Source of the DNA: Eledone cirrhosa
Taxonomy: Eukaryota
Reading direction: 5' to 3'
Assembly (NCBI GenBank): GCA_964016885.1
Contig: OZ024742.1
Span: 193,068,001-193,132,000, forward strand
Length of the DNA: 64,000 bases
Shown one piece after another: positions 1 to 64,000 of the stretch (positions are counted from its first letter, which is position 1; every line of letters begins with the position of its first letter). A program made the translations under genes and the position numbers. Under the pieces are notes generated by a model. That model was not told where the DNA came from, did not search any database, and was given only the letters and a program-made list of their open reading frames with translations.

Positions 1-56
<56 letters not shown>

Positions 57-74
57 CAAACAAGGTGTGGTAAG

Positions 75-117
<43 letters not shown>

Positions 118-135
118 CAAACAAGGTGTGGTAAG

Positions 136-222
<87 letters not shown>

Positions 223-322
223 AGATAAACTAGACAATGAATTATTCATGACGATGTATTTATAATGTATTCTGCATTCAATGATATCTGACATATCAAA
301 TATTTGCATTTATATTTATCAG

Positions 323-457
323 GATAAATATGCGACGAACAACGACGAGAGAATAGAACAATGCTATAATATATTCACAGAGGATTTCAAACATGTTTTA
401 GGATGGATGTACGTGCAAAGGTATTTCATGAAAAATCGAAACGAATCAATAAAAGAG
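323..457 (+). CDS. M13 family (neprilysin/ECE-like) metallopeptidase, internal exon A
   Basis: tttatcAG|...|GTaaat splice sites, 135 nt, phase 0-0. Encodes DKYATNNDERIEQCYNIFTEDFKHVLGWMYVQRYFMKNRNESIKE, matching the M13 'R..C......lG.lYV..yF' segment. Confidence 0.85.
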
Positions 458-1090
458 GTAAATATATGTTATACTAAATATGGGTAGACATGATTTCACG
501 AATACATTGTATTTTGAAGACTACTAGAATTGAAAACCAAATAGCTATAAATGCACATCGATAAGGTTTGAGTGTTCGATCTTCGTGTAATATGTTGTTA
601 TATTAATTTTGTAAGAAATATTTCTATTTAACGTTACAAAATTAGTATGCAATTGCGGTTCTTTTCTTTCGTGATTTTTTTCTGTTTTCAGTTTTTAGCT
701 TGCAGCTATGCTGAAGCACCACCTTCGAATGTTTCTATTGATTATATAAATCTTCGATACAAATACTTTGTCTGGCACTTAATTTAGCGATCTCAATAAT
801 TAATCCGGGGTCAGATTAATTGATCTCCTATGACAAAATTAAATTTATTCGAGGATATAATACTAACCAAGTTGAAAATCGATCAGATAGACTACTGATT
901 CCTGAAATGTTTGATTATTTCCTGGGTATTTAAGAAATACGTATCCACTTTGTAGCAATAACGATGTTACTGTTGTTATTTAACCATTCTATGTACTCTT
1001 TGATTGAGTATACTTATATGTATTCCATTCGTGACCATGTCGTCCATCTCTGTACCAAGTACCACATTATTTATTATTCCCTTATATAAG

Positions 1091-1310
1091 GGCGGTGGAT
1101 GGACAGTATCAGTACTGTGTCTGACGCCATGCTTTGCAGCATAGAGTTACGGCCTTTTATTATCTGAGTTCAAATGCCACCGAGGTTAACTTTGCCTTTA
1201 ATCCTTACGGGGTCGATAAAATAAGTACCAGTCACGCTTTGGGGTCGATTTAATCGACTTTCCCTTCCCCAAAAACTGCTGACCGTGTGCTTATATAAGA
1301 AACTATTATT
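1091..1310 (+). mobile_element. tRNA-derived SINE with Nin/Deu-like core
   Basis: A-box-like ggcggtggatggacagtatc, B-box gagttcaaatgcc, core ctttgcctttaatccttacggggtcgataaaataagtaccag, (att) tail. tattattc(c/a)cttatataa occurs on both sides (TSD-like). Confidence 0.8.
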
Positions 1311-1417
1311 CACTTATATAAACCGATAGGGTGGGATTGCTGGGATATTTAGTAAAACTATTGTAAATGATTTAATATGGCACATTAATTTATTAGAACA
1401 TTATTAGATATATTTTG

Positions 1418-1597
1418 TAGATTGGCAGTATCGCTAGAGGGTCGGACGCCATGATTTGAGTTACGGCTCTTGCCATTCTGAGTTCAAATCCCGCCGAGGT
1501 TAAATTTGCCTTTCATCCTTACGGGGTCGATAAAATAAAGTACCAGTAATGTACTGGGTAATTGCTGGCCTTGTGCCAAAAGTAGAAATAATTATTA
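1418..1597 (+). mobile_element. tRNA-derived SINE, same family
   Basis: gagttcaaatcccgccgagg...tttcatccttacggggtcgataaa...gctggccttgtgccaaaagtagaaataattatt. Confidence 0.8.
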
Positions 1598-3438
1598 GAT
1601 ATATTTTGTATGGAAAAAATATTTCCTTAAAGCGATGCTCCCTGGTTCTTCGATTGTTTCCTTTAAAATTGTATAAGATTTCCGTGACAAAAATATGTTT
1701 AAGAAATATTGGTCTAAGGAATATTTATTGCTAATTGAGTTGCAAATACGTCACAGTAGAAAAAACAGATTTTGCTGGTTGAATCTGTTAAACTGAACTA
1801 GCGTAATATATTTCATATATGAATGTACTTTTGATTTCATTTCAAACTCATCATATATCTTTCTATTTATATCATAATTATTTTAATTCACACTTTGGTA
1901 CATTATATATAATTAGAAAAATACAGGTTAAAATAGTGTAGTTACTTTCTAAATTTAAACTAAATTCAATATATAAGGGCAAACATGAAATACAAGAATT
2001 CACTACATTTTATTTATAAATTGTATTCCGATGATATTTATTATTTTTGGAAAGTTAATATATTAATTTACAAGATTCTCAACGAATCACCTTTGCCAAG
2101 AGTTCATTAAAATCACTTAATAATTCAACTAAATTTCAACAGCTCTCAATTATCTATCTTTAAGTATAACACGTAATTTCAACGAGTTGACATCGTCCTC
2201 TAGTGTTCCACATATCAACACTATTCACGGGGATGGTTGCAACATTACTTCCATTTAAGCTCGTAACTAAATGTTTTCGTTAATTACTAAGTTCCTGTTA
2301 ATTATCGTAAAATCTAATATATTCAGTAGAGTGCATCTGCTACTTAAAACATTCTTGTAACTTTATTTCAGAAAGCATTGTAATCAAATTAGTTTAACGG
2401 TTTATTTTTTCTTAACAACACGATCAATCGCCAAATTAATTTTGCTTTTAGTCCACAGCATATTTTCTGAAAATCATTATTTTCACCGTATTTATTTCTC
2501 CACACATGTAATATCGTTCAAACTAATGAAGCTACTTGCGAAATATGCTGCCGTAATGCCCATTTGTAGTCATTTATACGTGGGCACAAAACCCGGGTCA
2601 GGCAACACTGTGTGGTTCGGGCGTTCGCTTCCATCTCCGCATGAATTTGATTGTTCTATTACGCAGCACTTTAGGTGAATAATTTTAACTATAATTGCAT
2701 GCCGAACCAAGCCTTATGCATGATGAACATATAGAGAAAAACTGTATGGACACCTGCCACATGAACTACATCATAGCTTTATGCATTAGACACATTTGAC
2801 ATTCGATTTAACATCACCGCTTGATGCCAAGTTATATTTCATAAGAATCCGTTGCGAGCATTTCCATCAGACAGCCAGTCTACGAATAGTTATATACCTT
2901 GATGCTCTTCTCCCTAATTCATCTAACAAGCAGTTGCAGTTTCGTCGTTCCTTTTCTCTGAACAGTCTCAGCAGCCGTACGAATGTTGACGTTCTTTCTC
3001 TGACTAAAATATAAAAGATATTGAACCAACAACACTAGTTCGCTTTAAAATATTACATCATAAATATTTTTCTGTTTGTCACACTCTCTCTATTTTATAT
3101 ATATATATTGTGCGTATTTTGTCTGGTTATGGGAAAATCAATAATCGTTAAAAAATCATCTATAATATTAAATGTAAAAATGATTGGTTATCAACCACTT
3201 CTATACAATCACACAATTAGTTGAATACGAAATCATGTTAAAAATATTGTGTGAGCAAGTGTTCTTATTATTAAGCTTTGTGTGTTTCTATTGTTATAAT
3301 GTAAATAAATGAGATTGAAAATATATATTACAATCTGAATATTGGTTTATGCTATTAATGTATCATTTATTTCCTCTATTGAATTATGAATATATATATA
3401 TATTAATATATATATAATGTAATTCTATTTCATATTAG

Positions 3439-3537
3439 GTGACAACAATAACTAACTACATAATAAAAGCTGTCCATAAACTGTTACAAAATAATAAATG
3501 GCTTGGAGAGAAAAGCAAAACAAAAAGTTTGGAAAAG
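3439..3537 (+). CDS. M13 metallopeptidase, internal exon B
   Basis: catattAG|...|GTatt, 99 nt, phase 0-0. Encodes VTTITNYIIKAVHKLLQNNKWLGEKSKTKSLEK, matching the M13 'I..aF...l....Wm...tk..a.eK' motif; continues exon A in frame. Confidence 0.85.
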
Positions 3538-4230
3538 GTATTATGTTTATTTTTACAGTAAATACGAATTTTAACACAAATATATCAATGTTATTTTTAA
3601 TGTGTTCTTGCTAAATTAATACAGTTTGTCTGGACAACAAACACAACTTTATTTTGTCTGGAGCTATATTAAATATGCGCCGATATGGCTGAAACCTTAG
3701 GAGCGTCGGATAAAATACTTCACGGTATTCCAATCTGCTCTCTGTGCTGTATGAAATCCTACCAGTACTAGAATCGTGTTTCTTCTTCTTCTTCTTCTTC
3801 TTCTTGGGAGCGTCGCAGGGGCAGACTCATCAAGCATGACTTCCAAATGACCCGACTGAATCCTCAAACGAGACCAACCCTGCTTATGCATGTTATGCAA
3901 CCATCTTGTTTCTTATTAAGAAAATAATTTAATACAACATATTCATATAGTTGTCAGTGTTATAGAACATGGATAAAGGACATTTTCTAGGAGGTACACT
4001 TATCTTGTTTAGGATTAATGAAGCAATGATTGATGAAGCGAAGAAAGAAACGCTAAATGAATTGAGAAACCTAGGACAAAAGAAATAATAGAGAGATGAA
4101 ATCGGTTCTTGTCAAACCAGAAATAATGTAGGCACCCACGACTACATTAGGAAAATAGGGATATGTAACTAGCGATCAACTACAATTAATATCAATGACT
4201 GAACTTGTCTCTGGGAAAATAGGAAACAGA

Positions 4231-4393
4231 TTAAATCGACCCCAGGGAATTACTGGTGCTTTATTTTATCGACCCCGTAAGGATGAAAGGCAAAGCTAAC
4301 CTTGGCGGGATTTAAACTCAAATCGTAAAGAGGCGCAACTCTATGCTAGAAAGCATATTGTCGACGCTCTATCGATGCTGCAAATCTACCGCC
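4231..4393 (-). mobile_element. tRNA-derived SINE, same family
   Basis: Reverse complement of the core (ttatcgaccccgtaaggatgaaaggcaaag) and of the head (ctaccgcc). Confidence 0.75.
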
Positions 4394-5708
4394 GTGAAGC
4401 AGAAAGTAATTGCAAAACTAACTAACACCCAATTCGTCATGGACGCTTCATTATCTCGCTGCACTGAGCTCTGTTTACTTAGGCCAGATACAATGTATTT
4501 TCAGTGTCAGCACCAACCTATAATGTTATCAGTTTGAAATTATAAAAATTGGTGTTCATTTGACTATTTTATAGTTTTATTTTATGTTATAAAACGTTTT
4601 CAGTACAAATGTATACGGCCTTACTTTGTCTTGCATATCTATGAAGTAATTACATGTAATATAATCCTGGTTTCTACAATCCTGGATTTGTAGATTTGTG
4701 TCATTTAAAGTCTGGCCAGTGCAAACATATCGAAAATCCTAGGACAAACATATTGTTTTGTATTATATGAATAGCTGTTTTTATCATAGTCCTTTTGTAG
4801 AAGTACAAATAATTTGTTAATTATTTCGGGCCCTACTTATAGTACATACATAGTCTTTTAAAATTAATTGATAGTATGTATTTTATAGAAAGAAGTTGAC
4901 AGCAAGAATTTGATAGTGAATATTTGAGAGGAAGCATTTGCTTTCAAAGAAAAAATTATGTTACAAATAATGTTCGGCAGATTATTAATTTCACATTGAG
5001 TGTTCAAGAAGAAAAATAGAAGGGATTCAAAATAATTATATCAAAACACAGCGCCATCTTAAGTGTGTTCAATAATTGATTTAATCTTCGGTTTTGTATT
5101 TTGGAGGCGTTAATATCTGTTGATGCAGCTGGAGGAAAATCTTTCTTCTCTTATACAGATTAATTTTTCTTTATTTCACTAGAAATAACAATCGCAAGAT
5201 AATCTAGTTCACTACTTTAGGTAACTTTGTCTTTTTAAGACACATTCACACATGAATTCTTTAGAATGAATTCTTTAGAATGATCGTAAAAAAATGATTA
5301 TTTCTTTCTGAAAACCGAAATTTCTCTGGCGGTCGTATTTAATGTTAAATGCCATCAAAATATATTGAATACATTTAAAAAGGAAATACTTCAAAACTCC
5401 ACCACAAATACGCCCCGATAATTGAATCATATGCTGTGTAACCTATTATCCCATGTGGTTAAGTGTCTAAGGTAAGTGACACAGGTTGTTGACGAAGCTC
5501 ATAGACAATAAAGTCTTGTAAATTTGTTTCGATTAGCATAGATCGCAAACTGAAGGTTTCATATAATGGAAAACTTCAGTAAAAGTGAAGTAGTTGTAAC
5601 TGTCATTAGAGTAGTATATAAAAATCTATTTTGATTTGCAATAGTATATAAATATAAACATATATATGTATATATATATATATATATTATATATATATAT
5701 ATATATAT

Positions 5709-5875
5709 AATAGGAACCAGTAAGACCCCGACAGCTGAGCTCAAGCCGTTTCGACGAACGGCTTGAGCTCAGCTGTCGGGGTCTTACTGGTTCCTATTAC
5801 CCACTCTACTACCTCAAGTATTGAGTACTTTGGTGCGTTATGGTCGACCTGGTTCCTTACCACATTTCCTTCGTT
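5709..5875 (+). repeat. Fold-back hairpin element, copy 1 (centre deleted), inserted in (TA)n
   Basis: Inverted arms of about 42 bp (5709-5798) plus an ~80-nt tail shared with the copies at 23721, 25836 and 59930. Confidence 0.85.
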
Positions 5876-5917
5876 ATATATATATGTATATATATATATA
5901 CACACACATATATATAG

Positions 5918-5948
<31 letters not shown>

Positions 5949-6237
5949 GATAATCTACCAAAATATACGGTAGTGTCCAATCCGTATGAAGAACTCAATG
6001 TAATCCAAATATCATGAAAAGAGAAGATGAATTCAAAAATTTTCGATAAAAATCATTGGAAAACAGAGGCAAGATAAATTAATAAAAAGAATGAAATAAA
6101 AACAAAGAACAAATTCCTCATATTAAAAATTCATCATTTTACGATCGTTTCTAGGATATATATGTGTGTTGGTATGTATATCATATGAACTTGTTCTTTG
6201 TTTTCATTTCATTGTTTTTATTAATTTATATACATAC

Positions 6238-6329
<92 letters not shown>

Positions 6330-6479
6330 ATACTTTGGGAGGGTCATGTTGCCAATAAGAAACACATGCACCAGTTGGTTTCACTTCAATTTATTATAAT
6401 AAATTTATAATAAATTTATAAATTTATAAATTTCTGGTTGGTTGGTTGGTTCCACAACCAGATAGTTGTTTATATATAT

Positions 6480-6524
6480 AGTCATAGTTCTTTCGTCACA
6501 CACTCTGTGACCTCTTCGGTGACT
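6480..6524 (-). ncRNA. Minimal type I hammerhead ribozyme motif in the family A pLTR
   Basis: agtca-CCGAAGA-ggtcac agagtgt gtgac-GAAA-gaac-UA-tgact; U4C core variant. Confidence 0.6.
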
Positions 6525-9130
6525 GGGGATTCCTTCTTTTGTTTCTGTGCCTCTCCTTTGTGCTGTCCTACGCCATTTTGTTTCTGTGTGTGTGTGTGTT
6601 GTGTGCTCAGTCTGCGCATGCGCCACATCCGGGTGTCTTTGTGTGTTTACGTTCATTTATTTATTTGTTTATTTACATGTTACTGGTTGGTTGTTTGTTC
6701 TATGTGTGTGTGTGTTTTCATTTTGTCCTTAATTGTAAGTTGTGATGTTGCTGTTCCACTCATATTTTTTATTTAATTTTGGTTGTAATTCTTTTATGTT
6801 TATTGCCTCTGTAATTTGTCTAAACATTGCGTCTTTTCTGTGTGTAGATTCTATTTTTATTTCTATGTTCTCTAATTTACCCTTGTGTTCTATTTTAGCA
6901 TGTTCGTAGAGTACATATGATTCTTTATTATCTTGAAGGTCTTGCCAGTGTTCATTTATCCGTTCCCCTACACTACGAGCTGTCTCACTTATGTACACTA
7001 TATTTTTGTCTCTACATTGTCCTTCAGTACATCTTATGCTATACACTACATTTCTACATTTACAGTTAATATGGGGGCTTATTTTACAGGTTATACATTT
7101 CTTATCTATACATGAGGGTCTTTGAAAAGGGTATGTCTTGCTAATAAGTGTTTTTATGGAGGTACCTGGTCTTTCTACTATCTTAATATTGAGTTTATGT
7201 TTATTTAGGGCCCTTCTAAATTTGTAAGCTAATTCACCTCTAGGGGTTGTATCGATGAACATTACACTCTGGTATTTATTGCTATCATACCATGAGTTTA
7301 TTCTATTAGCCTTCTTCCTAGTTCTTTCTATTCTATTCCAAAATTAGCTCCTATACAAGGGGCAGGTCCCATTTATGTCATTATTTACCATTTTTTCCCA
7401 TTTGGTTCTGGCTCCTCTATACACTCTGATTTTATCTCTCTGATTGTAGCCAGAGAACTGCATACGGTGGATGAAGTGTTGTATGTGTCTCTCTAGTTCT
7501 TCGGGGTTGCACATCGGGACACATTTCTCATCACCCGTACCAAATCCGCAATCAGTATGTTGATTTTGGTATGGTCCGAAACGGCCGAGTTTCGGTGGAT
7601 CAGATGTTTGGAAGTCATGGGTTTGGCATAATGGGAATGCAGGATTGTTTTTTGTTGTTAATGGTATCTAACCAGAGCTCTGTGTCTAGTACAGGTAATC
7701 GATGGTTGGGGTGTTTACTTGGGTAGTCTATAGTAACTCTAATGCTCTGGTGGATGGAGTTTGCTATTTGCTGGATGCTTTCCATTGTGTTTTTCTCTAC
7801 CTCCTGACTGTTCTCTAGTGGGGGTGTCTTAACTACGATGTTTATATCATCTACATAGCGGGAGTACATTATCAGGGTTAAGGGGTCTTCTAATTGTTCT
7901 TTAAATTTAAGTTTAAGTCTACTGTCCCACCATACCATGAATAAGTTAGCTATGTCGCCTGCAATTCTAACACAAATGGCTGCTCCTTCCTCTTGGGCAT
8001 ATGTTTTTACATTAAATTTGAACATATGTTCCTTAAGGGTTAGTTTTATGCTGGCCCCTACCGCATGTGCAATCATTTTCTTCAGTCCATCGTGGTTTTC
8101 GGGTGTCCGTATGGCTCTGGTCCACCCGTTCCATCTATCTGTGTGGGTTTTCTTGGCCATTGAGGTAATGGTAGGTGGTCTGCCTCTTGCTGGTCTTGTA
8201 GGGCACAGGTTGCTAAGGTCATATGTGTCTAGGTAATTATTACTATAGGTAAGCTTAAGTAGGAGTCCCAGCTCACTGGTATCAATCCCACGGAACTCAA
8301 CCTTGCTCTCACTGATCATTTCTACGCATTTCTCCACAGAGAAATCCACGTCAATAGATGGATACAGGGACACAACATCCATACTGCCTATTATGCAGTT
8401 TGTTAGGTCCCCAGATCGGTTACTCACGCCGATTCTGCTGAGGAGGTCCTCCGTGCTGTCACATACATCTGGGGACATTTCAATGATGGGGCGTATGATC
8501 AGGGAGAGGAAGTAGGACAGTCTGTAGTTACTAGCAATGTTAGCTCCACAGACTGGCCGTGTTGGTGGTCCCGCGACAGCGTCACAGCCCGTTTTATGGT
8601 ATTTTCGAAGCCCATACAACGCCAGCACGTCATTGTTCCAGGCCTGGAAGTTGTTGGCAGTCCTTTTGTTGGGCTGCATTATATTCGTCCACATCACCAT
8701 ATGGGCATTGCGGGCTTTTTCTCTATCCTCATGCTCTTGTGGTGTTGCCTCTCTTGTGTTAGTGATGTGGGGTTGCATTGCCTGGATGTAGTTTGGCAGG
8801 CTGTCAACCGACATTCTGCCAGACTTGTCTGTTGGAAAGCATGCTATCTCTCCATTACGTGAGCGCTGCATGAGCTTACGGAAAATAGAAAATATGAGTG
8901 GAACAGCAACATCAAAACTTACAATTAAGGACAAAATGAAAACACACACACACACATAGAACAAACAACCAACCAGTAACATGTAAATAAACAAATAAAT
9001 AAATGAACATAAACACACACAGACACCCGGATGTGGCGCATGCGCAGACTGAGCACACAACACACACAGAGAAACAAAATGGCGTAGGACAGAACAAAGG
9101 AGAGGCACAGAAACAAAGAAAGGAATCCCC

Positions 9131-9175
9131 AGTCACCGAAGAGGTCACAGAGTGTGTGACGAAAGAACTATGACT
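9131..9175 (+). ncRNA. Minimal type I hammerhead ribozyme motif in the inverted family A pLTR
   Basis: agtca-CCGAAGA-ggtcac...gtgac-GAAA-gaac-UA-tgact. Confidence 0.6.
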
Positions 9176-9393
9176 ATATATAAACAACTATATGGTTGTG
9201 GAACCAACAGACCAACCATAAATTTATAAATTTATAAATTTATGAATTTATTATAAATTTATTATAATAAATTGAAGTGAAAGCAACTGGTGCGTGTGTT
9301 TCTTATTGGCAACATGACCCTCCCAAAGTATAACAATATCGGTTTCAACACACGATTTCAGATAAAGAATCTTGCTAAACAAATTCAGAAACG

Positions 9394-9524
<131 letters not shown>

Positions 9525-9559
9525 AAAGAATAGATGTGTAACACACGAGTTATGATATA

Positions 9560-11966
9560 TTGGTAAACGGAAAAGAAAATGCTGACAAATTGTTCCCAGT
9601 GAAAAATAGTTTAATTAGGAATAAGTAAAAATTAGTAATAGTATTGGTTAGTATTCAGTTTTGGTTTTAAGTTTTACCGGTTGCGCATTTCTAATGCCTT
9701 TCAAAAATAATTTTGAGATAGAGCGCCCGTGATGTTTGCTCTGATCTGATTAGTTTTGGAAATTCTACCTGTTTTATGTGAAAAAAAGTGGCTCCAGATG
9801 TATTAAAATAAGTTTCGCGCCAATTCGTGTTGCAAAAATTCTTGTGGTCAAAACAATTTTGATAGTTCGGTAGAGGTCATGTGAATGTTAAAAATTGATT
9901 TTGCGCCAAATGTAGGTTTGTGTCGGCTGATTGAGAAGTCACTGAAAAATAAGTCTTTCAAAACAAATATGTGTGTGTGTGTGTAGCAGTAGTAAAGAGG
10001 TTCGTTGTTGTGATAATGGTCAGCAGGGATGTGTGTGCGAACTGCAGCCTGTTGACAGTTCAAATGCCTATTAAGACAAGTGTGTGTGTGTGTGTATATA
10101 TATGTGTGTGTGTATCAGAGTAATTCGTGGTAGAGGGATGGTCAGTAGAAATGCGTCTGTACGTGTGTGGGGAATATTTTAACAGGTTAAAAGATATTTT
10201 TCAGCTCTTGTCTTATACGGAGAAGTGTGTGTATATGTCTCTTTGTATGTTAATGTACGCGTGTGTATGTGTGAGTGTATATATATGTGTGTGTGTGTAT
10301 ATATGTGTCTGTGTGTGTGAGAATGTGTGTGTGTGTGGGTGGACCAGTATTTTTGTGATATTGGTAAAAATGGTGTACATTATTTGATATTTTCAGTAAA
10401 AACGATTCTCTCAATAGAACATCAAAAACCTTAATAATAAAAGGTGTGAAATGATATATAGTGTTGGCATAATACCAAGGTGTGTGTGAGTGTCCAGATT
10501 GTACGTACTGCAAGGGGAATCCATTAGGCCTTGCCGTATTGGAATACTTGTGTATAAATATGTATGTGCAATGCATGTGTGCGTTTATGTATGTGTGTGT
10601 ATCGGCACGTTTATATCTATAGACATCAAAAGATATGCAAATTTGTGTATATTTGTGTTGCACCATAGAATATGTGTGTTTACATATGTCATTGTGTTTA
10701 TATATGGATAGAGATGTATGCTGATGTAGGTATGTATGTTGACCTGTGTATGTTGTGGGTTCGTCTTAGGGAGAAGTGTTTAGACGGGGTCCGTATTTGT
10801 TAATAAAGTGAGATTCCTTGCTGATGCGCTGGGTGTGGGTGACATTACCTTTAAATTTGTAGAGGGGAAAGATTCTGAAGTAGGGATGATTTTGGGCGGC
10901 ACAAGTATCAATGTGTTCACTCAGTGGTATTTTCCTGTATTCCCGTATTTTAATTTGGGATCTATGGACAGTCATGCGTTGGCGGAAGCTGTTTTCGGCC
11001 TATGTATTGTTCTCGACAACCTGAGCAAGTTAATACATATATTAGATTTTCTGATGCGCATGTGAAATTGTGTTTTACTATAAAACGTTGTCCTTATTTG
11101 AAATAGAATTCCGAACCCTCTATTAGGTTGATGCATATGCCACAGTTGGGTCTATTGCATTCTTTTACTATGGGTTTCGTTGTTGTGGTTGGCAGTACTT
11201 TGGCATGTGTTAGGATGTTTTTCATTGACTTAGATTGTCTTTTGCTCTTTATGATATCCTGTGTTCGTAGGATTTGGTTCATTCTATGGTCCTTTTTCAA
11301 CACAGGGATGTTCTGGAGGATGGTGTCAAAGGCCTCATTGTTGAGAGGGTTATGTGTGGAGAGGTATGGAAGAGCTTTTAGTTTCGGCTGATTTACTTTA
11401 GGGTGTCTAAGGTTCTGGGTACTGTGTTTTAGGGCACGTTGGATTCCATTGTCAATTAGTGATGCAGGGTAGTCCCTGCCTATGAGTGTGTCCTTTAGTT
11501 CTTGTAGCCGTAAGTAGCAGGTGTTTTTATTGGAGACTATAGTACAGATTCTCTTGGCTAAGTTGTAGGGAATATTAATTTTAATGTATCTAGGGTGGCC
11601 AGAGTTGAAAGGAAGATATTGCCTGGAGTCTGTGCGCTTGTAGTATATGTCTGTTTCTATTTTTTTGTTATGGATCTTTTTGACCACAAGAATTGTTGCA
11701 AAACGAATTGGCGCGAAACCTATTTTAATACATCTGGAGTCACTTTTTTCACATAAAACAGGTAGAATTTCCAAAACTAATCAGATTAGAACAAACATCA
11801 GGGGCGCTCTATCTCAAAATTATTTTTGAAAAGCATTAGAAATGCGCAGCAGGTAAAACTTAAAACCAAAACTGAATACTAACCAATACTATTACTAATT
11901 TTTACTTATTCCTAATTAAACTATTTTTCACTGGGAACAATTTGTCAGCATTTTCTTTTCCGTTTA

Positions 11967-11970
<4 letters not shown>
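9560..11970 (-). mobile_element. Penelope-like element family B (Neptune-like), 3' fragment with inverted pLTR at ~11680-11970
   Basis: RT thumb DIYYKRTDSRQYL..SGHP...NIPYNLAKRI, Cys linker CNRPNCGIC, decayed GIY-YIG at 10766-11090. 11680-11970 is the inverse of 9560-9850. Confidence 0.88.
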
Positions 11971-12025
<55 letters not shown>

Positions 12026-13074
12026 CCAGAAATAGCCATCGAAATGCCTTCGTGGCCATATTTTTCCTATATATATATATGTATATACAAACATAAATTA
12101 TCGAGATTCGCATTCCGGCCCACGAAATAACGAAAAACAACCTCCGAGATGTGCGGCAAGTGCTAAATGATTCAGATGAACCAGAGCTATAACAAACCTT
12201 AAAGGCCAAACACACTGAGACGATGGTTAAACAATCATTCGCATAGCCAAAAAAACGATCAAGTAATTCGGGTATTGAAAATTTCCTCGGACCCGTGGAG
12301 GGTTGGTAAAATCCAGTATATGGGTTTCTGAGGCTCCTAAATCAAGTACCGTCCGCTTACATAAATTATTTCAGGCTTCTGGTAAGATGATTGAACAAGG
12401 AAGCCACTTTCTCAACAACAGGTTTTAGTTCAATGTTAATACAAGGACTGACTATTGCTGACCCCACGTGGGGATCGGCAAGGGAGGCAACCCCTATATC
12501 AGGGGACAGAATTCAGTTATATATATATATATATATATATGGCTTTTGAAATTGTTTTTCTTATCTGAAAATGTGTTTTGAAACATATATTGCTATACTT
12601 TGGGAGTGACATATAACAATATATTCAAATATCTCTATACATATACGTGTTGCATGTGCGTCTGTCTGCATGTGTGTGTGTGAATGTATATTTGTGCGAG
12701 TGGGTGTGTGAGTATGTGTGTATATACATAATTAACCTTTACATTAACCAGTTTCGCTCTGCCTAGCTTTTCAAAGTTTCGTTTTGGTTTGGTTTGGTGC
12801 TGAACATATTTTCCTCATAAAGTTATGTAGGTGCCGTGTTGGGTATATCCTTCACCTAGTGCTATTTGTCACCTATGTTTTTCCAAAAACAAGGGACGCA
12901 ACTGATTGCATCTTTGTTGCCGTTTATGACAAAAAGAATTAACATCCATAACTATGAATTTGCACAGTAAAGTGTGCATTTAATTCATCAGAGATAAACC
13001 AGAGTTACGCCCCTCGTCACGAATTGCACAGATTTGTTTAGTTTTATAAAATTTAGATTGTCAACTCTCCCCCC

Positions 13075-13119
<45 letters not shown>

Positions 13120-13919
13120 ATATATATATATATACACGTGTGTGTGTGTGTGCGTGTGTGTGTAGATGTATGATGAAGTATGAAACGAGGTTTTCCATTG
13201 AAGTTTTTACTAATTAGACTGAGTTACGAACGTTTCAGAGATGAGTGGCTCAAGATCCCTGTTTGTATTATAGACCCAACTCCAGCCTGAATATGCGCAT
13301 CAGACTTGTAAAACAGACAGAAACCTCTGTATAGGCATAAACTGCTTCCTGACAATTTCAATCTACCAAACTTCATTGACAACGTTCTATAATAGGGCAA
13401 ACATGCTCAAATGAGTCACACATTGAAATGAAAACATCAGTTATGTCCCTGCTAAATTATCATGTTATGCCACACGACTATTTACAGACACTGTAATGAT
13501 AAGAAGCAAATGGTAGCTGAAAAAACTCAAAACATAAGCAATACAAATCAATACCACAATGAATTTAATCATTTTCCTTTTCTCCCGTCGTATTAAGTAT
13601 TGTGTCGGTTCCAAAGATGGTATCACCAAAATAATAAGGTTCCTTCTGTTCAAAACAAAAGGACTATAGAAAATATTATAATTTTCAATCATGCTTATCG
13701 AATATTATATTTCTTGTCATTCATTCGTGATTTAGCTAATTATTTTATTGTATTATTTTATCTTATAAACTGGAATGTTTCCATGAAAACAAAAACCTGT
13801 TCAGTCGTTTTGATAATTGCATGTCGTATTTGCTAAGATATATTCTATTACCCAATATAGAGACATCTAAATAAATATGTCTGTTATATCCACTTATCAT
13901 CCTTCCCATTATAAAACAT

Positions 13920-13979
<60 letters not shown>

Positions 13980-13980
13980 G

Positions 13981-14036
<56 letters not shown>

Positions 14037-14057
14037 TATATACACACATATATATAT

Positions 14058-14118
<61 letters not shown>

Positions 14119-14202
14119 ATAACCATTAATATTTATATACGAAATTATCTGTTAAACTAAACATTTTTTATATAATATAATATTATTCTGCTTCAATTTT
14201 AG

Positions 14203-14280
14203 CTTCAACAACTTGTGAAAATAATAGGATTCAATCCAAAGACGATGACTGCTACAAATGTAAATGACTTTTTTCAAGGG
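14203..14280 (+). CDS. M13 metallopeptidase, internal exon C
   Basis: caattttAG|...|GTaagg, 78 nt, phase 0-0. Encodes LQQLVKIIGFNPKTMTATNVNDFFQG, matching the M13 'l..m...IGyp......l...y' segment. Confidence 0.8.
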
Positions 14281-14454
14281 GTAAGGTTGTATTTATACAT
14301 TCGTGTTAATAGAAATGATCATTCGTAAATTTCTCCATAAGTAAGCAGGTGTTGAATTTGTTTATGCAAGCAGGAGGCAATTTAGTATGACCAAATCACT
14401 TTTATATAAACTCACACACGGTTACACACATAGACACACACATGCGCAATCACA

Positions 14455-14508
<54 letters not shown>

Positions 14509-14817
14509 GTGTGTGTGTGTGTATATGGGTACATATGTGTGTGGAAGTGTGTAACGTTTTCATATATAAAACTGTCAAAGCTAAATCTACTCTGATTCAC
14601 AGCTAACGCTTCTCGCTGGGAATGTTTCCTTTGTGTGTGTTACAAATGAATTTATTGAGCTGATTGTAAGCAATCAGTTTGAAATCTTCGTATATTGATT
14701 AAAACCTTATATATTATGTGTGTGCGTGTGTGTGTGTTTGTGTGTATGCCGGGTTCAATCGGTGTTCACTAGAGTGTATAAATACAGAGCAGAGTATAAA
14801 TATTTAATATAGAAATG

Positions 14818-14866
14818 GCTTCTACAGGACTAGAACAGTTTCATTCGTATGAAATCATACAGGAAC
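14818..14866 (-). ncRNA. Degenerate hammerhead motif of the 50530/57308 family
   Basis: gttc-CTGTATGA-tttcatacgaat-GAAA-ctgttctagtcctg-UA-gaagc; 1-nt insertion in the core. Confidence 0.4.
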
Positions 14867-15874
14867 GCCCTGAGTTTTGCATGTACTTTCATTACATTTG
14901 GTTTTATAGACGTCCGTCCACTCATTTCTGAGACGCTTTCGAACGGCTCCAATTGGAACAAACATACTCCATATCTTCAAACTGGATCACCATGCGTGAC
15001 CAACCGAGTTTATGGATGTTATCCAAGAAGTTTGCTCTTAGGCTGCGTTAAGGTCTCCCACTGGCTGGTTTTGCCAGTAAAATCTGCTTAGCGGTTCTTT
15101 AATTAGACATTCTAACCACATATCCCTATTTTCCCGAATCCTTGGTTTCCAAGCTACACACCCTATCAAGTTACGCTAGGCTTCGGAAGAACTCCGTTTC
15201 AGTCGCTTGTATTTACGATGGAATTCACAATGATGAGTAAATGTAGACAGGAATACTGAATTGAGGGGAACAACTTTGACGTTGACAACTACTTCCCTTT
15301 CTTCGGATGTCCCAGTGCGGATTTTCACTAAAAAGCTAATTAGAAAAATCGAAGCTATCATGCGGGACGCTTAGGTACATTTTCCTGAATGTGGTGTCTT
15401 GCAGTCAAGCTGAACACGAAAGCAAGATATTTCTAACTACACAACAAAACTTGCGTCAAATGAAAATCAAAACAAAATTCAAAACAAAAAGCATGCCTCT
15501 CTTCAATTTAATATTTTATCTGAAAACTTTATAAAGAATTATGGTCTTTACTCGTTATTAAAATATCCCAAAAAAGAAAATTCCACATCTTGCAACAATT
15601 GAGAAAATCAATATAATGGTTTCGTCTATTATTTTTTAAATATTTGTTTTATTTTAAAAATGTGAAAATAAAAATGAGATAAAATAAATAAATGTTATGT
15701 TGAAAGTGGTCAATATTAGCATTGAAAATAATTGATTTTTGTGCAGACCATTCTCTCTGAGAAGGTTAAATAATGAAATGGAAAAGCAAATGAAAAAATA
15801 TTTAGTTAATATTTAAAAATGCTCAATGAAATTAACATAACAAAAATAAATAACAACAATAATAATAATACTAA

Positions 15875-15927
<53 letters not shown>

Positions 15928-15930
<3 letters not shown>

Positions 15931-16575
15931 TGCAGTCCTATAGCTCCAACCGAATACCTAAATAGGCACGACAGAGCTGCACAATACATACATTGGATAA
16001 TGTGTAAGCATTTTGACCTGCCCCATCAAAAGAATTGGTGGGAGCATCAGCCACCTCCCATACTTGAAAAAGATCACATCTCAATCTTGTGGAACTTTAG
16101 CATGAAAACAGACCGAAAAATAAATGCAAACAGACCTGATATAATATTGAAAGACTTTCAAAAGAGGGTATGCCTGCTAATTGATATATCTGAATAGACA
16201 AGAATGTATCTATAAAAACATTTGAAAAATTGAGCAAGTATAAGGACCTGGAGATAGAAATTGGAAAAATGTGGAAATTGAGAACTAAAACAATACCAGT
16301 GGTTGTAGGCGCTCTGGGAATGATACCTAAGGGGTCTAATGATTACTTATCGCAAATCACAAGAAGCCCGCGTATAGGAGAAATACAAAAGATAGTACTA
16401 ATGGGAACTGCCCATATACTAAGGAAGATTCTGTCGATATAAGTACATCACAAGTCTAAACACTAAAGATGCATGTGTGAATATGTATGTTCTTTCTTGA
16501 ACATGGCGGACCTTGTTGTCTGTTGAGGTCACTGGTTGTGACTTGGTGATAACTCGTATGAACATAAAGCAAGGT
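15928..16575 (+). mobile_element. 3' fragment of the R4/Dong-like LINE (REL domain + 3'UTR) placed upstream of the longer copy
   Basis: Near-identical to 19258-19905 (RHD...W...RPDI); begins directly after (AAT)n. Confidence 0.9.
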
Positions 16576-19500
16576 AAATGAAGCATGTGTCAGTGAAAAC
16601 GAGGTAAACTGTAACACATCGAATCCCAGGGTTGGGGCGGAATCACTGGCAACAGAACAAATTAAAGAAAGGAGCGAAAAAGTGGAGGGAGTGCATGCTC
16701 AGGATGAAACTCCAAATAAAAATAATGAGATCGTAAATGATAAAGAAATGAATGAGAATGAACTTGCCAACTTGACGGATGAAATTATGATCGAATGGAT
16801 GAAAATGAAAGAATCTGACATGGGGGAACGAGACACCCTCCCTAAGATCCAGAACTCCAAACAGAACCAAAAGATAATACACAAGACTAACATAATCCTC
16901 AAAAACATTATCATCACAAACAAACTAAACATTACTGACTTAAATCATCTCTATTATGCATCGGCTAAAGTCACCACTCACTTATGTGGAGTGAAGATGA
17001 AAAAACAAAGGAATTCCCACAAGAAATCTACTTGGCAAGATAACATCAATCGCCAAATAAACCTCCTCCGATCTGACATAGAAATTTTAACAAACTATAA
17101 AGTAGGTGAACATGTTAAACAAACTAAACTTAGAAAATTGAAAAAAAAGTACAGTATAAGATCCACATGTGACATAGACATGCTGATAGAAACAATCAAG
17201 CAAAAAGTGTCGGCCAAAGCTGCTCGTATAAGGCGCTTTGAAAAACGATCTAGATTCTATAAGGACAATAATATGTTCAAAAACAACCAAAGAAACTTCT
17301 ACAGGAAAAATTGGTAAGTCAACAATAACTGCTAAATCAATACCACCCAAGGAGGAAGTGCAAGAATTCTGGGAAAAGATCTGGGCCGAAGAAAAAGTTC
17401 ATAACATACATGCCCCATGGATAGACAGACAAATGAAAGAAACAGCTCACCTTGAAGAACAAACATGGGAAAATATAACAGTTGAACAGCTGCGCTTGGC
17501 TCTAAGAAAAACCAGCAAATGGAAATCCCCAGGAAAAGACAAAATACAAAACTTTTGGATAAATGCCTTCACAGAGTCTCATGAGCCGTTAGCCCAACTT
17601 TACAATGAAATAGTTAAGGAGCCAGAAAAGATACCATCATGGCTAGTTAACGGCATTACATTCTTGCTACCGAAGAATGACGAGACAAACAATCCCAAAA
17701 ATTACAGACCGATAACCTGCTTGACCACAATGTATAAAATTTTAACATCAGTCCTAACTGAATATACATAAGACCACCTGATAACAAATGACCTATTTCC
17801 CATTGACCAGAAAGGGTGTAAACGAGGCTCATATGGCTGTAAGGATCAGCTTCTGGTTAACAAAATGATACTGGAAGATTGTCATAATAGACACTAAAAT
17901 CTATCGATTGCTTGGATAGATTATAAAAAAGCATTCGATAGTTTGCCACACAGTTGGATTGAAACATGTTTAGAGATTTTCAAAATATCCCCCGTTGTCA
18001 GGAGGTTTTTGTCATTCAGTATGAGGACATGGAGAACGACACTCCTTTTGAATAGTGAAACAAAATCACTGGAAGCTGGAGAAGTTAACATTAATTGTGG
18101 AATTTTTCAGGGTGACTCTTTATCACCGCTTTTATTCTGCATCGCACTTATACCATTAAGTAAAATGCTCAATGAAACAAAACATGGATATAGAGTCTAT
18201 GACAAAACCATTAATCACCTGTTCTACATGGATGACCTGAAACTATTTGCAAAAAATGATGAACAATTGCAAGGGCTATTATCCAATGTGAAGCAGTTCA
18301 GTGATGACATTAAAATGGAGTTTGGACTGGATAAATGCGCCAAAGCAACGTTCACCAGAGGAAAGCTGCTGAAGAGTTCAGACATTAATCTTGATCGGGG
18401 GAACGTGATAAGAGAGCTTGATCAAGAACAAACTTACAAATATCTAGGTGTTTGTGAAGGAGACGGAATCAAGCACTCGACAATGAGGGAAAGGATAAGG
18501 AAGGAATGTTACCGCAGAGTCAGAGTAATCTTAAGAACGGAATTGAATGCAAGGAATAGGATCGATGCCATAAACACGCTTGCCATACCAGTAGTAACCT
18601 ACAGTTACAATGTCATCAACTGGTCAAGCACAGAGATCCGTAGGCTCGATACAAAAATCCGAAAATTCTTAACCATGCACAGAATGCATCACCCTAAGGC
18701 AGACATAGATAGAATATATCTCCCTAGGAAAGAAGGAGGACGTGGGTTAATCCAGTTAGACATTGCGTTGGAAACTGCAACAATTGGATTATCCACATAT
18801 CTAAGGGAATCACATGATTGGATGATCAAACTCGTTTTGAAACACGAAAGCACCAAAAGATCATATTCCATTACAAATGATGCACAAAGATACAGTAATG
18901 GACTACAAATTTCAGAAGTCCCATTTACTGCTGAAATGGAAAACACAGAAAAAGCAAAGCAGGTAAAAGTAACTGCAAAGAAAGAACTGCTACAGAAACT
19001 GGCTAAGAAATGGCAAGAAAAGCCTCTGTATGGAAAATACCCAGAGCGAGCTAACAATCCTGATGTTGACAAAACTTTAACCCATCAGTGGTTGGCATCC
19101 TCTGGACTGAAATCGGAGACTGAAGGACTGATTATATCCGCACAAGATCAGTGTCTGCCAACAAAAAATTACCAAGCCAACATAATAAAAAATGGGTGCA
19201 GCCCATTATGCCGTGTATGCAAAAAACAACCAGAGACCATTGACCATATAATTTCAATGTGCAGTCCTATAGCTTCAACCGAATACCTAAACAGGCATGA
19301 CAGAGCTGCACAATACATACTGTGTAAGCATTTTGACCGGCCCCATCAAAAGAATTGGTGGGAGCATCAACCACCTCCCATACTTGAAAAAGATCACATC
19401 TCAATCTTGTGGAACTTTAGCATCCAAACAGACCGAAAAATAGATGCAAATAGACCTGATATAATATTGAAGGACTTTCAAAGGAGGGTATGCCTGCTAA

Positions 19501-19905
19501 TTGATATGTCTGTTCCAATAGACAAGAATGTATCTATAAAAACATTTGAAAAATTGAGCAAGTATAAGGACCTGGAGATAGAAATTGGAAAAATGTGGAA
19601 ATTGAGAACTAAAACAATACCAGTGGTTGTAGGCGCTCTGGGAATGATACCTAAGGGGTCTAACGACTACTTATCGCAAATCCCAGGAAACCCGCGTATA
19701 GGAGAAATACAAAAGATAGTACTAATGGGAACTGCCCATATACTAAGGAAGATCCTGTCAATATAAGTACATCACAAGTCTAAACACTAAGGATGCATGT
19801 GTGAATATGTATGTTCTTTCTTGAACATGGCGGACCTTGTTGTCTCTTGAGGTCACTGGTTGTGACTTGTTGATAACTCGTATAAACATAAAGCAAGATA
19901 AATGC
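16576..19905 (+). mobile_element. R4/Dong-like non-LTR retrotransposon (RT + CCHC + restriction-like endonuclease), disrupted
   Basis: KSPGKD, NYRPITCL, GIFQGDSLSP, YMDDLK, CRVC....ETIDHIISMC, RHD, RPDI..D motifs. Frameshift near 17311 and in-frame stops near 17769 and 17895. Ends in (AAT)n. Confidence 0.92.
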
Positions 19906-20175
19906 AAATAATAATAATAATAATAATAATATATTTACTTGCTTACTTCCGGTTTCATGCATACTGCATTTTTCTAAAAGGTTCAATTCTTCGAATTTAA
20001 AATGTATTCTTATCTTCCAGCATTAATATGCGGATGAATATACTTCAGGGTGTACATTTATTGAAGCCCCTAATTTCAGTTACATTTACTTTTGAGTAGA
20101 CCATATCAAGCTTTTCTTTTTATTGTCATTTACTATTATCGATTTTATAATCGATATACATTCATACATATATGC

Positions 20176-20234
<59 letters not shown>

Positions 20235-20433
20235 ATTAAGGATACTATTTATGGTTATGTATATACTAAAACCTTTTATAGTTATATATATATTATACCC
20301 TAAATAGTGAAAGATAGTAATTTATTACTATCTTATTACCAGTAAGATAAATTGCTCAATGTAACAACATCAGTTGTTTTACAGAGCAGGTATATAGAGA
20401 TTACTTGAAACAAGTTCTGTTTAAATCATTTAT

Positions 20434-20482
20434 TTGCTTACAATTGTTTCTTCCAAACCGAGGTTTGGGGTCTTCGGAGCAA
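20434..20482 (-). ncRNA. Minimal type I hammerhead motif (family D)
   Basis: ttgct-CCGAAGA-ccccaaacc tc ggtttggaa-GAAA-caattg-UA-agcaa; palindromic stem III. Confidence 0.7.
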
Positions 20483-21010
20483 TTATTCAGTGATTTTTAA
20501 CATACTTGACCTTCTTTTCAACACAAGAGACATATAGAAACATATGTACATGTTGACCCACAGTGGGTTGACATCCATTATAATAATATAGCATGGTAAT
20601 TTACATACAAAGATTACAGTCATATTAAAGGACAAAATTAAAGTTAAAATTAAAATTAAAATTAAAATAAAACATTGGCAGTCTACTAAGATAAAGCAAA
20701 AGGAAAGTTTCGAGTAGCCAGTGTATGCAACAGTCACACGTGTGGCATGCACCCGTGTCCTATTTATCCAAGATTATAATGCGACAGATTGTTACAAGTA
20801 AAACAAGCAGTCAAAGCAGGCAATCAAGAGCATCATGGGGGATGAACTGGTAAAGCATTATTCACACACACCTGTACGATATGGAATCCCGTGTGTGGAG
20901 AAACACCAAAAATATCAAAAATATTACAATAATGGGTCAATATATACATATGTTTCTATATGTCTCTTGTTTTGAAAAGGAGGTCAAGTATGTTAAAAAT
21001 CACTGAATAA

Positions 21011-21059
21011 TTGCTCCGAAGACTCCAAACCTGGGTTTGGAAGAAACAATTGTAAGCAA
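21011..21059 (+). ncRNA. Minimal type I hammerhead motif (family D)
   Basis: ttgct-CCGAAGA-ctccaaacc tg ggtttggaa-GAAA-caattg-UA-agcaa, followed by AATAAA. Confidence 0.7.
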
Positions 21060-21379
21060 ATAAATGATTTAAACATAACTTTGTTTCATGTAATCTCTCT
21101 CTATATATATATATATATGGACGGCGTACTGGGTCTACAATTATGAGGTTGTAAGTTCAACATACAGAGCGGAGATAATTTTTAATGATGCTCCAGTTCA
21201 ATCAGCTGAAAAAATCTGTTGCGATGCGAGGCCACTATACCTTCAACAAAGACACCATAGGGCGAATCATTTTTAATTATATACCATCACTAAATATATA
21301 TACTTTATGTATTGCATTGAATTCTCTTTTGTCTTTTTTCGCAATGTAGCAATTATCAGTAATTGTATATATATATGTA

Positions 21380-21456
<77 letters not shown>

Positions 21457-21462
<6 letters not shown>

Positions 21463-22977
21463 ATAGATGAATACTATTCCTCTATTTCACCCGAAACCCT
21501 GCATAAGGCCCTCTCTTTCGCTAAGACTAACTCGGACCTCACAAACGAGGAAATTAATATTATACTTGAAGCTAGACGCACAGTAGTGCACTTTGAAAAT
21601 AGTTATTGGGTCCGCAGGGATAGACCCTCGGAATTCGACATTACGATGGGTTCTAATGATTCGGCGGAGGTCACGGATTTGGTTGGGATCTATATAGCCC
21701 ATAGACTCCAGAACGAATTTACGGACCTCCACGGCGGAATATACCGCGACGATACACTTCTATTAGTCAGGAATATGAACAAACAAAACCTAGAAAGGCG
21801 ACGTAAAAACATTAGGAAACTTTTCTTAGAACTAGGGCTTAATATTACCTTTGAACACAATCTTAAGGTGGTCAACTTCTTGGATGTCACCTTCAACCTT
21901 AATAACGGTAATATAGAGCCATTTCACAAACTTAATGAAAATCTTAAGTACGTTAATGTAAAATCGAACCATCCTCATTCCATTATTAAATCTATCCCTA
22001 AAAATATAGCCATAACGATCTCCCGACTGTCGTCTAATTTGCAGACCTTCAACGAGCATGCTGAATATTATAATGACGCACTTAGAAAAGCTGGTTACTG
22101 CGAGAAAATTGAATATCTAGAGGATAACCACATAAGTACTAGGAATAAAACACATCTAAGTCGAACTAGTATTGCACCACACACACACATCAATAGGCAT
22201 ACTAACAGGTGCAAACCAGCAAATAGAGTCAGACGTAGAGAGTACATATGGTATAACCCCGTGTACAATTCTTCTATTAGCACTAAGATTATCTCACAAT
22301 TCTATACACTAATCAATAAACACTTTACAACTTCACATAAATACTATAAAATCTTTAACTCGCGCACCATTAGACTCTCATACTCCACTGCACCTAACAT
22401 AGAACAACTAATTAGAAAACTCAACTCAGCAATACTGAATAAGTACATCCCTAATGACTCAGCGCACCAGCATAGCAACATACAACGCACTAACACGCAA
22501 CCACAACCCCACCAAACTATCCAGGATTCTACTGCAAAACATAAAAATAGTTGTAACTGCACCAAACCAGGTACGTGCCCACTGAATAACCAGTGCCTAG
22601 CACGCAATATTGTCTACCAGTGTACAATAAATTCCGGGACCAACAAATGGTATTACGTAGGATGTACCGCAACTTCTTTCAAGGCTCGCCTATACCAACA
22701 TCGATCTTCGATCAGGCACGAGAAAATGCGCTCCGTAACAACTCTCGCCGAGAAAGCCTGGCAGCTTCGGAGGAACAATCAAGCGTTCTCCCTTGATTGG
22801 CAAATTATTGCAGCTGCGCCTGCATATCAGCAAAATCATCGATTCTGCAAGTTATGCAATTTAGAGATATACTGCATTTTAACGTCGGTAAACAAACTTT
22901 TGAACAGCAAAATTGAACGTTCTCTATATTGTAACCATCGTTTGAAAACGACTTTTTCTTTTTTTAAATGCATATAA
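21457..22977 (+). CDS. Naiad-like PLE RT/GIY-YIG polyprotein, C-terminal ~506 aa
   Basis: Uninterrupted reading frame with RT and GIY-YIG motifs; the upstream part of the called ORF (21307-21456) is microsatellite. Confidence 0.8.
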
Positions 22978-23387
22978 TGTTACATTTTTACACCAACGTT
23001 TGCAAATTTCTGTCTTATATATTTATACACTAGATATGGCTTTCTATAATAATAGTACTAAACACTGTTTTTCTGGACCCCTTTAGAAATAACCTGCTAC
23101 TATAATAGCCCTAATAACTTGTCTGTGACACTGTACTACTTTGACCCCTCTAACTAAATGTTGTCCGAATAACACCACTAGAAGAATCTACTTCCTAGCC
23201 AACCTTTTCACGCCTCATTAAGCTAACTGCTGCCAAAACATTCTCTCTTCACATTCTCTACTAGTCTGACAGTCTTAAACCCTAAGACTCCCTCCACCTT
23301 ACTCACTTCCCTCTACCCCTTCTCTTCCTACCTCCTTCTTTATCTTTTATCTAGTGTATAAACTATTTTCATATCATTCTAATACAA

Positions 23388-23504
23388 AGGTCTGATGACA
23401 TGGTGTGTTGGCTTACAGTGTACTTTCGGTTTTTGATAATATTTGTGTATTATTCAAGTAGCGAAGTATAGGTAACTCATACACTATAGAAACAATTGTT
23501 ACCT
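23388..23504 (+). ncRNA. Type I hammerhead motif with long stem II (family C1 pLTR)
   Basis: aggt-CTGATGA-catggtgtg...tacactata-GAAA-caattg-UU-acct, followed directly by AATAAA. Confidence 0.75.
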
Positions 23505-23652
23505 AATAAATTCTATATACCCGCATTTCCATTTCGTAATTTTTTTCTCCATATATATATATATATATATATATACAAATATATATACATATATATATAT
23601 ATAAACCTTTGTTTGTACTGCCTGCCTCTCTGTTTTGTTGCCGTTCCATTTT

Positions 23653-23720
<68 letters not shown>

Positions 23721-23724
<4 letters not shown>

Positions 23725-23910
23725 AGTAAGTAAGACCCCGACGGCTGAGCTCAAGCCGTTTCGACGGCTAATTCTGTGGAATTAGCCGTCGAAACGGCTT
23801 GAGCTCAGGCGTCGGGGTCTTACTTACTCCAATTACCCACTCTACTACCATAAGTATTGAGTCTTTGGTGCGTTATGGTCCACCTGGTTCCTTACCACTT
23901 TTCCCTCGCT
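23721..23910 (+). repeat. Fold-back hairpin element, copy 2
   Basis: ggagtaagtaagacccc...gacggctaattc tgtg gaattagccgtc...ggggtcttacttactcc plus shared tail; (TA)n flanks. Confidence 0.85.
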
Positions 23911-24137
23911 ATATATATATATATATATATATAAATACCACATTTGCTCTACGGTTCTTATATTTTTTATATATATTTATCCTTATCGAGCCCTCTTTGG
24001 ATTTTAGTCTTCAAATTTATTAATATTACTATATATATATATAGTACCAGTAATGCACTGGTTAATTGCTGGCCTTGTGCCAAAAGTAGAAACAATTATT
24101 ACTATATATATATATGTGTGTGTGTATGTATGTATCT

Positions 24138-24291
<154 letters not shown>

Positions 24292-24357
24292 GAAGAGAGA
24301 AGAAACATTTAGATATAATTAGTAATAAAATGTATCATACCTAAACTGCTCCTAAAT

Positions 24358-24447
24358 TCCTCGACTACGTAGTTTCGTGGCATAAACAAAAACAATATAT
24401 CATAAAGATATAGAGTCCTTGCGAGGTCTGCCGACTTATCAAGAGGA
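24358..24447 (-). ncRNA. Type I hammerhead motif with U3-A8 core variant
   Basis: tcctc-TTGATAA-gtcggca...tgccac-GAAA-ctacgtag-UC-gagga; GUC site, palindromic stem III. Confidence 0.75.
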
Positions 24448-24785
24448 TACCTCATTTTACTAGTCTCAAGAACGCGTCTACACGACGTGAGAAAGAATCC
24501 CAAAAGGCGGAGGGGGAGATAGTCACGCGATATAACGGTCGAGAAACAGAGCTAAGCCTCTTATAACCCCGAAGAAAATACCACGGAGGCGGAGGGGGTA
24601 TTTATATCGAGGCCGTAATGTATTTTTAACTCTGATACTGGTTCAGTCTAGTTCAACTGAATTGGGCTGTCCAAGTCATTCATTGAGCAACATCGGTGAA
24701 GTTGGCACCCTTAACTCACAGTTGGGTGCGGATGCATTCATGTATATATGTGTGTGTCCGCATGTATCTGTGTGTTTCTAAATAT

Positions 24786-24854
<69 letters not shown>

Positions 24855-24859
<5 letters not shown>

Positions 24860-25125
24860 CTTATGATGCATACATATATACATACATATATGTATGTATG
24901 TCTAGATGTGGGATATATTCCAGAGTGCAGATAAATATATTAATGATTGATAAGCATAAATAATTGATAAATCGGATGGATATATATATATATATATCCG
25001 ATTTAACTATTAATTATGGTTATCAATCATATATCAATATATTTATCTGCACTCTGGAATATATCCCCATCTAAACATACATATATATATGTATGTATGT
25101 ATGTATACACTACATGGGTTATAAT
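24855..25125. repeat. Fold-back inverted repeat (MITE-like) with a (TA)n loop
   Basis: gatatattccagagtgcagataaatatatt...atcgga versus ccgattt...aatatatttatctgcactctggaatatatc; arms about 120 bp. Confidence 0.75.
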
Positions 25126-25659
25126 TTTGTGAGATCAGAAATTTTGGCATTTCCCAATAATAGGAGAAAGAGAAAAAGAGATAAAAAAATTCTATTCTTT
25201 ACACAATATTTGGTTTTCAATGGCATTTTAGGAATCTTCTTAAATGATGCTTAATCATCGAAGCGGGAAAAAATTGTCCTCCTTCAAAAATTGAAATGTC
25301 ATGTCAAGACAGAAACGTCATAGACAAGTCGTAAAGATCAAATAAATATACCTTTTGTTTGCATTTCAAAATAGAGAATATAATAAAACCAATATATCCG
25401 ATATCACTAAATTAATATTCCCTGGCTTTCATGACACAATGACTTAGGACGACTATCTAGAATGACTTGTTAATCAATGAATCATTTTAGAGAGAGAAAC
25501 CAAAAAGATATAAAGTTGTGTGTTATGTTTAGATAATAATTGCAGTATTTTGTTGTTGCTTAGATTTGAATGAAGGACTTATATTTATATATGTATATAT
25601 ATATATATACACACAAACAGACACATATATATATACATACATACATACATGCATACATA

Positions 25660-25745
<86 letters not shown>

Positions 25746-25758
25746 TATATAATTATAT

Positions 25759-25835
<77 letters not shown>

Positions 25836-25839
<4 letters not shown>

Positions 25840-26030
25840 AACGAGTAGGACCCCGGCGGCTGAGCTCAAGCCGTTTCGACGGCTAATTCTGGATCCGGAA
25901 TTAGCCGTCGAAACGGCTTGAGCTCATCCGTCGGGGTCCTACTCGTTCCTATTACCCACTCTAATACCCCAAGTATTGAGTACTTTGGTGCGTTATGGTC
26001 CACCTGGTTCCTTACCACATTTCTTCCGTT
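25836..26030 (+). repeat. Fold-back hairpin element, copy 3
   Basis: Near-perfect palindrome 25835-25952 centred on attctggatccggaatt, plus shared tail. Confidence 0.88.
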
Positions 26031-26454
26031 ATATATATATATATATATATATTGGTTCGTGAAGACGTTCCCTGGCAATGAACGGAAAAAAAAGCGAGGA
26101 CAATACGTCGTTATGTGGATCGGGAAGAACAATTTCATGCAAAGACAAGACCAAGTTTATGGTATAAATGGAGTCGTTAGACTAATATTCTATTTAAAAT
26201 ATCAGAATGATTTCCAGCCCCGGAGTTTAAGAATGATGTAAATAAAATTGAAAACGAAAATGACAGAGGTTATTAAATAGTAAAAGTAAATAGTGAAGAT
26301 TTAGGCAAGTACATACGTATGCCCCAACGAACACATACATACGCACACACAAATACATACACACCCGCAAACATACACACACACACGCGCGCGTACGTAT
26401 AAACCTTATGCATTTCTCCAGTATTTTCACCAAACTTAAGACATAGGTTACTTA

Positions 26455-26774
26455 TGTACCCCGGATGGTCATGGGCACTTTCATTTTTCCAGATATTGCT
26501 TATAGGGCCTCCCGGTAGATAATCCCCTTTAACCACTTCCTTGGAGTCGACTGAAGTTCGCATCCGATTTTCACAAAACTTGACACATGGGCTACGTTTG
26601 TCCTACAGATGAATGTGAACTCTCAGAATTGGCACATATTGAGTAGGAATCCCCTTTTGGAAAAAGCCGTGGATTTTTTAAAAGTATAGTTTTCGAAGCA
26701 GCACTGAAGTATTGACATAAATGGTATACACCACTGCTATTTAATACCCGAACAACGCCGGGTACCTCTGCTAG
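26455..26774 (+). mobile_element. Non-autonomous Helitron, 3' part (5' end not located)
   Basis: Subterminal hairpin cccgaacaacgccggg followed 8 nt later by CTAG|T; same terminus type as the element at 49367. Confidence 0.6.
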
Positions 26775-26809
26775 TATATATATATATATATACTTACACA
26801 TATTCATAC

Positions 26810-27700
26810 GCATATGATGGACTCTTCCATCGATCTCGACATACGCATGTCCAGCTTCTTTAGCTTAGTCAATTTCCGGATGTCTATCTCTGACGGGACA
26901 TTTATCTCCTGGCACGTATTTGCAAACATCGGGTACCAGTGTGTGGTTTATGAGCAAATGTAGGTGGTCGGATACTGCCCCTCGCTCTTACCTCCCTCGG
27001 CTGTTGGAGACAGCTGGATTCGAATGTTTTAATAGTCCTATAACGACTCGCTGTCAACCTCATTCGTTGTTGAGCCTCATGCTCAGATGCCATAACATTT
27101 ATACCAACAGCCTCAAGGTTACTCTTCAGTTATTCATTATAAACCCGTATGAAATAGCTGCTGATGTTTTTTTTTTCTGTTGCTTCAGTGTTATCATCCA
27201 GGTCTTCTATGATATTAATATACATTTTAGGCCTCAACCTTGCATGAGGAATATAACTTATTCACATCAATATTGACGTTAAAGCTTCCAATAACACTGA
27301 GTAATGTGCAAGTCTTTGCATCCATTTTGCACAGTTCAGGCCAAATATTGGCATTAGGATGGGCACAGCAAAGGTATTATGGGCAAAGTACTTATACGCT
27401 GAGAGTTCGGATAACCATATTCTCATTACTCTTCGGAGATATTCATTCCTTGTCCTATCCTGTCCGACATCCTCATCCTGTCCAATATACCTATAATTGT
27501 CCTCTGACAGTAGAGGTTGTGTAGTCAAGCCGTTCATGTTTAAGTTTTCTTAGGAGAGCACAATTGATCCACGTGTTATTGTCTACAATGCACATTTGGA
27601 CACAATAAATTTCATTCCAGTGTCTGAAGACATTTAGGTAATGAGATCCATTTATTTTTTATGTGGTTGGTATTTGGCCCAAACAATCATATACTGAGAA
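26810..27700 (-). mobile_element. Decayed REL-type (R4-like) LINE RT fragment
   Basis: YRYIGQDE...EYLRRVMRIWLSEL...HNTFAVPIL parallels YKYLGV...ECYRRVRVILRTEL...INTLAIPVV of the 17943 ORF. Confidence 0.65.
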
Positions 27701-27939
27701 ATGATGAGAGATACATCCTGATCCATTTCTATGGCCCCTATGTTTTGTGCGCAGGTAGGATAGAGGGTTTATTGAGAGGACGAGGAACAGCATTGAAAGC
27801 TTTCATGAAATACGCCATATTGGTGGTAAATCCTATCAGATACAATTTGTTTCCGTGATGTTCTGACAGGCTACTATGGGGCGGTAATTTTTAGCATTGC
27901 CCCAATGGTTTCTGTGTTAGGTGGTTTCAACGCAACCAC

Positions 27940-27992
<53 letters not shown>

Positions 27993-28037
27993 TATATATA
28001 CATATATATATATATACATTTATATACATATATATAC

Positions 28038-28430
<393 letters not shown>

Positions 28431-28723
28431 TGTATATATATATAAACAAATGTACTATACATACATTCATGTATACATCGCTATTTCAGAGCACGAATCC
28501 TAATACCTAATGTTTGCTGGATCGGCAATCGCTCTATATAATCAGCTCCTGATCATTACTGGAATTCTTTAAGAATCCAGCTTCTATCATTTTCGGTGAA
28601 AGCGGGGAGTGCGTAGTTCTGATGATCGCAAACAGCGTGAAACAGACTCTTCTCTCCCTTCTTTCGCCGAAAATAAGTTAGTGACATAGTCCTAACTGTA
28701 CCCAGGATCTCACACATTTTCCA

Positions 28724-28774
<51 letters not shown>

Positions 28775-28857
28775 GGAGGTGAGTTTTATTGTAGTACAAT
28801 AAAGCAATGCAGATATCGGATAAGAAGCACTCTACAGTTTGTGGGACTGGAGTATGC

Positions 28858-29178
28858 ATAATATAAGATCAAAAGATGGTTAAAGGAGTTCCATATATTT
28901 TATTATGCGCATTTCAGAAACAAACATCATCAAACAATAATATTTGTGTTTTCATCAGATAAAACAGGAGAACATGATATGAAGGCTAAAAAACACTTGT
29001 TGATAGTGCAGTTATGATATGTTGATTTAAAACTGCACTATCAACAAGTGTTTTTTAGCCTTCATATCGTGTTCTCCTGTTTTATCTGATGAAAACACAA
29101 ATATTATTGTTTGATGATGTTTGTTTTTGAAATGCGCATAATAAAATATATGGAACTCCTTTAACCATCTTTTGATCT

Positions 29179-29188
<10 letters not shown>
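28858..29188. repeat. Near-perfect fold-back (~155-bp arms) carrying mirrored hammerheads
   Basis: 28858-29013 is the inverse of ~29032-29188 with only a few mismatches. Confidence 0.9.
29080..29146 (+). ncRNA. Minimal type I hammerhead motif (mirror copy at 28898-28964 on -)
   Basis: ttttat-CTGATGA-aaacacaaatattatt gttt gatgatgtttgttttt-GAAA-tgcgca-UA-ataaaa. Confidence 0.8.
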
Positions 29189-29224
<36 letters not shown>

Positions 29225-29226
<2 letters not shown>

Positions 29227-29441
29227 TGGCTGCCAACTCGTTTTCGAGTACGGCCACTATTTTATATCCATGTAGGAGAACCCCTACCGATACGCTAAAC
29301 GAGTGTGACGTTTTAGTCCAGTAAGCGACTTGAAAACTCTTCTACAAACACTACACTTGTGACAATTACTGAAACATAGTGCTGGGCCCATGGTACCATG
29401 TGACGAGAAGTGCAGAGAGATATTCAGATATAAAGCAATGC

Positions 29442-29445
<4 letters not shown>
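29225..29445 (-). mobile_element. 3' end of an RTE-like LINE (C-terminal C2H2 motif)
   Basis: CSVCRRVFKSLTGLKRH followed by a stop and short tail, isolated between (TA)n tracts. Confidence 0.45.
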
Positions 29446-29504
<59 letters not shown>

Positions 29505-29923
29505 CATATATACAGTATATGTGTGTATGTGTGTGTGTTTGTATGTGTATGTGCATGTGCGTGTTTGCGGGGGGGGGGGGGCGAGCGCGTGCGTAGGTCG
29601 ATTTATTTCCGGAGAACTTATAGGAGTTAGTATTTCTTTCTGGTCTCTGTGTTCTCGATTCAAGTCTCAACGAGGTGCACTTAATTCTTCTTCTGTGACA
29701 TTTACTCACTCACTACTAAGACAAGAATTGTATAAACTGGGATGATTCAGAGCATGAAACAACTACTGGAGATATGATGCATCCAGGAACCTTTGTCTGG
29801 TACACTCACGCGCTACTTGTGACATAATCATAGCTTGAATCTCTCGCAAGTTTATTATACATAAACATATCGTAGTTGCTACTGCTAATTATATATACAT
29901 ATATATGTATACACACACAAACA

Positions 29924-29998
<75 letters not shown>

Positions 29999-30004
29999 TT
30001 AAAA

Positions 30005-30060
<56 letters not shown>

Positions 30061-30118
30061 GAGAGAGAGAGCATGATAAAATGTGTGTTTGCGCGTGTTT
30101 ATGTTATGTTAAGTATGT

Positions 30119-33413
<3,295 letters not shown>

Positions 33414-33419
<6 letters not shown>

Positions 33420-34137
33420 ATACATTAACGGAGAGCCATAGATCTCGCCGTTCCCTGTAAATAATGTGCTCAAAGGAGAGGAAATCCTGGGTACTTTAAA
33501 ATACAATATGTTGAACAGGTAACATACTAGTGAGAGATACAGTGCGCCATCAATAATACAGGGAAAAACCATCAGTGTATGGAATCTATAACCTATGAAA
33601 GGCAGAATATAGACACAATGATTAAAAATATAAATTAAAACGTAAATAAATACCTCTATAACTATATAACACACGTACAAATCCAAAGTGATCTGTTTCG
33701 CCAGTAAGTTTTTGACGAAAATGAAATATCCCAGGTTCATCAGCGTGTGTTAGACTATACATTTCAGACAACACTAAGATAAAGTTTGAAGCGGCCGTCC
33801 AACTACACATGGGAGAGAGAAGTCACAACGTGTTTAAGGAGAGTGAACCAGTGGCCTCTGAGGGACGAGCTGCTAGAAAGGGCAGCCCAAAACAACTCAG
33901 AGAAGTGTGCTTCAACAAAACAGAGAGAGAGAGGAGAAAGACTGTTATAAGGAGCGAAATATCACGTTACATTAACGGAGCCATAGAGTCTCGCCGTCCC
34001 CTGTAAATAATGTGCTCAAAGGAGAGGAAATCCTGGGCACTTTACAATATAATATGTTGAAAAGTTAACACACTAGGGAGAGATACAGTGCGCCATCAAT
34101 AAAACAGGGAAAAACCCACCAGTGTATGGAATCTATA
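33414..34137 (-). mobile_element. Retrozyme-like non-coding unit: 547-nt monomer with ~177-nt terminal direct repeat
   Basis: 33414-33590 is repeated at 33961-34137; one HHR inside; no credible ORF; (TA)n on both sides. Confidence 0.7.
33667..33752 (-). ncRNA. Full type I hammerhead ribozyme motif
   Basis: taacacacg-CTGATGA-acctggg...ttactggc-GAAA-cagatc actttg gatttg-UA-cgtgtgtta; 9-bp stem I, 6-bp stem III plus core pair, GUA site; stem II imperfect. Confidence 0.85.
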
Positions 34138-34202
34138 TATATATATATATATGAGAGTATTGAAGTTTGCTTGAAGCATTGTGGAATAATAAGGTAAATT
34201 TC

Positions 34203-34837
34203 TTTAAGTCGTTTGGAAGCTTCGACATTGCAAATGGGTAAATCTCCGGGTAACAAGATCTGGTGGTGGAGAGAGAGATGTAAGTGGGTGTACGTTTAGA
34301 TGCGTGGTGTGTATAAGACTGCAACGTGTAGAGGAATGAACGAAAGAGCGTAAAGGATGAAAATAAAAATAACAACACGAGAAAGTGTTACCTTGGGAGA
34401 GATTTAATTGTCTCTATATATTTCGGATTCACATACATCAACTGGGGGTTTTTTCTGGGGGGGGGGGGGTTGTCTGTAGGAAAGGTGCGAAACGTGTCCT
34501 CCGCTGTTCGTTGTTATGAATATTTGAAAACAAGATATTCAAAACAACGAACAGCGGAGGACACGTTTCGCACCTTTCCGACAGACAACACCCCCCCCCC
34601 CACCGGAAAAAATCCCAGTTGATGGATTGAATCCGAAATATATAGGGACAATTAAATCTCTCCGAAGGTAACTCTTTCTTGTGTTGTTATTTTTATTTTT
34701 ATCCTTTACGCTCTTTCCTTCATTCCTCTACACGTTACAGTCTTATACACGCCACGCATCTCAACGTACACCCACTTACATCTCTCTCTCCACCACCGGA
34801 GATTTACCCATCTGCATTGTCGAGGCTTCCAAACGAC

Positions 34838-34841
<4 letters not shown>
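34203..34841. repeat. Fold-back with ~310-bp arms, probably a PLE pLTR remnant
   Basis: 34203-34515 is the inverse of ~34543-34841; flanked by (TA)n. Confidence 0.8.
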
Positions 34842-34907
<66 letters not shown>

Positions 34908-34908
<1 letters not shown>

Positions 34909-37900
34909 AGTTCGAAAAAGATTGTTTTGGTAAAAACAGGAGTAAGCAGGAGAAAGCTCTCAACAATCGTTGTTTTTAGTTACGATGGAGAATTTTATAT
35001 AAATAACAAAATAAGATGCTGAGGTTACATATATCGTTTAATCATAATAATTATTTCCACAGTTCTCCATGCAATCGAGATTTCCTTCAGGCATTTGCTG
35101 TTGATTATGAGAACGGTTTCCTCAGTTGAAATTCGATATATTTGATATGTCTCTGGCAGGAAAACACACGTCCTAATGCATCTGCGCCCAGCATACATAT
35201 GAGTTCCTTGAAAGGTTTGCCAGCCGTCGTGTTTGTTAGAAAAAGCTATCAACGAAAACAGACGAAAAGAACGAAGAACTGTGTGCAGCCAAAACCCTGT
35301 AGACAGTTGAAATAATAAATGGAGCTCTGAAGGAGGTGGGGTATATATTTAGTTGACAGCCACCTATAGACAACAACAACAACAACAACAACAACAGCAG
35401 CAACAGCAACAACAACAACAACAACAACTACAATAACAACAATGACAATAACATCAAACCCCCGAACAAAGTTGTCCACACTGGTCGCAATAGTCGTGTT
35501 GATACCACCACCCTATTGACAACAAGAACTAAAGCATCAGTAAAACACTTAGAACGACAACAACAGCAAACAGACTGACCAGCGTCTTGTATACAGGTCG
35601 CAGTCGTCGTAGTGATGGGTACCACGCTGTCGACCATAAATAGCGATAACGCCAAAGCAATAAAAAGGAGTTCAGAGGTAGGTGGGTACACAGAGTTGGT
35701 GGTATCAATTACCATGACCATATATAGTAACAACAACAATGGCAACGGCAACAAGCACCAACACCGCCCATCACCCACCCCGTTTGTCGCCGTAGTAGTG
35801 GTATCATCTATGCCAGTATTAAGCCATTGGTAACACCACCAGCACCAACAACAACAACACCAGTGATTACCCCCACCACGGCGACGGCGGCAACAAGAAA
35901 AAGCGACGCTTCCATGAAAAATAAACTATCTACAATAGTAGTCCGTTGAAACAAGGAAGTGAAAATGGGATAGAAAACATAGATGTGTATTTATATATAT
36001 AAACAAATACATTCCCAGTTAATACAATATTCTCTATCATTGTAAGGCACAAGGCCAGCAATGATCATAGCATTCAGTATCAACTACAGTGGAAACAATA
36101 CTATCAAAAGGGCTGTTAGGCCATAGAAGTGAGTTACGGGAAGCGAAAGTAGCGACAGGAACAAATAGAAGAAACGAAAACACAGAAAACACAATAAAAA
36201 AAGAACGGGACAAAAATAAATAAAAAAAACACAATTGGTATAAAAAACAGAGGAATAGGGAACAAAGGACAAGACACATGTACACATAGAGACTCCAGGT
36301 GTGCAAACAAGTTATCCAAGGTTCTCCTGAGGCTGAGATTGCTGCGTGGCCATGCCCGACTTCCACGAACAAGCTTGCACAGTTCCTCAACTAGCACAAC
36401 TACGTTGTTAGTTTGTACAGTTTGAGGAAGGTTCCAGAAGGTCTGTGGAGGCAGTTTCTGAAGCGGTTATTCCTTTTATTTATAACTTGAGCTCCCTTAT
36501 TTCATAATCTCGGTGACACACAAATCGCACGACTCATGTCTATGCGCTCTGTAGGGTTGGGCCGAGGCTACTTTGGGCCCCGACAAGGTGATTTTTACGT
36601 CATTATGTTTGAGACGCCACACTAGTTCCGAGAGGGCGGTGTTGTGTTTCTTATCAATTCTCTTAAAGGTGTGAAAGTGATTGTACCAGTGTTCCTTAAA
36701 ACTATTAGCTATGGCTCCGATATAGGTGAAGATATGGTTGTTGGTATTCACCCTACATTCGTTTACTAAGCCACAGCGGAGGCACCTACACTACAGGGGG
36801 AAGTTACTGGGGTTTCTACAATTACAGCTCGGAGGGGTGTTGCCACCCAGATCTCCGGATCACGTTGTATGGCTCACCATACAAGATGTTACCAACAGAT
36901 GTTACCAAAAGAGGAAGAGGTATTTGCGTGGTGCGTCTCCTCACAGTTGCTGTTTCCCCTGGAGTTGCGGACTTTTTTTTTAAATCTACTGCGGTTCAAG
37001 GCTTCTATATTATGTGCTAGGTTTCCAGTTGTGGAGTAGGACAATTTAATCGTGAGCCTGTTGAAGATGGCGTGGTACCGGTATTGCTTATGGAAGTGCT
37101 TATCCAAATCCCTGAAGAAAGAGGTCGCTATGTTGTTGCGGAAACCAGTGCAGAGGGGGGGGGGGTTAAACCAAATGACATTACGGGAATGGGTTCACTT
37201 CTTGTGTAGTCACCAGTCCTTGCACCTGTACCGTCAGAGTATGTGTTACGTACTCGCCGTGGACGTCTGGAAGAGGTATGCCCTCCAATTCGTCGCTGCC
37301 CGTGGGGTTGGTTAAGCCGATCGGACCACCCCGAGCTGAGTGGTCTACATTCATAGAGAGCGAGGTGGTTTGTACGTTACACGCTCACTCCCGGGCCCAC
37401 ACATGTCCCCTGCGGCTCCACGGCGTCGGCTTCCCTGTTTTCCAAAGTAGGCGAGGTCCAGTCTCTTCCTAATAAGCCATGGTTAGCAGTTCCTCCGGGA
37501 TTATTCTGTCGTGTAGTATCAGGGATGAGTAATGAAGTCCTAGTCATGTTCGTCCCGTCGTTGTTTCCTACTGATGCGTTACTGTCAGCGGTAACGTAAT
37601 TCATTAGACTGGGTATAAACTTAATTTCTACCCTGTAACCTGCATTACTAAGGGCATTATTATAGTAGCTAGCTACGATATTGAATGTTTCCTGGCTAGC
37701 TGACAGAGAAGAAATCCTACGGGATACAATATTAACTAGGGCCCTCCTGACTGACCCGGGATGGTTGGTGTTGGCATTTACGTACTTGAGGCCCTCATTC
37801 GGCTTGTGGTACGGGTAGTAGAGGCCGGATTCTAGATTGGGGGTAACTTCTAGGAAGTTGACGACCTTTCTATTATTTTCTACGTCTATGCTGAGACCTA

Positions 37901-40100
37901 GATTTTTGAAAAATTTAATTAAGCTCATTCTAGTCCTTTTTATCACGCTGTTGCTGTGGTCGAGAAGCGTAAATAACGCATCGTCGCGGTATATTCCACC
38001 GCCTAACGATGGGATCTCGCTTGTCAGGTTCCTGAGGATGTAGAGGCCCACCAGGTCAGTAATCTCCGCCGAGTCGCCCGATCCCATCGTGATGTCAAAA
38101 TTGTCAGGCCACTCTCTCCTAGTCCAGAGCTCACCGTCGAAATCTATCAGTGTCTTCCTGGTAGTATGAATAATGTTAATTTCATCACTGGTTAAATCAG
38201 TATGCCTGTGTGCAAACATCAGTGCCTTGTTAAGTACCATCGGCGATATGGATGCATAATAATTTACATATATCTAGCTGTATAAAATTGGTCCTACCTT
38301 TGCACTGCAGGCCGTTAAACTACTCAACCACTTCCCCCGTTCTGGACCATTGCTGTAATTGGATCTTTTTTCTAAGGGTTGGTTTGAGTCTGTCTAGTAT
38401 TTTCTTGCTAATACACCCGATGTCAGACTTAGATGGTACTATAAGTCTGACTGGGAGTTCCGTTCCGAAGTTCGGTTTGTGAGCCTTCAGCAATATACGG
38501 GGTTCTCTGAGTTGGTAAGGCCCGGTCCTATCCGCAATACTGAGTTTATTCACTATTCTATTAGTCCGCTCGTTAATGTCCTCATGGTTATCCTGTGTGG
38601 TTTTTCTGTAATTCTTTCTAAGTTTCTTAAGTATTAGTTTTCTATAAGTTCCTGCATCCAAGTTGTAGAAGTTACCCGTGTTATCCGCATGAACGAGAAT
38701 TCTTTCTGCGAGTTTTAGTTCAGAGATCCTATTCGCTAGTTTCCTGAGGTGAGGTTGCTCCTCAGATGTGAACCTATTGAATTTGACGCGTGAAATAATG
38801 TTGGCCATCTCTTTGTTTTGCGGTGGGTTTTTTTCTAGATTTAAAACCGAACGAAGAATCCGGGATGCCAGTGTTCACATCATTCGTAGGGGTTTTCTTA
38901 TCACAGTGGAAGGCCTTCCATCGCATTCTGCGTACAAACAAGTCTGTGTTAAGGATTAGCTTTCTGATGTACTACTTTTTGCTGTGTTAGGGAATGTCCT
39001 ACAGGGACTCGGACATGTTAGAAGATTGCACCCTATTTTCCGCTGCTTATTCTCAAAGTGCTCAACAGTGTTTGGGCTGTATGTTTTCGGAAAAGATTGT
39101 ATTGGTAAAAAGAGGTGTAAGCAGGAGAAAGCTCTAAACAATCGTTGTTTTTAGTTACGATGGAGAATTTTATAAAAATAACAAAATAAGGCGCTGTGGT
39201 TACATATATCGTTTAATCATAACAATTATTTCCACGGTTCTCCATGCAATCGAGATGTCCTTCAGGCATTTGCTGTTGATTATGAGTACGGTTTCCTCAG
39301 ATGAAAACCGATATATATGCTATGTCGCTGGCAGGAAAACACACATCCTAATGCCTATGCGTCCAGCATACATATGAGTTCCTTGTAGGGTTTGCCAGCC
39401 GTCGTGTTTGTTAGAAAAAGCTATAAACGATCAAAGATGAAAATAAATCCTTTTTATTGCTTTGGTGTTATCGCTCTTTACGGTTACAGGGTGGTACCGT
39501 CACTGCGACGACTGAGACCTGTATACACGACGCTGGTCTGTGTTTTTGCTGTTGTTGTCGTTATAAGTGTTTTACTGTAGCTCATGCTTTAGTTGTTCTT
39601 ATTAATAGGGTGGTGGTATCAACAGAACTATTGCGACCAGTGTGGACAACTTTGGTCGGGGGTTTAATGTTATTGTCATTGTTGCTGTTGTAGTTGTAGT
39701 TGTTGTTTTTATTGTTGTTGTTGTTGTTGTAGTTGTTGTCTATAGGTGATTGTCAACTAAATATATACCCCACCTCCTTCAGAGCTCCATTTATCGCTTC
39801 AACTGTCTACAGGGTTTTGGCTGCACACAGTTCTTCGTTCTTTTCGTCTATTTTCGTTGGTAGCTTTTTCTAACAAACACGACGACTGGCAAACCTTTCA
39901 AGGAACTCATATGTATGCTGGGCGCACACGCATTAGGGCGTGTCTTTTCCTGCCAGAGACATATCAAATATATCGAATTTCAACTGAAGAAACCGTTCTC
40001 ATAATCAACAGCAAATGTCTCGATGGCATGGAGAACTGTGGAAATAATTATTATGATTAAATGATATATGTAAACTCAGCATCTTATTTTGTTATTTTTA
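34908..40100 (-). mobile_element. Penelope-like element family C2 (Naiad-like), near full-length but decayed; direct pLTRs (34908-35250, 39085-39430) and an inverted pLTR (~39440-40100)
   Basis: ADNTGNFY, LKAHKPNF...PVRLIVPSKSDIG, FDITMGS, YRDD, NHP, SCNCR, YIG, CDLC across broken ORFs 36497-39141. HHR motifs (tcat-CTGAGGA...GAAA-taattg-UU-atga type) at 35042-35129 (-), 39217-39304 (-) and 39980-40056 (+). Confidence 0.88.
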
Positions 40101-40134
40101 TATATATGTATATATAAATATATATATATATATG

Positions 40135-40228
<94 letters not shown>

Positions 40229-40445
40229 TTTATATATATACATATATACATATATATATATACATGATTTTTAATTTTTAAAATGTTCTTACTTTACGTC
40301 TTTCATATAATTGTTCTGCATCCCCCAGCATAGAACCACAAAGGTACTAAGACATAACACATATATATTTGCTAGCATAAGTGAACATCTGTACACATAT
40401 GTTGGTAAATATAATAATTCTCTCTATATATATACACATATATAT

Positions 40446-40528
<83 letters not shown>

Positions 40529-40942
40529 CATCTTATATATCTCATCATTAATTATCATTTAAACAATTAACACATTACTTACTATGCAATTAATGTTAAT
40601 AACCTTATTGCTGTTAACGACATCGGCGCTAATGTACGGCAAGGAATTTGAATGGGAAAATCTTGTTGAGTTGTAATACAACTACTTTATTGAAGCTGTT
40701 TCATTATATGAAGAAATTACTCATAACATATTCACACTATAATTTATATTTTAGATAATGAATTGGCACAACTGATGACATTAATAGCTTTACTTAAGTG
40801 TCATAAGTCATAGATATATATATGGATATATATATATATAAATAAATAGCATAGAGGAAAAATATGTTTTCAGTAGAAAATGCTGAAGAGATTCTTTCAG
40901 TATAATATCAAAACCTTTATTTATAATGTGGATATTTACGCA

Positions 40943-40994
<52 letters not shown>

Positions 40995-40996
<2 letters not shown>

Positions 40997-41583
40997 AGGG
41001 CGGGTAAAATTCCCGAGATCCAGGGACGAGTTCTCTCCAGCGGTCTCTGTCCCTCATCATCGCTGCCATGTCATGCGACTCCACTTTTGGAAGGCTCTGA
41101 GATTTTCATTCTCAGTGTATACTGATTAATGTTCAGAGCCATCCTCAGCATTCTCGTTGTAGCACCCATCCACCATCTGAGTGAGTTTCTTGGTCAGTGT
41201 CCAAGTTTCAGACCCGTACAGCAACACAGACTCCACTACAACAATGAAGAGGCGGATTTTCCGGTCTTTACGAAGGTCCGACTTCCACACCGATCTCAAG
41301 CTGTGGCACGCCGCTCAGGCTTTGCTCTTACTCTCAACCACATCATCTTCCGTATTCCCAATCTTTGCTCCCAAATACAGGAAGTCCTCAACTAATTCTA
41401 GCGGCTTCCCGCCTATATTAGTGATCCCCTCTGGCTTCTCATTCATTCTCAGCCCAAAGTAATCGTCACGGTCTCAACCTCCTGCATAAAATCCTCTGCC
41501 TCCTTCACTGTATTTGTCACCAAAACTATGTCGTCGGCAAATTCACCATCTGGTACCTTTTTCGCCTTAACTGTACTGCTCTG
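40995..41583 (-). mobile_element. RTE-clade LINE RT fragment
   Basis: [15 protein letters not shown] and VESVLLYGSETWTLTK read on the minus strand. Confidence 0.75.
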
Positions 41584-41682
<99 letters not shown>

Positions 41683-41699
41683 GAGATGAAATCGAAAAT

Positions 41700-44060
41700 G
41701 CAACTGGAGTCTTATTTTTTTTTTAAATATATATATTTATTTGGTCCCTTTACCGGTTTCGCAGTTGTTCTGCTTTTTAAAAGGTGAGTTGAGATGGAGG
41801 GTCTGTGGTTTTTCTTACATCTGGTTGGTCTCTGAATGTTACTTGTTTTATATGGGAAAAGTGGCTGGAAATGCCAGGTTTTTCGAGAAGTAATTTGATT
41901 GGTTTGTCAATAATTGTAATAAATTTCGCGCCAGTTCGCGTTACAATTGTTCTTCAAATAAGAGGGGGGGGGGGGGGTTGTCACGGGTTGTTTTTTCATA
42001 TATGAGTGTATGAATTTCTTTTTACTTGAAAAAAGGGGCCTACGAAGGCTTTTTTTTGGTTGGTTATAAATGAAATTATTGCTGTCACGTGAACAAGTTT
42101 TCATAAAATTTTCAAGGCCTTATTTGGAAATACATTCTGTAGCCTTTTTAAAGAATTTTATGATAAGTGAAAGATAATGGTCAAGAGAAAGGGATGGGAG
42201 AATTGTTCTGGTTCAGTGAATATGGTTAGTTCGCTGGGGTGTCAGAATTTATGTTTTCTATTGAATAAAGAAAGTAAAGATATGTATGTTTATTTGTGTG
42301 CTTGTGTTGTGTGTGTTTGAATTTCTTTACTTAAAAAAAGGGTGGCTCTCGAAGGCTTTTTTTAATAAACGTGATTTGATTGGTTATAAATGAAATTTGG
42401 CTGTCACGTGAACAAGTTTTCATTACATTTTGCGCCCTTATTTGGAAATCTATTCTGTAGCCTTTATAGAGAATGTTATGACAATGGAAAAATAGTGGTC
42501 AAGAGAAATAGGATTGGGAGAATTGTTCTGGTTCAGTGAATATGGTTAGTTCGCTGGGGTGTCAGAGTTCAGATTTTCTATTGAAGTGAAGATATGTATG
42601 TTTATTTGTGTGCTTGTGTGAATGTGTGTGTGTGTGTGCGTGTGTGTGTATGTGTGTATTGGAAGATGATTCTATTAGTAGAAATGGGGGAGGGAGTTGT
42701 GTGTGTGTGTATATGGGTGTTATGTGTGTGTGTGCGAGATGGAGAGAATACATATTTTGTGTGTGTGTAGATATGTGTGTAGGAAAGTGGTTCTATTGGT
42801 AGAAATGGGGGAGGGGAGTTGTGGGTGTGGGGGTTGTTATGTGTGTGTATGGGTGTTATGTGTGTGGGAGTATGGTTAGCATGTTCAGATGAAGAGAATA
42901 TATATATATATATATATATATGTTATGTGTGTGTGTGTGTGTGTGTGTGTAGGAAAATGATTCCTTTAGTAGGAATATTTTTGAGTGAAGATATTTTCCT
43001 TACTTATTCGTATTTGTTCTGTTGTATTGTCAGTGCAAACGTATGTTAAGGTTTATTTAGTTCGGGTTTTTATTTTCTAAAGTAGAAGGTGTTATGTGTG
43101 TGTGTGTATGTCATATTATGGTGTTGACATAATGTATATTAAACCATATTTAATGTTGGTCTATATCTTTGAATAAACATATTTTCCGTATTTATTCGTA
43201 TTTGTTCTGTTGTAATGTTAGCGCAAACGTAAAATGGGAAGACTTGGAATTTGGGTGTCTTATTACTTGCGCAACTGTCTAGATGTGCACTTAGTGGTAT
43301 CTGTCTCGTGGTTGGATCTCGTAATTGTTGGCGATGAACTGTCATTCTGTTTCTGAGTGTGAGTTTAGTTTGTCCTATATAATCTTCATTGCATCCTTTA
43401 CATTTAATGGCATAAAGTAGATTTTTTGATGAGCAAGTGAAGTGATTTTTTACAGTAAAATTTTGTCCTGATTTAAATAAATACGTGTTACCTTCAATAA
43501 GGTGAGTGCAGGTTCCACAATTAGAGCGACCACATTTTTTGATACTTGGTTGTGGGTTTGTGGTAGGTAATTTGGCATTGGTGAGTAATGTTTTCAGTGA
43601 TTTTGGTTGTCTTTTGCTTTTGATTATTTTGTGTGTTTCAAGGGCTTTTTTCATTCTTGGGTTTTGTTTTAGTAGTGGGATGTTCTTGTGAATAGTGATG
43701 TAAGCTTCCGCATTTCTTGGGTTGTGTGTTGAGATATATGATAGAATATTGGACGTACCTTGAATTTGTTTCTGTTTCCGTAATTCATCAATGCCTATTG
43801 CTTTAGCCCTTTCTATTCCATTATTTATTAGTAATAGTGGGTACTCTCTCTCGAGTAGAATTTCCTTTAATTCTTGAAGTCTTTTATTTCGCGTTTCATA
43901 ATTGGAGACAATTGTGCAAATTCTTCTTGCTAGGTTAAAAGGAATGTTCGTCTTCGTGTGCTTTGGATGGTTGGAGGTGAATAGCAGATATTGTTTGGAA
44001 TCTGTTGGTTTGTAGTGTATGTCAGTTTCGATATTTGTGTCTTTTTTTACGTCCGAAACT
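41700..44060 (-). mobile_element. PLE family B-related (Neptune-like) 3' fragment with long 3' region
   Basis: TDIHYKPTDSKQYL...SNHP...NIPFNLARRI, CGRSNCGTC, TCSSKNLLYAIKCKGC..YIGQT, stop at 43139. Internal ~320-bp tandem duplication near 42000-42620; degenerate HHR near 41746-41785. Confidence 0.88.
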
Positions 44061-45473
44061 TCTATACAAGACCACACAACAACAGGTGAAATACCATTAG
44101 ATATAATAATACCATTGAAAAAACATTCCAGAAAAATCATTTTTAGACCAAGGCTACAGGGCTCACGACACCCGGTGGCACAAACCGATTTTGAAAAACC
44201 GAAAATAATTAACCTTTCAAATACAAACCTCTCAGAAATAGAAAAATCATTTACAAAACTACGCTGGAGCCTCAAAAACAAAAACAAAAACAAAAGCAAC
44301 AATATACGCACACACATATACAACACACATCCCAACAACAACAGACACACAGACACAAACAACAATAACAACAACACACACACCAACAACAACAACAATA
44401 ACAACATACCCAGAAACAACAACAACAGACACGCAGACACAAACAACAATAACAACACACACAACAACAATAACACAGACAGAGACAACAGCAACACACA
44501 TCAACAACAGCACACATCAACAACAACAACACACACGCATTCAATGCCTCTCACCACCACCACAATCTTAACAAACACACAGACACAGAAAACAAGTAAT
44601 GACAGTAGCACAGAAATCACAGAAATAAGGGAAAGTAATAGGATTAAAAAGAGAAGGGAGACTAAGGACAAAGAGAATAACCAAGACGAACACACAGACA
44701 CACAAAATAGGGTAGATAACAACAATGAGCCAGCGGAAAGAGACAGGAGTAATTATGAGAGACATAGAAACAACCATGAGGCTGTTGGTGGAAATAGAAA
44801 TAGAAACAACACAACTAACAATAATAATAGCACTCGTACACATAAAGCAGCAGCCTGGAACTCTACGTTTTATAATCCCGCCGATAAATCATTCGACCTG
44901 CGACGAGTCCACGCCATGACTTTACCATTTAACAAACGCACGCAATTGCCGTCGCAGGTCGATGAACAAACAGAAGCACAATTTAGTATAGCTAGATCCG
45001 AACTTAGAAATATTATAGAACAGTATAGCAAGAAGCATGATAGAATGGAGGCCCAGCAACTGGGAGAAAAATCTGCAAATGGCTTGCGTAAGCTAATGCA
45101 GCGCTCACGTAATGGAGAGATAGCATGCTTTCCAACAGACAAGTCTGGCAGAATGTCGGTTGACAGCCTGCAAAACTACATCCAGGCAATGCAACCCCAC
45201 ATCACTAACACAAGAGAGGTAACACCACAGGAGCATGAGGATAGAGAAAAAAGCCCTCAATGCCCATATGGTGATGTGGACGAATATAATGCAGCCCAAC
45301 AAAAGGACTGCCAACTACTTCCAGGCCTGGAACAATGACGTGCCGGCGTTGTATGGGCTTCGAAAAAACCATAAAACGGGCTGGGACCAACACGGCCAGT
45401 CTGTGGAGCTAACATTGCTAGTAACAACAGACTGTCCTACTTCCTCTCCCTGATCATACGCCCCATCATTGAA

Positions 45474-47225
45474 ATGTCCCCAGATGTATGTGACAGCACG
45501 GAGAACCTCCTCAGCAGAATCGGCGTGAGTAACCGATCTGGGGACCTAACCAACTGCATAATAGGCAGTATGGATGTTGTGTCCCTGTATCCATCTATTG
45601 ACGTGGATTTTGCTGTGGAGAAGTGCGTAGAAATGATCAGTGAGAGCAAGGTTGAGTTCCGTGGGATTGATACCAGTGAGCTGGGACTCCTACTTAAGCT
45701 TACCTATAGTAATAATTACCTAGACACATATGACCTTAGCAACCTGTGCCCTAAAAGACCAGCAAGAGGCAGACCACCTACCATTACCTCAATGGCCAAG
45801 AAAACCCACGCAGATAGATGGAACGGGTGGACCAGAGCCATACGGACACCCGAAAACCACGATAAACTGAAGAAAATGATTGCACATGCGGTAGGGGCCA
45901 GCATAAAACTAACCCTTAAGGAACATATGTTCAAATTTAATGGAAAAACATATGCCCAAGAGGAAGGAGCAGCCATTGGTGTTAGCATTGCAGGCGACAT
46001 AGCTAACTTATTCATGGTATGGTGGGACAGTAGACTTAAACTTAAACTTAAAGAACAATTAGAAGACCCCTTAACCCTGATAATGTACTCCCACTACGTA
46101 GATGATATAAACATCGTAGTTAAGACATCCCCACTAGAGAACAGTCAGGAACAAGAGAAAAACACAATGGAAAGCATCCAGCAAATAGCAAACTCCATCC
46201 ACCAGAGCATTAGAGTTACTATAGACTACCCAAGTAAACACCCCAACCATCGATTACCTGTACTAGACACAGAGCTCTGGTTAGATACCATTAACAACAA
46301 AAAACAAATCCTCCATTCCCATTATGCCAAACCCATAACTTCCAAACATCTGATCCACCGAAACTCGGCAGTTTCGGACCATACCAAAATCAACATACTG
46401 ATTGCGGATTTGGTACGGGTGATGAGAAATGTGTCCCGCATGTGCAACCCCGAAGAACTAGAGAGACACATACAACACTTCATCCACCGTATGCAGTTCT
46501 CTGGCTACAATCAGAGAGATAAAATCAGAGTGTATAGAGGAGCCAGAACCAAATGGGAAAAAATGGTAAATAATGAGATAAATGGGACCTGCCCATTGTA
46601 TAGGAGCAAATTCTGGAATAGAATAGAAAGAACTAGGAACAAGGCTAATAGAATAAACTCATGGTATGATAGCAATAAATACCAGAGTGTAATGTTCATC
46701 GATACAACCCCTAGAGGTGATTTAGCTTATAAATGTAGAAGGGCCCTAAATAAACATAAACCCAATATTAAGATAGTAGAAAGACCAGGTACCTCCGTAA
46801 AAACACTTATTATCAAGACATACCCTTTTCAAAGACACTCATGTATAGATAAGAAATGTATAACCTGTAAAATAAGCCCCCATATTAACTGTAAAACTAG
46901 AAATGTAGTGTATAGCATAAGATGTACTGAAGGACAATGTAGAGACAAGAATATAGTGTACATAGGTGAGGCAGCTCGTAGTGTAGGGGAACGAATAAAT
47001 GAACACTGGCGAGACCTTCAAGATAATAAAGAATCATCTGTACTCTACCAACATGCTAAAATAGAACACAAGAGTAAATTAGAGAACATAGAAATAAAAA
47101 TAGAATCTACACACAGAAAAGACGCAATGTTTAGACAAATTACAGAGGCTATAAACATAAAAGAATTACAACCAAAATTAAATAGAAAATATGAGTGGAA
47201 CAGCAACATCACAACTTACAATTAA
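45474..47225 (+). CDS. PLE reverse transcriptase/GIY-YIG endonuclease (C-terminal 583 aa of a frameshifted ORF)
   Basis: GSMDVVSLYPSID, GAAIG, YVDDI, LPVLD, C....C..C, NVVYSIRC, YIGEAARS...R..EH, RQITEA..I...LN motifs. Confidence 0.85.
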   Translation: MSPDVCDSTENLLSRIGVSNRSGDLTNCIIGSMDVVSLYPSIDVDFAVEKCVEMISESKVEFRGIDTSELGLLLKLTYSNNYLDTYDLSNLCPKRPARGRPPTITSMAKKTHADRWNGWTRAIRTPENHDKLKKMIAHAVGASIKLTLKEHMFKFNGKTYAQEEGAAIGVSIAGDIANLFMVWWDSRLKLKLKEQLEDPLTLIMYSHYVDDINIVVKTSPLENSQEQEKNTMESIQQIANSIHQSIRVTIDYPSKHPNHRLPVLDTELWLDTINNKKQILHSHYAKPITSKHLIHRNSAVSDHTKINILIADLVRVMRNVSRMCNPEELERHIQHFIHRMQFSGYNQRDKIRVYRGARTKWEKMVNNEINGTCPLYRSKFWNRIERTRNKANRINSWYDSNKYQSVMFIDTTPRGDLAYKCRRALNKHKPNIKIVERPGTSVKTLIIKTYPFQRHSCIDKKCITCKISPHINCKTRNVVYSIRCTEGQCRDKNIVYIGEAARSVGERINEHWRDLQDNKESSVLYQHAKIEHKSKLENIEIKIESTHRKDAMFRQITEAINIKELQPKLNRKYEWNSNITTYN

Positions 47226-47425
47226 GGACAAAATGAAAACACACACACACATAGAACAAACAACCAACCAGTAACATGTAAATAAACAAATAAATAAATG
47301 AACATAAACACACACAAACACCCGGATGTGGCGCATGCGCAGACTGAGCACATAACACACACACAGAAACAAAATGGCGTAGGACAGAACAAAGGAGAGG
47401 CACAGAAACAAAGAAAGGAATCCCC

Positions 47426-47470
47426 AGTCACTGAAGATGTCACAGAGTGTGTGACGAAAGAACTATGACT
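47426..47470 (+). ncRNA. Minimal hammerhead motif, family A pLTR (second copy at 48130-48174)
   Basis: agtca-CTGAAGA-tgtcac agagtgt gtgac-GAAA-gaac-UA-tgact. Confidence 0.7.
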
Positions 47471-47678
47471 ATATATAAACAACTATCTGGTTGTGGACCC
47501 AACCAACTAACCAAACATTTTTAAATTTGTAAATTTATAAATATATAATAAATTGAAATGAAGTAACTGGTGCGTGTGTTTCTTATTGGCAACATGACCC
47601 TCCCAAAGTATAGCAATATCGGTTTCAACACACGATTTCAGATAAAGAAACTTGCTAAACAAATTCAGAAAGGAAATA

Positions 47679-47719
<41 letters not shown>

Positions 47720-48377
47720 AGATTTGAATGGATACAGTTTAGTTGAAAGGAATTTATTGACACGTGTTTCTATAACAGTTACATAACCTAAAACAGCTGC
47801 TATCTACAAACTTTTAGTTATGCAGACATAATGTTTAGACAAATTACAGAGGCTATAAACATAAAAGAATTACAACCAAAATTAAATAGAAAATATGAGT
47901 GGAACAGCAACATCACAACTTACAATTAAGGACAAAATGAAAACACACACACACATAGAACAAACAAACAACCAGTAACATGTAAATAAACAAATAAATA
48001 AATGAACATAAACACACACAAACACCCGGATGTTGCGCATGCGCAGACTGAGCACATAACACACACACAGAAACAAAATGGCGTAGGACAGAACAAAGGA
48101 GAGGCACAGAAACAAAGAAAGGAATCCCCAGTCACTGAAGATGTCACAGAGTGTGTGACGAAAGAACTATGACTATATATAAACAACTATCTGGTTGTGG
48201 ACCCGACCAACTAACCAAACATTTTTAAATTTGTAAATTTATAAATATATAATAAATTGAAATGAAGTAACTGGTGCGTGTGTTTCTTATTGGCAACATG
48301 ACCCTCCCAAAGTATAACAATATCGGTTTCAACACACGATTTCAGATAAAGAAACTTGCTAAACAAATTCAGAAAGG

Positions 48378-48427
<50 letters not shown>

Positions 48428-49143
48428 AGATTTGAATGGATACAGTTTAGTTGAAAGGAATTTATTGACACGTGTTTCTATAACAGTTACATAACCTAAA
48501 ACAGCTGCTATCTACAAACTTTTAGTTATGCAGACATAATGTTTAGACAAATTACAGAGGCTATAAACATAAAAGAATTACAACCAAAATTAAATAGAAA
48601 ATATGAGTGGAACAGCAACATCACAACTTACAATTAAGGACAAAATGAAAACACACACACACATAGAACAAACAACCAACCAGTAACATGTTACTGGTTG
48701 GTTGTTTATTCTATGTGTGTGTGTGTTTTCATTTTGTCCTTAATTGTAAGTTGTGATGTTGCTGTTCCACTCATATTTTCTATTTAATTTTGGTTGTAAT
48801 TCTTTTATGTTTATAGCCTCTGTAATTTGTCTAAACATTATGTCTGCATAACTAAAAGTTTGTAGATAGCAGCTGTTTTAGGTTATGTAACTGTTATAGA
48901 AACACGTGTCAATAAATTCCTTTCAACTAAACTGTATCCATTCAAATCTTTCTATATATATATATATATATATATACATATATATTTCCTTTCTGAATTT
49001 GTTTAGCAAGTTTCTTTATCTGAAATCGTGTGTTGAAACCGATATTGTTATACTTTGGGAGGGTCATGTTGCCAATAAGAAACACACGCACCAGTTACTT
49101 CATTTCAATTTATTATATATTTATAAATTTACAACGGAAAATA

Positions 49144-49223
<80 letters not shown>

Positions 49224-49366
49224 AAGTGTTTATGTATGTGGTTGTGAGTATGTAAATATATTTTATTCTTTCCATTCTACAAAAACACTCTGGCCACCTG
49301 TGGCTTGTATGTTAACTTGACCACTCACCTCAGTTTGTGCCATGATTCGGTCTTGTTTATCTTCTA

Positions 49367-50182
49367 CTAGCAGTAAAGCCCGGCGTTGCTCGGGGTCGCT
49401 CAGTAGCTGTGTTAAAGTTACAATGTTAAGTTAACATAACGATAACCCGAATGTTATAACAAAAGAGGATGCTGGGGATAGAAACTGCACTGGTTATTTA
49501 TTAACAAAGATCGAAAATGTAAACACTGCAACGCAGAGAAAAATATTAGCGTAACCAAATTATCAGTTATGTCTGTCTGCACGCCTATATCACCTCTCTG
49601 CACGACTGTCTGTCTGCACGCCTATATCACCTCTCTGCACGACTGTCTGTCTGCACGCCTATATCACCTCTCTGCACGACTATCTGTCTGCACGCGTATA
49701 TCACCTCTCTGCACGACTGACTGTCTGCACGACTGTCTGTCTGCACGCCTAACGACGAAATATTTGCTTGTTTTACGTAGTCTTTAAATAGACTTGTTTT
49801 CATGTAAAAATATTGTTTTAAAATGCTTTTAAATGGAAATGAAGCAAAACGGAATCCTAGTGTTCGAACTGATGAATTTTGCAGGTCAATATTTTGCTGG
49901 CTCGACAACTGTTCGTGAGAAAGCCAGCGTAATTTTTTACGTAAGACGCTCAATGTAAACAGAACAAAGGGAAATAACTGATAACTTACGCTCAAAAATC
50001 GATACATTATATTCGATTTCGTCACATAGGGTGGGTCAATTTGAAATTTTTTTTCCGATGTCTTCGCTAGGGCTCAATGTACAAGTATAGCAATTTAGGT
50101 GCAATTCCATGAGAGATTCTAAGAGGAGATGTGTGCCAAAAATCGATAGACAGACAGACAACCACAGTTTTATATATATAGA
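49367..50182 (-). mobile_element. Non-autonomous Helitron, complete
   Basis: Minus strand reads A|TCTATATATATAAAA...cccgagcaacgccggg ctttactg CTAG|T (TC start, subterminal hairpin, CTAG end, AT target). Confidence 0.85.
49571..49750. repeat. 37-bp minisatellite inside the Helitron (~4.5 units)
   Basis: gtctgtctgcacgcctatatcacctctctgcacgact repeated. Confidence 0.9.
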
Positions 50183-50529
50183 TTACCAACCCACCTAAAA
50201 AAATTTCCCTACTATATATCTGTTGAATTGCTATTCATGGGGTTTTTACTTATTTTTTTTATTATTTTTTTTTAATTTTTTAATTTTTTAATTTTTTAAT
50301 TTTTTAATTTATTTATTCATTTATCTATTTATTCATTTATTTATTTATTTACTCATTTATTTATTTCAAAATAGCACTCTGGCTAATTGACCACTCCCCA
50401 AAGAAAAAACGGCCTCTGCCATGTTGTGGTCCTGTGTATCTAAATACCATCCCCCCCCCCCCCCCCCAGCAACCACCCCCACCCTTACCACTACCTAAAT
50501 GTACAAATACCAGACTTAATATGACACCA

Positions 50530-50580
50530 AGCTTCCTGAAAATTTCATCTGAATGAAACAGTACTAGTCCTGTAGAAGCT
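50530..50580 (+). ncRNA. Type I hammerhead motif (G8A), family shared with 57308 and 14818
   Basis: agcttc-CTGAAAA-tttca tc tgaat-GAAA-cag tactagtc ctg-UA-gaagct. Confidence 0.55.
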
Positions 50581-50668
50581 CCTTCTATACAATAAAAAAA
50601 TGTTTACACTGCCATGTATTGAGTACCTTACTTACTGTGGTTATCCCCGACTCAACCCGGGATCTACG

Positions 50669-50700
<32 letters not shown>

Positions 50701-50867
50701 TAACACCAAAGAATCGCTGCTTTCACCCTCTTTAAGTAAAGAATCGCAGCTTTCACTAATTCTCTTACTGGTAATTGAGTAATATAAAATATTACCCTTA
50801 TCTTATTTATAACTATATATAGATTATATATATAAGAATACATATTATTATTATTATTGATTTTTGA

Positions 50868-51063
50868 GGCGGTGGATTGGCAGTATCGGTAGAGCGACGG
50901 ACGCCAAGCTTTGACGCATAGAGTTACGGCCCTTGCCATTCTGAGTTCAAATCCCGCCGAGGTTAACTTTGCCTTTCATCCTTACGGGGTCGATAAAATA
51001 AAGTACCAGTAATACACTGGGTATTTGCTGGCCTTGTGCCTAACGTAGAAACAATTATTATTA
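50868..51063 (+). mobile_element. tRNA-derived SINE, same family as 1091
   Basis: Full head, B-box gagttcaaatccc, core and (att)n tail; attattattattgatttt occurs on both sides. Confidence 0.88.
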
Positions 51064-51069
51064 TTGATT

Positions 51070-52440
51070 TTCGAATCTCAGTCATTGATGTTATTTAACT
51101 GGAATGTTTGTTGAAATGAATATCAAGCCGCTTCCTGCAGCCTCAGATATTAAGGAGGTAATGGAGGGTTCTTGCGGTTCCCAGCAAGCATATGTTTTGA
51201 AGTGTTCCAAAAAGCGGGGCTGCACTATCTTTCTTTAACCATCCTTGGAAACTTTTTGAGATAGTACCTAGTGCGCCTATGACAATCGGGACGACTCTGA
51301 CTTCATGGCAGTTCCAAACCCTTTTTACCTCCCACTTTAAGTCCTGGTATCGGTTAATTTTCTCCCTCTCCTTTTCTTGCAATCTCGTGTCAAATGGGCA
51401 GGCCACATCCACAATCAGGCACGATCTTTTTTCCTTGTCCAAAACCACCAGATCAGCTCTATTGTGTTCCAGATTCTTATCAGTCTGTATCCTAAAATCC
51501 CATAGCACCTTCACCTGACCGTTTTCCATCACCGACTCTGGCTTATGCTCATACCACTTCTCAGAATATGGTAAACGTTTACCTTGCATAGGTGCCTGTG
51601 GATCACTCTGCCCATCACATCATATCTCCAGCCTTTATAGTGAGTCTGGGCTAGGTGTTTACACTCGGATACAATATGAGCCACAGTCTCCTCTCTCTCT
51701 CCACATATCCTACACATTGGGCTAACCTCCTCCTTGTAAATATGGTGTTTCAACCACTTCGTTTCGAGTGCCTGCTCTTGCGCAGCCATTAGCATTGCTT
51801 CTGTAGCTTTTTTAAGGTCACCTCTTTTTAACCAGTTCCATGTCTGTGGATCTCTAAATTCAGTTTTCTCAAAGAACGTACTATGAAGGGATTTTTTATG
51901 AAGGTTAGTCTTGCTCCTTGTTATTTCCTCCTTGGACATCCCCTGGTCTATTGTCTTCTCCTTTCAGTACAATTATGAGAATTAGCTCCCTACTGTCGGT
52001 CACGTATTTGTGCAGGTTGTTTTTCTCCATCTGAGCACAGTCCTCTATGCAGATAAGACCTCTTCCACCTTCAGATCTCTTTAAGTATCGACATCACTCC
52101 TCTTGTGGAACATGTTGTAGATAGTCAATAGCTTCCTAGTCTTCATATCCATTTCTTTTTGTTCAGCAACATTCCATCTCAGAATTCCCGCACTGTTCTT
52201 AATAATAGACACAGCTCGGGAATTCACTGCACTTATGACATACCTACTATTTAGATGTGATTTGAATACGCTCCCTACTCTCCTAATGTATCAATTCCTG
52301 CATTTTTTTGTTCTTGATGTCATCTGCCTCCAGAACACCTAAATATTTGTATCCTTCTTCAGTGTCAATTTCCTTTATCATTTCACCTGTTGGTACCAGT
52401 ATTCCGCTGCTTCTGCTCAATTTACCCCGTTTTATCACCA
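51070..52440 (-). mobile_element. Second REL-endonuclease LINE family (R4-like), decayed 3' portion
   Basis: GYKYLGVLE, CRICGEREETVAHIVSEC, LWDFRIQTD...RADLV...DVACP motifs across broken ORFs. Confidence 0.85.
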
Positions 52441-55400
52441 GGATCCCACTGCCCCCCCCCCCCATAAAAGAGGGAGAAAGAACCTTAAAAATAAGAAAAT
52501 GAAAACTACCCCCACCTCCTCCACCACCATCAACAGCCACACCCCCACAACCCACCTACACCATCACCACCACCACCACCACCACCACCACCACCCTTAC
52601 CATCTACCCCATCGTCACCCCCAACAACACGACAGCAAACAGAAAACACCAACACACCAACAGCCATAGACACAGACAAAACAAAGCTTTTAAATTACAT
52701 TCAACACCACACCAACATCACAGAAACAAACTACGTACAAACCACCAAAATTGCACACACCCCACACACATAAAAATAATAGAAATTACACAACAAAATT
52801 ACATAACATTAAAAAAAATGTTCCCCACATCAATTGGTGACTACCGAGGGAACATCACCAAAAGAATATTCAAGGATATTCTCGTGGAGAAACCCGCCAA
52901 TGGTCGGAGGGATGGATCACCTACCCACCCTTCCTAAAGAAGAGCCAGAGGTAATATTATTGTACCTCTCCCCTCTCACTTGTTTTCCTCCTATCCTAGC
53001 CAACATGGCTACTCTCAGAATAGGTAGCAAACATGTACGTGGTCTGGTGCCGTATTGGAAGAAGGGGCACCTGCTGAACAATCTCAGGTCGCTAAACATA
53101 GATGTGGTGGCCATCAGCGAGACCAGAATCTCCGAGGCACGGGCCTTCGCACACATCTTCGGCAGCTACTATGTGTACGCATCTCCCAGCCGTCCTGGAT
53201 CGGGGGGGGGGGGAGAGTTGCTGTGCTTTTTCGAAGAGGTTTGGAACTCACCATACGGGCCATCTTTCTGGACACAGAAGGTAAGTTGGTGGTGATGGAC
53301 GTGACCAGCGGAGACGGGCAATCTTTCAAGCTAGTGGCCGTCTATGCCTCGACAGTAGCAGGGCGGCCTGATTTCTTCCGGCGTCTGGAGACCTTTCTTG
53401 GAACGTCAGGCTCTTTTTTTGTTAGCGGGCGACTGGAACGGGATCTTAGACGCACGCTGGGACTGTGTGGGATTAGCGGATAGGGGAGGAGGGTGCAAGA
53501 GCCTCACCAACCTGCTCAGTCGTTTTGAACTGTCTGACAGGTACCGATTGTATTTCCCGAATGTGCCAATGTGGACTTGGACAAATCGCATAGGGTCATC
53601 CACATCATATCTAGAGAGAGTATTTTGTAGGGAAATAGATAGGTCTAGCATAGGCTGTCCACAATTCAAGATAGTCAGTTACACGGACCACAAATTTGTG
53701 ATCTGTGTGCTTGACTTAGATAGGCTTCATAGACAAGGACCCGGCTACTGGAAGCTAAACGCGTCCTTACCAGCGCGCAAGGCCTACAGATGTGAATTAG
53801 CGAACTAGTTAAGCGGGCGTTGATGGGTGCCATCGTCAACAACAAGTGGTGGTTTGTTCTGAAAAGAGCGATTAGAATAGAGTCCATTAGGTTTACTAAG
53901 GCTTTAGCAATGGAGATAAATAGAGCAGAGGGAGAACTAGTTAGAAAATTAGACGAGGCGCTTAGCAAAGGCATCGCGACTGACGTACTTGCGGCGAAAT
54001 TGGCCCTTGACCAATTCTTCAATGCAAAGCACGAAGACTGCGTTGTCAGAGCTAGCGTGCGTGCTCTCAGACACGAGGGGACGAGGCGCGTCGTGGCAAC
54101 AAAGCCACGATCCGGTCTTTGGTGGACCACGACGGGCGCATGCTACTCGATCTCGGGAAAATGTGTGAAGCTTTTCAGCGACACTTCGCACAGCTGTTCG
54201 GGGGAAGCGGCGGGCCGGATCGAGGGATGGACTTTAGTGTCTACCTCGACGGACAGCCGCGGCTCTCGTCTACTGAGGCGGCGTGTTGCGAAGAGCCGAT
54301 AACAGTCGCTGAAGTACGGGAGGCAATGACTGGCTGCACAAGGGGTAAATCGCCTGGTTTGGATGGTCTGCCCTATGAACTATAAGTACAGATGCCACAT
54401 TTGTTCGGAGGCTTCTTGGCGGGCGTCAACTGCAACTGGCAACAGAATAGAAGAATTACCAGCTCTGTGAGCCGAGGAGCTGTGGCGCTGTTGAGAAAGG
54501 ATCCGAACAAGGGGGATAACATAGATAAATTCAGGCCCATAACCCTGCTAAACACAGAGTTCAATATTTTGGCCAAGGTGTTAGCAAAGAGGTTGGCGCT
54601 TGTCGTTGGTGGTCTGGTGGGAGAGGCGCAGTCATGCGCCATTCCCGACAGATTCATCCACGACAACCTCCACCTCATGCGATACATCGTAGAGAGGGTA
54701 GCTAGGGAACCTGGCACGGCTGGGTCCTTTATCAATTTAGATCAGTCGAAAGCTTTCGATAGGTTCGACCATCGTTACCTGGCGGCAGTCCTGAGGGCGG
54801 CTGGCTTTGGGGCCATCTTCAGAGGCCTGGATCGCTGCCATGCACAGCGACATCTGCTCTGTGGTGAGAGTGAACGGTTACCTTTCGGAACCGTTCAACA
54901 TCATGCGCTCGGTCCGCCAAGGATGTCCCCTCTCGTCCCTCTTGTACGTATTAGCTCTCGAGCCATTACTGCACAAACTGGAGACGTTGAGGGGGATTCC
55001 GCGCGAACTAGGATGCGGAAGATCCGTGTCAGCATATGCGGACGATGTCACTGTAGTGATATCGAACGCCAAACACATCGAGGCGATCGGCACTACACTA
55101 AGAGAATACGAAGCGGTGACAAGTGCAATGATCAACCAGGAAAAGTCAGTGGTCCTTCAGCTCGGCACCTTGGAGAGGCAGGTCCATGCCGTCCAACAGC
55201 GTCGTCGGGCACTGGACGGATGGACCGGTTAAATCGCTAGGGGTCTGGTTCGGTCCGGACCTCCAGACGGACAACAACTGGGACGAGGTGACGAGCAGGG
55301 AGGCTTCCCTCAGCAAGAAATGGGCGGAGAGGAAGCTATTCCTGAAAGGTCGAGCGGAGGTGGCTAACGCGTACATCGCGTCCGTCATCTACTATCGCCT

Positions 55401-56652
55401 GACCGTCATACATTGTCTTAAGCCCCGCCTGACTGCGCTGGAGCGTTTGCTCCTTCGCTTTTTGTGGAAGGGACGCGCTCCGATGATCAGCCGGTCCATC
55501 TGCTGTCAACACCCGCCACGTGGAGGGCTGGGCATGACGTGGCTGATGATGCGCAGACAAGCACTCAGGCTACGACATCTCCACCTCTTCCTCGACGGTT
55601 CTCAGGTTCGGTCGTCGTTTGCTAGACGCGTCTTTCCCCCGCTCGTCTCCTTGGCGGAGCTGCAGTCCTGGGTCAAGCGAAGACCGAGAGGGAGCGCTTG
55701 GAGACTGGAATGTCTTCAGGCGCTCACATCTCTCGACCAATCGGGCAATGTGATCGGTGGAAACTCCACCTTGGCGTTCTATAGAGGTTTAGTGGAGGGG
55801 AAGAGCGACGACGTACTTGGGGAAAACCTAGGCGTCGACGAAAATCAACTAGCCAATCTCTTCGGAAGAACTTCTGGGCCAAAGCCTGTGGACAACTTCC
55901 AGAAATCCCTGGCCTGGCTGTGCTACCGAGGAACTTTGCCAGTTCGGGATAAACTCTACAGGCATGGAGGTGCCGTCAGCCGGGCATGTCCGAGATGCGC
56001 ACAGGGCGTCGAAACCGTCCTGCACGCACTCGTCCAGTGTCCGAGCATTGCTGACTTGTGGGTTTATGTCGAACACCTGCTGTCACGTGTAGGACGGATC
56101 CAGCTATCAGCTGAGTCCTTCGTGAGGATTGCCCCGCCCTCTCCCTTTAGCCGGGAAGGCAGGCAGTCTTTATCTGTCTGGTGGCCATGACGAAAGAGAT
56201 AGTATGGTGGACACGTTTGAAAGGGCTGAAGACGAGCACTTACCTCTTCGGTGATGCCCTGATTAACTTTTTCAAATTTCATTTGTAAAGGAAAATCAGG
56301 GTGGAGAGGGAAGTGCTCTCTTCCCAGCATTTTGTTGAAAGATGGGTGAGAGAAGCAAGAATGGCCCGAGTGAATGGGCCTACTCTGAGTATGTGTCTGT
56401 AAATTAAAGTTGGAAAACTGGGAGAGGGCACTTGCCCTGGTGGTCAGGGTCACTGTGGCTTTTTAATGGGCCTTCTCCACGAATGTCCCTCGGAAGTCTG
56501 CCTCCTATTGGGGAATTATTTCGTTGTTCTATTATTACATCCTCTGTTTTTTTGTTTTTTCCGCGCAGAAATGCCCTTTTGTACCGTCCTGTATTGTCCT
56601 CTACTGTCCTTAATGTCGACTTTGTGTAAACCCTTGTGGTTAATAAAGAAAA

Positions 56653-56653
<1 letters not shown>
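52441..56653 (+). mobile_element. Tx1/L1-clade LINE (APE + RT + CCHC), 5'-truncated and frameshifted
   Basis: ORF2 ~53005-56402 with ISETR, GDWN, TDH, GYWKLN, KSPGLDG, RPITLLNTE, RQGCPLS, YADD, CPRC...ETVLHAL.QC; AATAAA and (att)n tail. Confidence 0.9.
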
Positions 56654-56683
<30 letters not shown>

Positions 56684-56867
56684 GGCGGTGGATTGGCAGT
56701 ACCGGTAGAGGGTCGGACGCCATGCTTTCCAGCATAGTTACGTCCCTTTACGATCTGAGTTCAAATCTTGCCGAGGTTGACTTTGCCTTTCATCCTTACG
56801 GGGTCGATAACATAAAGTACCAGAAATGCACTGGTTAATTGCTGGCCTTGTGCCTAAAGTAGAAACA

Positions 56868-56902
<35 letters not shown>

Positions 56903-56965
56903 GTATCAGTAATGCACTGGGTAATTGCTGGCCTTCTGCCTAAAGTAGAAACAATTATTATTATT
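56684..56965 (+). mobile_element. tRNA-derived SINE with duplicated 3' end
   Basis: Head, B-box and core as at 50868; 56901-56965 repeats the 3' ~55 nt. Confidence 0.85.
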
Positions 56966-57307
56966 ATTATTTTTAATATTTTTATTTTCTTTCATTATTG
57001 TTTCTGAGATATATGCCGAGTATCTTCCTGACACCTAGGGCAAATAAATTCACCAGGTGCATTGGTAAGCCAGTTAATACAGCACATTGATTATAATTTA
57101 AAAAAAATTATTATTATTAGTATATATACATATACAATGATATTAAATAAATGGAAACCATATTTATAAAACAATATTTATTTTATTATATATATTTCAA
57201 GGGTAACCAAGATAAAATACAAAGTTTGTTTTATAAATAGAGACATACCCATGAAAATCATAACTTATCGGTTCGAAATTCACTAAATATATATACATAT
57301 ATATATA

Positions 57308-57394
57308 TTCTGATGATTTCTCCCGAATGAAACAGTTCTAGTCCTGTAGAAGCCAATTCTATATTTAATATTACCCCCGATTGAACCCGGGATA

Positions 57395-57395
<1 letters not shown>
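57308..57395 (+). ncRNA. 5'-truncated hammerhead motif plus family tail
   Basis: CTGATGA-tttc tccc gaat-GAAA-cag ttctagtc ctg-UA-gaagc; the 5' strand of stem I is cut off by (TA)n. Tail ccccga...aacccgggat is shared with 50645-50664. Confidence 0.55.
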
Positions 57396-57430
<35 letters not shown>

Positions 57431-57876
57431 TGTGTACATATTTGCTTCGTCCGCCTGTTCTTTCGCGTATCTATTTCTATTTCCCTGGAAGAAATTGGCT
57501 GTGTTCAGACGTAGCGATGGTTGGCTTCAACCTCATAACATTGACACCACGACTAGTTCAAGAGATCTGAGCGCAGGAATGGATGAGTGGATGGGTAGTT
57601 GTTGTATTCAATCAATCTCCTGCAACCTAGTAATGTTTTATAATATTACTTGATGCAGGAGAGTGATTGAATACTAGAAACTAACACTCTGAACTGACGC
57701 CCACAACAAATTTAATTCTAGCTTGAAAATTTGGAACTACCATTCATAACACTTTTTGTTTTGTAAAAGCTCCATTCTCATTACAAACTCTTATCTCACT
57801 TATTCAAGTCACAACCACCCATCTTTTTAACGGATGGTGTAATTAGAACTATGTATATTGTTTAATTTATGAATTA

Positions 57877-57909
<33 letters not shown>

Positions 57910-58362
57910 GTCATTGTTGTCGTTGCTGTTGTTGTCGCAGTCGCTGTCGTCGTCGTCGTCGTTGTTGTTGTTTATCGCTTGGTCGACTACGATTACCAAA
58001 ACTGATCAAATGTTTTCCAGCAATAACAAATCCCATCATACTTTCTGTCTTAGTATAATTAGGATTATATTTTTTCCATGTGATTCTTTGTTGTTCTTTT
58101 AAGTACATACCGTGTGATATGAGAGAGATGTTACTGATATTTACGCAACTTATGTGACCTCGTAAAGGTTATTCACTTTCGATGTACCACCTTTATTCTT
58201 AATATATACGAGAACAAAGTAATTATTATCACGTCTGTGATTAATTAAATGCATGATAATGAAGTTTAATAATTACAAATGCGATACAATGTAGTCAAAT
58301 TAGACTTTGCAATAATGTGATCTTGATTTAGTGTGTGATTTACATTGTGATTTTTATTGCAG

Positions 58363-58466
58363 ATGATTATCACAGCTAACAACTTCTTCCAGAATTTAAT
58401 TCAAATCAAATCTAGACGTGTGAACCTTTCTATGACAGAGTTGCGTGAAAAGCCTACCAGAAAGGG
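58363..58466 (+). CDS. M13 metallopeptidase, internal exon D
   Basis: ttattgcAG|...|GTaag, 104 nt, ends in phase 2. Encodes MIITANNFFQNLIQIKSRRVNLSMTELREKPTRK, matching the M13 'yf.N.......l..Lr..v.r.eW' segment. No further exon recognised before the window end. Confidence 0.85.
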
Positions 58467-58671
58467 GTAAGATTCTCTGGCGTATTGTGCAGCTGTATTT
58501 CTAAGTGGGTAACTATGTATAACTATGTGCATTGTGTGTTTATCAATATGCTTGATATGCTTGTATGTGTTTATTTGCAGTGTAATGTTTGGACTTTGAT
58601 AGATTTACTATAGATATTGTACTATCAGTACTGTTCACATCTAACGTGATTATTTAATGTTGAAATGTGTC

Positions 58672-58729
<58 letters not shown>

Positions 58730-58947
58730 AAGTGTCAAGCTCTTCAAAAAACCACTGGTAAATGAATTAATTATCTTATGTTGTTTATTACATGACTAAA
58801 AAAGCTATGTATCCTACATAGAGCACTTTTTTTACTTTACCTTTCCTATATAAATACTTCATTTATATATATTTATATATATATTTATATATAAATGTGA
58901 CTGATGGCACTCTATGCTCTTACAGAGTAGAGAATGATGTAATATAA

Positions 58948-59380
58948 AACGAAAAATCATTGATGCATCTGAACTCAATTTATTGTGTGTTACGATTGTT
59001 TCGCCGGCGGACAGCTCGAGACGTGATCATTGTGTGGATCTGTCTGATTCTGGATCCGCAGGTTCGACGGACACGTCTAGTGATTACGGAGCATATTCTT
59101 TCACTGGGGTATCTGATCCTATGGGCCAATACCGTCAAAATCTTCATCCTCTTCGCGCGTCAAGTGATTGGCCGCTGGTCATCATAATTATGACCAAAGG
59201 TACCATTAGGGTTAGATACCCCAGTGAGACAATATGCTCCGAAATCACTAGACGTGTCCGTCGAACCTGCGGATCCAGAAACAGACAGATCCACATAATG
59301 ATCGAGTTTCGAGCTGTCCGCCGGCGAAACCATCGTCACACAATGAATTGAGTTCATTTCAGATGCATCACTAATTTTCG

Positions 59381-59382
<2 letters not shown>
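58948..59382. repeat. Fold-back (~175-bp arms) with a degenerate hammerhead at 59254-59341 (+) and its mirror
   Basis: 58948-59124 is the inverse of ~59202-59382. Motif gtgt-CCGTCGA-acctgcgga...tccgccggc-GAAA-ccatcg-UC-acac. Confidence 0.75.
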
Positions 59383-59472
<90 letters not shown>

Positions 59473-59524
59473 TGAGATAGCGTAGAATCACATCTGTTAA
59501 AACTATATATATATATATATAGAC

Positions 59525-59708
<184 letters not shown>

Positions 59709-59929
59709 CGGGCTGTTTGTTTGTTTACAATATATGTGCATATATATATGTGCATATATATATGTGTGCATGTATGTATATATATACATACTACTGTACG
59801 TCTGTATACATATATGTATGTACGTATACATACATACATAGTTACATTTAAGTAAGTGCCGCACTAAGACTGAGAAATGAAATTTCGTTTCATTTTATTC
59901 CATTTATATACATATATATATATATATAT

Positions 59930-60109
59930 AACCCGACGGCAGAGCTCAAACCGTTTCGACGGCTAATTCTGGGTCCAGAAATAGCCGTCGAAACGGCTTG
60001 ACCTCTGCCGTCGGGGTTAAACATTTTCCCATTCCCCACTCTACTGCCCTAAGTATTGAGTACTCTGGTGCGTTATGGTCCATCTGGTTCCTTACCACAC
60101 TTCCTTCGT

Positions 60110-60110
<1 letters not shown>
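59930..60110 (+). repeat. Fold-back hairpin element, copy 4
   Basis: aacccgacggcagagctc...ggctaattctgg gt ccagaaatagcc...tctgccgtcggggtt plus shared tail. Confidence 0.85.
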
Positions 60111-60158
<48 letters not shown>

Positions 60159-60840
60159 CGAATATATAGAGAGAGAGGGGGTGGGGGTGAGAGAGTGAGA
60201 GGGAGAGTGAGATCATTAATATAAGAAAGGTATCTAATTAGAAACATATCAAACATAACACGAGGCTGTTTTTCCCACTGCTGAAGCACTGACCTGAGTG
60301 TGTGAATGTATGTGTGTGTGTGTGTGTGTGTTTGTGTGCGTGCGTGTGTGTGTGTTGTGTGTGTGTGCGTTTGTCTGTTTGAGAGATTGATTGTATTTGT
60401 ATGTCTTTCTTTGCATGTATGTGTGTGAGAGTTTTTAGAATTTGATACAATTGCTATTTTATAGAACTGTAACATGATCTTAAATCTAAGAAGATATATT
60501 CGAAACGAAAATGTATATTGTTTGCAATTGCATAAAATATGGCGGCGCATGTTCAGTAGACTGAGGTATCTATTCTGACTTCTTGCATATTGAGTTCTAT
60601 AAACATAAAGCAAATGAATAAATAGATAAGATTATATTTTCTAGACATTATGTTGTGCAAAAATGTATGTCTCGCAAACTAAAGAAACAAATAAAAAAAT
60701 TATGAGATAGGAAAAGAAAGAAAATATATATATATAAGACATAGATTTTGAGTATATGTTGGTTATATACCAACACCTCAGTATGCAGGCTGGAGCACTT
60801 GACGAAGTGCGCAGGTTGGTTTGGTTACTCCGGAGTAATG

Positions 60841-61252
60841 TAAAATAAAGTTAAATAAAAAGTCAAATGTTTAAAATTTAGCTTCGTTTATTACTGCTAT
60901 ATATATTTCAGTGACAGCCATCTTTGGCTGTGACCTCTAACAATAACAACACTTAGAATGAGGAATGTTCTAACAACTGACCAATGAGAGGAGAAGAGGC
61001 CCTTTGACACTGAAATTCGTTTGTTTGAATTCATGATTCCAGTTCCTCAGTGAAATAACAACCCAACCAGGAACTGGGCATATCATAGTATTGACAATAT
61101 TATACACCTCAACAACATATGTACTTGTCTATACCACACTAATTCGGACTGCCTGAAGAGGTCACAGCCAAAGATGGCTGTCACTGAAATATATATAGCA
61201 GTAATAAACGAAGCTACATTTTAAACATTTGACTTTATTTAACTTTATTTTA
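60841..61252. repeat. Inverted repeat (~97-bp arms) around a hammerhead-containing unit
   Basis: 60841-60937 is the inverse of ~61158-61252. Confidence 0.8.
61148..61202 (+). ncRNA. Minimal type I hammerhead motif
   Basis: actgc-CTGAAGA-ggtcacagcca aaga tggctgtcact-GAAA-tatata-UA-gcagt, followed by AATAAA. Confidence 0.8.
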
Positions 61253-61466
61253 TATCGAAGACATAGTAAGATTAAAATCGCTCGACCATTTTATGGTACT
61301 GACGTTGGTGTAATGAGATGGGTGCTGGGATACAAGACATCACTGGCAACTGGAAGATGTAAAAGGTCATTAAGAAAGCCCTTAACATGAAAAAGGTCAA
61401 TCACAACCTTGACATTTATGTGAATATCGAAATATTATTCTAGTATTTATACCACATTATAGAGGA

Positions 61467-61506
<40 letters not shown>

Positions 61507-61507
<1 letters not shown>

Positions 61508-64000
61508 CCGGATGGCATAGAAGTTTTTCACATCGGCTCCGCTAATATTGGAGATATTACATGTTAACAGTAAGTGTTTGTCTGTATTCTTGCGTTATTG
61601 TGTTAATTAACCCCCTTGCCTGGGTCTTCGGACATTAGGGTTAATTTATTTCACCCCTTTTGGGGTGAAATTTTTCATCCTAAAAATCTTGCAATTGTCT
61701 CTACGCTTGTGGTAATGGAAGCCATTACCACAGGTAACGATGACACGCCCACTAAACAAACTGAAGGAGAGCGGGTAGCTGAGGCAACAAGCCACCCTAC
61801 TGAAAGAATGATGATTATTAGAAACATTCAAAAAATGGAACCCAACCCTAATGAAAAAAAATGTGAAAAAAATTAACTCGGAGAAATTGCCAAAATTAAT
61901 GGATGACGTTTCGACTTTTCACGGCGCCACGCCCACCATCAAAGGTGAAAGAGAAGTAGTAGCTGTGACTACAAGTCTCTCGGATAATGAAAATATAAGT
62001 GAAGATTTTGAAAAAATGGAGTCTAACCCCAAAGAAAAAAAAATGTGAACGAATACACCAACATAAATAACACACACACAAAAAAACAGCATTCGCACAG
62101 ACAACAAAAAAATCTATCATCTATACACCTATTGACTTAACTGCCGCCAGAGAGAAACTGGCAGAAGCAAAAAAGCACATAGATTTGGGGGAGAACGGAA
62201 TGTTTTCCATTAATCCCCCCCCCCCCCATAATTCAAGAAGACAAGACTAGAAAACACTGTTCTGTTTAGAACAGTCCTAAACAACACAAGAAAGCCAGCA
62301 CAGCCCAGCCAAATGGAGATAGAGTTGGTCCTAAAAAACCATATGAAGAATATTCTCTTCATACGAAAGGACCGACTCTATGGCAGCATTTCTGTTTTAA
62401 CAAAAGACAAGGAAACAGCACAGAGGCTTTCCCTAAGCCCACTCACATCAACAGCATACAGTTTCTATCCCTCCTACATGGGTAGAAGAACTCAGAGAGT
62501 CAAAATACAGACAATGCTGACCACAATGGACTTCTGGTGGGCTATTGCTGGCTTCATAGACATGGGCAAGGACACAGTGCTGTCAATGGGGAAGGCATCT
62601 GGTGATGCGTTCCTGGGAATGGGCCTCGACCTACTAGTCCAAATGAGGCCCGAAAGAATAGCGCAAATCCCGGATCGCATCTGGCTGGATGACCTCACCC
62701 GAATATATATAATTGTAGAGGGGAGAAGACCAGCATGCTATTCATGCACGGAAAGGGGACACGTTAAGGCTAACTGCCCGATTCGTATCCCCCAAAAAGG
62801 ACTATTGCCCACACCCACCACAAACAGTACACCAACACCACCCACCTCCAAAAATACACTAATACCACACACAGCAAACAAAATACAGACACCACCAACC
62901 ACAAGCACAACACAAACATCATCATCACCAGCACCAAACACAAGCGCGACACAAAAATCACCACCACCATCAACAACCACAACACAAACATCACCACCAC
63001 CATCACCAACCACAAGCACGACACAAACATCACCACCACCATCACCAACCACAAGCACGACACAAACATCACCACCACCACCACAAAACACATTCCAAAC
63101 AAATAATAAAAAAAAACAGCAACAAATCTACTCCTCCCGCAAAAAAAACAACCAGATACTACGTCCCTCCCACCTAGCGCTGAAGAGTTTCCCCCAATTT
63201 CTGAAGAAGGAGGAGAAGCCTTCAGACAAGTTAAAAGAAAAAAACGAAAGCACACACCCAGCACACCACAACAACAAATAACCCACACACAAACACCAAC
63301 TCCAATCAAAAACACCCACCCTCGACAAACAAAAATAAATCTGCGCCTCCCCCCTTCGAAACATTGACAGCATCACAAAAAAAGACTTTACAATACACAT
63401 ATATAAATAAAGAAAACAAAAAACTGTTTAAATTAATAAACAATAGCCCTTTGGTGCAGACCGAAGGGCCAAACTTTATCTCAACAGAGAACTTCACCCA
63501 TTTAAAAATGATAAAGATCCCTCTGGACCTTTATCGCTCCTTAAAAGAACAATTTAAACAGGACGTGAGCCCCCCCCCCCCACTGTTTAAAACCGTTAAA
63601 TAGCGTCCTCTTGAAAGATTTCCCCATAACCTCCCCTCTCCCTGACACAACTCCAAATACCCCAACCCCACCACACTCGGATACCCCCACACCACCACAA
63701 AACATCCCTCCACCCAACACACCCGATCCCATGGAAATTACACAACCCGGAGAGGTAGGTGCTTTTCTTTCTTCACTTTCAACACCAAAATAGATCAATT
63801 GAAAGTTGGTTGTTTGAATGCGCGTGGCCTGGGCTCAGCTTGGAAGCAAGCAAAGCTTCTAAGTGACCTCAGGTCACGAAGTATAGATGTGATGGTTGTT
63901 TGCGAGAGTCGGATCAGCAGCGTGCGACAGCTGGCTCCCGCCCTCGATGACTTTGAGATGCACGCATCTCTCTGTCAACCCGGAGGCGGGGGTGGGGTTG
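61507..64000 (+). mobile_element. Second Tx1/L1-clade LINE, 5' portion (ORF1 and start of ORF2)
   Basis: ORF1 piece 62313-63281 has a zinc knuckle CYSCTERGHVKANC and a T/P-rich repeat tail. From ~63790 an APE N-terminus LKVGCLNARGL...IDVMVVCESR. Follows (TATC)n; the exact 5' end is approximate. Confidence 0.85.

What the first reader, a model, noticed from the sequence alone, without database searches (positions are those of the whole stretch)
25836..26030. Four-copy hairpin family that folds back at the stem II position of a half-hammerhead, with arms covarying per copy
Seen in the copies at 23721, 25836 and 59930 (centre deleted in 5709): the right arm reads ...gaattagccgtc-GAAA-cggc(loop)gccg-UC-gggg, i.e. 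stem II, GAAA, stem III and a GUC site. The CUGANGA half is replaced by a mirror image of the downstream sequence. Copy-specific variants appear in both arms (gaaccagtaag/cttactggttc; gagtaagtaag/cttacttactc; gaacgagtagg/cctactcgttc; ggcagag/ctctgcc). Inference: the left arm is re-made from the right arm at each insertion (cDNA snap-back at the ribozyme hairpin priming second-strand synthesis) or homogenised afterwards. This would be a mechanistic clue to PLE inverted ends, or a hairpin-ended mini-element.
Basis: partly seen in the sequence, partly recalled or inferred. Interest (0 to 1): 0.8.

Follow-up and report, generated by a model that had tools for sequence, protein, structure and literature searches.

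The report
Head-to-head Penelope stubs reveal RNA ends
These four DNA hairpins are short end-pieces of a very abundant Penelope-like jumping gene, likely made when two separately primed DNA copies run off the start of the element's RNA and join head to head, and a rarer class that ends exactly at the predicted ribozyme cut suggests the ribozyme really cuts that RNA in the animal.

Summary
The hairpins are real; at least 13,000 exact tips exist genome-wide. They are insertions of only the 3' end of a Hydra-type Penelope-like element. An intact parent has a 718-aa RT-endonuclease ORF and a hammerhead with a U3:A8 core (UUGANAA), which is why CUGANGA searches fail. The 'copy-specific' variants are subfamily markers, but both arms do share them per locus. 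Simple snap-back at the ribozyme is not favoured. One arm always ends at +42 and the other carries a tail to +119 (G12 = 0). Either arm can be the longer (33:32). In subfamily C both arms often reach -17 with 0-1 base between. Long copies have arms differing by up to 2.7 kb. This fits twin priming with run-off at an RNA 5' end (-17/-18, an Initiator-like motif inside stem-loop II, likely the transcription start). A second class (376 tips) ends exactly at the predicted cleavage site. The layout is known for PLEs, and this scan has already noted twin priming and twin start hairpins on other DNA. I did not find the two mapped RNA ends in the papers searched.

The parts
25835..25893 (-). Tail-less arm (element positions +42 to -16, G12 of GAAA = 0), inferred cDNA primed from the left (TA)n end
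25894..25952 (+). Tail-bearing arm, positions -16 to +42: 3' strand of stem II, GAAA (G12 at 25910), stem III with palindromic loop, GUC (predicted cut between 25932 and 25933), 3' strand of stem I
25890..25899 (.). Head-to-head junction; both arms end at -16 with no inserted base (one later substitution)
25953..26032 (+). One-sided tail (+43 to +119/+122); in the parent it runs on into the leader and ORF
25958..25981 (+). Bulged hairpin 1 (4 bp, 2-nt bulge, 4 bp in intact parents; one substitution here) just beyond the +42 end; a same-shaped hairpin follows the +119/+122 end in the parent only
23723..23911 (+). Second copy, another subfamily, arms end at about -15 and -12
59930..60112 (+). 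Third copy, subfamily A, arms end at -15 and -17, left arm short at its outer end
5710..5877 (+). Fourth copy, subfamily B2, junction at about -4/+2
12024..12070 (+). Decayed single tail-less arm beginning at -17 beside (TA)n, no hairpin

Best explanation
The hairpins are insertions of only the 3' end of a Hydra-type Penelope-like retrotransposon, likely formed by twin priming: both cut ends of a (TA)n target each prime a DNA copy of the element's RNA, and the two copies likely run off the RNA's 5' end and join head to head. SHOWN: the parent (3118-bp unit, 718-aa RT + GIY-YIG ORF, U3:A8 hammerhead); two fixed outer ends (+42 and +119/+122), one per arm; a same-shaped bulged hairpin 4-6 nt beyond each; a sharp inner wall at -17/-18 in three subfamilies; a minor second wall exactly at G+23. 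INFERRED: the hairpins set the two RT start sites; the -17/-18 wall is a physical RNA 5' end, most likely the transcription start of the pLTR promoter (the A of TTAGTCC, TCAGTCC or TTAGTTC, an Initiator-like YYANWYY, consensus recalled); such an RNA carries only the 3' half of the ribozyme at its 5' end and so cannot cut itself there in cis; the +23 wall is the 5' end of ribozyme-cut RNA; joining uses 0 to a few non-templated bases or microhomology. Arms share subfamily markers because both copy the same RNA, or RNA of the same locus, not because one is copied from the other. My odds: PLE-end origin 0.97, two primed cDNAs 0.7, -18 is an RNA 5' end 0.7, that end is a TSS 0.55, +23 reflects ribozyme cleavage 0.8.
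For: Parent: (L381); tail continues into leader and ORF, ATG at about +213. One tail per hairpin in 82 of 83 pairs; tail arm longer 33, tail-less arm longer 32, equal 13. Wall: 47 of 66 arms end 9-25 nt upstream of G12, 2 of 66 at 26-60, 12 beyond 60, 5 shorter; longer-arm mode -17 in 27 of 78; single arms start at -17/-18 directly on (TA)n with no hairpin (L309, L315); 6 of 30 ORF-bearing 5' ends stop at -14 to -18. Subfamily C: both arms reach -17 with 0-1 nt between in 24 of 50 listed tips (hand count); in 21 such tips oriented to the tail the centre is A 12, T 5, none 4. Long inverted pairs: unpaired interior 0 in 4, 87-359 nt in 5, 861-2707 nt in 10, 1 complex, of 20; tail-less arm longer in 8, tailed arm in 5 of 13 resolved. 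About 13 of 54 unpaired arms are joined to a tail-side piece that stops early (read by eye). Second wall: 376 tips; both arms end at G+23 with 0-9 non-templated bases in 39 of 50 listed (hand count); in a wider window the longer arm ends at +23 in 30 of 50, short of it in 13, beyond in 6, 1 other (hand count); 15 of 15 loci checked have one tail. Twin bulged hairpins. Literature: PAc cuts and extends both strands and has two internal RT start sites that bound the tail (PMC11167929); PLE transcription starts lie in the pLTR (PMC2377424; PMC8557442); R2 RT template jumping needs non-templated addition (PMC8857657 abstract).
Against: No RNA data, so the -18 end is not shown to be a TSS; the Initiator consensus is short and degenerate, and a TATA-like motif about 30 nt upstream appears in subfamilies A and B but not C. 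In 10 of 11 direct-tandem loci the upstream unit begins again at or inside the wall, which a structural RT stall would also give. In subfamilies A and B most tips are asymmetric (longer arm -17/-18, shorter -12 to -15) and fit a 4-6 nt snap-back loop equally well. Asymmetric copies could be later one-sided deletions of palindromes. 23 of the first 100 parent cores listed have C3 with A8, a mismatch (hand count), and PAc insertion in vitro did not need ribozyme activity. Part of the sample was chosen by a tip pattern, which requires both arms to reach -12. The sequence likeness of the two start hairpins is weak (7-154 of 500 shuffles score as high across 7 loci), and hairpin 1 was the lowest-energy fold of its 58-nt stretch in only 1 of 7 loci.
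Confidence: 0.65

Rival explanations
1. Single cDNA with snap-back: one cDNA primed at +119 stalls in stem-loop II, folds back, copies itself, and the endonuclease opens the hairpin at +42 on either strand, giving both tip orientations.
For: Asymmetric A/B tips can be drawn as 4-6 nt loops; arms share subfamily in 46 of 49 exactly typed pairs; self-priming and EN resolution of the tail were proposed before (PMC3846280; PMC8557442).
Against: Loop-less tips in 24 of 50 subfamily C cases and at +23; 'loops' of 0.9-2.7 kb in 10 of 20 long pairs; a start-like hairpin beside +42 as well as +119; the wall is seen without any hairpin.
Confidence: 0.15
2. Twin priming is right, but the -17/-18 wall is an RT stall or an RNA processing site in the distal part of stem II rather than a transcription start.
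For: Subfamily A folds a distal helix spanning -14 to -20; direct-tandem second units stop at the wall again in 10 of 11 loci; poly-T abuts the wall in L158, L180 and L129, as if RT slipped on the U run upstream.
Against: The wall keeps its position although the distal helix differs among subfamilies; stalls normally fall at the foot of a helix, not inside it (general knowledge); subfamily C junctions at -17 carry the same 0-1 nt signature as those at the +23 cut end.
Confidence: 0.25
3. An independent hairpin mini-element (SINE- or MITE-like) that is copied whole, with arms kept alike by gene conversion.
For: Very high copy number (14 loci in 440 kb); some tips re-create an Initiator-like motif, so some stubs might be transcribed; one locus holds three tandem single arms (L309).
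Against: Tips are not inherited: they differ among near-identical copies and come in both orientations; no side-specific lineages (between-locus distances 5.08 and 5.74 same side, 5.42 opposite side); most subfamilies have long ORF-linked arms; stubs lack the second start hairpin, which lies in the leader.
Confidence: 0.05

Closest known systems
Insertions of endonuclease-bearing Penelope-like elements with an inverted 5'-truncated copy and a one-sided tail (PMC8557442 Fig. 2 legend; PMC3846280; PMC2377424)
   Same: Head-to-head inverted copy, palindromic junction, tail on one arm only, partial tandems forming a pLTR, microsatellite target.
   Different: Tail is about 80 nt, not 30-40; most insertions stop at one fixed wall and are only about 195 bp; a second wall lies at the ribozyme cut; those papers explain the inversion by self-priming or EN resolution.
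Hydra clade PLEs, including Hydra-1_Obim (PMC8557442 section 11 and supplement)
   Same: Single ORF with C-terminal GIY-YIG, KNIP and RW(K/R), DKT, GLYRDD, CxCx5C, CxxC and CxH motifs, (TA)n target.
   Different: A separate family: its hammerhead has a U3:A8 core, a 4-bp-plus stem III with a 9-nt palindromic loop and a long stem II, unlike every Hydra HHR listed in File S2; unit 3.1 kb; no tree was built.
PAc (Anolis Poseidon) in vitro system (PMC11167929)
   Same: Both target strands extended; two internal RT start sites bound the tail; start sites lie just 3' of the hammerhead near the ORF start.
   Different: That paper does not explain inverted ends in the parts I read, found the ribozyme dispensable in vitro and saw no RNA-seq ends at the cut site; here genomic junctions pile up at the predicted cut.
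U3-A8 hammerhead variants (Schistosoma Cercyon PLE, PMC4209133; PMC3088659)
   Same: C3-G8 replaced by U3-A8, type I topology, PLE pLTR location, palindromic loop III.
   Different: Long two-part stem II holding the inferred RNA start; some lineages carry C3 with A8.
L1 twin priming (Ostertag and Kazazian 2001; recalled, not read)
   Same: Both target ends prime a cDNA and the two are joined by microhomology, giving an inversion.
   Different: L1 copies non-overlapping parts of the RNA from a poly(A) start and a random internal start; here both starts are fixed and the cDNAs overlap, giving a palindrome.

Membership tests
EN+ Penelope-like element (parent) | Single ORF with RT and C-terminal GIY-YIG endonuclease | tested here: met
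   718-aa ORF in L381 with YRDD and a C-terminal VIYQC..AYIG region; Pfam gives only a weak GIY-YIG hit on a fragment, E 0.069, and none on the whole protein; 2216 relatives of about 700 aa, unnamed
EN+ Penelope-like element (parent) | pLTR by partial tandem, inverted 5'-truncated copy, one-sided tail | tested here: met
   L381, L091, L105 and 20 long pairs; 82 of 83 short pairs with one tail
Hydra clade | RWK motif and DKT in place of DKG | tested here: met
   KRLRWRTFF (RWR variant) and HSDKTGN against section 11 and Hydra-1_Obim
Hydra clade | CxCx5C linker; CxxC and CxH in the EN | tested here: met
   CNCPDRSIC, CNLC, CKH
Hydra clade | CCHH motif absent from the EN | not tested
   no alignment to CCHH-bearing ENs was made
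Hydra clade | Insertion in (TA)n | tested here: met
Hydra clade | Canonical (C3-G8) hammerhead, reported as universal in the clade | tested here: not met
   core UUGANAA; position 8 is A in 100 of 100 listed; so filed as Hydra-type by protein motifs with a variant ribozyme
Hydra clade | Placement inside the clade on an RT tree | not tested
   reference proteins were seen only in the paper's supplement and were not brought into a tree
Type I hammerhead ribozyme (parent copy) | Core U4 G5 A6 N7 A9, G12 A13 A14, A15.1-U16.1, H17, with a 3-8 pair | tested here: met
   U3:A8 in 77 of 100 listed, N7 takes all four bases (hand count); C3 with A8 in 23
Type I hammerhead ribozyme (parent copy) | Three helices with covariation | tested here: met
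   lowest-energy fold gives the three-way junction for L062 and L381, not for L235; 95.3% of cells paired and 3 stem II pairs change on both sides in 27 rows balanced over subfamilies; these reflect few events between subfamilies, and the unbalanced 43-row set was not significant
Type I hammerhead ribozyme (parent copy) | Self-cleavage after GUC | not testable with these tools
   indirect only: junction peak at G+23 and 5-6 of 11 direct tandems ending at C+22
Type I hammerhead ribozyme (window copies) | 5' half of the core present | tested here: not met
   window copies begin at -17 or later and fold as a plain hairpin; no Rfam hammerhead hit in the window
Non-autonomous mini-element, retrozyme or MITE | Unit copied whole with inherited internal structure | tested here: not met
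   tips re-made, both orientations, no side lineages

The most novel reading that the evidence does not exclude
This PLE replicates in an LTR-like way. Transcription starts inside the ribozyme's stem-loop II, so the 5' copy is a dead half-ribozyme while the whole 3' copy cuts at +22, giving an RNA with a 40-nt terminal repeat (-18 to +22). Because the start hairpin for +119 exists only before the ORF, cDNAs begin near the RNA 5' end, run off as 'strong-stop' DNA and must jump to the 3' repeat to copy the ORF. That jump would regenerate pLTRs and partial tandems, and the roughly 10^5 genomic stubs would be failed transfers. One locus (L369) shows a tailed strong-stop piece joined through 4 extra bases to a long 3' UTR ending exactly at C+22.
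Probability: 0.3. Interest if true: 0.82.

Novelty: new variant of a known kind. Interest (0 to 1): 0.6.

Why it matters
How Penelope-like elements integrate, why they form inverted ends and pLTRs, and what their hammerheads do are stated as open in PMC8557442, PMC2377424 and PMC11167929. This family supplies tens of thousands of natural insertion products with base-exact ends. They predict two RT start sites, a transcript 5' end inside the ribozyme and an in vivo cut site, and an intact ORF exists for a direct in vitro test. If the stubs are failed strand transfers, PLEs would link target-primed and LTR-type replication. The family is also a large source of perfect 55-bp hairpins in the genome, relevant to double-stranded RNA and editing if they are transcribed (not tested).

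Tried and rejected
Canonical parent: CTGANGA joined to stem II gave 0 matches; a looser pattern gave 47, and the 30 inspected were one-off junctions or hairpin tips. Rfam: no hammerhead, only below-threshold miRNA-like hits. Splice acceptor at the AG before -16: rejected because the next base beyond -17 is even (A 9, C 9, G 9), so no constant upstream exon follows. Cap-templated C: not supported at -17 and not assessable at -18. One pattern for the tail-to-leader junction found nothing and was replaced by a DNA search. One search used a mis-registered structure string and is void; one search is the corrected count. A third tip class (579) centres on the palindromic loop III or the stem III repeat and has no extra bases; it is homology-driven and says nothing about RNA ends. 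Assembly artefact: rejected from arm-specific mutations, varied tips and fixed one-sided tails. Literature searches found no description of this family, of twin priming or strong-stop transfer in PLEs, or of genomic junctions at a PLE hammerhead cut; most subscription papers, Repbase/Dfam entries and bioRxiv supplements are outside the library and may hold it.

Full report
Numbering. Element positions are given relative to G12 of the hammerhead GAAA (= 0; window 25910 in the named copy). Counts marked 'hand count' were read by eye from the first rows that a search listed.

Observation. The four copies are present. Each is (TA)n, a left arm, a right arm, an 80-nt tail that the finding does not mention, and (TA)n. 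The genome is 3.0 Gb; from its repeats I take it to be octopus-like, which is an inference. The family is abundant: 40,175 exact core arms, 13,000 exact hairpin tips in subfamilies A and B, 1,186 in subfamily C, reversed controls 0. In 44 stretches of 10 kb chosen without regard to the element there were 14 loci, 8 of them inverted pairs, which extrapolates to the order of 10^5 loci.

Parent. Canonical CTGANGA parents do not exist as a family. Long tips gave the upstream sequence, and 2,349 matches extend the right arm into a 3' UTR and a PLE ORF. L381 holds an intact 718-aa ORF in a 3118-bp unit, with a partial tandem and an inverted copy. Its motifs are those listed for the Hydra clade (PMC8557442 section 11; supplement). 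Upstream of stem II the parent reads CCCC-UUGANAA-G: 6,586 matches; position 8 is A in 100 of 100 listed, position 7 takes all four bases, position 3 is U in 77 and C in 23 (hand count). U3-A8 is a known natural core variant (PMC3088659) and occurs in a Schistosoma PLE (PMC4209133). The parent region folds as a type I hammerhead in two of three parents folded, and three stem II pairs change on both sides between subfamilies (27 rows); an unbalanced 43-row set did not beat its shuffles. The tail is not a 3' appendage: it continues into a leader and the ATG at about +213.

Arm co-variation. In 74 pairs the two arms of a locus differ by 2.11 positions, shuffled partners by 5.37; same-side and opposite-side distances between loci are alike (5.08, 5.74, 5.42), so there are no left or right lineages (16 of 90 pairs were dropped for lacking one tail, being long or being too short). 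Of 49 pairs typed exactly in both arms, 46 agree and 3 differ. The shared variants are subfamily markers, most also found on long arms. Tips differ among 30 copies that are 95-100% identical and come as reverse-complement pairs.

How it is made. One arm ends at +42 and the other at +119/+122 (82 of 83 pairs have exactly one tail; end sequences). The longer arm at the tip is the tailed one in 33, the tail-less one in 32, equal in 13 (this set mixes random stretches, core-pattern loci, tip-pattern loci and the window). In 20 long inverted pairs the unpaired interior is 0 in 4, 87-359 nt in 5, 861-2707 nt in 10, and one locus is complex; the tail-less arm is the longer in 8 and the tailed arm in 5 of 13 resolved. 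In subfamily C both arms reach -17 with 0-1 nt between in 24 of 50 tips (hand count), with either A or T at the centre and in more than one sub-lineage. About 13 of 54 unpaired arms are joined to a tail-side piece that stops early. A single cDNA folding back explains these only with extra steps; two cDNAs, one from each cut target end, explain them directly. In vitro, PAc extends both strands and starts at two internal sites bounding the tail (PMC11167929). Following a lead from earlier scan notes, I found a bulged hairpin of the same shape beginning at +48 and at +126; support is by shape more than by sequence score. The second lies in the leader, so priming at +119 would need the copy that precedes the ORF.

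The wall. Of 66 arms from random and core-pattern loci, 47 end 9-25 nt upstream of G12, 2 at 26-60, 12 beyond 60 and 5 shorter; the longer arm peaks at -17 (27 of 78). The wall appears without hairpins (L309, L315) and at the 5' ends of ORF-bearing copies (6 of 30 stop at -14 to -18, 11 run on into an upstream UTR, 1 stops near -27, 12 stop further downstream or are unresolved). Position -18 is the A of an Initiator-like motif kept in all three subfamilies (consensus recalled), and PLE transcription starts lie in the pLTR. I read it as the RNA 5' end, probably the transcription start. Against this: no RNA data, most A/B tips are asymmetric, and in 10 of 11 direct-tandem loci the second unit begins at or inside the wall again, which a stall would also give.

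The ribozyme cut. There are 376 palindromes whose arms reach the GGGG after GUC; in 39 of 50 listed both arms end exactly at G+23 with 0-9 non-templated bases (11 of these have none and are ambiguous by one base; hand count). In a wider control window the longer arm ends at +23 in 30 of 50, short of it in 13, beyond it in 6, with 1 other (hand count; reversed control 8 of 461). All 15 loci inspected have the usual one-sided tail. In direct tandems the upstream unit ends at C+22 in 5 or 6 of 11 loci, and at +26 to +31 in the rest, three of them near a second GTC, which weakens that count. These junctions are indirect evidence that the U3:A8 ribozyme cuts in vivo, on a minority of templates, and they show what run-off from a true RNA end looks like: the same 0-1 nt joint as at -17 in subfamily C.

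Comparison and novelty. Inverted truncated copies, palindromic junctions and one-sided tails are known for PLEs, as are the Hydra clade and U3-A8 cores. What I did not find in the searches is this family, twin priming for PLEs, an RNA end inside the ribozyme, or junctions at the cut site. This scan has already noted twin priming and twin start hairpins for other PLE insertions, some in the same genome; a look-up by sequence found nothing. Those notes are not counted as support.

What I saw of each paper. PMC8557442: outline, passages, sections 10 and 11, supplement part 2 and supplement passages. PMC11167929: parts 1 and 2 of 4 (main text and start of methods); supplements not seen. PMC4209133, PMC3088659, PMC2377424, PMC3846280, PMC13282606, PMC5625713: passages only. 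PMC8857657: abstract and outline. bioRxiv 10.64898/2026.07.22.740005: part 1 of 5; supplements closed. L1 twin priming and retroviral strong-stop transfer: recalled. Unseen supplements or repeat libraries (for example that of PMC13282606) may list this family under another name.

Verdict. A real, very common product of a Hydra-type PLE; a new variant of a known kind. The value lies in the base-exact ends, which make the integration mechanism and the role of the ribozyme testable. Interest 0.6.

Noticed in passing
window 48231-49134, 32172-32604, 28861-29183, 34204-34841, 58953-59378, 24903-25073, 57604-57674, 6074-6229: Other long fold-backs, several beside (TA)n or PLE ORFs, probably inverted ends of other PLE families; 28861-29183 carries a whole canonical hammerhead core at about 29086-29156.
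   Followed up: no
window 45084-49134 and 6325-9396: Two copies of another PLE family (DKS motif, RT + GIY-YIG, 616-aa frame at 45375-47225) with tandem and inverted ends.
   Followed up: no
window 21277-22977 (+) and 37377-38874 (-): Further PLE ORFs with Hydra-like motifs; the 3' UTR at about 23300-23370 is the same sequence found joined to an arm of the studied family in L192, a cross-family junction.
   Followed up: partly
window 61153-61213: Canonical minimal hammerhead (CUGAAGA ... GAAA) inside an inverted pair 60838-61255.
   Followed up: no
window 1-138: Two tandem 61-nt units of (TA)n plus a reverse-strand piece resembling the family's tail end.
   Followed up: no
L031, L038, L052, L057: Arms joined at their 5' end to the same foreign repeat, suggesting jumps onto another element's RNA or cDNA (the search favoured this breakpoint).
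   Followed up: no
L158, L180, L129: Runs of T directly upstream of the wall, as if RT slipped on or tailed at the template end.
   Followed up: no
L226, L227, L232 and listed matches: A minority of cores read UUGANGA (U3 with G8) and one CUGAGGA, possible intermediates between C3-G8 and U3-A8; this lineage also mixes C-type and A-type stem II strands.
   Followed up: no
listed matches: Tips at the ribozyme cut are dominated by the GTAAG-type (B2/B3/B4) subfamilies, hinting at different cleavage rates among subfamilies.
   Followed up: no
window 1066-1597, 4229-4393, 24044-24101, 50843-51065, 56662-56986: A dispersed SINE-like repeat in several copies.
   Followed up: no

Follow-up and report, generated by a model that had tools for sequence, protein, structure and literature searches.

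Metazoan non-LTR retrozymes were defined by Cervera and de la Pena (2020, PMC7229834), whose available sections also show their circles and propose that PLE reverse transcriptases (RTs) copy these circles into tandem cDNA. Li, Clavereau and Pollet (2026, 10.64898/2026.07.22.740005) link retrozymes to the pLTRs of PLEs, and the available text reports that one of nine retrozyme dimers cleaved in vitro and the other eight did not. In the available parts of both sources, the mobilisation of animal retrozymes by PLEs through circles has the status of a proposal.

According to the available portions of Craig et al. (10.1101/2021.04.23.441226), PLE insertions include partial tandems, an inverted truncated copy, and a tail of 30-40 bp on one end, and the PLEs of the Hydra clade target (TA)n and bear hammerheads. 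This was the only work that our literature search found on hammerhead ribozymes in cephalopod retrotransposons. Frangieh et al. (2024, PMC11167929), in the sections available, describe a purified PLE protein that cuts AT-rich DNA and extends both strands. In that system the RT has two internal start sites, which delimit the tail, and uncut RNA is the dominant substrate in vitro.

A dispersed non-coding repeat family

The window, i.e., the entire 64,000-nt stretch of the Eledone cirrhosa genome analysed here, carries at 33412-34137 (minus strand) a one-armed insertion of ~1.32 turns of a repeat unit. Units are numbered from the predicted cut of a hammerhead-like motif on a computed 545-nt majority unit, and the window copy runs from unit position 86 (5' end, 34137) through the hammerhead to position 263/264 (3' end). 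The initial annotation had described a 177-nt direct repeat spaced by 547 nt, (TA)n on both sides, and the lack of an ORF, all of which we can confirm. The repeat consists of 33414-33590, the first-copied turn of the overlap (unit 86-263), and 33961-34137, its second-turn copy (both minus strand), with ~92% identity (91.6-91.7% by blastn; 166 of 179 positions identical, with four gap positions). It is likely the overlap of a 1.32-turn copy that began at site B (unit 263; 33412-33416, minus strand), which forms the 3' end; a second start site, A (unit 175; 33500-33505, minus strand), is internal in this copy and lies 88 nt from site B. The 3' end lies in a (TA)n target tract at 33359-33415. At the truncated 5' end, a (TA)n tract at 34134-34152 overlaps the element through a TATA microhomology, and no target-site duplication could be read at this copy. 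The only stop-free frame of at least 120 aa over the copy (33285-33749) has no Pfam match, and the longest ATG ORF around the monomer has 63/65 aa.

The two turns of the window copy differ at 12 of 168 compared sites, which marks it as an old insertion. All 12 differences are unshared, and none of the five subfamily-diagnostic sites differs, a pattern that fits identical turns that later aged. The copy deviates by 4.3% from the majority of its own subfamily (medians, 2.7% and 2.2%). With its single hammerhead it allows no monomer excision and thus yields no circle itself; the locus is an inert old copy and a dead end. Directly beside it, nested long inverted repeats (93-98% complementary) occupy 31695-33178 and 34259-34800 and look like further two-armed insertions.

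A search with a 724-nt query returned 3,057 first-look candidates, with the best copies being 87-93% identical (40 scored). The 21-nt hammerhead pattern of the window's subfamily gave 127 exact matches and a broader 19-nt pattern gave 1,295, against none for the reversed controls, so the motif is not due to chance and the duplication belongs to a family rather than to this locus alone. A junction pattern had 582 matches (reversed control, 0), mostly in a sister subfamily with ~541-nt units, a bias that stems from its chosen first letter. The repeat is a dispersed non-coding hammerhead family with units of ~545 nt and more than 1,000 copies in this genome. Four lineages are 67-95% alike; the two further lineages (~72% and ~67% alike) keep the unit layout, the latter with a period of 508-514 nt, and the sister subfamily includes copies that are 98-99% alike. 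The GC content of the unit is 0.40, against a criterion of under 45%. Two locus pairs were not counted as independent, namely, L245/L255, which resemble a segmental duplicate pair, and L206/L207, which share flanks. In one sequencing run of unstated kind, 2,520 short contigs match the family (share, 0.20) and give no indication of RNA form. A sister sub-branch (L112, L114, and others) has a 14-nt duplication that lengthens stem III and keeps the GUA site.

The hammerhead-like motif

The window copy has one type I hammerhead-like motif at 33667-33752 (all parts on the minus strand, which the initial annotation leaves unstated). It is composed of a 9-bp stem I (33752-33744 with 33675-33667), the core CUGAUGA (33743-33737), a 37-nt domain II (33736-33700; A.C, CC/GG, and a variable loop) followed by GAAA, and a 7-bp non-palindromic stem III with a 6-nt loop (33696-33677). 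The predicted cleavage site (33675-33676) follows GUA, and unit position 1 is 33675; the cut position at 33676 is one that we take from the hammerhead consensus. The motif had been annotated as a full hammerhead, and the 9-bp stem I, the non-palindromic stem III, and the GUA site are as claimed, but stem II is not complete. Its first pair is an A.C mismatch, followed by CC/GG alone, and its pairing probability was 0.00-0.01 in all six folds computed. Our literature search found nothing matching this 10.1-11.1 mismatch in hammerheads. The initial annotation had argued from the stable stem III to monomeric cleavage; given the defective stem II, efficient monomeric cleavage is doubtful, and cleavage, hence circles, may be rare. 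The contrast that it drew with PLE hammerheads does stand, as stem III is long and non-palindromic in the family and short or palindromic in the hammerheads that follow PLE endonuclease fragments in the examined loci.

Among 23 aligned hammerheads from four lineages, the core is invariant in every row (the rows having been chosen by a core-matching pattern), as are CC/GG and the opening pairs of stem III, while loop II is variable; 20 of the 23 have a non-standard first pair in stem II. The majority sequences of the two main subfamilies differ at 40 sites, 14 of which fall within domains II-III, and the 28-nt segment with the 5' strand of stem I has no difference. The length of domain II is tightly held; relaxed patterns gave seven relatives with a shorter domain, all of them family copies, and none with a longer one. 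Selection on the hammerhead motif is likely. Covariation analysis found four pairs with two-sided change, a score equalled in 112 of 500 shuffles and due mainly to one inherited change; the replacement of C-G by U-A in stem I (5 of 23 rows) is a single inherited event. A lower core mismatch among the copies (1.3% versus 3.2%) was dropped as an ascertainment effect, because many loci had been picked by core patterns. The idea of a hammerhead blocked within the circle was also rejected, as the probability of stem I was 0.0 in one subfamily and 0.9 in the other.

A local tandem duplication or satellite in which a hammerhead-like motif arose by chance would agree with the modest local fold of the window motif (z only -1.9) and with the Rfam searches, which gave no match for the whole window at the gathering score or for 33400-34150 at E ≤ 10. 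This explanation is refuted by the core that is invariant across lineages and by the dispersal of the family, whose copies number more than 1,000, have fixed ends, and lie in (TA)n targets.

Other hammerheads are present in the window. A Hydra-type PLE ORF (21277-23560; CxCX5C linker, no Pfam match) is followed ~420 nt downstream by a hammerhead with a domain II of ~85 nt and a palindromic stem III. A Neptune/Nematis-like PLE ORF (44016-48640), to which a copy at 6729-9132 is related, has tandem 704-nt pLTR-like repeats with short-stem-III hammerheads at 47431 and 48135. Back-to-back hammerheads with palindromic stem III at 28900-29150 (28958, minus; 29086, plus) belong to a different repeat family, also found in L027, L104, L106, L107, and L122. 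Outside the window, L019 has an unrelated hammerhead (1280-1360, minus strand) with a 10-bp non-palindromic stem III and a GUC site. A loose scan, run with no control, of ~0.5 Mb of flank from 131 loci gave ~70 non-family hammerhead-like motifs of many types, which suggests that hammerhead repeats are dense in this genome.

Fixed 3' ends and the search for a PLE partner

Measured from the predicted cleavage site, site A lies 175 nt and site B 263 nt further on. At 131 distinct places, 98 of the 207 outer 3' ends are at site B (unit 255-266), 82 are at site A (168-180), and 27 are elsewhere; 180 ends are thus at A or B. The varied start points that the initial annotation had proposed to look for genome-wide are absent, the 3' ends being at two fixed sites. 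TA adjoins 178 of the 207 outer 3' ends, compared with 20 of 55 5' ends. The 5' ends are scattered, with a 2-3-fold excess at unit 426-450 and no single pile-up. Both start sites recur in the ~72%-alike lineage, and site B recurs in the ~67%-alike lineage. Since TAT occurs at 22 places in the unit and ATAT at five, microhomology alone does not choose the start sites.

Many insertions carry two opposed arms. The 103 places that did not come from the full-length query comprise 38 that are one-armed, 16 with a 3' end elsewhere, and 49 with both ends at A/B. Among these 49 two-armed places, 48 are A/B, one is B/B, and none is A/A, a departure from independent use of the sites with binomial p = 9e-14. 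Of the 60 places picked by pattern, ~20 owed their choice in part to several matches, which inflates the share of two-armed and multi-turn places; the A/B ratio was not selected. The insertions have the footprint of PLEs, namely, 5' truncation, a partial tandem, an inverted arm, a one-sided tail (88 nt), and a microsatellite target. The two fixed ends, one per arm, suggest that a Penelope-type enzyme likely wrote the repeat into (TA)n tracts. The one-site-per-arm rule and the repeat family were not found in the openly accessible papers searched.

For the search of a PLE partner, 12 window ORFs were used as tblastn queries against sets of 131, 49, 30, 7, and 20 loci (a few of them overlapping) with flanks of 1.5-4 kb. 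No PLE ORF attached to a family unit was found in these ~235 loci, a result that agrees with the initial annotation and applies to PLE clades resembling the 12 ORFs, as others could be missed. PLE and LINE fragments are present nearby in the searched loci, and none continues into the 5' end of the family. The RT and GIY-YIG ORF of an autonomous PLE is absent from the unit. No autonomous partner was found via the two diverged lineages, the shorter or longer domain II patterns, or PLE 3' regions, and no similarity of the unit to PLE 3' regions was seen in the examined loci, which sample few PLE families.

With an end structure that is indistinguishable from that of PLEs and with ORF screens limited to the 12 window ORFs and these flanks, the copies might simply be pLTR remnants, truncated at the 5' end, that an autonomous PLE left behind, with its ORF-bearing copies lying outside the sample. 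We consider this improbable. The units join directly head to tail (545 to 1), up to 4.4 turns follow one another without an intervening ORF, and three close same-strand PLE fragments stop at their own TA runs. Furthermore, truncated copies have no 5' flank in common, apart from one pair by a LINE-like end. In this pair (L092:750-1526 and L114), the 3' end of an abundant element adjoins the 5' end of the family pieces, and we read it as a LINE-like 3' end.

Template of the multi-turn copies and known systems

The predicted cleavage site is crossed by 176 of 185 evaluable pieces. Direct reading placed six stops at unit positions 1-3 and three at 4-7 nt beyond; three pieces that were not evaluable were dropped, and 32 apparent stops at unit positions 1-5 proved to be mostly alignment artefacts. 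Three of the six stops at positions 1-3 come from a stop-enriching search, so no stop enrichment is claimed. In a search without the hammerhead requirement, 3 of the 100 matches listed stop at the cleavage site. Because loci were picked by similarity or motif, the counts of read-through and of multi-turn copies are inflated.

Turns of the same insertion resemble each other. Diagnostic sites differ at 9.0% between direct turns and 5.9% between inverted ones, compared with 23.9% between places of one set (background, 4-6%). Rare variants are held in common in 124 of 777 cases (15 expected) and 100 of 649 cases (13 expected), and 21 strictly private variants are common to turns or arms at 14 places. 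These comparisons support the descent of the turns of one insertion from one template variant. In 14 of 20 cases the distance within an array is smaller than that to its nearest neighbour among the other arrays; the two are equal in one case, and the within-array distance is larger in five. An A-to-I editing scar was considered and rejected (A>G 14 versus T>C 12 among shared changes and 55 versus 91 among unshared ones; Fisher p = 0.13).

The initial annotation had proposed copying more than once around a circular RNA. Multi-turn copies are indeed common and derive from one template variant, but two kinds of template are compatible with them, a circle being one. The explanation that we lean towards is that a PLE endonuclease and RT inserted the repeat by copying circular unit RNA, with the window copy being an old insertion that has one hammerhead. 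Loci with at least two same-strand hammerheads would be transcribed, cut, and ligated into circles, mostly monomers; given the weak stem II, the cutting may occur with protein help. A PLE protein would then cut (TA)n and prime cDNA internally, using site A (+175) for one of the DNA ends and site B (+263) for the other. Each cDNA would extend upstream past the ligated site, over as many as ~4.4 turns, and halt at scattered positions. The two cDNAs would meet as an inversion, or a single arm would be kept, as in the window copy.

Variant sharing and read-through fit a circle, and a homogeneous uncut multimer fits them equally well. The same two-site priming by a PLE may have acted on linear RNA, either an uncut multimer read from tandem loci that are young and homogeneous or monomers that were cut and then linked as the enzyme jumped precisely between templates; the hammerhead would then be weak or vestigial and no circle would be needed. 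We regard this as a serious possibility, albeit one that we rather doubt. Potential sources exist, as a same-strand hammerhead pair around a unit occurs at 10 of 131 places (the set being enriched for them) and many of the best matches are arrays of 3-4 units. At least two consecutive complete hammerheads, by which Li et al. call a retrozyme "active," are found in the family and not at the window locus. Stem II is defective across lineages, and uncut RNA is the main PLE substrate in vitro in the available sections of PMC11167929. Moreover, among long arrays with at least four pieces, 6 of 17 have structured split sites and 11 have none; such sites imply multimeric templates or later exchange between units and do not arise from a single monomer circle. 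Linear copying with 5' truncation can only shorten arrays, yet multi-turn copies are held by four lineages. The best 40 candidates of each of two long-array queries included uninterrupted arrays of at most ~4.4 turns and no satellite-length source array, and the 5' ends do not pile up at any one position that would mark where transcription starts. The constant length of domain II and the invariant core, maintained while loop II changes, also suggest that the ribozyme matters.

The young 4.4-turn arrays L238 and L239 have alternating or XYYX variants (XYYX at five sites in L239), possibly traces of dimer or trimer templates.

A more specific version of copying from a circle is speculative, and we hold it to be possible rather than probable. 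A PLE enzyme would load one small RNA circle and copy both ways from a dedicated start site for each (TA)n end, 88 nt apart. The hammerhead, whose unpaired first position in stem II would be retained from lineage to lineage, would cut only if helped by the borrowed protein, which would tie the formation of circles to the enzyme.

Plant LTR retrozymes have type III hammerheads in LTRs and a 4-bp TSD; in this family the hammerhead is type I, the repeat is a turn overlap, and the ends lie in (TA)n. The closest class is that of metazoan non-LTR retrozymes, of which the family is a variant by its sequence characteristics. The kind of element, which the initial annotation thought might be undescribed, has in fact been described, with a PLE derivation, in the available text of PMC7229834 and 10.64898/2026.07.22.740005. 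As far as these sections go, shared features are a non-coding tandem unit with 40% GC and a type I hammerhead, dispersal as anything from monomers to short multimers, and proposed PLE mobilisation, and the unit length is inside the 51-972 bp retrozyme range of Li et al. (10.64898/2026.07.22.740005). The family differs in having a unit above the typical ~300 bp, a stem II with an initial mismatch and a variable loop of ~30 nt, and mostly 1-4-turn, often two-armed (TA)n insertions with two fixed ends. The class is further characterised by a canonical stem II with contact between loops 1 and 2, and by self-cleavage and the accumulation of circular RNA.

The family supplies exact, countable rules for the substrate, namely, two start sites of which each arm uses one, conserved across lineages ~25-35% apart, and a TA target. 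These rules can be used directly in the in vitro PLE assay that already exists, comparing circular with linear templates. With EN+ PLEs, including the Hydra clade, it has in common partial tandems, 5' truncation, an inverted arm, a one-sided tail, (TA)n targets, and a hammerhead upstream of the 3' ends; unlike the EN+ PLEs in the available descriptions, it has no ORF, and its tail is 88 nt rather than 30-40. The likeness to the Anolis Poseidon element PAc, as presented in the available sections of PMC11167929, includes two internal RT start sites past the hammerhead, an AT-rich target, and the extension of both strands. However, PAc is autonomous and showed no strand difference in start site in vitro, whereas this family is non-coding and, in 48 of 49 insertions, the start site of one arm differs from that of the other.
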